Positions 1-64,000 of a DNA stretch of 64,000 nucleotides are shown here, piece after piece. The DNA lies in contig OZ024749.1 in assembly GCA_964016885.1 (NCBI GenBank), positions 48,980,001-49,044,000 on the forward strand. Reading direction: 5' to 3'. This stretch comes from Eledone cirrhosa (Eukaryota). The notes beneath the pieces were generated by a model, which saw nothing but the letters and a program-made list of their open reading frames with translations, was not told the DNA's origin and did not search any database. The position numbers were made by a program, and so were the translations under genes. How positions within the stretch are numbered: position 1 is the stretch's first letter; each line of letters opens with the position of its first letter.

Positions 1-79
1 AACTATTGTAGCCTCGATTCTACTTATTATTATATAATATGAAGTGAAGAATTATACATACACGCACACACACACTCAC

Positions 80-135
<56 letters not shown>

Positions 136-469
136 CTCTGCATGTATATATGTATGCGAAAATATAGGAAAAACAACAAAAGCAAATGGTACGGTCACAA
201 AGTAGTTATATATTAGCTGAACGTTTCATAGATTAGGAATATGTTTTAGAGTTTTCGACGTTAGTCCTTCATTGGAAGATAACAGACATTCTTCTTAAAT
301 AATTATAAGTCATGTTGCTTTAAAAGCAACCAATCATCCCCAAAAAGGATCGACACATTTGAAAATAACAGTCTATGTATACCAATGTATACACTGTTAA
401 CATCACACAATTTTGTCATAACTATGTAACGATCTGTGGGCTCATCTTCCGAACGTATTTAGTAAACGG

Positions 470-910
470 AAACAGTATCAGGAAATATGAATATATCAAG
501 ACACAAGACTAAATATATAGGCATCGTCCATTGGGGTTTGTTAACAAATTATACAGAATGCCAAGATGTCAGACACTAATTTCAAAATACAGACAGAAAA
601 CATATATAATCTTCATTAATTAACAATTTTATCAGAAAATACAATTTCATTAAAGACAACAAATCACTCAAAAAGATTTCTCACAAGAAATTTAAATTAC
701 AAAAATTTGGGAACTGATTCAAAGATAATAACTGTGAACCTCGAAGTCACATGAATAATGCCATAGACAACACATGTTAAATTAAATATATGTGAATATC
801 AAAAGCCACAGTGTCTAGAAGGCTAACTATATTAAAATAATCACTATTTTACGGAGAATATCTCTTAGGAAAGCGAACTAAATTCATCCTCCGATTCAAT
901 TATTCAAAAC
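470..910 (+). pseudogene. Highly decayed Penelope-like element GIY-YIG endonuclease remnant
   Basis: Manual translation across stops and frameshifts gives KYIG..., H*FQNTDRKH...SL, IWELI, QCLE and LLGKRTKFI in order. This resembles the PLE GIY-YIG pattern YIG...H...F...LS..IW.LK...W...C.LC..EK...LLNKRSE. Confidence 0.4.
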
Positions 911-2949
911 TGCGTAGAAAACACAACGTTTCGAACAATAGAATTTTTTTTAAAATCAGGTTGTGCTATGACATTCTATACGATACATATGCAACTTCCA
1001 TTATATCAGATTTCCTATTTCTGTATACTTCTTATATATACGAATAATACATTATATATACGCTATCTCTCTATTTCTGTAAGTAAATGCAAATAGGGCC
1101 AGCTAATAAACTACTATTTCCTACTGCTTCAGAACAATGGATTTTATCATTTTTGTTTATTATCTCAGGATCAGATATTATATTATTAGTCAGATGGGAA
1201 CATTTTCCTAGTCTCCGTATAATATATCCTCTCATCGGGATGGCTCTAATGCTCTAAAGAAGCGAATTCATCTAAATCTACATCATAGTGTTGTTAAGCC
1301 GTGTAACGTGTTAAGCCTACTGAAAATCATCGTCAATTCGAGGTCGAATATCCAGGTTTCAGTCAATTTTAGTTCATCTAAGTCTGCAATATTTCATCTA
1401 AGTCTGTATTACATTCTATCTTGGCCGCTATAGTGATATGATTCGATGGGTATTTAGATTATATAACTAGCAGGTATAGCGATAAACCGTATTTCCCTAC
1501 GTTGACTGAAAATATCTAAGCAGATAAAAAAAATATTCGAAAAAAATGTACTGTAAATCAAAAGTTAATTTGAAGAAAATACTAAGGCAAATTATTAGAT
1601 AAATCAGTTAATATACTCAAATAACTACATCAAACATCATGTGAAGAAATAAAAAAAATCGTATCAATATTACCATCTTATTTCCACGATATTACTCTTT
1701 TAGAATGTTTCATATATTTCAATACTTTTTGAGCACGAGTATTGGAAATATATTCCATATCTAAAGTCAATATCACTAGTTATGTAATCATAAAACACTT
1801 ACACAAATTCAACGCCCATATTATATTACATTCGGTTTAATTTTATTATTCGAAAATCTTGAACTCGATCAATAATTTTATTTTCCATGAATGTGTGATA
1901 TAAGTAGGTGCGAATTTCCAATTATCCGAAAGCTCTTCAGAATAACATTTCTACACAAGCCATGTACACATTCATTGAGTTTGAAGCTGTATAAATTATT
2001 TAAAAAATATGCTATATGTGTAGAAATTAAATGCAATACATTAAATAACAATTTTCAATTAAATCATATTTAATAAGCACCTAGTTTGTTACAAAAATTA
2101 TATTTAAATGTCAGGTGTTATTTAATAAATATCTTGCGCAAATAAGGAATTCGAGGCAGTGAATTATAAATTAAGTGTCTACATTATGGACAACATAAAT
2201 CTAACAATATTTCTTTCATCATATTTGTTTATTATGTAATTTATTATATATATACAGAAATGTATACATTTCTCTTTTTAATGTATACCATGTCCTTATA
2301 ATACTTTCAAATATAAGCATTGACATGTCTCTCTACACAGACTTTCACATCGCTTGAAATCTTACACAAATACCCCACAAAATACATTCAAACGTCTTAA
2401 ACAACGACGGGTGCAAATAGTAATATGAACACATGTTGAAATTATTATTAATTCCAATGCATAATTTAATTTAAAATCATCTATATCACACTTGTTATTC
2501 GTTACTATTCGTTGATTCAGAGGTCCAGTCACGTCACTCAACGCTCGTTTTGGGTTCTCTCCTTTTATCTCAATAGCCAGTATATCTAAACCTACCTTAC
2601 TAGAAAAGTGAATATGTAATCCTTTTTCAATGGTTTACATACAGCCAGCCTTAATTTTCTTAGCGATAGCCAAGCAAGTAAAAAAACATTGGCACATTCA
2701 TATTCTTCAAACAAAACCTTTAGAATATTTCACTTTCTCTTCTGGTATGTTTTTATGTAATACTTTAATTATTTGAGTGTATTATTATGTCATACATAAA
2801 TAATACATATTGATATCAAGTACACAAAAGTGATGTAAGTAAGAAAGGTTAAACTTGTAAAACCTCATGGCTGATTTGAAATCTTGTACATGATTTAATC
2901 ATGTAGAAGATCCATAATATGACAGCTGAAAGGAGAATAGTTCTAATAC

Positions 2950-3150
2950 CACTGGGCCGGAATTTACGGTATCGATTATGTACAGATAAAAAAAAAATAT
3001 TTACCTTGGCAGGATATGCTCTAAGAATGCAGTCGGAAGAAAATTCAAAAATTTCCAAATCGATAACTTCACACCTTTTAGAAAATGCTACGCCTAAGAG
3101 GAAAATCAGTGATATTTGCTGTTTACTCGAAACGAGTTGGGATCCATTAC
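2950..3150 (+). mobile_element. Possible decayed RTE-type LINE 3' fragment
   Basis: KKIFTLAGYALRMQSEENSKI...TPKRK loosely resembles the RTE C-terminal motif R..AGH..RM...R..K......GKR.RGRP. Confidence 0.3.
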
Positions 3151-3518
3151 AATGTAGTCTAAATAGAAGCATTCATTTCTTTGTATAATTCGACGACATA
3201 AAGTTTAATTATCTTGCCCTCCGACAAAGCAGCAATTGTCAAGATATAGCAATTAAAGAACAAGAGGCCTAGAAGATGTCGAACAATCTACTCAATCAGC
3301 AGTAACATCTGCTCTTCCAATTTCCTTACATTCCTTATCTTAATTCTCCTTCTTTAGTCTTCTATGCTGTTTTAATGTCAGCAGTTATACTGGAGGAATG
3401 GGAGTGCAGTTATAACGCCACATAGCGCTTCTCCTCCTGTTGAAATTTGAATTTGAAACCAAAAATCTAAAGATTAAAGTTGATAAAATTCTTATAAAAA
3501 ACGAAACATAAACATTAC

Positions 3519-3536
3519 AATAATAATAATAATAAT

Positions 3537-3617
<81 letters not shown>
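3519..3617. repeat. (TAA)n microsatellite
   Basis: Seen directly; explains the poly-Leu ORF 3515..3697. Confidence 0.98.
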
Positions 3618-3618
<1 letters not shown>

Positions 3619-4649
3619 GTCCTATCAGCATCAAAAAGAAAGACATAAAATACTGAAATAAAATATTACCACAACAAATAATGTTAACTAGAATCATAGA
3701 TACAAGAAATGATGATATAAAGAAAAAAATATATCAATCAAAGCAGATTTGATCTTTAATTTTCTTCTTTCATCGACAGTAAATGATTAGATAACCAGAA
3801 CGAATATATTACTTCCTACATTTAACAATAACTTTTTGAGTGAAAAATTGTTAAAAGAAATGCCAAAGGAAAAATCCTTCCACGAGTGAAACAAAGAAGC
3901 TAACAAACAAAATGCCACCGCCATTCCATCTTGTAGAATGACTGTCCAGGCAGAAGAAAGAGAGTGTATAATTTCAATTATCATTGCTCACTGAATTTTC
4001 ATCATGATGTTGTTGGTGTGTTGTTGTTATTGAAGTTTTGTGTGGTAATCGCTGTTGTAGTTTTGTTATTTTTGTAGATCTTTACATTGTTATTTTTGTG
4101 TATGTATCGTTCACTACGTCGTTGTCGTCGTTGCAGTTATATTCTCTTTTCTGTAAGATTTAAAACGAAACACACAAAAAAAAGCGTAGCCTATTATTTT
4201 CCGGTAAACGAATTGTTCTTCAATCGAAACTGAAATTGATAGAAAAATCTAAGCCAGGTAAATTACAGCTACAAGACAATAAAAAAAAAACTACAATATC
4301 CACTGTTACGCTAAATTCTATTACTAATATTACTACTAATACTTCTACTAATGCTACGTCTACCATTGATGTTGTTGATGATGATGATTATTATTATTAT
4401 GATGATGACAATGAAAGCGATGAGAGTCTTGATAGTGCTGTAGCTTCAGTTACTATTATATTTGTATTAATTGAATTTAGTTTTAACGTCATTTTTTTGT
4501 TAGCAAGTTTTTAGAAACATTGACATGAGAAGATGAAGGTAATGAAAGCGAAGAAATAAAAGAAATTGAATAAAAATTGGCTAAAAAATATTAAGAAATA
4601 TTAGATAAAATGCAAAAACAGAATCTAAATGAAACATCAAAATATTGTG

Positions 4650-5120
4650 TTATATAAACCGATAGTAAATGAGTGTATATATTACATTGGCATCTCCAAG
4701 TCTACGAGGTAGTAGTTATCTAACGTTTTCCCAAATGATTTGCATTTAAAGTATCTCCAGCTTTCTAAATTAATTCTGATTTAGAGCTAGCAGAATCTTT
4801 AGTGTAGAAAATATTCATCTTGATGATCTGCTTGGACGAGGAACATAATACACAAAGACTATTTGTGAATTACATTATATTTATACTGATATATTTTAGT
4901 TTTAGGTGAATGTCTTTAATTTAGTTGATATTTTCTCGAATGTTTTGTTGTATAAACCTTTGTTAAGACATCCGCTATCATACAAATGTGTCCTAGGTCT
5001 GATCATCCCATCGTTTCTTGTTTACAGCTTACCTTGGTACTGGAGTAATCAGTGCTTTGATGACGCAGATAATATGCCACGTACTGGTGTCAGTTAAGTA
5101 GATTAAACACATCACCAAAT
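4650..5120 (-). mobile_element. Decayed R4/Dong-like LINE fragment (zinc-knuckle region)
   Basis: Minus-strand NSLCVLCSSSKQII... and downstream KTLDNYYLVDLEMP resemble the CRLC...ETIDHI knuckle and VLEN...LWDMP motifs of RLE LINEs. Many stops. Confidence 0.33.
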
Positions 5121-5157
5121 AATCTGCCCTATGACGTAAGTTAAATATAACTGCTGT

Positions 5158-5332
5158 TAATAATTGTTTCCCAGTTTGGCACAAGGCCAGCAATTATCCA
5201 GTGCATTACTGGTACTTTATTTTATCGACCCCGTAAGGATGAAAGGCAAAGTTAACCTCGGCGGGATTTGAACTCAGAATGGCAAGGGCTGTAACTCTAT
5301 GCGTCAAAGCATGGCATCCGACCCTCTACCAT
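5158..5332 (-). mobile_element. tRNA-derived SINE (octopod-type), slightly 5'-truncated
   Basis: Reverse complement matches the full copies at 18262 and 51856 (B box GAGTTCAAATCCC; core ctttgcctttcatccttacggggtcgataaaataaagtaccagt). Confidence 0.9.
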
Positions 5333-5455
5333 TTACCTTTCATTCTTTACAGGGTCGTTAAAATAAAGTACCAGTAATACAATGGTGTCTATTTAATCGA
5401 TTTTCCACTCCCCAAAATGTTTGGGTTGGTGCCAAGAGTAAAAATATTTATTATT
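5333..5455 (+). mobile_element. SINE 3' half of an older subfamily, head-to-head with the previous copy
   Basis: cctttcattctttacagggtcgttaaaataaagtaccagt matches the SINE core. Confidence 0.8.
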
Positions 5456-5506
5456 GTCGTTGTTACAGTTGCTACTATTAGCATTACAGTTACAATGATT
5501 TATGTA

Positions 5507-5618
<112 letters not shown>

Positions 5619-6038
5619 TCAACTAACTATAATATGAACTATTTGAACTTATTCAGTACACAAGAATGTTCTTTGCACATCTAAATCATCCAATAAAAAT
5701 GTAATAAATAATATCAATATACATATCCTCTCTTTAGAGAATAAAACATTACCATCCTGATAAGCTGTTCCAGTATATTTGGCACCTATTTAATCCATGT
5801 TCCGCACATTAAGGCCAAGGCAATGAATATTTACATTTCGAATTTGTTCGAACGACTGAAGCACGTATAAACAGAGCAGTAATATTCCATAGTTATGTTA
5901 AATATTAAGAAAGTCTTCACCGGGCTTCATAAAACGATATTTATTTTCCTCGTTTGTATACATTTTATAACATGATAGACCTAGTAAAATCAACTTCAGT
6001 GCTACTACATTCACACACTCACACATATCCATATATAC

Positions 6039-6129
<91 letters not shown>

Positions 6130-6236
6130 TCCATAGCCATTCCACACAAGGGTATATATAGACTGTCATTCACGTATCGTATATATGACTTTCTCTGAAT
6201 ATAGACTATGAAAATAACGATTGGAATACTATGAAC

Positions 6237-6301
<65 letters not shown>

Positions 6302-6886
6302 TTATTTATTTATTTATTTTTATATATGTGTGTGTGTATGAATCTAAATGCCTGGCAATATCATGAAATAAAAAAAATCTATTCAAAACCATTAGAAAAC
6401 ATTAATCCAGTAGACCTTGTACGACACAAATAATGTACAAAATATGTTGATACCATTCTCTCTCTCTCTCTCTCCCCCTCTCTCTGTATCTCACTCTAAA
6501 ACACATAGAAAACTGTTCACGCATACACATATATTTGTATAACCTATTATAATCCTACCAATCCATACACACACTTATCAAAATAGGAAATCAAATATCA
6601 TACGCAAAAATACAAATAATGAAATTGCTGAAAACAAATAAATTAGTAAATACCATATAGACACTTACAAGCCAACGCTTGAAAATCAATAACATACGTG
6701 GGAATTCATTTAAAGACGGAAAAAAATTGTTGTTTTGGAATAAACCCGTAGACAAAACAGACTAAAATAGATGAAAAACTGAACGATAAAACTATATAAA
6801 AATTACAATAAGAATTTTACGCTCAATTGTCACGAAATTAGTAGGAAAATAGTTGTTATTTTTATAATTACCTTTTTTTCTTCCAG

Positions 6887-6920
6887 AACAACGATTAATA
6901 GAAGTGGAAATGTTAGTAAG
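6887..6920 (+). other. Candidate 34-nt internal exon
   Basis: Acceptor ttttttcttccag| and donor AAG|gtatgc; two open frames. No supporting partner exon was found. Confidence 0.25.
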
Positions 6921-7494
6921 GTATGCTTATTTTTTTGTATGACTGATTGTCAACAGCTCTACAATTATTGTTAAATTGGAAAACGGAAGCAATTAATGAG
7001 GTTTAAAGATTAAAAGCCTATTAAAACCCAATGTTATGGAAACGTGCTTCGGATTAGTAGCAAAATAAGAAAAAATATCTATCAATCTAGTAATCGATTG
7101 TAAAATAATCATTGAAAAGCAGTTTTGGGGGTTCAACATGATGATTGCAGCTAGTGTTTAAAGACATGTCTAAGTTTTTCTGATAATCTGATGAATATGT
7201 AAACACATTATCTTCGTTAAAACGACAAATACAACGAATATGTGTAATATTGTCACGTAAAATTATTGAAATTATGAAGCTTCTACTTTTTGCATATCAT
7301 GTTTATTCAAAGGCTATTTCTATTTCCTATTAAGAACATTTAAAGGTATTGTTTTTCGGTTAATATTTCGCTGTGAAGTATTTCCTGGTAGTTCCACGTT
7401 GTCAAGAAATGTTATATATGTGCACAATAGAGGTTACTGTCTGAATAATCCTAGTCTGGAACGAAAGATTCCAGAGCAACCAACATATATTATA

Positions 7495-7562
<68 letters not shown>

Positions 7563-7566
<4 letters not shown>

Positions 7567-7917
7567 CAAATAAGAAACGGAGAATTAGTGTGGCAACGAA
7601 TAAAATGTATTAGATATATTACATCGTTTCTCTGGCGACCAATTCGAGGCACGATCGATGTAATGATCGAACCTGAAATCGCAATGTCATCAGATACGTC
7701 TCGATTCTACGAAGCAGTGTTTTCAAGCTTGATATTTCAGTGTCAGGTTCGATCAACACATCGATCGTGCATAGAGCTAGTCGCCAGAGAAACGATTGTA
7801 ATATGTCTAATACATATTGTTCGTCGCAACACTGATTTTCCGTTTCTTATGTGATACCATACTCTGCTCTGAAACGGCCTACCGCTTACGGACACTTAAA
7901 GCAGCCCACACCATTCA
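7563..7917 (+). mobile_element. Fold-back element family B in (TA)n (PLE pLTR-like, hammerhead-bearing)
   Basis: Inverted arms about 7564-7676 and 7743-7856, a tail of about 60 bp, and (TA)n on both sides. A homologous single-arm copy lies at 45375-45615. Confidence 0.85.
7612..7702 (-). ncRNA. Type I hammerhead ribozyme motif with extended stem II
   Basis: Minus strand reads AGACGUAU-CUGAUGA-(about 56 nt with GCGAUU/GGUCGC pairing)-GAAAC-GAU-GUA-AUAUAUCU. The opposite arm has AUAUGUCU, which completes stem I. Confidence 0.65.
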
Positions 7918-7933
7918 TATATATATATATAAT

Positions 7934-7994
<61 letters not shown>

Positions 7995-7996
<2 letters not shown>

Positions 7997-8178
7997 AACA
8001 GGTATGACCCCGACGGCAGAGCTCAAGCCGTTTCGACGGCTAATTCAGAATTAGCCGTCGAAACGGCTTGAGCTCTGCCTTGGGGGTAATACTTGTTCCT
8101 ATTACGCATTCTACTACCCTAAGTATTGAGTACTTTGATGCGTTATGGTCCATCTGGTTCCTTACCACATTTCCCTCG

Positions 8179-8181
<3 letters not shown>
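7995..8181 (+). mobile_element. Fold-back element family A, copy 1, in (TA)n
   Basis: Palindrome 7995-8099 plus a tail of about 80 bp ending ...ccacatttccctcgtta. Five near-identical copies occur in the window. Confidence 0.92.
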
Positions 8182-8214
<33 letters not shown>

Positions 8215-8949
8215 GAGACAACAAACAGATGTCAAAATGTCTTATTAGTTTCCCGCTTTATATGGAAAACGGGATGGAAAGTTCGATGTGTGCATGTTGT
8301 GTGTGCCTGACTGTAGAGAGTTATAAGCTTATTTGTTCGTATTGTATTCTTGTAAGTCCAAATTGTTCTTTTAATACACCAATTTGTGATTTAAATATAA
8401 ATGTTATACAAATGTGTTTTTTGGTTAACTACAAAGGCGTTATAATCGTTATAATTGTTATCTTTAACTATTCAAAGTGGATGTAGTTATATCAATTATG
8501 AAATAATGCTGTACATATATTTTTTGCTTTAGCCCATTATTTGCTATAGAAGCGAGAACGACATTTGATCGCAGACTATTTGACTTTAGACATATAGAGA
8601 AACAAATATGATACACATATTCTGCTGATTCACAGATTTGAATTATATTAATAATATTGCTTTTGTCTGGAAAACATCAACTTCAGGTTTATTTTATTAT
8701 TAAATTATACAAAATGAATTGAATTGGACACAGTGTATTACTAGTTATTTAATGGATTGTATGGAGAAAAGAAGACTTAAATGTGACGCCAGCTTCTCTA
8801 TGCTATAGACTAAGAGTAATATGTTACCAAAATTGAAACTGTACATATTGCATGCTTACCAAACTGCGATTCTTTTTTAATATATTATTAACATTTTATT
8901 TTTAAACACAAATCAGCTTATTTCGAAGGAAATTGCATTCAATTAAAAC

Positions 8950-9110
8950 CACACCAGTATTTGACGGCTACTTAATTTTATTAACTTTCAGGGGAATTGA
9001 AATGCAAATTAACCTCGCTGTGCTTTCCAATCACTACATAAAGAGGCGTAACTAACTACCGAATGTCATTTTCTCCGACGCTTTAACGATTCTGCTAAAC
9101 CAAAGCCTTA
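8950..9110 (-). mobile_element. Old degenerate SINE copy
   Basis: tgaaatgcaaattaacctcg...ccgacgctttaacgattctgcta resembles the reverse-complemented SINE body and head. Confidence 0.55.
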
Positions 9111-10337
9111 TTATCATATTACCACGTGAATGGATATAAGTAACAAGTTAATTCCAGAAATATCTGTGTCATTACTAAAGCGAAATTACCATAACAACCA
9201 ACATACTAACAACAAACAACAAACAGCGAAGTAGGAAATATATTATTCCCACAAATGTATCATATCTGAAGCGACTCATCCATATGAATGAAAATGAGCA
9301 TTGGATATGTTTTCCACTTACGCATTTAACAACAAGATTATCCATGCATTCATGATATGATATTAAACATGATTTTATTATGAATGTTGGGAATGTTAGT
9401 TATGATCGCGTTATATATATGGACGTCTGAAAGAACGGGGTTTCCTTTCATCATTTTTTTATCATTATTGTTTTAGTTTTCTATATTTTTACCAGGCTTG
9501 CAATTCAAATGTGTTGTTTCGCCAACATTGTTTGATTGGGAAGAATCTATATAACACATTTTCTACATCAGTGAAGCAGTGAATGTTTATGTTCTTACGA
9601 ATATAGAGGCAAACATGCAGCCATATTCATACGATGACATACGCTTGGAAGCATACACATCCACATATAAAACACGCACATAAACACACATAGAAGCACA
9701 TAGACACGTGTAAGATATATCATATCCTATCATATTATATATTTCACACACTATTTTAAAGTTTTATGTAATAAATAGTACTCTTTCATTGGGCATTTGA
9801 TTTATTCAGTTATTTTTTGTCTATAAAATTTCAATATCAATTTCTTGTCTTTCTGTTTCCTATATTTTACATAGTGTTTATGTTCTTCATCATCTCATCT
9901 CAGACCCCTGCCATTAGATTATAATTATGCAAATGAGGGTATTTGTTTCGCAGAAATATATTTTTCAGGAGCTACAGTAAAAATCATGACTCGATGATTT
10001 GAAAATATTTTGTTAGTATGACTATGTTTATCCTCCCATAAAATGTTCTGAGTTTTTATACACAAAATGTGGGTACATTTAACCAAGTCCACTGTTTACA
10101 CGTTTGAGCTGGGTCACCTCCTATCTCCCAATAATTAACTTTCGTGTTTTGAGATACCCTGAAATAATGGCTATAACAGCCGTTCGAGCTTTCACGAAAC
10201 GTTCTACGACAAATAAAATCACTTCCAGTATATTTTGAACGCGCAGATGAAGTATTTGTATTCATACTCATATTAAATGTCTTAAACGTTCCTCTAGGTA
10301 ACTTCTTTTCTTTTATGGACAAATCACTTTATAAAAC

Positions 10338-10828
<491 letters not shown>

Positions 10829-12759
10829 TGTGTCTGTGTATTTACTGTTAACGTGATGATAATAGGAATTGGAATCTTAAAATATTTTATGACCTCAACG
10901 TTGATTGAAACGTATATTTTTAGAAATTGTATTCTTACTGCATGAAACCCAAATAATTTCTTTCCTTTAAGCACGAACCGTTGTTTGCTCTGGTAATTTC
11001 AAACGTGTTATCGCACGTTGTAGTCATTCTACAGACCTTTACGAAATTCCATATAATAAATCATATGGTTATTACAAGAGAAACCTTTCAAAGTCGAATT
11101 GGTATCGTATACGTAAATCTAGTTCAGTGGTTCATAAGGATTATTTCATAGCTGAAATGTATAGCTAAAACTATGGTAAACATTTATAAACCTTTGAAAT
11201 ACATTATAATTCCTTTCGAAAACTGTATTTGTAAGATAAGGCGATAATGTATTTCGGATTCTGAAGTGAGATTCTGAAGTTTGTTTCCTTGTGTTGAGTT
11301 TTTTTTTTATTACTAACACTGTAAAATATTGCTGAGAAGTCTAAATTTCTTGCTTCGTATTTTACGATGGAAATCAATAATAATTACAAGAAAAGAAATG
11401 CTGGATACCTAAAGTCAATAATTTATTGTTTTTCCTTGGTTTATTTTTTCTCTTTTGTTTCGCGCTGTTTTCTTTCAATCAAAGAATTGCGATAAATCAT
11501 AAACAAACTGTTACTCTATTTTTCCAGAGAATTTTTTTTTCGGTGGATTGTAGCACTGAATCTTAAAGAAACGATCTTTAATTTCATTCATCTAAACTAG
11601 ATGTGATAGGCACAGCAAAAGAAATACGAGAGGTGGGGTAGTCAGTTACTGGAACAGTCCATTATTGGTACATATCTTTTCAATCTACCGAACGATCTAA
11701 AGCAAATATCACCGAGAGTAGTGATGAGCTCAGAATTTAATGGGCTGTAACTACACACACATAATTTCGAGTAGTACCCAAGCAATTCCAGCAATTTCCT
11801 ACTATATATATATATTGAATCCTGATACAGTTATCCATATAAGTATTTATACATATGTATGCGTGTATATATATATATAATAAATACACAAAATATACAT
11901 ACATGTATGTCAGTGTCCACATGTTAGCATATGAACGTGTAGGCATATGTGAGCATTTGAATTTCTATCAGTAAAGCTTTTTTCATATTGCTCTATTCAG
12001 TATATTTTTGTTTCTTCAAACGAAAACATATTTCTACATACTCTATAGTTGCAAACTATTAGGGATTGGAGAAACACATTAACCACAAGGTCGATATAAA
12101 ATATGTAGTGATATGTATACAAACTTATATATATTTATATATGTGTGTTTGTGTTTTTTCTGTTTGTGTGTGTGTTTGTGTGTGTTTTTGTTTTGTTTGT
12201 GTATGTGCGCGTTGTTTATATATGTGTTTATGCCTGCGTGTGTGCCTGGAAGACGAATAGGGATAAACATCACTTAAACAATAGGCTAGTAGGCAATATT
12301 TTTCGGGATTTCAGTCGTTCAGAATTAATGATATTCTCTTCATCTTACATTACATCTACACCTATGACATTTATTTTATTATGCGACTCTAGGATACACC
12401 TATTAAATGATGAATGATTAGAAGAATAGCGCTAACGAGACAATGAATGTCGTATAATAAAATGTCTGTTGAAAAAGAATGAAACTATGTTTCGTATTTA
12501 AAGTGTATATAAATATTAATGAAAGTTAATCAATGTCAGCTAAATTATTGAACTGGAAATTCAAGTTTGTTGCATCCCTTCATATTTTGTCTGTATTACT
12601 ATCTAGTTAAAAACAATTACCTGTGTAGTGACTAATATACCACCACTCTATGAATGTTTCTCTCTGCCCTACACACACAACTCGTTTTCGAGTACGGCCA
12701 CTACTTTATATCCATGTAGGAGAAACCCTACCGATGCGCTGAACGAGTGTGAATTTTTA

Positions 12760-13258
12760 GTCCAGCCAGCGACTTGAAAACTCTGGTACAAACACTACAC
12801 TTGTGACAATTATTGACACATAATGCTGGGCCCATGGTACCATGTGACGACAAGTGCAGAGATATTTCCAGATATAAAGCAATGCCTGTGCCGTGTAGCT
12901 TTTATAGTGAGCAAAGGCACTGCACAAAGCCAGTCCCACTCTCTTAACCAAGATGATATTTACCAAAAAGAAGAACATGTCAACATCATTGGATACCATC
13001 AGGGCTGCAGGTGTTATATCAGAGTTTTCCTTCTCCTAGAATTCTGCCTTGACAAAGGCTAAGGGGTCATCTCTCCCGGTGATTTTGGATGGCCATTGAC
13101 TCTTAAGAGCTCATTTGCCCTTTGACAGGTTTTGTCGTTAGTCCTGCAGGATGTCCAAAGTCACCCTCCTCACCAAGAAACCTTGGTGGGGTTGCCAGTT
13201 TAGTCGCTAAAGACAGGTTGTACTGCGATACATGTTACCAGTAGCACCAACTGGTGCT
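12760..13258 (-). mobile_element. Non-coding RTE-LINE 5'UTR-like repeat, copy 1
   Basis: Homologous in inverted orientation to 20678-21212. Contains ctaggagaaggaaaactctgat, which I recognise from RTE-clade 5'UTRs. Confidence 0.65.
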
Positions 13259-14167
13259 ATATATAGATACAAATGTATATATAGACACATGCAAACATAT
13301 ATTGCGTTATTCCCATGTTTGTGTGTGTATGTGTAAAGGGAACTATTTTTCAGTATAATAAAATGGATTTTTATTTTATGACTCAGTCAATAGAAATTTG
13401 TAATAGTTTCTAAAGTCCTGGAGAATGATCTTTGTGAATAACGGGACTAAATGTGGGTGAAATGTTTCGCTTATCAAATATCAATCCTCAATATATTGTA
13501 AAATACATTCCATTTAAAAGTACGGTGATTTTGAGGACATTGAACCGTTATTGTTATTCATACGATCGTGAAGAATCCTCTACTCTGATTATATAAATGC
13601 AATTCGTTAAGACATTTAGACGAAGCTAAATTTGCCTAAACTACATTACTATAATAAAATGAAACGTATTATTATCTAGACAGGATATACCCTGTATAGT
13701 GGAGAATTTTATATACATATTTAACACCAAATAACTTTTCATAACAATCAGATAGAAATAAGATAATAAAAATGTCTTATCTGAGTCTATGTAATTTATA
13801 GTATGATGCGGCGCATCTTGGACATATAAATATATATTTAATTGTCATCTTTGAATTGTGTTCTGTATTTAGTATAGTTACACATGAATAGGACTTATAC
13901 AAGAACACCCAAACTCATATATTTATGTACTCGTAAAAGTAAATCTACATATTTTTATGCATTTATATTATATATTCAAACGTGTGTAATTAAACAAAAC
14001 TTTTTTATGTACTTTCGTACATAAATTGATTCGTAGACATACATAACTCTCAGTACGTATATACATATATATATATGCAGAAAAAAGATAGATAAATAGA
14101 TAGATATATAGATAAAGAGAGAGAGAGAGAGAGGGGGAGAGATAGAGCGATGTGTCCATAATCATAA

Positions 14168-14213
<46 letters not shown>

Positions 14214-14299
14214 CACATACAAATTTATGTATTCCTCTGATCAGATAAATGTGTACCGCGCGCAAAGCACAAGGCACGTCCGCTTCTACAGCAACCCTT

Positions 14300-14700
14300 A
14301 CGTAAGTTTCGGGTGAGTTGGCCTCACATCAAAAATCCTCTACCCAACATTGAACTCAAAGTAGTCTTCGACTCCTAAAATCGAAAGTCAACAATTCAAA
14401 ATATTATCTTTTCCTTCATTGTAACACTGTAGTGGATGATTGCCCTTAATGTATACAGTCAGTTGTGCAGGAAACGAAAGTCTGTATCGGAGACACGTCT
14501 CATCTTTTGTTTTTTGCTTTTTAATTTCTGTTATTTGTCAACTCTAATCAAACAAACTTATGATTGCTGATATTCAATTCATTATAAGTATGACGCCTCA
14601 GAATGGGTGTAATATGAACACTATTTCTGGGAGATTGAATGAGAGTGTACATGCTCAACCCCAAGCTCAAATTCGATTCGATAGAATTGCTTAATTTGAA
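14300..14700 (+). pseudogene. Decayed Penelope/Poseidon-type GIY-YIG remnant
   Basis: PNIELKVVFDS ... NVY...C ... CIGDTSHL ... ES...LNPKLK across frameshifts, matching VVY...C..C...YIGET.R.L ... ES..I...P.LN. Starts shortly after a (TA)n tract. Confidence 0.45.
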
Positions 14701-15199
14701 AGTTTCACTCTGCGGATTGTTTCAAACGAATGGTTATATTTTCGAGTATATGGGCATCCTTTTTGGTTAGCATACATTGAATTCTGGCCCGTAGGGAAAG
14801 CATTTAGGTGATCATTTTGACATTTACAGGGTAATAAAACATACACAAAACCTCATTGAATATTCAATGTATTTGTTTACATAGAATGTGTTCCATCAGA
14901 TCCGAAACACCTGCCACCATATGATGAATAGTATCAAACATTTAGAACCATTATTGTCAACTTGCAAGATTTGATAATACATATCAAGTAATTTACGAGA
15001 TATTTACTTAACATATAATTATTAATTTGTATTCAATGTGAAACGTAATTTCTATAGATATCGCTTTACCTATCAAAATTCATATATACTATGTGATTAA
15101 ATCCTTCGTTTCCCTTATTCACTGATACTTGTCCAATATCACAGCTTAGCACACTAGTCGTAGTACGCCATAGTCTTGCGACAAGCAAAGCATTATGCG

Positions 15200-15450
15200 T
15201 AGATTCTAGTTAACGGAAATCGTATAGCGATGTAACCGCAGTAGTTCTGTGGGGATTTTAACACAACATCGGCCTGGAGATTACCGTCTTTATTGTTCTC
15301 ATATGTCACAGAGTTATACAGGATCATAGACGCTGTAAATCACCTTCCGACTATGCCATTAAAAACATTGAACAGATAGACACTGCGACTAAAATACATG
15401 AACATTTCTTGCCACAGAAGTAATGAAGTTCAACTACGAATACAGTTGGC
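15200..15450 (+). mobile_element. Decayed LINE apurinic endonuclease fragment
   Basis: FCGDFNT motif (GDFN). Confidence 0.33.
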
Positions 15451-16087
15451 ACTGTATACACTCGCATGTGGTTATATATACAAATTTAACAATACAGATA
15501 TAATTAATACATTCTTAATTGATATAGAGTATTGACAAAATAACCTGACAATAATTACAAATGATGCACGCCCATATTTATATAGGTTGTTTGAGGTCAC
15601 ACAAAGAAATTCAGTTTAAAAAAAACACGGGAGGTTCTATCAGAATTAGGATGATAGTTATTAGATATATTTCTCTAAGATGCATTACTGCACCTACTCA
15701 ATGGTAAAATGCAGCTTCTGTATTTAAGACAAGACATTTCGAAAATATTATGGGACTACGTTTAGATTTCTAAAATTAAAGTCCTATACTCAGCATTTTA
15801 GGTATATGTATTTGAAAGGGAAATGAATTCTTAGCGTAGCTATGCCAAAATACGATTCAGTTTTCTGAATCTCTGGCTTGTAGTGTTACAATTAATTGGC
15901 AAATCGATATATAAATACATATATATATATATATATATATATTTTACATTAGATGGCGTGAATTACATAAAATATGATTGATGAAAACATAAATAAATGC
16001 ATGAATAAATATGCTTATATATACATATATATATATATACATATATGTATATCTATATATATATATACACGTACAAACATATACGAT

Positions 16088-16174
<87 letters not shown>

Positions 16175-16548
16175 GTGTATATTTGTGCGTATGTTTGATA
16201 TCCTATTCATTAGTTCAAGGTTCGGCACATGTTTCACAAAAGAATTCTCTGTTTTGATTATAGTGTTGTAACATCGTTTAAATCAATGTTTCTCTTCAAA
16301 GGATACAGTGTGTCGGAAATATGGCGAGCAATATCATTTTTTTATGAGAAGAAAGGAACTATAATATGGAAAATAATAAAGTACTGTTTCTCTTTACAAT
16401 ATTGATATAAACGTTTAGATGGGTAATTCCAATTTTCATCCAATCACCACAAGCCTTTGAATCTGTGTGTGTTTTTTTTTTTATATTTAAATTCATGAAT
16501 TATGTAAAATCAGAATTTAAATGTTTGAATACATATCGACGTGTGTAA

Positions 16549-17040
<492 letters not shown>

Positions 17041-17042
<2 letters not shown>

Positions 17043-17233
17043 ACGAAGGAAATGTGGTAAGGAACCAGGTGGACCATAACGCACCAAAGTACTCAATACT
17101 GAGGGTAGTAGAGTGGGTAATAGGAACGAGTAGGACCCCGACGGGTGAGCTCAACCCGTTTCGACGGCTAATTCTGGAGTCCAGAATTAGCCGTCGAAAC
17201 GGCTTGAGCTCAGCCGTCAGGGTCCTACTCGTT

Positions 17234-17235
<2 letters not shown>
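17041..17235 (-). mobile_element. Fold-back element family A, copy 2
   Basis: Tail 17041-17122, palindrome 17123-17235, (TA)n on both sides. Confidence 0.92.
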
Positions 17236-17270
<35 letters not shown>

Positions 17271-17891
17271 GCGTCTGTTTTTCTACACGTGTGTGTATGC
17301 AAGAAGAAATATGCACACACACATACAAGCACGAATGGTTGGTGTTTCCTTACATATTCCAGCATTGCTCCTTTAAAGCTTATGAATATATGTACTATAT
17401 CATTATATATTTTGACGATTCTAGGGGAAAATTCTTAAAACATTCCTTATTATAGAGCAGTGAAACAACTGAGAAGAACTATTCCTCATTGCAATAAATG
17501 GTTAAAGGAAAGAAATTTTCACTTACCTTATTGCTGAAAACATTAGCAAAACAAAAGCTCTTTAACAGAAAACGTATATGTTAGAAAATATTAGTGGCAC
17601 AATTCGAACGTAAAGATCATGCTTACACCATAACAATTATATCTCTATAGGCGTAGGTGAAATTGGGATTATGTTTTCCCCATTTGATGTAATCATCCCT
17701 AAATGACTTATTTTGAAATTTGCCTATATGTTCTGATGAGAATAATTTGATCATGCTAACTGTTGATACCACATGCGTCTATCAATTGCAATCTTGGTAT
17801 TATGATTGAATTTTGACCTCTTTCTTCGAAACGATTGTAAATTAATAAACACTTATTCATGAGTTTGGTTAAATTTCTCTAATTACAACTT

Positions 17892-17971
<80 letters not shown>

Positions 17972-18261
17972 ATTCGTGTGCGTGCGAGTATGTGTGGAAA
18001 TCTAGCAGTGAATTGCTATGTATTGCAATTGTTCTAGTTTACCCTTATTCGTAAGAAGTATTCGGCTCCTGATGAGTGATACAACTTCAAAATTCTTCCA
18101 ATATTGGTTATTTTAACTGCTGTAACGTGAGTTTGTTAAACATGGTTGGCGAATTACATAAATTAATGTTGGCTTTTGTTTCACAATTTAGCTGATATCA
18201 AAGTGTGATATATACTTAAATCTAATCTATTTTAATACTTCTCTGAGTTGAATATAGGTTT

Positions 18262-18448
18262 GTGGATTGGCAGTATCGGTAGAGGGTCGGACGCCATGCT
18301 TTCCAGCATAGTTACGTCCCTTTACGATCTGAGTTCAAATCCCGCCGAGGTTGACTTTGCCTTTCATCTTTACGGGGTCGATAGAATAAAGTACCAGTAA
18401 TGCACTGGGTAATTGATGGCCTTGTGCCTAAAGTAGAAACAATTATTT
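18262..18448 (+). mobile_element. tRNA-derived SINE, near full length
   Basis: Pol III A box TGGCAGTATCGG, B box GAGTTCAAATCCC, and 3' end gtagaaacaattatt. Confidence 0.92.
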
Positions 18449-18507
18449 ATATAGCATGTATTTTCATTGAGACGCCTACGTGTTAATAGAAAATTACTTT
18501 ATAAAGT

Positions 18508-18545
<38 letters not shown>

Positions 18546-18648
18546 ACCGTCAAATACATTTTCTTTGTTCATAATGTCCCGGAATTAGGTTACACTTGAT
18601 TAGATTCCATTTCTTAATGGTTACTTGTATATAAACGAGATAGGATTC

Positions 18649-18690
18649 ACTTACCTGCAAAGAGAAAAAATATAAATATATGTTAATTAT
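18649..18690 (-). promoter_or_regulatory. Candidate recursive splice site (ratchet point, zero-length exon)
   Basis: Minus strand ataattaac...ttttttctctttgcag|gtaagt: branch-like TTAAC, polypyrimidine tract and CAG directly fused to a perfect donor (junction 18655/18654). Confidence 0.6.
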
Positions 18691-19120
18691 ACATAAATAT
18701 TTATAGCTAATATATATAGATTAGTAACTCAAACAATGGGATTAATAAATTAAAACTCACAAGATATTATACTAAAGATTTAAAAATCACGTAAACCTCA
18801 TATCATACATAAGACACATTAAAGGTACTCTTCATTACAATATCACGTTTTGTAATAACTACTATGTATATTTCGTTGCAAATCATATGTGATAAAACGA
18901 CTACCTGTATGCTTCATTTATACTGTGTAGTTTAAATTAAATTAGCGTTGAAATTATACACACACATTATCACTCAGTTATAAATGTTTATAATCGACTG
19001 TATATATATATGATATTTGTATACGATTTCACTGTAGAAAACTATAGATATTTGTATGGAAGACGAATAATGTTATATAAATAAAGAAGCCACATAGAGC
19101 TATGGGGTTTCACCCTAATC

Positions 19121-19163
<43 letters not shown>

Positions 19164-19223
19164 AAATATTGTGTGTGTGGGTTGTACGGTGAAAAACTGG
19201 TGTCTATCTCGTTTATCTTCTAT

Positions 19224-19296
<73 letters not shown>

Positions 19297-19337
19297 GTAT
19301 ATATATATATGTATATATGTATATATATATATATGTA

Positions 19338-19416
<79 letters not shown>

Positions 19417-19676
19417 AGAACACTGGAAGGTAATATCCGTAGTGGTACAGCACTCAGTCCATGGGACGAGTTAGGTAGAAGTGGTAACACAATAGTTAGT
19501 TCACCATACCGAGAACAATTGTTTCACATTAGCGGATCTTCAGCTCGTACTGGTTATGTTTATACGGATCAGGGAGAACCTCTTCCGTATAAACATGACC
19601 AGTACGAGCTGAAAATGCGCTAAGGTGAAACAATTCCTCTCGGTATGGTGAACTAACTGTCGTGTTACCACTTCTA
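19417..19676 (-). mobile_element. Fold-back element family D in (TA)n/(TG)n
   Basis: Arms 19476-19568 and 19584-19676, tail 19417-19475. Confidence 0.9.
19510..19547 (-). ncRNA. Minimal type I hammerhead ribozyme motif
   Basis: CGAG-CUGAAGA-UCCGCUAAUGU-GAAAC-AAUU-GUU-CUCG, with stem I CGAG/CUCG and a palindromic loop III. A mirrored degenerate copy is on + at 19605-19643. Confidence 0.7.
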
Positions 19677-20115
19677 TATATATATATATATATAGGGGGT
19701 AGATTGAAATATTTATTGATAGATAGATAAATGTCTTTATTAGCCACAAGGGCACACCATAAGGGGACAAATACAAATGATAGATTGATAGTTAGATAGA
19801 TAGATATGGTGATAGATATATATGGTGATCGGATCTTATGCAATGGTATTCTAAGTTTATATATAGCATTTATATAAACAATATGATTTTATTCTCCTTC
19901 TAGAAATTATCACTTAAATCATATTAGGAGAGGTACAAGATTAATTATATGACCATCAGAAATAATCATTAATTCATTAATTACTTTATTAAAATTTCTC
20001 CATATATTTAGTCTATTTTAGATTTACCTTCGGGTCTATATGTTCCATTGTATTCAATGATATTCATATAAATCTACGTACATGGTATTCAACGTCTATG
20101 CATAGACTGCCGTAA

Positions 20116-20168
<53 letters not shown>

Positions 20169-20443
20169 GAAAATTTCGCTCCACATGGCTGAATACAATA
20201 AATGCAATCTGAGCTTTTCGAATATTAATAATAACATTCAATTCGTTTGCAATTATGCAAAAAAGCCTCAATTATATATCCATGTCATTAGAATGAAAAC
20301 TTCATTCTTGCTCTTGTGCTGGTATGCGATATTCTACTGACATGGCCATGAAATTGAGGCTTGTTTGCATAAATGCAAACGAATCGATTGTTATTATTAA
20401 TATTCGAAAAACTCAGATTATATATGTATATATATATATATAA

Positions 20444-20538
<95 letters not shown>

Positions 20539-20677
20539 TATAAAGAGATAGAGAAGGAGTGAGAGGGAAAGAGAAAGATAATATATCATGACAGTGCTAA
20601 ATGCATGAGGAGGCACAGAAATGGTATAGCGGTGGCATATTTCCTTAGTATATGCATGTACATATGTGTATCCATGT

Positions 20678-21212
20678 CAGGTCACTCTTGGGTGATACTC
20701 GTCACATGTAATCCAGTACGACCTGTCACATGGTAGGGTCGTTGGCGGCTTAACCGGCAAACCCACCAGGTTTACTTGGTGAGGATTATGATTTGCAGGA
20801 CAATAAACAAAACCTGACAAAGGGTGGAAGAACTCATAAGAGTCAACGGCTATCCAACAGTATTTAAATATGTATATACACATGTACATATCTGTGTGTA
20901 TGTATATGAGTATATACATGGGTCCTTGTGTATGTATATGCGGGGGAACATAGAAATAGTCGGGCTGGACACCTGATCGCGCGGTTAAACCACTGGCAGT
21001 GAAGGACTCCTAGACTTTGTCAGGGCATTCTTCTAGGAGAAGCAGCTCAGGAAACTGGGATATCTCCGATATAAAACTTGCGGCTCAGGGGTTAACGATG
21101 ATGTTGATCTTTTCTTCTTTTCGGGTTATAACTACTGTCGCTCAGAGAGTGGGATTGGCTCAGTGCACAGTTTTTCGTCACTTTAAAAAATATCTTCACG
21201 CACAGGCATTGC
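20678..21212 (+). mobile_element. Non-coding RTE-LINE 5'UTR-like repeat, copy 2
   Basis: Matches the reverse complement of 12880-13250; interrupted by a TA/TG-rich stretch at about 20860-20940. Confidence 0.65.
20694..20757 (+). ncRNA. Degenerate HDV-like ribozyme at the element 5' end
   Basis: P2 CCAGU, P3 ACG, L3 ACCUGUCA, P3' CAU, then GGUAG-GG, a short P4, J4/2 GGCUUA and P2' ACCGG (ACUGG in copy 1). Confidence 0.45.
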
Positions 21213-21841
21213 ACAATAGAATTAGTTAATAATTATTAATAACGGAATATCGTGCAATGGCCATACTCGTAACGAGGGGACAGGCATCATGTATACATGT
21301 ATGCATGCTTGTATGTATGCTGAACATGACCCGAAACCTCTTGAAACCATAGTCGGGTATATGCGTTTCTACATGTTTCTATACATTCATGTGCGTGTGT
21401 ACGTGTCTATCTCTCTGTGTGTGTGTGTGTGTGTACAAATATATGCATGCAAGAATATATACAAAAATAATTATGTATTTACACACATCTTTATTACAGA
21501 TAAATGCTTAGGGTGGTCGTCATGACATGTCGTCATAGATACTCTCTAATTTTAGCTGATTTCATTCGTTTACAGTTCTGAACTCAGCTGATTTCACCTA
21601 CCTAATAAGACAGGGTGAGAGGAAGCAATACAAAAAGCAGAAACTGATAAAATCAATCCCAATATTGGATTAGGGCTATATTTATAGTCATCATGATGAT
21701 GAAAGGCAAACACTATCGCGGAGAGATTTGAGCTTTGGAACAAACATCGCAAAATTAGCTATGTTCTAAAACATCGTTTAGTTATAATGACTTACGCACA
21801 TATACACGAACCAGCACATACGCATATATACATACACACAA

Positions 21842-21872
<31 letters not shown>

Positions 21873-21875
<3 letters not shown>

Positions 21876-22263
21876 TGTTATACTTTGGGAGGGTCATGTT
21901 GCGAATAAGAAACACACGCACCATTTGCTTTCACTTCAATTTATTATAATACATTTATAAATTTAGGAATTTATAAATTTCCGGTTGGTTGGTTGGTTGG
22001 TTGGTTCTAAAACCAGATGGTTGTTTATATATTGTCAAAGTGATTTCGTCACACATTTTGTGACCTCTTCAGTGACTGGGGATTCTTTTCTTTCTTGTTT
22101 GTGCCTCTCCTTTGTTCTGTCATACGACATCTTGATTTTGTGTGTGTGAAAGCAACTGGTGCGTGTGTTTCTTATTGGCAACATGACACTCCCAAAGTAT
22201 AACAATATCGGTTTCAACACACGTTTTCAGATAAAGAATATTGCTAAACAAATTCAGAAACGA
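21873..22263 (+). mobile_element. Fold-back element family E in (TA)n
   Basis: Arms 21872-21934 and 22146-22208, tail 22209-22263, internal (GGTT)n, (TA)n on both sides. Confidence 0.88.
22034..22076 (-). ncRNA. Hammerhead-like motif with degenerate stem III
   Basis: GUCA-CUGAAGA-G-GUCACA aaaug UGUGAC-GAAA-UCACUU-UGAC, with stem I GUCA/UGAC. Confidence 0.6.
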
Positions 22264-22265
22264 TA

Positions 22266-22307
<42 letters not shown>

Positions 22308-22460
22308 TACATATACACACACACACACACATATATACATATATATACATATATAATATATATAAATATATACATATATATGTATGTTAATATATATAGT
22401 TATACATATATATATATATGCATATATATATATATATACATACACACACACATGCACACG

Positions 22461-22523
<63 letters not shown>

Positions 22524-23071
22524 TATATATAGTTATACATATATATATATGCATATATATATATGTATACATATTTTAAATATAGATGTGAATGTAAGTA
22601 AAATCAATATTATATGTGGAGACAATAATTTCTGTGTATATATAAATATATTATATTCGATATAAACAGTTCCTGGTTCCTGAACCACAAAGGCTCTGAA
22701 TAAATTTCAGGTTAATTGCAAAATGATTTGATGCAAATTACCATTCTGTACACGCAACGTATCTACAATGGGTTCATTATAAGAATATTAAATCTTAAGA
22801 TGTAAGTCAAGATCTTATCGAAACACCATGTTTCTTCTATATGGTGAAGATGTGTTTTTTTCCTTTAATTTTATAGTATTCCGTGAGGTACGAACCAAAG
22901 TAAACATTTCGTGTTGGTAATATTGTTTGTAAAGCTATACTTATTATATATGCAAGAAAATACACACACAAACATGCACAGAGAATGAGCGAAGTGAGGA
23001 GAGAAAAACATATATCTATCTATATATATATATATTCGCATACATTTAATATACATATATATACACATACA

Positions 23072-23519
<448 letters not shown>

Positions 23520-23720
23520 TTACATACGTCCCTCTCTGCGATGATGTTTTCAAAAATATGTGCAATCAACGTGGTTAAATTGCTGCTGGAATCGTGCCGT
23601 ATCAAGATGTCCACTCCATTAGATGAACTGCTCATACTTTCCGTTTTCTTAAATTACCTCATGAGGTTTCCAGAAACCCGGAATTGCAGGAATACTCACT
23701 TTTGCTAGGTTAATTAATGC
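23520..23720 (-). mobile_element. Decayed RTE-type apurinic endonuclease fragment
   Basis: SSSNGVDILI...LTTLIAHIFENII resembles GVGILL...L..I..IS.RII. Confidence 0.38.
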
Positions 23721-24730
23721 CGAGCATTCACAATTTTAATTAGACCGTCTTAAACACTTATTTCTGCTTATATTTGATACACTCCAGGATAAACACACAA
23801 ACGTTGTAGAAGTCGAAGTCCCTTTAAATAAATACTAGGAGTAACGTCGCCCGTTATTTTAAGGACCGACAATACATATCATGAGCAAATTTCTGGTGCA
23901 AATTGTAAAAGAATCAGATACAAAGATTTTACACTCTGGCAATAAAACGCTTGGAAAATGAATTCCATATTTTCTCTTTAGTTGTTATATGCAGTTCACA
24001 TTATAATCTCATCATCTCATATGTTCACGTGCAAAATATTGCGATATGACATGCTTTTAAAATTGCTATTTTCCATCGATATCCGTATTGATGAACTACA
24101 TTCTTATATACCTACTGAAATGAACATTTTGCACCGTATAGAAATCAAATTATGTCTAAAACTCAACTATATTAAGAAATCCCATAAGTACATTTTTGCA
24201 ATACACAACAAATGTGATGTTTGCATAAAACTCTAATTCTGATTTTTTTTATTAGAAAAATAAAGCAGATTTAATGTCAGACAATCATTACACCTTCAAC
24301 ATCAATTGCTAAGTTTCATTCAAGCCCTGCTTTATAAATGTCTTTAAAACTAACATGTCTTTATAAATACCCTAATTATGTGTCATACTATACCATAATT
24401 TGAATTTAGGCCGAAACCAAATTCATTTTATTGTTTTGAATTAGATTTTAATGTTGGCTTTAGTATCGGTTACATCTTCAATTATCCAATATACACTGAC
24501 ATTTCCATCTACATGTAATCCTGCACCCGAAATGGACTTGTCTGATGTTAACACAATCACTTTGATAAATATCCCGTTTTATCATGAACAAGGTCTGTAC
24601 TTGATCGCCGGGCACTGTTTGAAATAATGATATGCACATCTTCCTCATATATTTAACACGTCTTAAATAAGAGTGTCAGATAACCGCCTTCTTTCTCTTA
24701 TTGTTAATATATATATACACACAGGCACAA

Positions 24731-24802
<72 letters not shown>

Positions 24803-25292
24803 AACTGGGTGTTTGTGCGTATCTGTGTACGTGGTATGCTATTGTCATGTAAAATAAATAAATTAAAATACATTATTCTTATTTGTTATGATGTGTATGC
24901 ATTAATTGGAGATGACTTAATATCGTTTCATTTTGTATTCCTGAAGCTTCCTCTTTAATTAAAAAGTACACGAAGCATAATCATTAATTGGCTTCTGGTT
25001 GTTTTCCAAGTTAATTATACCATAATAAGGAATATATTTCTAATGCCCTACATACAAATTATTTATAGATTACAATGTTCTTAATGGGAATATATTCTTA
25101 AATGTATCTGCCATACATATATACACATAAGCATAATATATATATATATATATATACATGTGTGTGTTTGTGTAATTATGTGTGTCTGAGTCAGTATATA
25201 CTTCTGATGGATTGCTAATACGGATTAGACTGGATAGACTGATTTCTAACTGTAACGCATCATTCTACATATAGACACACATACGAATACAG

Positions 25293-25505
<213 letters not shown>

Positions 25506-25893
25506 GTATTAGAAAATGGGAAAATATGAATTAATACATCAAATTGAATTAACTACATATAATATTTAGTGAAACAAAACTACCAGGCATTATTGCGATG
25601 GAGTCGTATATACTTTTATGAAAACAAACATTAACAAGTTAAAAACAAAGCTTTCCAAGTTATTTGTTAGACGTCTCTTTATACTGGAGATGGAAGAACG
25701 TCATTAGTGCATCCAAAAAGAAATGTGACTGGTATTAAAATAGATAAGGTCCTCCATTATGATTCAAGGACATCTTAGAAACAAACAATTATTTCATCTT
25801 AACAAAGTTGCTATTCACATTTTGAATGGAAATCAACACGTCTGGATACAAATATATGTTGGTATACACGATGTATATCTATCTGTTTGTGTG

Positions 25894-25930
<37 letters not shown>

Positions 25931-25932
<2 letters not shown>

Positions 25933-26134
25933 AACCAGTAAGTCCCCGACAGCTGAGCTCAAGCCGTTTCGACGGCTAATTCTGGACCAGAATTGGTCCA
26001 GAATTAGCCGTCGAAACGGCTTGAGCTCAGCTGTCGGGGTCTTACTGGTTCCTATTACCCACTCTACTACCTCAAGTATTGAGTACTTTGGTGCGTTATG
26101 GTCCACCTGGTTCCTTACCACATTTCCTTCGTTA
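25931..26134 (+). mobile_element. Fold-back element family A, copy 3
   Basis: Palindrome 25931-26052 plus tail, (TA)n on both sides. Confidence 0.92.
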
Positions 26135-26304
26135 TATATATATATATATATGTATATTCCCTCTGATAGTTTGTATAAATATTGTACATAGATCTATAGA
26201 ATAGGCATACCAACTCTAACACATATATATCCTAGAAACGATCGTAAAATGAGGATTTTTTTTAATATAAGGAACTGTTTCTTTGTTTATTCATTATTTT
26301 ATTA

Positions 26305-26387
<83 letters not shown>

Positions 26388-26546
26388 AGAATTAAACAAG
26401 GTTCAATGAATACATCAAATGATGAGTTTTACAATAGATTGGAAGCACTCTAGAGAAGATGTTTTCCATAGTTATTAATATTAATTCAAAATATTATAAT
26501 AAAATATAATTGATCACAAGAATATATAAGTTGTTAATATTTTGAA

Positions 26547-26610
<64 letters not shown>

Positions 26611-26711
26611 GAGGGAATTGTGGTAAGGAACGAGATTGATCATAACGCACCAGAATACTCTATACTTAGGGTAGTAGAGTAGGTATGTATGTATTATCTT
26701 AAATACAAATG

Positions 26712-26758
26712 AAATTTACAGTACTAGAACTGTTTCGGTCGTATGATATCTTCATGGA
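26712..26758 (-). ncRNA. Hammerhead motif (C3 mutated)
   Basis: AUGAAGA-UAUC auac GACC-GAAAC-AGU ucuagu ACU-GUA, with 5-bp stem III ACAGU/ACUGU. Confidence 0.65.
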
Positions 26759-26760
26759 AA

Positions 26761-26807
26761 TTCCTGATGATTTCATAGGAAATAAACAGTTTATGTCCTG
26801 TAGGAGA
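26761..26807 (+). ncRNA. Hammerhead motif (G12 mutated)
   Basis: UUC-CUGAUGA-UUUC auag GAAA-UAAAC-AG uuuauguc CU-GUA-GGA. Confidence 0.6.
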
Positions 26808-27081
26808 CATGTCTATAAATAATGATAAAAACGCCTATACTCTACCATTGTATTGAGTTCCAATTTTAACTGTAGTTACCGATGTATGTGTGTGTTTGTT
26901 GATTTATGTGTGCGTGTATATTTACATATACAGTTATCGATGCGTATGTCTCTGGTAACTGATTTGTTTCTATACGTGTATAGTTTCATTTCTATTTACT
27001 ACTTATAATATTTTTAATGTTTCAAGTTCCAATGTCTAGATGATTCTTTCTGAAATTTCAGATCCGGATGAATGGAACAAG

Positions 27082-27146
<65 letters not shown>

Positions 27147-27251
27147 GTATAATAATATGTGTATAATATATATATATACACATATTATTATACATATATA
27201 TATATACATATATATATACATATATATATACATATATATATATGTATAATA

Positions 27252-27343
<92 letters not shown>

Positions 27344-27542
27344 ATATATATATGTATATATATATATGTATATATGTATATATATATATATATGTATATA
27401 TATATAAATATATGTATATATATATATGTATATATATATAAATGTATATATATATATATGTGTGTATATGTGTGTGTGTGTGTGTGTATAACCATATATA
27501 TGTGAATATATATATATATATTCACATATATATGTATATACG

Positions 27543-27592
<50 letters not shown>

Positions 27593-27593
27593 C

Positions 27594-27683
<90 letters not shown>

Positions 27684-27893
27684 GGAACGAGTAGGACCCC
27701 GACGGCTGAGCTCAAGCCGTTTCGACGGCTAACTCTGGAATAAAAAATATTTTAGTCCAGAATTAGCCGTCAAAACGGCTTGAGCTCAGCCGTCAGGGTC
27801 CTACTCGTTCCTATTACCCACTCTACTACCCTAAGTATTGAGTACTTTGGTGCGTTATGGTCCACCTGGTTCCTTACCACATTTCCTTCGTTA
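27684..27893 (+). mobile_element. Fold-back element family A, copy 4
   Basis: Palindrome with a 16-nt AT-rich loop plus tail, (TA)n on both sides. Confidence 0.92.
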
Positions 27894-27916
27894 TATATAT
27901 ATATATGTATATATGT

Positions 27917-28361
<445 letters not shown>

Positions 28362-29025
28362 TATATATATATATGGATTTCCAAATAAGGACAAGAACAT
28401 TTTATGAAAACTTGTTCACGTGACACCCATAATTTCATTCATAACCAACCCCAAAAAAGCCTTCGTGAGCCCCTTTTTTCAAGTAAAAAGAAATTCAAAC
28501 ACTCATATATGAAAAAACAACCTGTGACAAACCCACCACCTAGTTGAAGAACTATTTTAACGCGAACTGGCGCGAAATTTATTATAATTATTGACAAACC
28601 AATCAAATTACTTCTCGAAAAACCTGGCATTTCGAGCCACTTTTTCCATATAAAACAAGTAACATTCAGAGACCAACAAGATGTGAGAAAAGCCACAGAT
28701 CCTCCATCTCAACTCACCTTTTGAAAAGCAGAAAAACTGCGAAACCGGTAAAGGAACCAAATAAATATATATATTTAAAACAAAAATAAGACTCCAGTTG
28801 CATTTTCGATTTCATCTCTTTTTCTTTATACACTCACTCGTGTAGGACACCTCGGTTATTTTTCATTTTGTAAAAAAAACCTCAAATACTATATATATAT
28901 ATATATATATACACACACATAAGAATAATCAGGGGGGTGGATAAGAGGCTAGCAAGGACGGAACTAACTTTTCCTTCATCAGTTGTCTACTGGGGGTCAT
29001 GGATATTTCAACTCATTAAAGACAG

Positions 29026-29062
<37 letters not shown>

Positions 29063-30119
29063 TCGATTGGGGGTGTGGGGGGGTGTATGTGTGTGTGCGC
29101 GCGTGTGTGTGTGTATGTGTATGTGCGCATGTGTGTGTGTGTTTGGTTATTTTCACTTCAGTTCTTCACATACGAAATAAATAAAATATACTTTCATAAA
29201 TTATATAGTAGAATACTCCATGCCAGCGCAGATATGCTTATAATTTTTTAAATGGAAACACTTTATCACCAAATATGCGTGTAACATTTTATGTGTAAAC
29301 ACTTCGATAATATATTATTTAATTGATTAACTTCTGTTCACATCTTTCAGTTTCTAATGAAGAAAAATATAAGAAATGCTCTCAGAATACTTGAAATAAT
29401 AGAGCAGATATTTTGCCTGATAATATTTCCTATCTGGTTAAGAAAACAATCGAAGTGTATTCTCCTGCAGAAGAAACTCATAAATGTAAATGAATGTATT
29501 ATTCTAAACGTTAAATTTTTTATTCGGCTTTTGTAACATTTCTTTTTATGCACTCAATATTTATCTAGGTTTCAATTGCTTCTTTTCATTTATATATGTA
29601 TATTTATTTTCTTTGTGTATCTATATAAAAACAGTTTAACGTATCAAATATTTATGCGTTTATTATTACGGTTAAATATCTGGTCTACTATTGAATGTGT
29701 ACTAAATTAGATGGGTAAAAATTCGGACAATCATCTTATATGCCATAAAAATAGTCAGAATTGCAAAAGACATTTCTATATGTCAACATGAATGTACTGA
29801 AATACACGAACAATATTGATAATTCAAAACACATAAATAAGGTTACATACTTCTTAAATATATTTCGTCGTGTCTAATACAGAAAATGTTAAAAAAGTGA
29901 ACTCATCATTGAAACTTTGTTGTTCAGAATAATATCTAGATTAACAACAATTGTTGATTGTTTAAGCATTAAGAAATACATTATGTTATTTTGAGACAAA
30001 CAACTTGATAGCTGCATACATACTTTTATGTTCTCTAAGAACACTTTAAAAAATACTATTAATATATCCTTCTCTTAATTTTGTACTTTTCTCATCTAGA
30101 TTCCTATTTACTTTTCGTT

Positions 30120-31100
30120 TATTCCAATTAGGGTTTTCGATTATTCCTTAACAATTATCATTTCCGGCTATTATTTGAAGTAACTTTATACCCTCTATTT
30201 GACTTAAATAGGTTCGTTAATTGTTTTTCCTGTAGTTGTATAATTCTATAATTGTAGCTATGCAATTTTTGCTGTCTTTATTCAATACTTCCCAGGTAAT
30301 TTGAATGTTGATGTTATTTTTTATTTGATTAGCCAGAGATAAGTGTGCTTCATAATCCACTTGACCTATCATTGACGGCACTACTGCAACTATCACTATC
30401 ATTTCTTTTCATGTATTGGAACAATATAGGATATATTTAGATATAACCACTCCACATTGGTTATATTTAAATATATTCTACCTCACATACTATTAACCAC
30501 TTAGATAGAAATCTATGCAGCAGACAGAATATTAAAGATTTCTGATACGCTATAGTGTGATAGGTAATGGGAACAGATAAAATCAGTTGATATTTTTATT
30601 GGATATTTTGAACAACAACATGAGATAACTTTGTAGATTAAAATTCAGATTATCGATAATTTTATCCTATCTCCATTATGGAATTGTTACACTATCTGAG
30701 TAAATAACATCATTATTTGTGATGTTTTCGGTACGTCATGATAATGTAGAATTGAATAACAAACACTTGATAATAACAGAATTGTTAAAAGAAGTAGTGG
30801 TGAACATCGTATTTATCAAGAGATTCCAGTACAAGGAAACTACACTATTAAACGGTAAGTATGTGAGATAGTCAGAAACATTCAGACATGGAGAAACACA
30901 TGCAATTATATATACATATATTGTGGTTTGGATATATATGTATATATATATGAAAATTTATTACGATTTTTTTTTATAATATAAGGTTTAGTTAATATAG
31001 GTAAACAGTATTTAAATAAATATGGTCTGACTTTATTATTCCATCCAAAATATATGTTAAACAGAATAATCCTCATTTCCAGATGTAAAATAAAATGCAT
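30120..31100 (-). pseudogene. Decayed Penelope-like retroelement (RT thumb, linker, GIY-YIG)
   Basis: Ordered motifs on the minus strand: TKPYIIKKNRNKFSYIYTYISKP (cf. YKPYRKPN...YI...SNHP), KYILY (GIY-like), QIKNNINIQITWEVLNK and LQEKQL (cf. LK.NNI...I.W.IL.K...C.LC..EK). Confidence 0.55.
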
Positions 31101-33612
31101 TTCAAACTAGCATATCACAGTAATTTGGCTCAGATCTGCTTAAGTATTACGAAAACAAACGTTTCTTCAAGAAAGGTTATATCTGAATATGTATGTACGT
31201 AAGCATGCGTGTAGGTATGCATGCAAATATGCATATATTTAGAGAAATATGATTAGGAATGGTAGCCAAAATATTTCTCATATTCATTTATTTAATAATA
31301 TGTACTTGCAAATTATTGAAGCCGTGTTTAAATATGTATTACATAGCTGTACTAATATATTTGTAATTTACAAAGACCTGTTGTATTTGGCAGCATTCGC
31401 TAAAATTTGGCAAGAAGCCAATTATTTTCTAAACTAACAGTACGTTTATACAGTTTAACAGTCTACACAAGAACAAATGAATGAATTTAACTTAGTATTT
31501 TCTTTCTATTCATAATTGTATGAACAGGAAGCGCCGCCAACAATTTTACGAAGAATGATTTTTCATGGAAAATTTACTGTATTCATTCAGAATTGTAACA
31601 ATCCAGAGAAAATTGCAACCCGCTACGTACTAAATGTCTACCTCTACTAGCAAAGCTGCTGGCATTCCGTGTGGTCTCACAAGAAAGACAGTATATCCAT
31701 GACAATTTTACTGAATAGCTAGCCATCTATTTCTGTATGGTAAAAATGGTTGATAGTTTAAACAATGCGATTAAAAGGAAAATATAAGTGTGAAAATCAA
31801 ATATAAGACTATATAGTTGGTATGTGTGTTGAAGTGTATAAATCTAATTTGGCTTGGACCTAATAGAAGTGGATTTGTGTAAATATAACCGAGAACTAGA
31901 GAAATATAAATGTTAAATAATAGTGTGGGATACAAAACCGCACGATTTAAGCTAAAATGAAGGGACATGTTTCGGTTGAGAGAGAATATACTGTCCAGAT
32001 TTTATTATAAAACAGCTAACAAAAAATCTCAATGAAAAATAAAAACACTTTAGCTAGTGCAGTTGTTCTGTATTTTTTATTTTACTGAAAACTATATATA
32101 GGGAAATTAATATATAACTATTTGATGATAGTAAAATATTCATAGGAACCTATTCTTAGGTTATGAATAACTATCCCCACTCGCTTGTTAATTTTTCAAA
32201 TCTTTCCAAACTCACCACCGTGCAAGAAAGCAATGTGGTTTTTTTCCACTACAACCAAAGGCAACAGTGTGTAGGTATTCCGAAGAGGAATAGAGAAATC
32301 AATAGCAAATATGTTGGATAATAAACCTGGAAAAAATCATAATGGATGGCTAGATAAGAAACAAACTGAACTGATCTGATCAGTGGTAAAATCACAATAC
32401 AATCTTAAATAGGCTTGGTAGGTAATATATATACATATATAATATCTACCAAGCATATTGCTTATAGACAAACACACACACAGATATATATTCATTTGTG
32501 TGTCTCTGTCTGTATTTGTGTCTATGTGAGTGTCTATGTGTGTGTATGTGTGTGTGTGTCTGGGTTTGTGTGTCTTTGTGTGTACATGTAATTTCATGAG
32601 TGCGTGCATGGGTGTGTGTTAAAATCAACTTCAATTGCTCAACTTTATCGCATATTTTTTCTCCTAAATGTTTACTACAATTTTGAAGCTGTAGCAAAAT
32701 TCTTATATAACAGTAAATGACCTTTCCATATTTATCAATTCGCTGTTAGCAACGTCATTCTAATAGCTATTTAGAAACATGCACATTAAATAGAAAATAC
32801 AGGCGTTTCTTTTTTAAATTTTCCCTGAACATTTATTGGTTTCTGAATCAAATATGTAAGCTTCTGAATATAAGCATATCGACTCGAGGATAATGTATAG
32901 AAAATTAATTTAGGAAATATATTACAACATTTTAAAATAGCGTTACAAGGAAACAAGTACAGGTATAGGACTCATATTGCAACGCTCATTTTTCTAGGAC
33001 TTAGCCTGGTTTATATTATGAATGATAATACGATAAATCAATAGAAACATTAGAAGTGGGAAAGTGTCTTTCCTCCTCTCGTCTCAAATATAATAATATA
33101 CAGGGGTGACTTTATACAATTAATTTCGTAGATCTAGGCTAATATCTCAATGCGAATTATGTATTCTGCTGCTTTGAAGGTAATTCCAGTGTTGGTTCAT
33201 ACATATTTTCGGATAATACAAGTTGTTCGTGTAACTGTCTTTTAAACAGCTATTGAAATCTATATCCATTTTCAGATATGGGGACATTTCACAGAACGTG
33301 TATGGGTAGGGTCCCAGGCGGGTGCATCTTCGTGGTTTGTAGGTCATATAGAAATAACAGTATCATCTCTCCAAAATAACATTTAATATTCGAGGAAAGT
33401 GAATACATTTCTTAACATAGATTTGTGTATAATATGAGAGAAAGGGTTTATCAAATATCAGGGTGATTAAGGCCCATTTAATTAAAATAATAACATCCGC
33501 AACAATTCCAATTGTCTTTAACCAGTTTGTGCGTCTCCGTCAGTGATTATGATGTGATATGCTTATAGACAAATCGATATTTTACTAGGATAAATACAAG
33601 AAAAGAAAATGA

Positions 33613-33676
<64 letters not shown>

Positions 33677-34505
33677 ATGAGTGTGTTTGTGTGTGTGTAT
33701 TTATGTGTATGTGAATGTGTGTGTGTGTGTGTGTATGTGTGTGTGTGGGTGTGTGTGTGTGTGTTTTCATTACACAGGAGTTTTCAGAAATATGTAGAAA
33801 TCGATATAAGCTATTTATTCTGACCTCATTTAACAATTACCACAATAGAATGGTATTTTACGAAAATATATGTCATTTGAGAGGGTTTGTGATATGTTCA
33901 ATTTGCACAGGGAAAACAAGAAAAATTATGAATAATTATGCAAAATCAATTGTAAACAAAACCTCCAAATTTAGGTCAACAGAAAGAGAAACAAGTATTT
34001 GCAGTGCGTTAGATTTTGGAAAATGAGATATATAATATATCTCTTGAAGCTTAAATCGAACAGAACATCGTAAGGCGAACTAATTCTTAGTGAATAATTG
34101 CTCTTTGGCCAAGACTATTCTGGCGTGCGAAACAATTTTCAACAATTTTCGATCATTCTCTTTTCTTTTCTCTGCCAAATCACACAATAAAGAGGAACAA
34201 ACCCTCCAGATATTCGAAATAATATATTCCAAGAATATTGCAATGCTCAAGGAATGACAACTATTACGAAGTAAATTCAATAATATATATTAATGTCCTT
34301 AAATTTAGATCTAATGTACAACGATGAAAATTAATGGCTGCATCTTATGATTTATATGTTTCCAACCAGCTGATATAAAGTTCGATTACAGAGCTTATTT
34401 TATGAAGATGACTGAAAAATCATTGTTGGAATGGAAAATAGTAGTTAAACAAACACATATACCCATATACATACATACTTATATATATATATATATATAT
34501 AAAGA

Positions 34506-34564
34506 AAGAGAGCGAGAGAGAGGGCGAGAGAGAGGGGGATAGAGAGGGAGAGAGATATATATAT

Positions 34565-34652
<88 letters not shown>
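34506..34652. repeat. (GA)n microsatellite
   Basis: Seen directly. Confidence 0.97.
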
Positions 34653-34655
<3 letters not shown>

Positions 34656-35663
34656 CAAGTATATTTCTCACACATTACATACATAACTTACGAAATAAAG
34701 CCCCAAATAACCTAATATTATCTCTTAACTTAGTTACTCTATTTTAGCAAATAATAAAATAATTCAAGGCAAAGTGAAGGATAAATAGGAAGGCCAAAAC
34801 CTCGAAAAGAGGACTGGGATAATTGATGGCCTTCTGTCAAAAGGAGAAACAGCTATATTTATATAAACATGATCAATATCAATTTACATGAAATTCATTG
34901 AACTTAAATGGGTAGAAATTCATTTTTTTCCACACACTAAATACTATTAAGAATGATGAACTAAAGTAAGTTTTAATTCTGTGACCGTTAAATTGAATAT
35001 GAAAATAATGCATAAATTAACAGATTAATAGAGATAACTTTAAATGTTTGTCATATAAGTTATACATTTCGTCTTGCTAATAATTTGGTTAGTTCGGGAT
35101 ATGGTCTAACATTTTGATTTCTGTAGCGGAAATAATGTGTAAGAAATCACAGCCTTATACATTTTGGACCATTCGTAAAGAAGAATTGAATTCAAACAAC
35201 ATCTGATCTCATATGTTGCTATTGATTTTTACCTCCAGGGAAACTGTGCTGCAAACGACGTATCATGAAAGTATTTACAGGCATGGACATTTTGTTTTTT
35301 CAATCTTTTAACACTAGCCTGAATAACAAGAATGGAACACCAAAGTACGTATTTTACTACTATCTGAACATCACATTCTCATCGGGATAAGGGTAACTCT
35401 CAAGGATATTTATGAAGTGTCAATTCACATATTCACAAATGTCCAGTATATAATCGAAGGCAGCTGTTTGGTTTTAAACTCTAAGTGAACATATTTTCGT
35501 CTGCTATATATCGATACCCAATACCTACCAAGTGGACTTTGGTAGACGGAAACTTTGCCCATACCTGGCGTATTACTGTATATATACATAATATACGTTG
35601 TCTAATGTGACGTTCGGCAAAGAGAAAAAGTGAAATATGTGCATGTATATATATATATATATA

Positions 35664-35849
35664 TAACAAATGAATTGTGGTAAGGAAACAGAAGGAACAT
35701 AAAGCACCAGAGAACTCAATAATTAAGGTAGTAGAGTGGGAAATATGAAAAGGTATGACCTCGACCGCAGAGCTCAAGCCGTTTCGACGGCTATTCCTGG
35801 ACTGAAATAGCCGTCGAAACGGCTTGAGCTCTGCCGTTGGGTCATAGTT

Positions 35850-35854
<5 letters not shown>
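35664..35854 (-). mobile_element. Fold-back element family A, copy 5 (more diverged subfamily)
   Basis: Tail 35664-35742, palindrome about 35743-35854, (TA)n on both sides. Confidence 0.9.
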
Positions 35855-35891
<37 letters not shown>

Positions 35892-37581
35892 TTTATGTGA
35901 CCTTATGTTAGTGTAAGTGTGTGGATATGTGTGTGTTTGCTGCGTGTGTTTGAATGTTCTGCTTGTTATTGTGCTGGACCGTTGGACATTATCGTCATTA
36001 ACGTTTCATTTCACAGCAATTTACTGAGTAATATTACAAGAGATCTTTCATGTGGCAATCAGGCAAAGTAAGCGGAGATTAATCGTCTGATCAATGATTC
36101 CGAATGGCTTGTTTTTCGACTAATTTTTGTCTATTTTTATATTTGTCTATTTTTTGTATTTCATTTCCAGCCTTATATATTCACTTACATTAATTGAAGG
36201 AAGGAAACTAAGCTGGCGAGATGTAAATATGTTTTTTATTTAGATAGACTTTGCACGTAAGCCTAAACAAAGAAAGTCTCCTCTTCTCTCCCTGTGCATG
36301 AAACTAGGTGTGAAAATGAATGACCTTGTACGTAGCTGATCGGTGTACTAGACTTAGCAGTCAAATACTCCTCGAATTCCTCGTTGATTACATAGTTGTA
36401 ATCCCTCATTAAAACGTGGATAGTACCGAGTGAAAGACCTTCGATACACCAGTCTCATTGTGGCTGACGCATTAGCCAGAAATTCTGCTTCTATGTGTAG
36501 GTTTGACGTTATTAAATGTATCGTAATTTCCATTTAATCACACCCTATATTACGTTTGCCAAAACAGAAAATGAAATGTAATAGCTGTTGTAGTCGTCGA
36601 ACGTATTTAGACATAATTCTATTTAATTTGGAGTAATCCGAGAATAACCAACACACACATAACACCATTCAAACTTACCGTCTAACACATCAATATTCAA
36701 AATATATACAATTAACAAAATTGTTCATAAATTGGCACGAATTGTTTGTAGTGAGGAAGAAGTAATTCCTAACGTTTCGGGCAAAATGTAACTTTCAACC
36801 GATTGCGAAAAACAGACTGATTTACCTATCCAGGGAAAACTAATTTACTTTGTTGTTTTTTTCTATTTAATATTTGCTGGCGAAAATCATTGATTCATTA
36901 CCATGATTCTGATTTTAGTCGTATATATTTAACGTACACCAAATCTATTTTTATTTTATTTCCACCTGAACCTGGTGTATATTTAAGCATTGCCTGAAAA
37001 GAAGGATATAGTATCTTACAGGCATAATTAGTTATTGATGGGTACGGATCACAGTGATTTATGTAACACTTTGTCGTTCTAAGATTTGTTACTGAGAAAT
37101 TTATCATTAATTTCCAATTTGATAAAATACTGTTCAATAAATCACTTACTCACGAGTCGAGCTTCCTCGATCTAGCATTATCACTCCAAGTCACGTTACA
37201 TTTACTGCAGTGTCAGTATATCTTGACACATTGTTGCAGGACGACCTCTATGTCTATGACATACATTTATGACATCTAAGTGTGCACTTTCCTCTCGCAA
37301 TAGCAATTTCTAAATACCTTATATTTATTTAACACCCTCCCTTATTCAGAATTTAAGCAGAGAAGGAATTAGAATTTTCTGGACTTTACAACAATAAATA
37401 TAAGAGGTGATTTTCCCCTATAGAAATCCTTTTCATACTGCAATGCATGTGTCTTTGTCTGTGGGATTGTGAGTTTGTTTGAGTGTGACATGTAATGTGT
37501 TTGAGTGTGACATGATATTCATGTCAACAAACTTTCCTGTTAAATAACATCAACGACTGAGATTCAAAGAAAAATAATAAC

Positions 37582-37611
<30 letters not shown>

Positions 37612-37613
<2 letters not shown>

Positions 37614-37856
37614 TTACTTGTTGCAAATCCTAGGAAACCCGCGTATAGGAGAAATACAAAAGATAGTACTAATGGGAACTGCCCATATACTAAGGAAGAT
37701 TCTGTCAATATAAGTACATCACAAGTCTAAACACTAAAGATGCATGTGTGAGTATGTATGTTCTTTCTTGAACATGGCGGACCTTGTTGTCTCTTGAGGT
37801 CACTGGTTGTGACTTGGTGATAACTCGTATGAACATAAAGCAAGATAAATGCAACT

Positions 37857-37857
<1 letters not shown>
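37612..37857 (+). mobile_element. R4/Dong-type LINE 3' end in (TAA)n
   Basis: QILGNPRIGEIQKIVLMGTAHILRKILSI* (stop 37711-37713) is the RLE C-terminal motif; (TAA)n on both sides. Confidence 0.85.
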
Positions 37858-37894
<37 letters not shown>

Positions 37895-37910
37895 TATTAT
37901 TATTATTATT

Positions 37911-38499
37911 AGTGCAGATGGTCTCGCTGTCTTCCTTCGGGGAGAAAGGGCAGGCGGTTTTCATCTGCCTGGTGGTCATGGCGAAAGAGATTGTGTGGTG
38001 GACAAGGTTGAAAGAGCTAAAGAGAGACAATTTCCTCTTCGGCGAATCCCTAATTAACCTTTTCAAGTTTCACTTGAAGAGGAAAACCAGGGTAGAGAGA
38101 CAAGTGCTGCCTTCTAGCAAGTTTGTTGAAAGGTGGGTGAATGTAGCGAGAATGATAAGAGTGAACGGGACCGCTCTGAATATAGGCCTGCCATTTGAGA
38201 GATGGGAACATTGGGAGAGGGTGCTTGCCCTGGTGGTCAGGGTGACCGTGGTCATTTGTGTGGTTTTCGCTACGAGTGTCCCTCGGAGGTTTCTCCCTAT
38301 TGGGGAATTTTTCATTGTTTCAATTTTCATTTTTATTTTTTATATATATATATGTTTATATATCTTATTTTTCTTCTTTTCTTATATAAATAATAACAAT
38401 TTTATACGCACAAAACCCACATCGTACCGTACTGTACCGTCCTGTGTCGTTGGTAATGTTTTTTCCTGATGTCAGCCCTAGTGGCCAATAAAGAAATCA
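37911..38499 (+). mobile_element. 5'-truncated Tx1/L1-clade LINE 3' end
   Basis: LVVMAKEIVWWTR...F...KFVERW matches the L1/Tx1 ORF2 C-terminus. The 3'UTR ends AATAAA-gaaatc-(ATT)n. Confidence 0.7.
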
Positions 38500-38525
38500 T
38501 TATTATTATTATTATTATTATTATT

Positions 38526-40648
38526 GTTCTTTGAGTCTCAGTCATTTATGTTATTTAACTGGAAAGTTTGTTGAAATGAATATCAAGCCACTACCTGCAG
38601 CCTCAGATATTCAGGACGTATCGGAGGGTTATTGCTGTTCCCAGCAAGCATGCCTTTTGAAGTGTTCCACAAAAACGGGGCGGGACCGATTTTCTTTAAC
38701 CATCCTTGGACACTCTTTGAGATAGTACCTAGTGCGCCTATGACAATCGGGACCACTTTGACTTCATGGCAGTTCCAAATCCATTTTACCTCCCACTTTA
38801 AGTCCTGGTATTGGTTAATTTTCTCCCTCTCCTTCTCTTGCACTCTTGTGTCGAATGGGCAGGCTACATCCACAATCAGGCACGTTCTGTTTCCCTTGTC
38901 CAAAACCACCAGGTCAGGTCTATTGTTTTCCAGTTTCTTGTCCGCCTGTATCCTAAAATCCCACAGCACCTTCACCTGATCGTTTTCCATCACCGACTCT
39001 GGCTCATGCTCCTACCACTTCTCAGAATGTGGTAAATTGTTTACTTTGCATAGGTTCCAGTGGATCACCCTGCCCATCATATCATATCCCAGCCTGTAGA
39101 GTCAATCTGGGCTAGGTGTTTACACTCGGATACAATGTGAGCCACAGTCTCCTCTCTCTCTCCACAGATCCTACACAGTGGGTTAGTCTCCTTCTTGTAA
39201 ATATGGTGTTTCAGCCACTTCGTTTTGAGGACCTGCTCTTGCGCAGCCATTAGCATTCCTTCTGTAGCCTTTTTAAGGTCTCCTCTTTTCAACCAGTTCC
39301 ATGTCTGCGGGTCTCTGAATTAAGTGTTCTCAAAGAAGGTACTATGAAGGGATTTTCATGAAGGTTGCTCTTTCTCCTTGTTGTTATTTCCTCCTTGGAC
39401 ATCCCCTGGTCTATTGTCCTCTCCTTCAGTACAATTCTGAGCATTGGCTCCCTACTATCAGTCACATATTTGTGTAGGGTGTTTGTCTCCATCTGAACAC
39501 AGTCCTCTATAGTGATAAGACCTTTTCCACCTTCAGATCTCCTTAAGTAGAGTCTATCGACATCTCTCCTCTTGTGGAACATGTTGTAGATAGTCAATAG
39601 CTTCCTAGTCTTCCTATCCATTTATCTTTGTTCAGCAACATGCTATCTTAGAATTCCCGTACTGTACCTAATAATAGACACAGCTCGGGAATTTACTGCA
39701 CTTATGGCATTCCTACTGTTCAGCTGTGATTTTAATACGCTCCTTACTCTCCGAATATATTCAGACCTTATCAATTCCTTCATCCTTTTTGTTCTTGATG
39801 TCATCAGTCTCTAGAACACCTAAATATTTGTATTCTTCTTCAGTGTCAATTTCCTTTATCATCTCACATGCTGGTACTTGGATTCCGTTGCTTCTACTCA
39901 ATTTACCCATCTTCATCACAAGGACTCCACACATACTAATACCAAATTGCATACATATATCATTGCTGAAAATACGCACAGTGTCAACAAGCACATCCAA
40001 CTCCTTCTCACTCTTCCCGAAGAGCTTAAGATCGTCCATGAAGAGTAGGTGATTGATGGTAAGCTCCCCCTTTCCCAACTTGTATCCTGTTCTGACTTTT
40101 CGCAGTATAATGGTCAGGACCATCAGGGCAAGGACAAACAACAGAGGGGACAGACTATCTCCCTAGAAGATACCTCCCAAGGATTCTACCAGGACTTCAG
40201 ACTTTTGCTCAACAACTGTCTGATGTTATCTGCCACCTTGAAGATGTCTAGGCGTTTGGTTATCCAAGAATGAGACACCATGTCAAATGCCTTTTTGTAG
40301 TCTATCCATCCCATGGCAAGACCAGTGTGTCTCCTCTTGCAATTCCTCATTACCATCTTATCAATAAGTAACTGGTCCTTTGTACCACGGACTTCTTTCG
40401 GCATCCTTTCTGTTCGTCCGGTAACAAGTTGTTTATGTGGAGGTGATGGTAGATTTCCTTAGACACAATGCTTGTTAACAGTGTACACATTATGGACAGA
40501 CGTGATAGGTCTATAGTTGGTAACATCATTACCCTTGATTCGGTCTTTGATTACCAGAACTGTGGTACCTTTTGTCAACCACTCTGGTACCTCACATGAC
40601 ATCAAGCAGTCATTGAACATGGTTGTCAATTTCAGGTGGAGGGTGTTA
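38526..40648 (-). mobile_element. 5'-truncated R4/Dong-clade LINE (RT, CCHC knuckle, restriction-like endonuclease), pseudogenised
   Basis: [72 protein letters not shown]...DVACPFD...EREK and LQKACLLGTAITLRYVL. Stops and frameshifts are present; (TTA)n on both sides. Confidence 0.93.
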
Positions 40649-40654
40649 TATTTA

Positions 40655-40712
<58 letters not shown>

Positions 40713-42543
40713 GTTATTATTATTATCGTCGACGTTGTCTAAATAGCGATCATGAACATTAGCACATCGTAAATGTATTTTTCTCATTGTCAGCATTAAT
40801 GGAGTTTTCTTTTTTGTTTACTATTTTAATGGTTACCTTTTTGTTGTTTTTAATATTACTAGTGTATCCTTGTGAATAGTCGTATTTGTATGTGTAATAA
40901 TAATAATAATGAAGACACTAATAACATTGAAACAAAGAAGAGCAGTAGTGTTATCATTGCTGTTGCCATTGACAAAGCTATTTAATTTCTATTTTGTTCC
41001 TAACCAATCTGTTTCGCAGGAAAGTTATATTCGCTTTAATTATATCTTCAAGGGAAAATCAATATCCCGCGTTGTATGTGTCAATGCTATGTGCAAGCTT
41101 AGCTTACATACAATCTTGTAAACATTCATATATATATCAAGATGTGTGTATGTGTTTGTATAACCCAAACTAATTTCAATTTGCGTCAAAGATTGGAAAT
41201 AATTTCGTTTGTTTTATTTTATTTTATAATAGACCGCAAAATAAGATTAGTGACAATTCTTACTTCTGAGAAATAGAAGTAAAATAATTACGAAAATTGA
41301 TTTATCTATTTTATCGATTTAAACATTGCTACACTACCAGATGATTTGTAGACAAATTGCATACATACCTGTGTATATATATTCAGTAATGTAGTGGTGT
41401 TTTGTTGTGAGAATTTGTATAAATAGGTGATTAAGTTTCCACGAAATAGTTTACAGTAAATTCTGTGAATTTGCAATTTTAACCTCCTATCTATTTTTGT
41501 ATTAACATCATAGTTATAAACGTTTTCGGGTAATTCTATTCTGATTTTAATGTTTTATTAGTTCTCCTATTTTTATATTAGAATGGAAAAAGTGGAATCA
41601 TGTGTTAAATCTATTTTAGATAATCTAATTCAATGGTTCAATACAAACACTCTCACGTTGGAAATGTATAGGAATAAAGTAGAGCATACATGTACAGCTA
41701 TTGTTTTGCAAATAAAACTACCTGATCGAACAACTATATAAAAACGTCTTCAGAACTTTCTTAATAGTTTGGTCTTTGGAAATGATTTAGTCCATGGACA
41801 ATGTGATTCATCGGAAACATTTAAGGCCGATCAAGTTCATATTGAAATTAAATATATATGCAATAATTAAACTTCACTGTATAGAAACATGTTGAGTGAA
41901 TTGAAATAGAGAATTACATAAAAAGTCAATAGTATATAAAGAAATGAATATTTTAGTGTATTTTTCCGAGATGATAAATATCGGGGCACAATGCTTTATG
42001 ATATTTAGTTACTGAATAGAATATAATTATTTTATATAGTCCCATGTTGCCGAATGATAAAGACGTTCACTTCGCAATTACTTGGTACGCTTGACCGGTA
42101 TATTAAACCATCAAATCCACCCAAAATTATACATCGCAATCCTAGAAAATAAGGTCGACATTACTTAATATTGTTCAGAATAGGCAGAGCTATAATGCAT
42201 TAGATCATGTGTCTGCTTAATCAGAGATCATGGGCGACTAGATAACACTGCCGATTGATGTTTTGTTATTTCAAAATATATCTGTCTCTAAAAAACGTTC
42301 GATAATATATAATGAATTTTAACATGAGTTATAATTATGAAACTTAAGTAAGCATAATTAATTTGAGCAAACTATGAGGATATTTAGTTCATTGTCGGAT
42401 AGTGTAAGATATACAGTACTGGCTATTAGAACCATGCATTTAAAAACGTAATTATAGTTTGCTATATTAATCAACATGTTTTTTTCATTTTCCTTTAGAA
42501 GCTGACCAATAAGTCTTGATTTCATTCTACTGACATTAATAAT

Positions 42544-42673
42544 GGTTTCTTATATAGGCACAAGGTCAGCAATGTGTGGGGAGGGGACAGTCGATTAACT
42601 CGACCCAGTGCGTGACTGGTATTATATTTTCTCGACCCCGTAAGGATGAAAGGCAAAGTTAATCTCGGCGGGA
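42544..42673 (-). mobile_element. 5'-truncated SINE with 18-bp TSD
   Basis: tctactgacattaataat at 42526-42543 and 42674-42691. Confidence 0.88.
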
Positions 42674-42688
42674 TCTACTGACATTAAT

Positions 42689-42850
42689 AATTGTTTCTAC
42701 AAATACCCAGTCTATTACTGGTACTTTATTTTATTGACCCCGTAAGGATGAAAGGCAAAGTTAACCTCGGCGGGATTTGAACTCTCAATGGAAAGGGCCG
42801 TAACTCTATGCGTCAAAGCATGGCGTCCGACCCTCTACCGATACTGCCAA
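42689..42850 (-). mobile_element. SINE copy with internal deletion
   Basis: Matches the SINE consensus including A and B boxes. Confidence 0.9.
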
Positions 42851-44670
42851 TGCATGTAAATTATCATTGTAAATGATTACAATCAAAATATATCTGACTT
42901 CAGTATCAAGCTACCAAGATTGCGGTTCAGTGATTTAATTTAAATCTCTCGATATTTTAGTGTTATGATATTCTTTCAAGTCAATACTATGAAAACCTGT
43001 AAACCGGAATAGAGTTAATAACCTATTAGAGATATCCATTCCGTGTAGTTTATACTTTGCTATATAACAAATTTAGATTTTTTTCTGAAATCAAAGTATA
43101 TACATTTACCTTGATACACTTGCTTACTTATGCATGTATCTTCATTGATTTGTTTATTTCTTCAATGGAGGAATATTTGATGTTACAAGAAATTGTATAA
43201 ATACTACGTAGCAAAAATATTATGAATGCGAAACATACAAGGTAATGTTGTCTTAGTCGATTTGAAGTTAACAATATTACAACTTATCTATCTCTCCCTA
43301 TTTCACTTTACAATTTACAGTAAGCTATTATTGATGAGAGAAATTTATGCAACTAAAGTATGCAATTTAAATTGAAAAGTGGGCGTTTCCAAGGTTGATT
43401 AATTATTTATATCCATTAAAATATATTCATAATCTATGAAGGAATTCAAATGGTATTTTAGTTAATATGATAAGGGATATTTTCGAATAAGTCATAAATA
43501 TTAATTGAGTCCGGTTTTAACATTTAAACAAAACAAAAGGAAGAAAAACATATAAGAGAAATCAAAGTAATTTATTTCATGTCTTCTACTTTATTTTCAA
43601 ATGGTATAAAAGTAATTCAGCCAAAAATGTTAAGTCAAATACTATGAATAAATCTTGTGCCTTCTCTCATCTAAAATAGGCATGATCATAGCATATTATT
43701 AAAGAGTTTCGTCTATCGATAACTAGTGTTAAATGTTCCAACTGACATATTCGTTAAAGAACTCATAAAATTATACATTTTTATTTCATTGTTTTTTTTT
43801 TTATTTTTTAATTGTTGCTTGTACTAATTAAACTTTACATACACTCTACGTGAATTCCCCTTCCAGTTTTATAAAAGGAAAAAATCATTTACAAAATAAT
43901 AAGAGAAAGTTATTAGAAATAAAGTAAAATAAAGTGACATCAGAGTAAAAATGTGCATTATTTGTTGCAGTCATTTTTGCTACATGCAATCTCATAAATC
44001 TCATAAATCATTTAGCAACTGGTTTCCGATTTATTTTTCTAACATGAAATGGCGTGTTAGGATTAATCACGGATCGCGGTGGGTAATGCAGAGCATTGTG
44101 ATTAATGAAGCACTACCTCCAGTAAAACGCCCATTTACATGAAAAATAAAAATAATTCAAGGTTTACATCATCAATTAATGTGTTCCTTATATTTTTTTA
44201 TAACTTTGTCATCGATTTGATTTGGTTCATGAATTAATTTCTTCTTCTCTTTATATTAAATAACAGAAACGAAAAAAGAAAAATAAATGAATACCAAATT
44301 TAATGTTTTACGCTGGGAAATTTCAAGTTGTTATCCAAAAATATTAAAAATATCCGTCGAAGATGGCAAGAATTTATCGGAAAATATTAATATTTTAGAC
44401 AAATCTACTCGTACTCTATAATGGAAATTTCACGAACTCATCATATGTACAATTTTCTTTGGTTGTATTTATTATATTTTGTTACATTATCAGATATTGA
44501 GAATAGTTATTCATATCATTAATGTTATCCTGGTTATAATTAATAATATTTTATTGATATTATTGATATTTCACTAGACTTTTATGATGCAAGGTTTTAC
44601 AATTTACTTGAAAATACTCTACGTATTATTTGTACGGTACATAAAGAACTAATTTGTATATATAAATAAT

Positions 44671-44739
44671 TGTTTCTACTTTTGGCACAAAGCCAGCAAT
44701 TATCCCAGTGCATTACTGGTACTTTATTTTACCGACCCC
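44671..44739 (-). mobile_element. SINE 3' fragment with 15-bp TSD
   Basis: gtatatataaataat at 44656-44670 and 44740-44754. Confidence 0.85.
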
Positions 44740-45319
44740 GTATATATAAATAATATTTTATGTAGGGGGTGTATTCCTCCTCACTTCTTTCTTCCTCCCT
44801 CTATCCTTCTCTTTCTTCTCCCTTCTAATATTTCACTTCATTATTTGGATTTCCGTTGTTTTAGTTTTGAGCTGTGCTTTCCTTTCATTCATAAGTGTAG
44901 CTATAAACAATTTGAGTATATATAGAGTTCTATATTTGTCTTCTATGCTTTTTCTATACTAAAACACTCTACGCAATTAATCGCCTGAGCCAAGGAGTGT
45001 TATTTTAAAAAGGCTATGTATATATTTGTAAATCCTATAATTTTGCTTACGTATTTTCTGCGAATTTTTAATCATTCCCAAAATAGTTATCATAGTGACT
45101 GCTTCTAATATATCCCCCTCTACTATTTACAGATCTGTATAGTTGTAAATTATCTCCATTTTTATGTAAGTTATCGTCTATTGGAACTTGCATTATAATT
45201 TAGATTGACTTGTTTTCTTGGACAGGGAATGTAATTTTAACCCAAACTAGTGTAGTTTTGTCATTCTCTGAGAAATTCTCGTACACACACACACATACAC
45301 ACATACGCACACACACATC

Positions 45320-45351
<32 letters not shown>

Positions 45352-45374
45352 TACATATATATATATGTATATGT

Positions 45375-45611
45375 GTGTAATTGTTGTTGGATGCTTAAAG
45401 CGCCAGTATGCGGTAGGTCGTATGAGCACTCGATGCCGTTATAGAGCAGAGTATGATATCACAGAAAATAGAGAATCAGTGTTGCGACGAAAGGAATTTA
45501 TTTATTGGAGATATTACAGTTGTTACTTGGGCGAGCAGCTCGAGGCACGATAGATGTGGTGATCAAACCTGACTCTGAAATCGCGCGTTCCTCGGATACG
45601 TCTCTATACTA

Positions 45612-45615
<4 letters not shown>
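45375..45615 (-). mobile_element. Family B element, single-arm diverged copy in (TA)n
   Basis: Homologous to 7600-7712 and 7743-7917; the hammerhead core has decayed to CCGAGGA...GUAAC. Confidence 0.8.
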
Positions 45616-45683
<68 letters not shown>

Positions 45684-45689
45684 TCTTAT

Positions 45690-46950
45690 TTATATTGGTG
45701 TTCCATAATACCGATATAAAATCCAGTATAAGAAAGCACCAGTTCTGTGATGCTGTTGATATGTTCTGCTTTGGCTACCATTGGTAGTTGGAGACATTGT
45801 GGATATGTTTTGTTCATTAATGTAATACTTTTGGCAGTTTCTCTGCTACAACGAAGTTTCAACATTTCCGTTCTCCACATCTAAAACTACTTTGCTTCGT
45901 CTATTTCTACATTGTTAGAAATGCTTATACATATCTTCATATTTGACAGTCATCATTTGCAGCTTATGAGTAATTGTTCCTTACTGTCAAGTGTTCTTTG
46001 CGACATTCCCTATACTGCCAGCTTTTCATTTGTTTTCGGCTATATTGTGTTTATTGTTGCTTTTACGAATCTTTGCATTGTCTTGTCATGGTTGCTCATC
46101 GTTTTGGCATAATATGATTGATGTACAATCTTATATTTCCAGCTAGCCTATTTACGTGGAGAATCTTATATATGCTAATATGTGATTTTCTAAACAATAC
46201 AGCTTTGTAATCAATTCAGGCTATGTTAACTCACTTCCGTCATTGTCCTGCATTCTACAATCTTCCGATTTATATCCAGGTTCATTTTGCAGCCATCGAA
46301 CTCTTGCCAGAATATTTTCTACTACTCCCGGTTTTATTTAAAATTGTGTACAACCAGGATGAAGTACTTTATGGGTGGAAGGAATTTATAGGCTTGCATA
46401 CGCAGCTACTAAGCTTTAGTTGACGAGTGCTATTTCATGAAATTAATATCTTTCTCCTTTCGGCTACAATTGAAGTGTTCGCTCCATTCCGCCTACTAGT
46501 TTGTGGAATGTTTTTTTTTCTGAAATATCTCTGAGTATGTCCCAACGAATTAAATCAGAAAATGGGCATATTTTCCATCGCAGGAAAATGTTGAAGTTAC
46601 TACAGTTTTTTAGTACCTTAATAATTACAATAATTTGCACTTGTCGGGCCACGCATTCTTTTTGTATTTGTCAATCATGGTTCGTGTTGTGCAGAATATC
46701 TTTTCGTTGGATTTGGTGGATCTTAATGATTTTCCTGTTAGTATCACAGCAAACGTTCTCATTAAACCCTTGTTCTCCGGGAAGAGCCACTGGCATTTTG
46801 CAAAATGTTTCGTCATGTACCTCGTTGCAGGCATGTTTTGCTTAATAGCTTCCAATGTCTTCTTTTTTATTCCCATTTTAATGATTATTTTAAAATTTAA
46901 ATTCGTGTGACACATGCCCCTTTTCATTCGTTTGTCTTTCAGATTTATGT
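45690..46950 (-). mobile_element. Highly decayed R4/Dong-like LINE
   Basis: CKPINSF (cf. YRPITCL), GKSS-GCKMNLDINRKIVE (cf. GCKDQLLINKMI), VNIA*IDYKA (cf. AWIDYKKA) and INHI, in order. Confidence 0.55.
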
Positions 46951-47382
46951 AGTATATTTTCTCTCCAATAAATGATAGTTTTAGAGGAATGCTGTCTCTT
47001 CCGATACTACAGAAGTTACTGAATAAATTGTATCATTATCAGACCTAACGTTTCAAATACCCGTAACAAGGGTCATATTTTACTTTCATTTCATTTTATT
47101 TCATAGGTCCCGACTTCACAGTGAGTGTTGCATTGATTTATAAGATTTTTTTAAAATATTTTTCTATATAATATATCGAGCCAAATTTAATTAATGACTA
47201 TATGCAAGACTCTTTTTGTTTACTATTTTGTTAAAGACTTGTTTAGAAAGAATAGAACAGCCACCGTCTTTTTGATATTGAATAAATCATAAACTTTCCA
47301 TAAAATTCATGCTTGATTTAGTAGACTGATTAAGAATCTCATTCTGTTGTAATTTCCAGTATATATACATATAAATAAATAA

Positions 47383-47445
<63 letters not shown>

Positions 47446-47595
47446 AGAGAATGTGCGCAGGCTGGTAGGTATATTTTTATATCCAATTGCTATAGGTTAT
47501 CATTAAAAGTGAACCATTATCCAATCAGTTATTCATTGTTGATTTTAACGCGTTCTCCTACTCTGCTGCATATATCCAGCTCCAAAACAGATCAG

Positions 47596-47637
<42 letters not shown>

Positions 47638-47679
47638 AAGTAGCTTTGTTCCGATTGCAATTTATTTGGCTTGTAGAAT

Positions 47680-48320
47680 TCTTTGAAGCTGGACTAATAA
47701 AAATTCTATCTGAAGAAGAGAAGTATTATTTATCTTCGATCAGGCATACGATGAAAAGTCCATTGCAATTAGGTTGGTGATAATAGGGTGCATATGTTTA
47801 GTACATATTGATTTCATCTTTGGTGGACATTTAGCTATTGATATGAAAACAGGCGTGAATGACACACGATGTTTTCTTATACTTGGAGGTTGCTATAAAA
47901 GCCTGGCTGATTGCCATATTGTTTGTATTTCTCTGTATTTCGTTGTAGCATTCTATAAATCTTGCACGCAATTGTTATATGTGTACATATATTTGGGCAT
48001 GTTATGTTTCCTTGGTAAAGGGATACTATTTTAACATATATTCATTAAACTCATGTATCAGCAATGAGATGAATGTACAGATGGAGTACGCAGGCCTGTT
48101 ATTATTGTCACTTACATATTCAGGAATTCTTTGAAGCTATTGTCAGCGAAGATATTCGGATAGTATATAGTATCTCTCCGCTAGTAAGAATTGATATATT
48201 ATAACCACCAGGTTTTAGCTTTGGATCTAATCTGCGTTTAACATTGTTCATTGCTGATAGTAAAATCAATGATACGTTGTCAACATATTGTAGTGTGTTC
48301 TGAATTACTACAAGATTGAG
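47680..48320 (-). mobile_element. Another decayed R4/Dong-like RT fragment
   Basis: LQYVDNVSLILLSAMN...GGYNI (cf. FQGDSLSPLLF.LA.N...GY) and LNVHQ.MKSI...PIIT (cf. LN..NK.KAIN..A.PVI). Confidence 0.38.
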
Positions 48321-50125
48321 ATGGTTATATAATTGATCAATATGTGTTTAGGTAGCATAGGAAACGGGATTAGAACTGACATATATCCTTGTAAAACGAA
48401 TTGACAGATTACTTATCCTTAAGCTTTTATCAAAGCTGAAAACAAATCTAGGAAATTCGTATAGGATTTTATATTCTAATGATCTTAGCTTCATGAATAA
48501 AGATCATGTCTGCTATCCGGATATGGTGAAACAAACTAACCAGAATATAAGAAAACAAACAAAAAATGTCTTAAACTAAATTTGTCTGAACCATTACTCA
48601 ATGAAAGCTGGTGCTAGTATAACTAGCAAAATGAGATTATTTGGTGTAAATCTTAGAATCAAAGACAATTAATGTAATATTAAAACCTTAGATATGTAAA
48701 TATCGTTCCGACTACCCATGGACAAATTCCACAATGAATCAATGATAAAGAATGCATTTGATTTCAAGTAACTATCGAAATCAATAAGCTTTCTTTTCAT
48801 ATCGATCTTGAATAATACGTTTCAGCATCAATATCAATAGTGGTAGCAAAGAAACCAATTTCCCATGCCGGGCTAGATCACGTAGTATTAGAAGGAAAAC
48901 AAAACTATAATTATTGGGTTTCGTAACGTTGATTTCTTACATGCAGCACATTCCAGAGTAAAACAGGGTGTAATATGATATAGTGATATTATGGTTGCTC
49001 ACACTATCAATGATGAATGTTGCTGGAAATATAATTACTGCACACACATTGGTTGTGAAACCTTTAATAATACTTAAATCTATAATTGTGATTTTGAAGC
49101 TCATGTTCATGATATTAATTATGTTAAATATGTTAACGATGATTCCAAATCAGAAACTGCACATTATTACTATAAAATATGCAACCTGTAGAGGCTTTTC
49201 TTGTCTCTGTACGGAAAATATGTTTCATAGATTTTCGTTTCGACCAGTACAAATTCTATTACTCATTATATATTATTTAAAAAAAACACGAACATATGGA
49301 AATCGTTATTTCTAGATTCACAATGTTTAACTGCAAATAAATATGCAGACGTAGCAAATTAAATATATATTTATGTTATTTCCCACGTGGTTATGTTATC
49401 TTTACTTTAAACTCTGAATAGTTATTAACTTTTGGTATATTCCAAGCAGCATTTTTTCAATTAAAAATCGACGAATATTTTAGCAACACACAATGATACA
49501 AGTGAGGGTTATAGTAAATTAGATCACCAAGTATTAATGGTGCTTAATATCCTGGTGGATATTTATGAATTGCTAGAATACGTAGAGCGACATACAAACA
49601 TTACTAGTAGTATTTAGTTTCAGTCCTCTATAATGTGTACCATTCGGTCTAATTCGAATATTACATGATATCGTTTCCTGCCGATTTCGATAAAATATTT
49701 ACCAAGGACGGACTAATTATATATACATATTTTCTTTATTCTGTTATTGGTTTCAGTAAAACGATGGCCATGCTGCAGAAATGCAGGGACCTTAGGTAAT
49801 TTGGGCTTTGGGTTATTTAGAGGAGCATATCGATTTATTAATATGCTTTTTATGTTAGAGATTTATATTTGATGAACGGTTAATTTCAACAAACTTATGC
49901 ATACACTTACGTACAAGAACGGAAACACGCACAAATACAAAATAGTAAAACATATATATTGAAAACATCGTTCTACTGTCGAATTATCCTTTTTGTCCCA
50001 CGATCAATACTTAGGCTGAACATATTAGTATATATTGATTGGTCCTTTAAATTTGTATTAACAAACGAATACACACACACACACACACACCCATACACAC
50101 ACACATACACACACACACACACACG

Positions 50126-50309
<184 letters not shown>

Positions 50310-50649
50310 GGAGAGTGAGAGAGAGTGATGAGTGTTTGCTTATATTGCAAGTAACCTTATATTTGGAATGCCATAGTGAGTATAACTGTAGGTGCCTCAT
50401 TAAAATGGAACACCATCGTACACTTTATACTTAACTGATACTTTTCATACTCTAAAACAACTAAGATAACTGAAATGTGTGTGTGTTAGCCATCTCCATA
50501 GACAATTCCTTCTACGTAAATTCCAGCCGTCCCATATGCCCAAGAAACCCACATAATCATAATAGTACTACAGTGTACCATAGAATGTTTCAGGTTACTT
50601 TATAACGTTACTATAATACTAAATGAATGAGAAAGTGGTATATATAAAC

Positions 50650-51560
50650 TCTTATCGTCTAAAATTCTCTAGCCAGAACGAATGCCATTTTTCTACAGAG
50701 ACTACACCGATTCTTTTTCCATTCTGCTTCTATTCAGTTTCTAATATTTGATGATTTGGCAGGCTCTGTTCGTGTTTTACAAAAGAATGTATTAAGCCCG
50801 TAGCAAGATTTTTGTCAGTTATTTCCAATTAGCTGATTTCTCTCTTTTTTCATATATGAAATATTAGGAGAATCTCAATAAGCACCTTTAGGGGAATTTA
50901 TATGACTTCATATTATAGCAACCTCTGTTTTAATATTCTCACGTAGAATAACAAAAACATTTCCTTATTATTTCATATTTGACGCAGGCAATTACTGGCT
51001 CAATCTAATAAACAGTTTATCCCATAAATAAGTCAGCGGTGGCATTTCCATTATAATAAAATATTAGTATTCAAGAGTATTAATAATTTAGTTAGTAATA
51101 CAAGCAGCATTAACATTAGCAGCGGCATTAACAACAGCAACAAGAACCCACAGTGAAAGCAATATAGAATCACACATAATGTTGACAGATAAATTCAAAT
51201 TCTAAAGACTATATTCAGTTTGAATAGATTTTGTTTCTCATCCAATACGGTATTGCCTAGGTCTGCTAAGATGAATACATTTTATAGTCAATTGGAATGC
51301 ATTCATTCATGGATGCATAATCTCTCTCTTCAATAGTATGAAGAGTCTGACTGAACTCTGTACTTGAGGTTATAATCATATACAGTTCTAAATCGGGATT
51401 ATATTCATGTTCATTATGATTATTATTGTGACAATACTCTCTAATAGAATATCCTGGACATCTGACTGTTATCCTAGCAAAGTAAGGTCTTTCTCATAGA
51501 CTACCTCAGCGTCACCAGTAGTATTGTGTTCTGTCGTTTAGTGTAATCCAAACAGGTGTC
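50650..51560 (-). mobile_element. Decayed RTE-type RT fragment
   Basis: VYEKDLTLL...VQDILLES (cf. DFADDIALL...AQ.LL) and NLKY (cf. DFKYLG). Confidence 0.33.
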
Positions 51561-51855
51561 TATAGAGAAATAGATGATCAAGCTTTTAGAACAGTGAAAC
51601 CAAACTATTCTTCTACCAAACGTTATAACATATCGTATATGTCTTCACATACACACCTATGCAGCATTTCAAAGGAATAAATAGAAACCATCATATATTA
51701 TTTAAAAATTACATTATTGATTAAGCATCATGTCGCGTCATATTTTTATTATTCCCTTTTCAGCCTTAATTGAAGATGTCTATGATCGACAGATTGGTGC
51801 CGTGATCATCTCGTTTTTTTCTATCATTTACCCCATATTATTTTACTACGCATAC

Positions 51856-52043
51856 GGTGGTGGATTGGCAGTATCGGTAGAGGGTCGGACGCCATGCTTT
51901 CCAGCATAGTTACGTCCCTTTACGATCTGAGTTCAAATCCCGCGGAAGTTGACTTTGCCTTTCATCCTTACGGGGTCGATAAAATAAAGTACCAGTAATG
52001 CACTGGGTAATTGCTGGCCTTGTGCCTAAAGTAGAAACAATTA
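51856..52043 (+). mobile_element. Full-length tRNA-derived SINE with 17-bp TSD
   Basis: A and B boxes intact; attattttactacgcat at 51837-51853 and 52040-52056. Confidence 0.95.
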
Positions 52044-52777
52044 TTTTACTACGCATTCTTTTCTCTTATGAGAGCTTTAATTGAAAAAATGTTGTTCTTA
52101 TATGTAGTAGATATATCAAACGACGCAAAAACTCCCAGAACTGTCAAATCTTTGTTTAAATTGTAAGTAACTTGTAATTCACGAACGAGAATATGTGATT
52201 AAATGACGAATATGGCGTCAATCACCTTGAAGCAGCCGACAGTAAAACCAAATAGCGTTGTATAATTAAAACAATATATATTACACGATTTGTTTTCTGT
52301 CATTGAATACTGTCGCCAGGAAAACAGCTAATTGGAAGAAATAGAAAATAAATGAGATATATCGGGAGAAATTATCCCTGACAGCGCCAATGTTGTTTCA
52401 GATATGACATTTGTTTCCTTAAAGCTTCTTAGAAATTTCTAGCTCACTTGTATGTGCTTCATCACTTATATGCAGAATAATAGAATAACCGCTATATAAC
52501 ATTTTTGCAATTCTAGCTCATTACATAATCACAAATTGTGTCAGGATTTTTTCAAAAGAATCTTCTATAAACAGACAGTTCATGACACAACAAATTTTAG
52601 ATTTCAACTTTGATATTATTATTTTTGATTTATCTATGTTCTGCATTTGCTATATAGTATGAAGACATTAATTATCTCATTTTGCCTATTGCATATATCA
52701 TCACGTTTCTATGTCTTTTGTTCTCATTCAATAGTCCACCATAGTAATGTTTTCACACATGTTGTACCTGCCATTGA

Positions 52778-52920
52778 TAATAATGGTTCCTGATTCAGGC
52801 ACAAGACAAATTGTTATATAATAGAAGACTTCAACTGAATCGGGCTCAGCGTATTAATAGTGCGTTATATTATCGATCCTATAATGATGAAAGGTAAATC
52901 TATTCTCAGCGGTAATTCAA
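52778..52920 (-). mobile_element. Old degenerate SINE
   Basis: ggcacaag...ttatcgatcc...gatgaaaggtaaa. Confidence 0.55.
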
Positions 52921-52988
52921 GACTGTGGCATGCAATGTATTGTAAATGTATTTTTTATGAAATAATTTATTAGCTATGTTAATATTTT

Positions 52989-53056
52989 CGATAAATAAAG
53001 TACCAGTAATGCACTGGAATAATTGCTGGTCTTGTGCCAAAAGTAGAAACAATTAT
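52989..53056 (+). mobile_element. SINE 3' fragment
   Basis: cgataaataaagtaccagtaatgcactgg...gtagaaacaattat. Confidence 0.85.
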
Positions 53057-53374
53057 GTATGTGTGTTAGTGTGTTATGTATTATGAAATTATTAGAAAAC
53101 ATGAACATTCAATTTCCACGATTATAAAAAGTTCTTTGAAAAATAACTTGATTAGAATATAGGAGATATGCGAGAACGAGTAATATTTTTGTTTAACTCG
53201 ACTAATATAATGGCTACAAGCTATAGTTCAGAGATTCGAGATATATAACACCAAGGCCGATAAGCAAACAATGATATATCACGAAATGTTGAATTTAGAA
53301 GGTTACATCTTAACTGGCTGTTTATACTTTCCCACAGATGAAAGATTAAACACACACAAACACTCACAGATATG

Positions 53375-53531
<157 letters not shown>

Positions 53532-55391
53532 CTGTGTGTGTGTATGTGTGTGCATTTGTATGTGTGTGTGCGTATGTATGTGTATGCTATGTGTTTGTAT
53601 GTTCTAAGGACATTTGATCTCCTTTTATAATGTATGTTATCTGATAGATAAACATGAACTACCACACTTGAATATGTATGCAAATAGACCTCCAGTAAGT
53701 AAAAGACAATTACAAATTTGATCTACATCAAAACAAAATCAAATAAACAATTACCTTAAAGAAAAACCAAGAACACTCATAAAATTCGAAATAATAATGA
53801 ATACAAAACCTGCATAAAACAGTCATATACACAGACAGAGGAAACCCGGCAATGTATACTATGTGTGTGCACCCTAAAGAGATCGTTATCTAAAGATAAA
53901 TAGTCATACTCAGTAATTGGTTGGTATATAATAATATTGATATACTTAAATAAACAGAAATCCTCAATAGATATGCATGAAATAATTAAATAAAACATAT
54001 TTTTCTGATATTGTGCAATTTATATTTATTTCTATGCTATTTAAAATGTTATGGTTAATATTACTATTAATAATAGGCGTCAATGTAATTATATTACTAA
54101 TGTAACTACTATTCCTACAACTACGATGACTTCTGAACAACAAACAATAATAAAAATAACATTAACAAAAATAATGATAATAATAATAACAACACCAATA
54201 AGGATGATGATGGTGATAATGATGATGACGATGTAGATAAAAATATCTGTATTATTATTATTATTTTTTTTATTTTTATATTTATTTATTTATTATTATT
54301 ATTATTGTTATTATTATTGCCCTTATGCCAATGTAAAAAATCGTTATTTTAAGAACTCGCAATAGAAATATTTGTATTTCTCCAGCTAATTGATATAATT
54401 GCAGATTCTCTTGATAACTTTCATCCCCTTAAGTATAGTATCATAATATACAAAAAAGTGGGTTGTTTAAACTGAAGTTTATTTAGCGGCATCGGCATGT
54501 TATTTCGAATAGCAGAATAAATAACAAAAAAAATATTTCAAAAGCAGTCTACGTATGTTGAGAGATTGGCATATGTGAATCACGTGTAAATGCATGTGTG
54601 TTGAAAAAGGGGAATCAAAGGTAAGGTATGTTTGTGAGGAAAGCAGTTTATAAAATATGTGTATATTATCACTTATATGAAATTTTGAATTAATAACATA
54701 TGGATATAAAAAGCATATTTTCCTTTCTTCGAAAGCGATATTCCTTCTTCATATTCAAATTAATATAGCTAGTAAAACCCAGATAATGATAACTCTAAAG
54801 TACATAACAAAGTAAAGAAAATACAAATCATTTAACGAACATAGTTAGTATTAATTTTAAGATTAATCATACAGTTATGTTTGTAAATTCATATGTAACC
54901 TTTTTTGATAAATCTTTGAAAGCCATGTGTTTAAATTTACCTTTAACCAAACATATCAGATTTCTGAGATTTTCTGAAGTAGTCTGAGAATTGATTCCAC
55001 TATGTTACATATATATTTTGCAGAACTATATTGCAGTTGATTATAATGAATCTGGAATGTCAATAAACTTTCTCAGATTTCTCCCCATGCCAATCAACAT
55101 GTTTCACTATGTTATTAATTTCCTCACCCTATATTACCATTAATCCTTCTATTATGCGAAACCTAAAACATTTTCAATAAAGTTATATGAAACACAATTC
55201 TCTGACTGGTGTTGATACTCCAATTCCTAACCATTTAATCACACCCAGTCTCCATTCTCCCAGATCATATGTTCCATTAATATTGTTATGTTATTTCAAT
55301 CTCTAGTATTACATGCCTACATTATATTGTTCACAGAGTAGTCTAATTTTCTTGACTCTCTACCATAATTATCTTGCTGACACATGCCTAT

Positions 55392-55435
55392 GTTCAATTT
55401 ATGCACTCCCTCCGTTCAATTTATTCACTCCCTCC
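55392..55435. repeat. 22-bp tandem duplication
   Basis: Two copies of gttcaatttat(g/t)cactccctcc. Confidence 0.9.
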
Positions 55436-56301
55436 TTTTCTGCTATTTCTCTTTATGGCAGAATTTTCAGAAGTGACCGTATATAAAATATTATTACGGG
55501 TTTAACATCTGATGTCCCAATTAAAGCATATTAATGTTTTCTTGCTAGGCAAACCGTTTTTTATGAAATGAAACACTGACCACCAAAACATTACTCTACT
55601 TTAATAGACTTACATAGAAGGTTACATTTATTCCTTGACTGAAAATCTTTTCTGAAATTATGGATTCGTACATTTTTACATCGGTGTGCGTTTAATGCCG
55701 TCAATATGTTATACTTCTGAAATCTTATATTTGACTATTATATTGTTTGTAAAATTCTGCTTAAAAATAATTATGTATACATACTATCAATATTTTTCGA
55801 GAATAAATCAATGTGTCCAATATTAAGAAGTGTTTAAGGCTTCTATTAATATATTTCCATTTCACTTTAGCTAACTGAAAAATGATTTTTGGATATTTCA
55901 ATATTGAAATGTTCGGAATATTAGAACTTTTAACAATACTTCTCTCATCTAATTTAATTCCAAAATATTCATGAATGTTTGTTATATATATTCTTCAACT
56001 TTTCTTTCAATTTGGCCCTAATGTATTGCATAGTCCTTCATCGGATTTTAATCAGTTTATTGCCATGCTATCGTAAGAAGGAATTATTTCAGCCTTAAGT
56101 TTATTTCTATGCATCTTGTTTGGTACTCCATTCAATATGGAACTTTATGGCATTAACTTTAATGACAATTCTAATTGAAATTACAATTTGATAATTAATT
56201 ATTAAACACAAATGGTGAGAGAATTCCCTGAAAATTCAAGTTATTATGAAAACCCCTTCATAAATCACCAATCACGTGTTCACACACGTTTTTAGCATAA
56301 C

Positions 56302-56490
56302 ATAATTGTTTCTATTTTAGGCACAAGGCCAGCAATTACCCAGTACATTACTGGTACTTTATTTTATCGACCCCGTAAGGATGAAAGGCAAAGTTAACCT
56401 CGGCGGGATTTGAACTCAGATCATTAAGGGACGTAACTCTATGCTTCAAAGCAAGGCGTCCTCTACCGATACTGCCAATCCACCACCGCC
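56302..56490 (-). mobile_element. Full-length tRNA-derived SINE
   Basis: Matches consensus; possible TSD cataa(c/a)ataat. Confidence 0.93.
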
Positions 56491-56571
56491 CATAAAATAA
56501 TAATGAGAAAATGTTTCCCTATCTACACAAATACAGAAACGCATACATATGATGACTTTTCTGCAGTAATC

Positions 56572-56606
<35 letters not shown>

Positions 56607-56902
56607 GGGTGGTTGGGTGTGTGTCTGTGTGTGTATGTGTGTGTATGTGTGTGTGTGTGTTTGTCTAAAATTCCCAGCGTGGATGTTGTAGCTTTTAGAT
56701 TGAAATATGTTACAATGAAAAACATTAATGTAGTATATGTAGTTCTGATTTCTACGATATGTATGAAATTCTTATACTTCCAATTAATTACAGTTCTGAT
56801 TATTTATTAATATTTCACACAAACACGCAATAGGATGTATGCACATCAGTGTGTGTGTGAGGATGTATATATAAATATATATATATATATATGTGGTGTG
56901 TA

Positions 56903-56942
<40 letters not shown>

Positions 56943-56986
56943 ATATACATATAAACATGCATACACACACACACACACACACACAC

Positions 56987-57113
<127 letters not shown>

Positions 57114-57127
57114 TATATATATATTTT

Positions 57128-60100
57128 AAACAAAATGCTGCCATAACAAACAAACAAATTAACAGCTCACCAAAACAATTAAAACCATCTACTCTCACCT
57201 CAACGTTTTTGATTAACGCCCAGGGCATCAGCCCTTCCACCAATACTAAAAAATGGAAGATCAAATTCCTGGAGGACTGGGTTGATGTCCATCCAAACCA
57301 CATCCCTTTCTTGGTCCTCACTGAAACCCATCTCAGTAACCTCCACTTGGAAGCCGAGGTGAAACATATTTTCTAATGTATGCTGCGAAGCACTCACTGT
57401 ATTCAGTCAAACCAACAACCTAATAGTAGTTGGGCTCTATAGGCCACCCCAAACGCCTCTACCATGCTTCAAGGAATGCCTCAACAGCATAAAGTGTTTC
57501 ATCCAAGAGTGTTACCCTGACAACATCTTAATGATGGGGGACTTCAACCTGCCCGGAGTTGACTGGTCCACAAACAGCCTGCCACCAGGTTCTTCTGCCT
57601 CACCCTCTGACAGGGAAGCAGTGGAATCGCTTCTTGACTTCATGGATGCTTTCTTCCTGTCCCATCTGGTGCTCGAACTAACGAGGTGCCACAAAAACGT
57701 CCTAGACTTAATTTTCAGCAATCACACTGACACTATCCACAATATATGCAGTGGAGAAAACTCTACTCTCTGATCATGACATGGTTATCTGTGATCTGTG
57801 ATTCCACCGTCTAATATACAAACCCAATGTCATCTCTCCCATAGTTTGACGCTATGGATTTCCACAATGCACACTGGGAAGCGATCAGTCATGATCTTGC
57901 ACATGTCGACTGGTCCTTCACGCACACTCACACACCCACTAACATCAAAAAGTCCTGGCAGACATTTGTGGACACTGTTACAAACATATGTGCAAAAGAC
58001 ACCCCATTAAGAACTATAAGAGCAGAATCCCTAGAAATAGAAAAACGCTCATCAGGAAAATTAAGAGAACTAACAAAAAAATCAACAAGCTGAAATACTG
58101 TCAGCGTCAACACATCAACTTGACTGCCATTTCATCACTAGAGATTAAAAAACATAACCTCCAAAACAATATGATGTCTATCATCAACAATCAGAGAAGA
58201 GCTGAAGAGGGCTGGACCATTGAGAACATCAAACTCAATCCCAAAGTGTTCTTTTCATTTGCAAAAAAAAACACAAAATCACTGGCTCTTATGCTGGTCC
58301 TCTAATTGATGAAAATGTCACTCTTCAAGACAATGCTAAAACCATGGGTGATATACTACAGAAACAATACTGCTCTGTTTTCCGCAATCCTGATATGGCC
58401 GATCTGGGCTGTATCGGCGATGTTACTCGACATTACACCTTATCGGACATAACGTGTGGTGCCCCTGATGTCTTAGCGACAATAAAGGAAATCAAGCATA
58501 ATTCAGCAGTAGGTCCCGATAGGTTCCCTGCTTGTGTCTTGAAGGCGTGTCAACACCAACTTGCATCGCCTCTTGCCAATATGTGGCGGAACTCATTGGA
58601 TGCTGGATATGTGCCAGAAAACATTCTATCCCAGTCTGTGGTCCCAGTTTTCAAAAAAGGAAACAAACCCTCGGCCGTGAATTACCGTCCAATCTCACTC
58701 ACCTCTCATATCATTAAGGTATTTGAGAGAGTGGTGAGATCGCGAATAACTCACTTCCTTGAGAGTAACAATATGCTGAACACCAACCAGCATGGATTCC
58801 GTAATGGAAGGGATTGTCTGACGCAGCTACTGCATGACTTTGATAACATTTTGAGAGCCTTGGGAGAGGGTTCCAACACTGATGTTATCTACCATCATTT
58901 CAGCAAGGCCTTTGACAGGGTTGATCACAACATTCTACTGAGAAAGCTGTCCAATATTGGTGTCACTGGAAAGCTGCTGCAGTGGATCAAGAGCTTCCTG
59001 TCAAACAGAACCCAACATGTTGTAGTCAAAGGAGTCAAATCCAGCCCAGCCAAAGTCAGTAGTGGTGTCCCACAAGGCACTGTGTTGGGCCCACTTCTCT
59101 TCATCATCCATATTAATGACATTACTGACATCATCAAATACAGCAACATTAGAATTTTCGCTGATGATTCCAACCTCCAAAAGGTCATCAATGGCGTGGA
59201 TGACCAGATAAGCCTTCAGTCAGACCTACTGGCTGTTCCACAATGGGCGGAAAAGAACAACATGTTACTGAACGAAGACAAATCCGAACTGATCCACTTT
59301 GGAAAAGAGGATGCTCTGAAACTACCGTACTCCCTTTCCTCCGGTGAAACTCTCGTGGCATCTAACAACATCAGAGACTTGGGAGTAACCGTGGACAGCA
59401 ACATAAGCTGGGCCACGCATATAAGCAGCAAAGTTGACATGGCCCGCAGAATGTGTTCCTGGATCCTCAGAACCTTCCAGTCGAGAGATTCCCACACCAT
59501 TATCCTTCTCTCCTCCACAATTGCCCGACCACACCTTGAATATTGTTGTCCACTGTGGTCTCCCCACACGAAACAAAGTATCATGAAACTTGAAGTTCCC
59601 CAAAGGGCAATCAAGAAAAAGATAGATGGTATGTCAGACCTTGACTACTGGGTGAACTAGAAAAGCTGAAACTTTACTCACTTCAACGTCGCCGTGAGCG
59701 TTATATTATCTGCACAATGTGGAAAATGTTTCATCAGCACTGCCCAAATGATGTTGGCATGACCTTCAAAATACACCCAATGCTTGGGCCCCGTGCTATC
59801 CGTCCCAAACAAAAATCTAAATCGCAACTCATAACAACAATACGGCACAATTATTTCACCTCAATTGGCCCTGCTCTCTTCAACATCACACCAGGACACG
59901 TCAAAACAGAAACTGACCACACAAAATTCAAGAAGTCTTTGGACAAATTCCTCCAAGTAATCCCGGACAAACCACCCACACTCGGATATGTCTCCGCAAA
60001 CAGTAATTATCTTCTCGAATGGGCCATGGTGCCCAAATCCTGAATTGAAAGACTTCGCCAGGTGGTGCTATTTAGTTAGACATTGCCTGGGCCAATACTG

Positions 60101-60129
60101 GCCAAATCAAAGTTATTCAAAGTTTAAAG

Positions 60130-60130
<1 letters not shown>
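57128..60130 (+). mobile_element. CR1-group LINE ORF2 (APE endonuclease and RT), pseudogenised, in (TA)n
   Basis: APE motifs NAQG, LTETHL, LYRPP, GDFNLPGVDW and LDLIF; RT motifs NYRPISLTS, QHGFR, FSKAFDRVDH, GVPQGTVLGPLLF, FADD, RDLGV and RPHLEYC. Several frameshifts. Confidence 0.95.
58344..59660 (+). pseudogene. Reverse transcriptase domain ORF of the CR1-group LINE (438-aa open fragment)
   Basis: All core RT motifs are in frame, but the first catalytic Asp is lost (YHHFSKAFD versus YLDFSKAFD). Confidence 0.9.
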
Positions 60131-60205
<75 letters not shown>

Positions 60206-60207
<2 letters not shown>

Positions 60208-60586
60208 TCTGCCTCCTTCACTGTATTTGTCACCAAAACTATGTCGTCGGCAAATTCAGCATCCGATACCTTTTTCGCCCCAACTCTCCTGCTCTGAGCC
60301 CAAAAGTCAGCTCAAATGTCAGCTCAAAAGTCAGCTCAAAAGTGACACAGAGGAGACTGAGGTTGGCTGGACATGCTCACGCACATCCAGAGTGACATTG
60401 CACTCAGTGCTCCTTTGGGAGCCCCTACATGGACACACTAGAAGGGGAAGACCAAGGTTAACATATGTTGATGCCCTAAGGACAGACACTGGTCTGTTGG
60501 AGATGCAGGATATGGCAGCGATAATGAGGGACAGAGACCGCTGGAGAGAACTCGTCCATGGATCTCGGGAATTTTACCCGCCTTAG
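60206..60586 (+). mobile_element. RTE-type LINE 3' end with a 5'-inverted RT fragment
   Basis: Plus strand gives QRRLRLAGH...LLWEPLHGHTRRGRPRLTYVD. Minus strand 60206-60299 gives SRRVGAKKVSDAEFADDIVLVTNTVKEAE. A 12-bp tandem repeat sits at the junction. Confidence 0.88.
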
Positions 60587-60611
60587 ATATATATATATAA
60601 ATATATATATA

Positions 60612-62446
<1,835 letters not shown>

Positions 62447-62467
62447 ATGTATATATATATATATATA

Positions 62468-62742
<275 letters not shown>

Positions 62743-63412
62743 ATGTGAACGCAGAAGTGAATATTTCAAAAAACGTTTCAACCGGAGCAAGACAGGAAGA
62801 CGATACTTTGGTTCGTGGAAACGCTCCCTGGCAAAGAACGGGAAAAAAACGAATATAATAGGTCATTATTTGGTGCAGTGAAAAACAATTCCACGCAAAG
62901 ACAAAACTACGTTTATGGTATAAAAGAAGTCGTAGACTAATATTCTATATGTGGCAATTTCGGCTTGTATACATAAATTGCACAACACTTTCTGTATTAC
63001 AGCCCCACATTATACCCTAACGGATAGTATGAACTATACGCGGGTATTTTACGTCTTGATGTGGTAGCTAAGTATATGTTATGTTTATACCATTACTTAT
63101 TTGCATAGGTAAGTATATATTACCTGTATGTTTTGTGAAGGTACGTATACATTCTCGTACGTATATTTGATGTATATGTTATGGCGTATATATTATATAT
63201 TCTGTTACATATGCTTTTGGTTATGCGTATACGTGAGTTTTGTGTCTGTGTGAGTATGTAGGTGCGTACCAAGGAAGGGTGTGTGTATATGTGTACTTTG
63301 TGTTTTGGTTGACGTTCGTCTCCAAACATATGTGTATTTACATGTAGGTATGTGTGTGCGCGTGTTATATGCGTATTTATTTATTTATATACGTTTATTT
63401 AATTATATGTAT

Positions 63413-63500
<88 letters not shown>

Positions 63501-64000
63501 GTATTTTTTTTTTTTTAAATATATTTTTATGTGTATTTGGTGTATACTTTCGTATGCGTGCGGGTACAATTGTTCCTCTTCTTGCTGTTTGGAAGAATTT
63601 TTCTTTGATATTAAATATTCGCAACTGCGTGGAATTTACTCTTGTCAATTAGTTTTCTGGCTTTCTATCCTGATGATATCAGATGATATCATAGGGCATT
63701 TTTATTTCCCTCACCTGTATCTTTATATAACTATATCTTACGTTGCCATATTTACTACGTTTTCAATTTCGGTACTCTAAACCAAACCAAAATCCGCTGT
63801 TTTTCCTACTTGCCCTAGTTACGGATTTCATTTGGAATAACATGTTCACAGCTATGTGTATGAGGAAATTTCCTTAGCCAATTTGCATCAGTAGCAGCTT
63901 GCAAAACGTTAATATTTTGATGAATTTTCATTTAACTAATCTACATTCCATGTTAGGTTCTACCTAACAGATAATCATCTCTCCATTGAATGTCTTTCCA

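Follow-up and report, generated by a model that had tools for sequence, protein, structure and literature searches.

The question raised by this locus is whether a motif in which a splice acceptor is fused directly to a splice donor marks a point at which a very long intron is removed in steps and, if so, which gene that intron belongs to. The window, that is the whole 64-kb stretch of DNA that was analyzed, is C9:48,980,001-49,044,000 of a 3.0-Gb genome (C9 being the window's contig), and its minus strand carries the following features around the flagged motif (window positions; a slash marks the splice junction):

18690-18649, minus strand: flagged fused acceptor-donor motif, TTAAC plus pyrimidine tract plus CAG/GTAAGT
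18682..18686, minus strand: branch-point-like TTAAC, with a putative branch A at 18683 and the junction 29 bases downstream
18659..18670, minus strand: 12-base pyrimidine tract, inside a 50-base AG-free zone that is 89% A+T
18655..18657 (AG at 18656-18655), minus strand: CAG acceptor, candidate ratchet point, with its junction at 18655/18654 (C9:48,998,655/654)
18649..18654, minus strand: GTAAGT donor, proposed to be regenerated if exon 1a (below) joins the site
18548..18654, minus strand: 107-base candidate cryptic recursive exon with a weak donor, ACG/GTAGGA, at its end

Recursive splicing has been described in flies, mice and humans (PMC13149111), and the branch points of fly ratchet points lie at -36 to -21 with a peak at -30 (10.1101/006163). 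The flagged site has a juxtaposed AG/GT with a strong consensus (CAG/GTAAGT), a potential branch point A at -29 (within the range of -21 to -36), a tract of 12 pyrimidines, and no AG in the 50 bases 5' of its acceptor; in these sequence features it looks like a ratchet point. The first-pass annotation had called it a perfect recursive splice motif on the minus strand, and TTAAC, tract and CAG/GTAAGT are indeed all present. The pattern Y10-N-YAG-GTRAG has a single match in the window, the flagged site, and in 100 shuffled versions of the window it occurs on average 0.01 times (one match, in one of them). That the motif is the pyrimidine-rich tail end of an ordinary exon was considered and rejected, since A+T makes up 89% of the DNA upstream and none of the candidate exons ends at this point. 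Another minus-strand arrangement, 1.1 kb further downstream (17521-17548), has CTAAT and a short TTTTCAG acceptor separated by seven bases from GTAAGT, and looks like either a 7-base microexon or a weak AAG/GT site.

The same annotation described the sequence as non-repetitive, which holds for the junction. Comparison of the fetched DNA with itself by BLAST leaves 120 bases around the junction unmasked, and a 431-base query against the whole genome finds itself and 15 weak look-alikes (80-87% identical over 48-69 bases), all of which fall in an AT-rich zone just upstream of the tract (18667-18736) and none of which covers the junction. The flagged junction itself is unique DNA. Because the AT-rich zone has look-alikes elsewhere, part of the high upstream score of the site (below) may reflect low complexity. 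Similar short pieces of this zone are also present in three contig sets (X1-X3) from one sample, possibly the source of the assembly, in which the stretch lies in one piece with no differing letters and no joint.

The window itself contains microsatellites and LINE remnants, and no host exon is recognizable within its 64 kb. Degenerate LINE copies lie at 57363-60043 (plus strand) and 37894-40162 (minus strand), with a 478-residue reverse-transcriptase-like frame at 58224-59660. A 1.66-Mb walk around the window identified a minus-strand coding exon, 1b, that matches PF00135 (1.4e-21), has neuroligins as its best PDB matches, and is 94% identical to the O. bimaculoides neuroligin. Six neuroligin exons map on the minus strand of C9, and exon by exon they are 85-98% identical to the 888-residue O. 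bimaculoides protein; the predicted product has an esterase-like ectodomain (PF00135) closest to those of neuroligins, and a signal peptide and transmembrane segment as judged by eye. A Pfam search of the genome gave one more match that resembles the first exon, at 49.677 Mb and co-oriented with 1b; we call it exon 1a. The gene is thus laid out as follows:

C9:49,677,550-49,677,040, minus strand: exon 1a, far-upstream first coding exon
C9:48,547,321-48,546,871, minus strand: exon 1b, first coding exon of the known form
from C9:48,162,755, minus strand: exon 2, apparently shared by 1a and 1b
down to C9:48,051,329, minus strand: exons 3-6, neuroligin body
window 1..64000, minus strand: whole window, inside the predicted 1.514-Mb exon 1a-to-exon 2 intron

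Exon 1a has an intact 511-base frame that starts at an ATG and encodes a hydrophobic leader; it is 48% identical to exon 1b. The genome contains two matches to the first-exon peptide (all seven candidates scored) and one neuroligin body, the next match to which is only 31% identical (all nine scored). The donors of both first exons are in phase 1, the phase that exon 2 needs, and these relationships suggest that exon 1a is an alternative first coding exon of neuroligin. The intron behind exon 1b is 384 kb long, and from the exon 1a donor to exon 2 the distance is 1,514,284 bases, a length that depends on the assembly since the interval contains three 200-N gaps.

Does this interval hold other sites like the flagged one? 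Acceptors were scored with a model trained on 42 of the 60 fetched members of a genome-wide motif class (discussed below), all from contigs other than C9. The flagged acceptor scores 20.4, which ranks sixth among the 68,374 minus-strand AGs of the 1a-to-exon 2 interval; at this score 0.002 fused sites are expected in the interval by chance. Among the minus-strand acceptors of the interval that score at least 5, GTAAGT follows immediately in five of 243 (0.062 expected, P 7e-9), and among the corresponding plus-strand acceptors in none of 239; the excess persists at all nine score thresholds, which were chosen after the data had been seen. None of the 89 other orderings of the GTAAGT hexamer follows more than one such acceptor, and with the flagged site left out the chain still has a P of 6e-7. 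Its members are:

C9:49,275,655, minus strand: candidate ratchet point 1, with a clear 101-base cryptic exon and a strong donor at +101
C9:48,998,654, minus strand: candidate ratchet point 2, the flagged site, with weak downstream donors only, at +107 and (still weaker) at +30
C9:48,714,467, minus strand: candidate ratchet point 3, strong acceptor/GTAAGT
C9:48,410,198, minus strand: candidate ratchet point 4, strong acceptor/GTAAGT
C9:48,258,089, minus strand: candidate ratchet point 5, strong acceptor/GTAAGT
C9:49,414,001 and C9:48,334,490: weaker candidate sites

The segments between exon 1a, the five sites and exon 2 measure 401, 277, 284, 304, 152, and 95 kb, and the sites are spaced more evenly than random placement would have them (P 0.03 for the spread and 0.049 for the longest gap). 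No minus-strand AG/GTAAGT is present in the 112 kb examined downstream of exon 2. The five sites are stronger than the ordinary neuroligin acceptors, which score between -18.1 and 6.7 in the model; since genuine acceptors can score so low, weaker ratchet points could be missed. Other candidates were rejected as repeat copies: an AG/GTGAGT at window position 28719, which recurs at C9:49,159,941, and a plus-strand site at 63107, which resembles C9:49,312,467 and 49,410,168. One weak plus-strand match in the interval is a repeat copy as well.

It is probable, on this arrangement of exons and sites, that the flagged site is a ratchet point in a 1.5-Mb neuroligin intron, and it is likely the second of at least five sites that would divide the predicted 1.514-Mb stretch from exon 1a to exon 2. 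With five same-strand sites in it, the intron is likely cut out in pieces of about 100,000-400,000 bases. An earlier proposal, made from the window alone, placed the window inside a giant intron that is taken out of a minus-strand transcript in steps, and this prediction agrees well with a minus-strand neuroligin gene that brackets the site and with four more sites on the same strand and none on the opposite one.

By analogy to fly ratchet points (10.1101/006163; PMC8605326), a promoter at exon 1a would drive a transcript across the whole interval, and the exon 1a donor would be joined to the first site (C9:49,275,655), regenerating a consensus AAG/GTAAGT donor. This donor would in turn be joined to the flagged site, 277 kb further on, and splicing would continue site by site as transcription proceeds, bypassing exon 1b (which has no strong acceptor before it) and ending at exon 2. 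Each site is probably defined by the short cryptic exon that follows it, which would then be skipped because the regenerated donor wins; retention of the 107-base exon at the flagged site would introduce a stop two codons in. The last two sites might also serve transcripts that start at exon 1b. The predicted product is a second neuroligin whose first approximately 170 residues are 48% identical to those of the known form and whose body is the same.

The flagged site could instead be a working ratchet point of a different RNA from the minus strand, either a long non-coding one or a neuroligin mRNA of the 1b type whose first exon is non-coding, lies further upstream and has escaped recognition; its partner would then not be exon 1a. 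Non-coding exons are invisible to the scans made here and the 1a-to-exon 2 product was not found, but exon 1a is intact, it is conserved, and there is no second gene body for it, and we consider such a transcript unlikely. A 1b-type mRNA of this sort would require an acceptor in front of exon 1b, and the best in the 1.5 kb upstream scores -6.9, though this value is to be read beside the similarly low scores of the real neuroligin acceptors given above. No nested protein-coding gene was recognized by Pfam among 136 of the top 150 coding-like segments (the other 14 being four that cross locus borders and ten that overlap neuroligin exons), a scan that can miss short or unusual exons; the sequence examined reached 36 kb upstream of exon 1a. 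The scan gave seven hits, all to reverse transcriptase, endonuclease or Pif1. The Pif1-helicase fragments lie at C9:48.869 Mb (L020:8700-9890) and are presumably what is left of a Helitron. Strand skews and counts of poly(A) and U1 motifs show no asymmetry in the stretch between 1a and 1b; as the intron from 1b to exon 2 shows none either, this comparison is uninformative. The accession numbers of the O. vulgaris models for 1a and 1b have five others between them, which leaves room for further genes in that stretch.

Counterparts of exon 1a with 77-83% identity are present in O. bimaculoides, O. vulgaris, cuttlefish, and further contigs. The octopus and cuttlefish annotations examined treat the exon as an orphan fragment, a stand-alone protein of 133-259 residues. 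In these records similarity extends as far as the donor (less far in the cuttlefish model), and the read-through tails are unrelated beyond a few residues. In both O. bimaculoides and O. vulgaris the 1a model and the neuroligin body are on equally sized contigs. Among the matches listed (15 of the 34 members of the largest cluster), every full-length neuroligin of octopus or cuttlefish has a 1b-type start, and a search for a protein that joins exon 1a to exon 2 found none, which by the search's own grading is weak evidence. The stand-alone annotation is what would be expected if exon 1a and the sites were unlinked today, the exon being a short secreted fragment or trans-spliced and the chain a relic or decoy. 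Yet it is the exon and the position of its donor that are conserved, not the tails past that donor; exon 1a spans only positions 2-97 of the 515 in the PF00135 profile, and five perfect GTAAGT motifs should have decayed without selection. This explanation is accordingly quite improbable, and linkage of exon 1a to exon 2 through the chain is the reading favored here.

The frame of exon 1 meets a TGA stop at 18649-18647, two codons into the 107-base cryptic exon, and recursive exons that are retained are known from human CADM2 (10.1101/2025.08.14.666599) and from fly genes (PMC8605326). The site might on these grounds be the acceptor of a regulated poison exon that shuts down the 1a isoform, with re-splicing only secondary to this role. 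However, the regenerated donor would match the consensus, unlike the weak donor of the cryptic exon itself, and donor competition of this type favors skipping (PMC8605326), which makes a primary role as a poison exon highly improbable.

How common such motifs are bears on what one of them means. The pattern Y10-N-YAG-GTAAGT matches the genome 148 times, compared with 80 matches for the reversed pattern and 61 for a pattern with a shuffled donor hexamer, and both differences are significant. About 70-85 of the 148 matches are an excess and the rest, about 40-55%, may be due to chance. Neighboring motifs no more than 750 kb apart form 22 pairs, where simulation gives 7.0, and in 21 of the 22 both are on the same strand; the control set has three such pairs, one of them co-oriented. 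After removal of four likely duplicate pairs (two that are sequence duplicates by alignment and two with identical 20-mers) 17 of 18 remain co-oriented (P 7e-5), the alignment check for duplication having covered 60 of the 148 loci. The duplicated copies observed (L066/L067, L070/L071, L084/L099, and L057/L077) are 76-98% identical, some of them across contigs. Four co-oriented minus-strand motifs within 1.2 Mb at C4:227.98-229.16 Mb probably mark another mega-gene.

Features outside the search pattern were compared between 57 class members (the 60 fetched less three duplicates) and 30 of the 61 matched controls. YTRAY is present upstream in 38 of the 57 and in seven of the 30, the median AG-free zone is 55 bases in the class and 36 in the controls, and AG and GA counts are 51 to 73 in the class versus 51 to 53 in the controls. 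GTRAG at +20 to +100 is found in 17 of the 57 class members, significantly more often than in a local control (nine of 72, P 0.013) and not significantly so relative to the matched one (four of 30, P 0.07). The upstream score of the flagged site is above those of all 30 controls and 54 of the 57 class members. That it is simply the best-looking motif of an AT-rich window, one of the 60-80 genome matches that the controls (61 and 80) lead one to expect by chance, is very hard to credit given its upstream features, the 0.002 expected at its score in the interval, and the same-strand host and four further same-strand sites (P 6e-7) that were found afterwards.

Ratchet points have been described in the Drosophila genes Ubx, kuz, osp, fz, luna, and Bx (10.1101/006163; PMC8605326), in introns of 11-133 kb with segments of 2.6-64 kb (mean 18 kb; 10.1101/006163). 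The candidate sites found here resemble them in the fused AG/GT, a putative branch point near -30, several sites in one predicted long intron, and a candidate out-of-frame cryptic exon behind the site. They differ in scale, the predicted intron being 1,514 kb with segments of 95-401 kb (among which weaker sites may have been missed), and the Drosophila sites are backed by RNA and conservation whereas those in the octopus are predictions from DNA. Human CADM2, with two sites (RS1 and RS2) in a 767-kb first intron (10.1101/2025.08.14.666599, which cites Sibley 2015 for them), is also a synaptic adhesion gene and has what is predicted here: a giant first intron, a recursive exon with a premature stop, and more than one promoter. 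Unlike CADM2, neuroligin would have at least five sites in twice that length, and both of its first exons are duplicated coding exons that carry part of the esterase-like domain.

Aplysia has a single neuroligin homolog (PMC3229692), and likewise there is one neuroligin body in this genome. In the honeybee there are five genes of 31-246 kb (PMC2570956); in this genome the source of diversity would be a choice between two N-terminal exons for a single body and not gene duplication. We lean toward the broader view that coleoids make two neuroligins from one gene by way of alternative first coding exons, the far one reached over a 1.5-Mb intron removed by ratchet points about 280 kb apart, and that octopus mega-introns contain tens of such sites, the flagged one among them. 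The first-pass annotation was not aware of well-characterized ratchet points in molluscs, and within the openly accessible literature no study of recursive splicing in molluscs was found, the few papers that touch on both giving single mentions of molluscs or cephalopods. Nothing in the same literature connects neuroligin with recursive splicing. The available passages on octopus neuroligin introns or alternative neuroligin promoters do not contain this gene structure, and those of PMC3229692 mention alternative promoters for neurexins only. The terms "Nlg" and "neuroligin" are absent from nine supplements of PMC6110457, which may list sites by coordinate only.

If the reading given here is correct, this would be, to our knowledge, the first recursive splicing found in molluscs, with steps more than ten times the fly average cited above; each step of the spliceosome would span about 280 kb, and the intron would have twice the length of that in CADM2. 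It would also add an unannotated neuroligin isoform as a source of synaptic adhesion diversity. Giant introns may or may not need recursive splicing, and those of lungfish are described as not relying on fixed recursive sites throughout (10.1101/2024.12.11.627982); this locus provides exact junctions that can be tested in cephalopod neural RNA. The motif class, for its part, gives a means of locating further mega-genes that cephalopod annotations have broken up, and of establishing their orientation. Exon 1a, whose conservation spans octopus and cuttlefish, merits a separate study as an alternative N-terminus. Two ENA contigs (P0031 and P0032) carry neuroligin first exons of other animals, 43-44% identical and called as orphan fragments; their frames end at the same donor position as exon 1a, which hints at a long first intron elsewhere. 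Between exons 3 and 4, the neuroligin models of O. sinensis and cuttlefish have an alternative insert of 14 residues (P0005 compared with P0008).

What the first reader, a model, noticed from the sequence alone, without database searches (positions are those of the whole stretch)
26608..26860. Linking element: a family A tail attached to a full hammerhead layout, head-to-head with a second hammerhead
Seen: the family A tail (minus strand) is preceded by AUGAAGA-UAUCauacGACC-GAAAC-AGUucuaguACU-GUA. On the plus strand, immediately adjacent, lies CUGAUGA-UUUCauagGAAA-UAAAC-AG...CU-GUA. The two arms differ strongly, yet each keeps stem III paired and a GUA triplet. This supports reading family A as hammerhead-derived. 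It also suggests either that different ribozyme modules share one 3' tail (a putative RT recognition signal) or that two different RNAs were joined in one insertion.
Basis: partly seen in the sequence, partly recalled or inferred. Interest (0 to 1): 0.75.

Follow-up and report, generated by a model that had tools for sequence, protein, structure and literature searches.

The report
Two neighbouring Penelope-like retroelement remnants
This is an ordinary, decayed copy of a common jumping-gene end (one self-cutting RNA motif plus a mirror copy of itself) lying next to the tail of a related jumping gene, likely because both insert into TA repeats rather than because they form one linked element.

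Summary
The letters are as described, but the reading changes. 26696-26880 is one copy of a dispersed family (B): one type I hammerhead with its own tail on the right, plus an inverted copy of the same hammerhead. Across 27 copies the two arms' majority letters are exact complements (53 of 53). The focal differences are private decay, not subfamilies, and break both catalytic cores. The A tail (26609-26685) belongs to another family with its own U3-A8 hammerhead. Both lineages are 3' ends of Hydra-type Penelope-like elements (PLEs): intact ORFs were found for a young sister of B and near-complete broken ones for A. A B head is followed by a B tail 13,900 times and by an A tail twice. A 10-nt TA-like spacer separates the two parts here, so two insertions into one TA tract is likeliest (0.7); one mixed-RNA insertion is not excluded (0.22). 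A and B tails share only a small bulged hairpin. Two seamless A/B chimeras crossing inside it were found elsewhere. The scan had already noted the hairpin, two-ended priming and Hydra parentage on other DNA of this genome.

The parts
26551..26608 (.). (TA)n tract, the insertion target
   Evidence: sequence
26609..26685 (-). Family A tail only; its 5' edge is the same boundary as in 81 stand-alone (TA)n-flanked A tails; carries the bulged hairpin
   Evidence: 9 of 77 letters differ from the A majority, median of 74 other tails 3
26686..26695 (.). 10-nt TA/TG-like spacer matching neither family; likely a remnant of the target microsatellite
   Evidence: sequence; profile hits end at 26685 and start near 26694
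26696..26760 (-). Family B left (inverted) arm: decayed copy of the B hammerhead, C3 changed, ending at the usual arm boundary just before where the tail hairpin would start
26756..26764 (.). Centre of the palindrome, at the 5' strand of stem I; the usual 5' limit of old B copies
26757..26825 (+). Family B right (sense) arm: type I hammerhead layout, G12 changed, GUA cleavage triplet at 26800-26802
26826..26880 (+). Family B's own tail with the bulged hairpin (about 26838-26859); the last ~25 nt seen in other copies are missing

Best explanation
The stretch is a decayed copy of hairpin family B (one hammerhead with its tail, plus an inverted copy of the same hammerhead) next to a tail-only piece of family A, both 3' ends of Penelope-like elements of the Hydra type, and they likely arrived as two separate insertions into one TA tract. 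Shown: family structure, arm identity, separate tails, parent ORFs (intact for sister subfamily B2, broken for A), TA-repeat flanks. Inferred: a PLE endonuclease cut the TA tract; the reverse transcriptase started two cDNAs on B RNA, one at the tail end and one just before the tail hairpin; both stopped near the 5' base of stem I and were joined head to head. An A tail-only insertion landed at the TA-rich left edge before or after. The pair is predicted to be inert: both cores are mutated and any read-through RNA would fold into one long hairpin.
For: Arms: majority left = reverse complement of majority right, 53 of 53 columns in 27 loci (3 of 30 dropped for lacking a full left arm); the focal 11 and 9 differences are each shared by 0-4 of 52 other arms; 1 against 1678 pattern hits. 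A tail at B's left edge in 1 of 30 B loci, the focal one. Tail-only A is a real class with the same edge (81 hits against 40,730 for the native junction). A and B often sit a TA tract apart: 80 B arms face an A tail's 3' end within 45 nt; 6 of 62 B copies (focal included) have an A piece within about 60 nt. The junction joins two standard element boundaries across a spacer, unlike the seamless chimeras. Parents: L202 and L205 hold hammerhead+tail, a 713-aa ORF, a long 3' region and hammerhead+tail again (the 5' hammerhead of L205 is cut short); A ORFs are 51-53% identical to it; both have DKT, CxCX5C and CxxC/CxH features given for Hydra in PMC8557442. Centre letters come from either arm (CAT 10, ATG 6, other 16 of 32 parsed; 8 against 6 in the loci not picked by centre), which fits two cDNAs better than one fold-back. 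Both-strand extension and two start sites bounding the tail are shown in vitro for another PLE (PMC11167929).
Against: Tail-only A is rare (about 0.2%), yet the same B-arm/TA/A-tail layout occurs at two more loci (L263, L264), somewhat more than the 0.2-0.8 I estimate. The A hairpin lies within about 3 nt of where B's own would be on that arm. Ages do not separate the parts (20 of 106 against 9 of 77 differences, Fisher p = 0.22). No long or ORF-linked copy of the old B subfamily itself was found (31 distinct loci), so its parent is inferred from B2. No tree against published Hydra sequences was made; Pfam gave only GIY-YIG at E 0.008, below cut-off, and no RT family.
Confidence: 0.7

Rival explanations
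1. One mixed-RNA insertion: at one DNA cut, one cDNA started on an A RNA tail and switched to B RNA at the internal start site (adding a few untemplated TA-like letters), while the other cDNA started on the B tail.
For: Tails at both outer ends; A hairpin near the homologous position; two more B-arm/A-tail loci; seamless chimeras L275 (A head, B-type tail) and L285 (B palindrome with a B tail left and an A tail right); ages compatible.
Against: Spacer and standard boundaries on both sides, whereas the true chimeras cross inside the shared 11-nt motif without a spacer; such junctions are about 2 per 14,000 B heads; A-B neighbours across TA are common anyway.
Confidence: 0.22
2. B inserted into an existing A copy at A's internal TA junction, and a later deletion removed the A head with the end of B's tail.
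For: A copies split by a TA tract at exactly that junction exist (L214, L230); B's tail lacks its last ~25 nt here.
Against: No trace of an A head right of 26880; the next A hit (27682) is a complete separate copy.
Confidence: 0.06
3. A functional or stably propagated double-ribozyme element in which different hammerhead modules use one common A tail.
For: Hammerhead layout on both strands; shared bulged hairpin in A and B tails.
Against: Junction pattern for the old B subfamily 0 hits; 1 of 30 B loci; both cores mutated and arms pair with each other; variants private.
Confidence: 0.02

Closest known systems
Hydra clade of C-terminal endonuclease Penelope-like elements (Craig et al. 2021, PMC8557442; passages and supplement rows read)
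   Same: RT then GIY-YIG order, DKT, RW[K/R], CxCX5C linker, CxxC/CxH, (TA)n targets, hammerhead in the terminal repeat, inverted 5'-truncated copy, one-sided tail. File S2 rows for Hydra-1/2_aJap show the same extra U after the first core box and U before GAA as lineage B.
   Different: [quoted passage not shown]
Minimal and palindromic-helix-III hammerheads of metazoan PLEs (Cervera and de la Pena 2014, PMC4209133; results and discussion read)
   Same: Type I motif in PLE repeats, mostly as truncated single copies; dual motifs on opposite strands 100-700 bp apart and the U3-A8 variant are reported there; palindromic loop 3.
   Different: B lineage has a 4-bp stem III, a 3-bp stem II closed by U.U and no G10.1-C11.1; the two motifs here are about 10 nt apart.
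Poseidon element of the green anole, PAc (Frangieh et al. 2024, PMC11167929; main text read)
   Same: Tail lies at the 5' start of the ORF region and is bounded by two copy end points; AT-rich targets.
   Different: Different clade; hammerhead and tail lie before the start codon here (about 50-90 nt); no biochemistry here.
Animal non-LTR retrozymes (bioRxiv 10.64898/2026.07.22.740005, part 1 of 5 read; PMC7229834, listing only)
   Same: Short non-coding hammerhead retroelements derived from PLE repeats; old B may be non-autonomous.
   Different: Retrozymes are head-to-tail tandem monomers; B copies here are single head-to-head units with a PLE tail.

Membership tests
Type I hammerhead (family B lineage) | Core boxes CUGANGA, GAAA and NUH around three stems | tested here: met
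   Core letters 77-100% conserved in 54 arms; 39 distinct intact-core arms: stem II pairs kept in 100, 100 and 82% while its loop varies; stem I strands change together across subfamilies
Type I hammerhead (family B lineage) | G10.1-C11.1 pair closing stem II | tested here: not met
   U.U in 38 of 39 arms; same layout in published Hydra-1/2_aJap rows
Type I hammerhead (family B lineage) | Monomer folds into the active shape | tested here: inconclusive
   Old-B majority arm prefers another fold (-8.5 against -2.5 kcal/mol); PLE hammerheads are reported to need dimers or protein
Type I hammerhead (the two focal arms) | Intact catalytic core | tested here: not met
   Left C3 to A, right G12 to U
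Type I hammerhead | Rfam hammerhead model at gathering score | tested here: not met
   HH9 12.6 bits, E 2.3 on the right arm; nothing on L016 or L033
Type I hammerhead | Self-cleavage | not testable with these tools
   needs an assay
EN+ Penelope-like element | Single RT-GIY-YIG ORF between hammerhead-bearing repeats; tail; inverted truncated copy | tested here: met
   B2: L202, L205, L200. A: L150, L206-L212, broken ORFs. GIY-YIG only below Pfam cut-off; RT read from motifs such as YRDD
EN+ Penelope-like element | ORF physically linked to the old B subfamily of the focal copy | tested here: not met
   No shared upstream sequence in 31 distinct loci picked to lack the plain fold-back; link is through sister B2, same core and stem III
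Hydra clade | DKT for DKG; RWK-like motif; CxCX5C linker; CxxC and CxH near the C-terminus | tested here: met
   B2: DKT, RWR, CNCLNKEAC, CDLC, CMH. A: DKT, CNCPDRSTC, CNLC, CKH; RW motif not checked in A
Hydra clade | CCHH motif absent from the endonuclease | tested here: inconclusive
   A has one cysteine between the GIY and YIG boxes, B2 two
Hydra clade | Insertion into (TA)n | tested here: met
   flanks
Hydra clade | Placement in an RT tree with published Hydra proteins | not tested
   published sequences not obtained
Non-LTR retrozyme | Head-to-tail tandem monomers, each with a hammerhead | tested here: not met
   B copies are single or head-to-head

The most novel reading that the evidence does not exclude
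Hydra-type PLE enzymes can swap RNA templates between families that are only about 52% alike in protein, using the shared tail hairpin as the switch point; this locus, L263, L264 and the seamless chimeras L275 and L285 are footprints of mixed-RNA, two-ended insertions.
Probability: 0.22. Interest if true: 0.55.

Novelty: new member of a known kind. Interest (0 to 1): 0.22.

Why it matters
As best explained, it matters little: it is one of tens of thousands of PLE end fragments, and head-to-head hammerhead pairs and one-sided tails are in print (PMC4209133, PMC8557442, PMC3846280). Its use is as a caution: divergent arms of an old palindrome can mimic two ribozymes with covariation. If the mixed-RNA reading held, it would show cross-family template use by PLE enzymes, which PMC3846280 found no sign of in a rotifer, and would point to the shared hairpin as the recognition signal; L275 and L285 are better cases for that than this locus.

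Tried and rejected
Two-subfamily reading of the arms: rejected. Apparent compensatory change in stem II (GGTC/GACC-like left, TTTC/GAAA right): private mutations. My first label 'Neptune' (recalled) was dropped after reading the clade features. Single fold-back at the centre: disfavoured, not excluded, because both centre forms occur; self-priming is the model proposed in PMC3846280. Search for a long copy of old B: none. Rfam on the whole window: only microsatellite-driven miRNA hits below gathering score. Pfam on A ORF pieces: nothing useful; solved structures: nothing. Age test between the parts: not significant. A-head/B-tail with the exact A loop: 0 hits; of 46 looser hits 20 were read and 19 were plain A variants; of 3 reciprocal hits 2 were A copies with a small deletion. 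Sequencing runs: no RNA holder listed, no reads laid. Literature searches listed no paper on inter-family PLE chimeras; the library is partial, and the bioRxiv supplement was not seen.

Full report
Observation. The two arms are 74% complementary over 87 nt (E 1.8e-7) and fold as one hairpin (z = -4.05). The A tail matches five other window copies at 80-88%. Three points were missed: a 10-nt TA-like spacer (26686-26695) separates tail and arm; each arm has lost a core letter (left C3, right G12); and the right arm runs into its own, different tail to 26880. Rfam finds no hammerhead at gathering score.

The double hammerhead is a family. A search of the 3.0-Gb own genome with 26686-26880 gave 1332 candidates, 40 scored, 30 fetched. 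In 27 loci with both arms (3 dropped), the majority left arm is the exact reverse complement of the majority right arm, 53 of 53 columns. The focal arms differ from it at 11 and 9 places (means over the 27, focal included: 5.2 and 3.9), and each variant is shared by 0-4 of 52 other arms. The left arm's stem II variant occurs once in the genome, here; the family form 1678 times. So the arms are one motif plus decay. Of 62 distinct B copies with a tail, 45 have the inverted arm.

The motif is a hammerhead at family level. In 39 distinct intact-core arms, three stem II pairs are kept (100, 100, 82%) while the loop varies, and the two stem I strands change together between subfamilies. Stem II closes with U.U, as in two published Hydra rows. 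The old-B monomer is predicted to prefer another fold, so activity is not shown.

Parents. Long A copies run 5' through a complete type I motif with a U3-A8 core and a long stem II, about 950 nt of 3' region, and into an RT-endonuclease ORF; in L212 an A tail also precedes the ORF. The B lineage has a young sister, B2 (12,522 exact tail-motif hits; 9 of 30 sampled copies long). L202 holds hammerhead+tail, a 713-aa ORF, a long 3' region and hammerhead+tail; L205 is similar with a shortened 5' hammerhead; L200 is a multi-kb inverted version. A and B2 proteins are 51-53% identical. I first called them Neptune from memory; the features listed by Craig et al. fit Hydra: DKT, RWR, CxCX5C, CxxC/CxH, (TA)n targets. 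The CCHH test is unclear and no tree was made. For the old B subfamily itself no long copy turned up in 31 loci; its copies stop near the 5' strand of stem I, so it may have been a short non-autonomous RNA or had a strong RT stop there (inference).

Do heads share tails? No, as a rule. 29 of 29 other A tails continue into A sequence. A B head precedes a B-type tail 13,900 times and an A tail twice; the old-B junction pattern gave 0. What A and B tails share is a bulged hairpin, ACTC-(inner stem)-TT-GAGT. Earlier scan notes report this hairpin as twinned and lying just behind both copy end points. I saw the first hairpin about 6 nt behind the arm end in A and B, and by eye a similar bulged stem just after the tail in L212 (A) and a weaker one in L202 (B2); minimum-energy folding did not recover either as the bulged form.

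How the A tail came to be here. Tail-only A pieces with the same 5' edge, flanked by (TA)n, exist (81 hits against 40,730). A and B pieces are often a TA tract apart (80 B arms face an A 3' end; 6 of 62; 2 of 30, 1 of 30 and 1 of 20 in three samples, partly the same cluster). The focal junction joins B's usual arm end to A's usual tail edge across a microsatellite-like spacer: the pattern of two insertions into one tract. Against this: the layout recurs at L263 and L264, somewhat above my rough expectation of under one; the A hairpin sits near the position of B's; the ages do not differ significantly (p = 0.22). True chimeras exist: L275 (A hairpin, B-type tail; 1 of 20 read among 46 hits) and L285 (B palindrome, A tail on one arm; 1 of 3 hits). 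Both cross inside the shared 11-nt motif with no spacer; they could come from template switching or from later recombination.

Mechanism of the palindrome (inferred). In vitro, a Poseidon PLE protein cuts and extends both strands and starts at two RNA sites that bound the tail. That explains a tail on one side and a fixed end of the other arm. In B the centre letters come from either arm (10 CAT, 6 ATG, 16 other of 32 parsed; some carry both full 5' ends), which fits two cDNAs joined head to head better than one fold-back; self-priming, proposed by Arkhipova et al. 2013, is not excluded. I took the two-ended idea from earlier scan notes and tested it only through the centre counts.

Known or new. 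Inverted truncated repeats, tails, opposite-strand hammerhead pairs and the U3-A8 variant are in print. Papers seen: PMC11167929 parts 1-2 of 4; PMC4209133 parts 1-2 of 4; PMC8557442 passages and supplement rows; PMC3846280 passages; bioRxiv 10.64898/2026.07.22.740005 part 1 of 5. Verdict: real, ordinary remnants of Hydra-type PLE families; interest 0.22; the chimeras elsewhere are the part worth a follow-up.

Noticed in passing
L275 (G000:C2:70014434-70014493) and L285 (G000:C1:18802870-18802897): Seamless A/B chimeras with the crossover inside the shared GTATTGAGTAC motif: A hairpin with a B-type tail, and a B palindrome with a B tail on one arm and an A tail on the other.
   Followed up: partly
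L263 (C4:187362074), L264 (C14:26703110): B-lineage arm, short TA tract, then an A tail-only piece, as at the focal locus, but without a B tail on that arm's far side.
   Followed up: partly
L202 4440-9739, L205 2385-7751: Apparently intact Hydra-type PLE (713-aa ORF, about 5.2-kb unit) of a very young subfamily (98-99% identical copies); a candidate protein for an in vitro assay.
   Followed up: partly
L200, L201, L150, L206-L209: Multi-kb inverted insertions of B2 and A with the tail on one end only: the same design as the short hairpins.
   Followed up: partly
window 7993-8179, 17043-17237, 25929-26132, 27682-27891, 35667-35853: Five hairpin-type A copies; centres vary and fall inside the long stem II, so they hold only the 3' half of the hammerhead.
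   Followed up: yes
L214, L230: A copies in which a TA tract splits the hammerhead arm from its own tail at the arm boundary.
   Followed up: no
window 7564-7878, 10339-10690, 19478-19674, 20207-20418, 23213-23470, 28093-28357: Further palindromic (TA)n-associated repeats of other families; 19478-19674 carries a decayed hammerhead-like core.
   Followed up: no
L188 1829-4291, L201 4422-6311, L148, L149: Other PLE ORFs (821 and 630 codons open, with DKT or CxCX5C features in several) nested in or beside A and B2 copies.
   Followed up: no
window 38575-40458 (-), 57077-60043 (+): Broken non-LTR retrotransposon RT/endonuclease frames (RTE-like and CR1-like by recall, not tested).
   Followed up: no
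old family B: No copy extends 5' of stem I, unlike B2; possible short non-autonomous RNA.
   Followed up: partly
window 26609-26880: Both the B arms and the A tail are two to three times more diverged than typical family members; B's own tail much less so (5 of 47).
   Followed up: no
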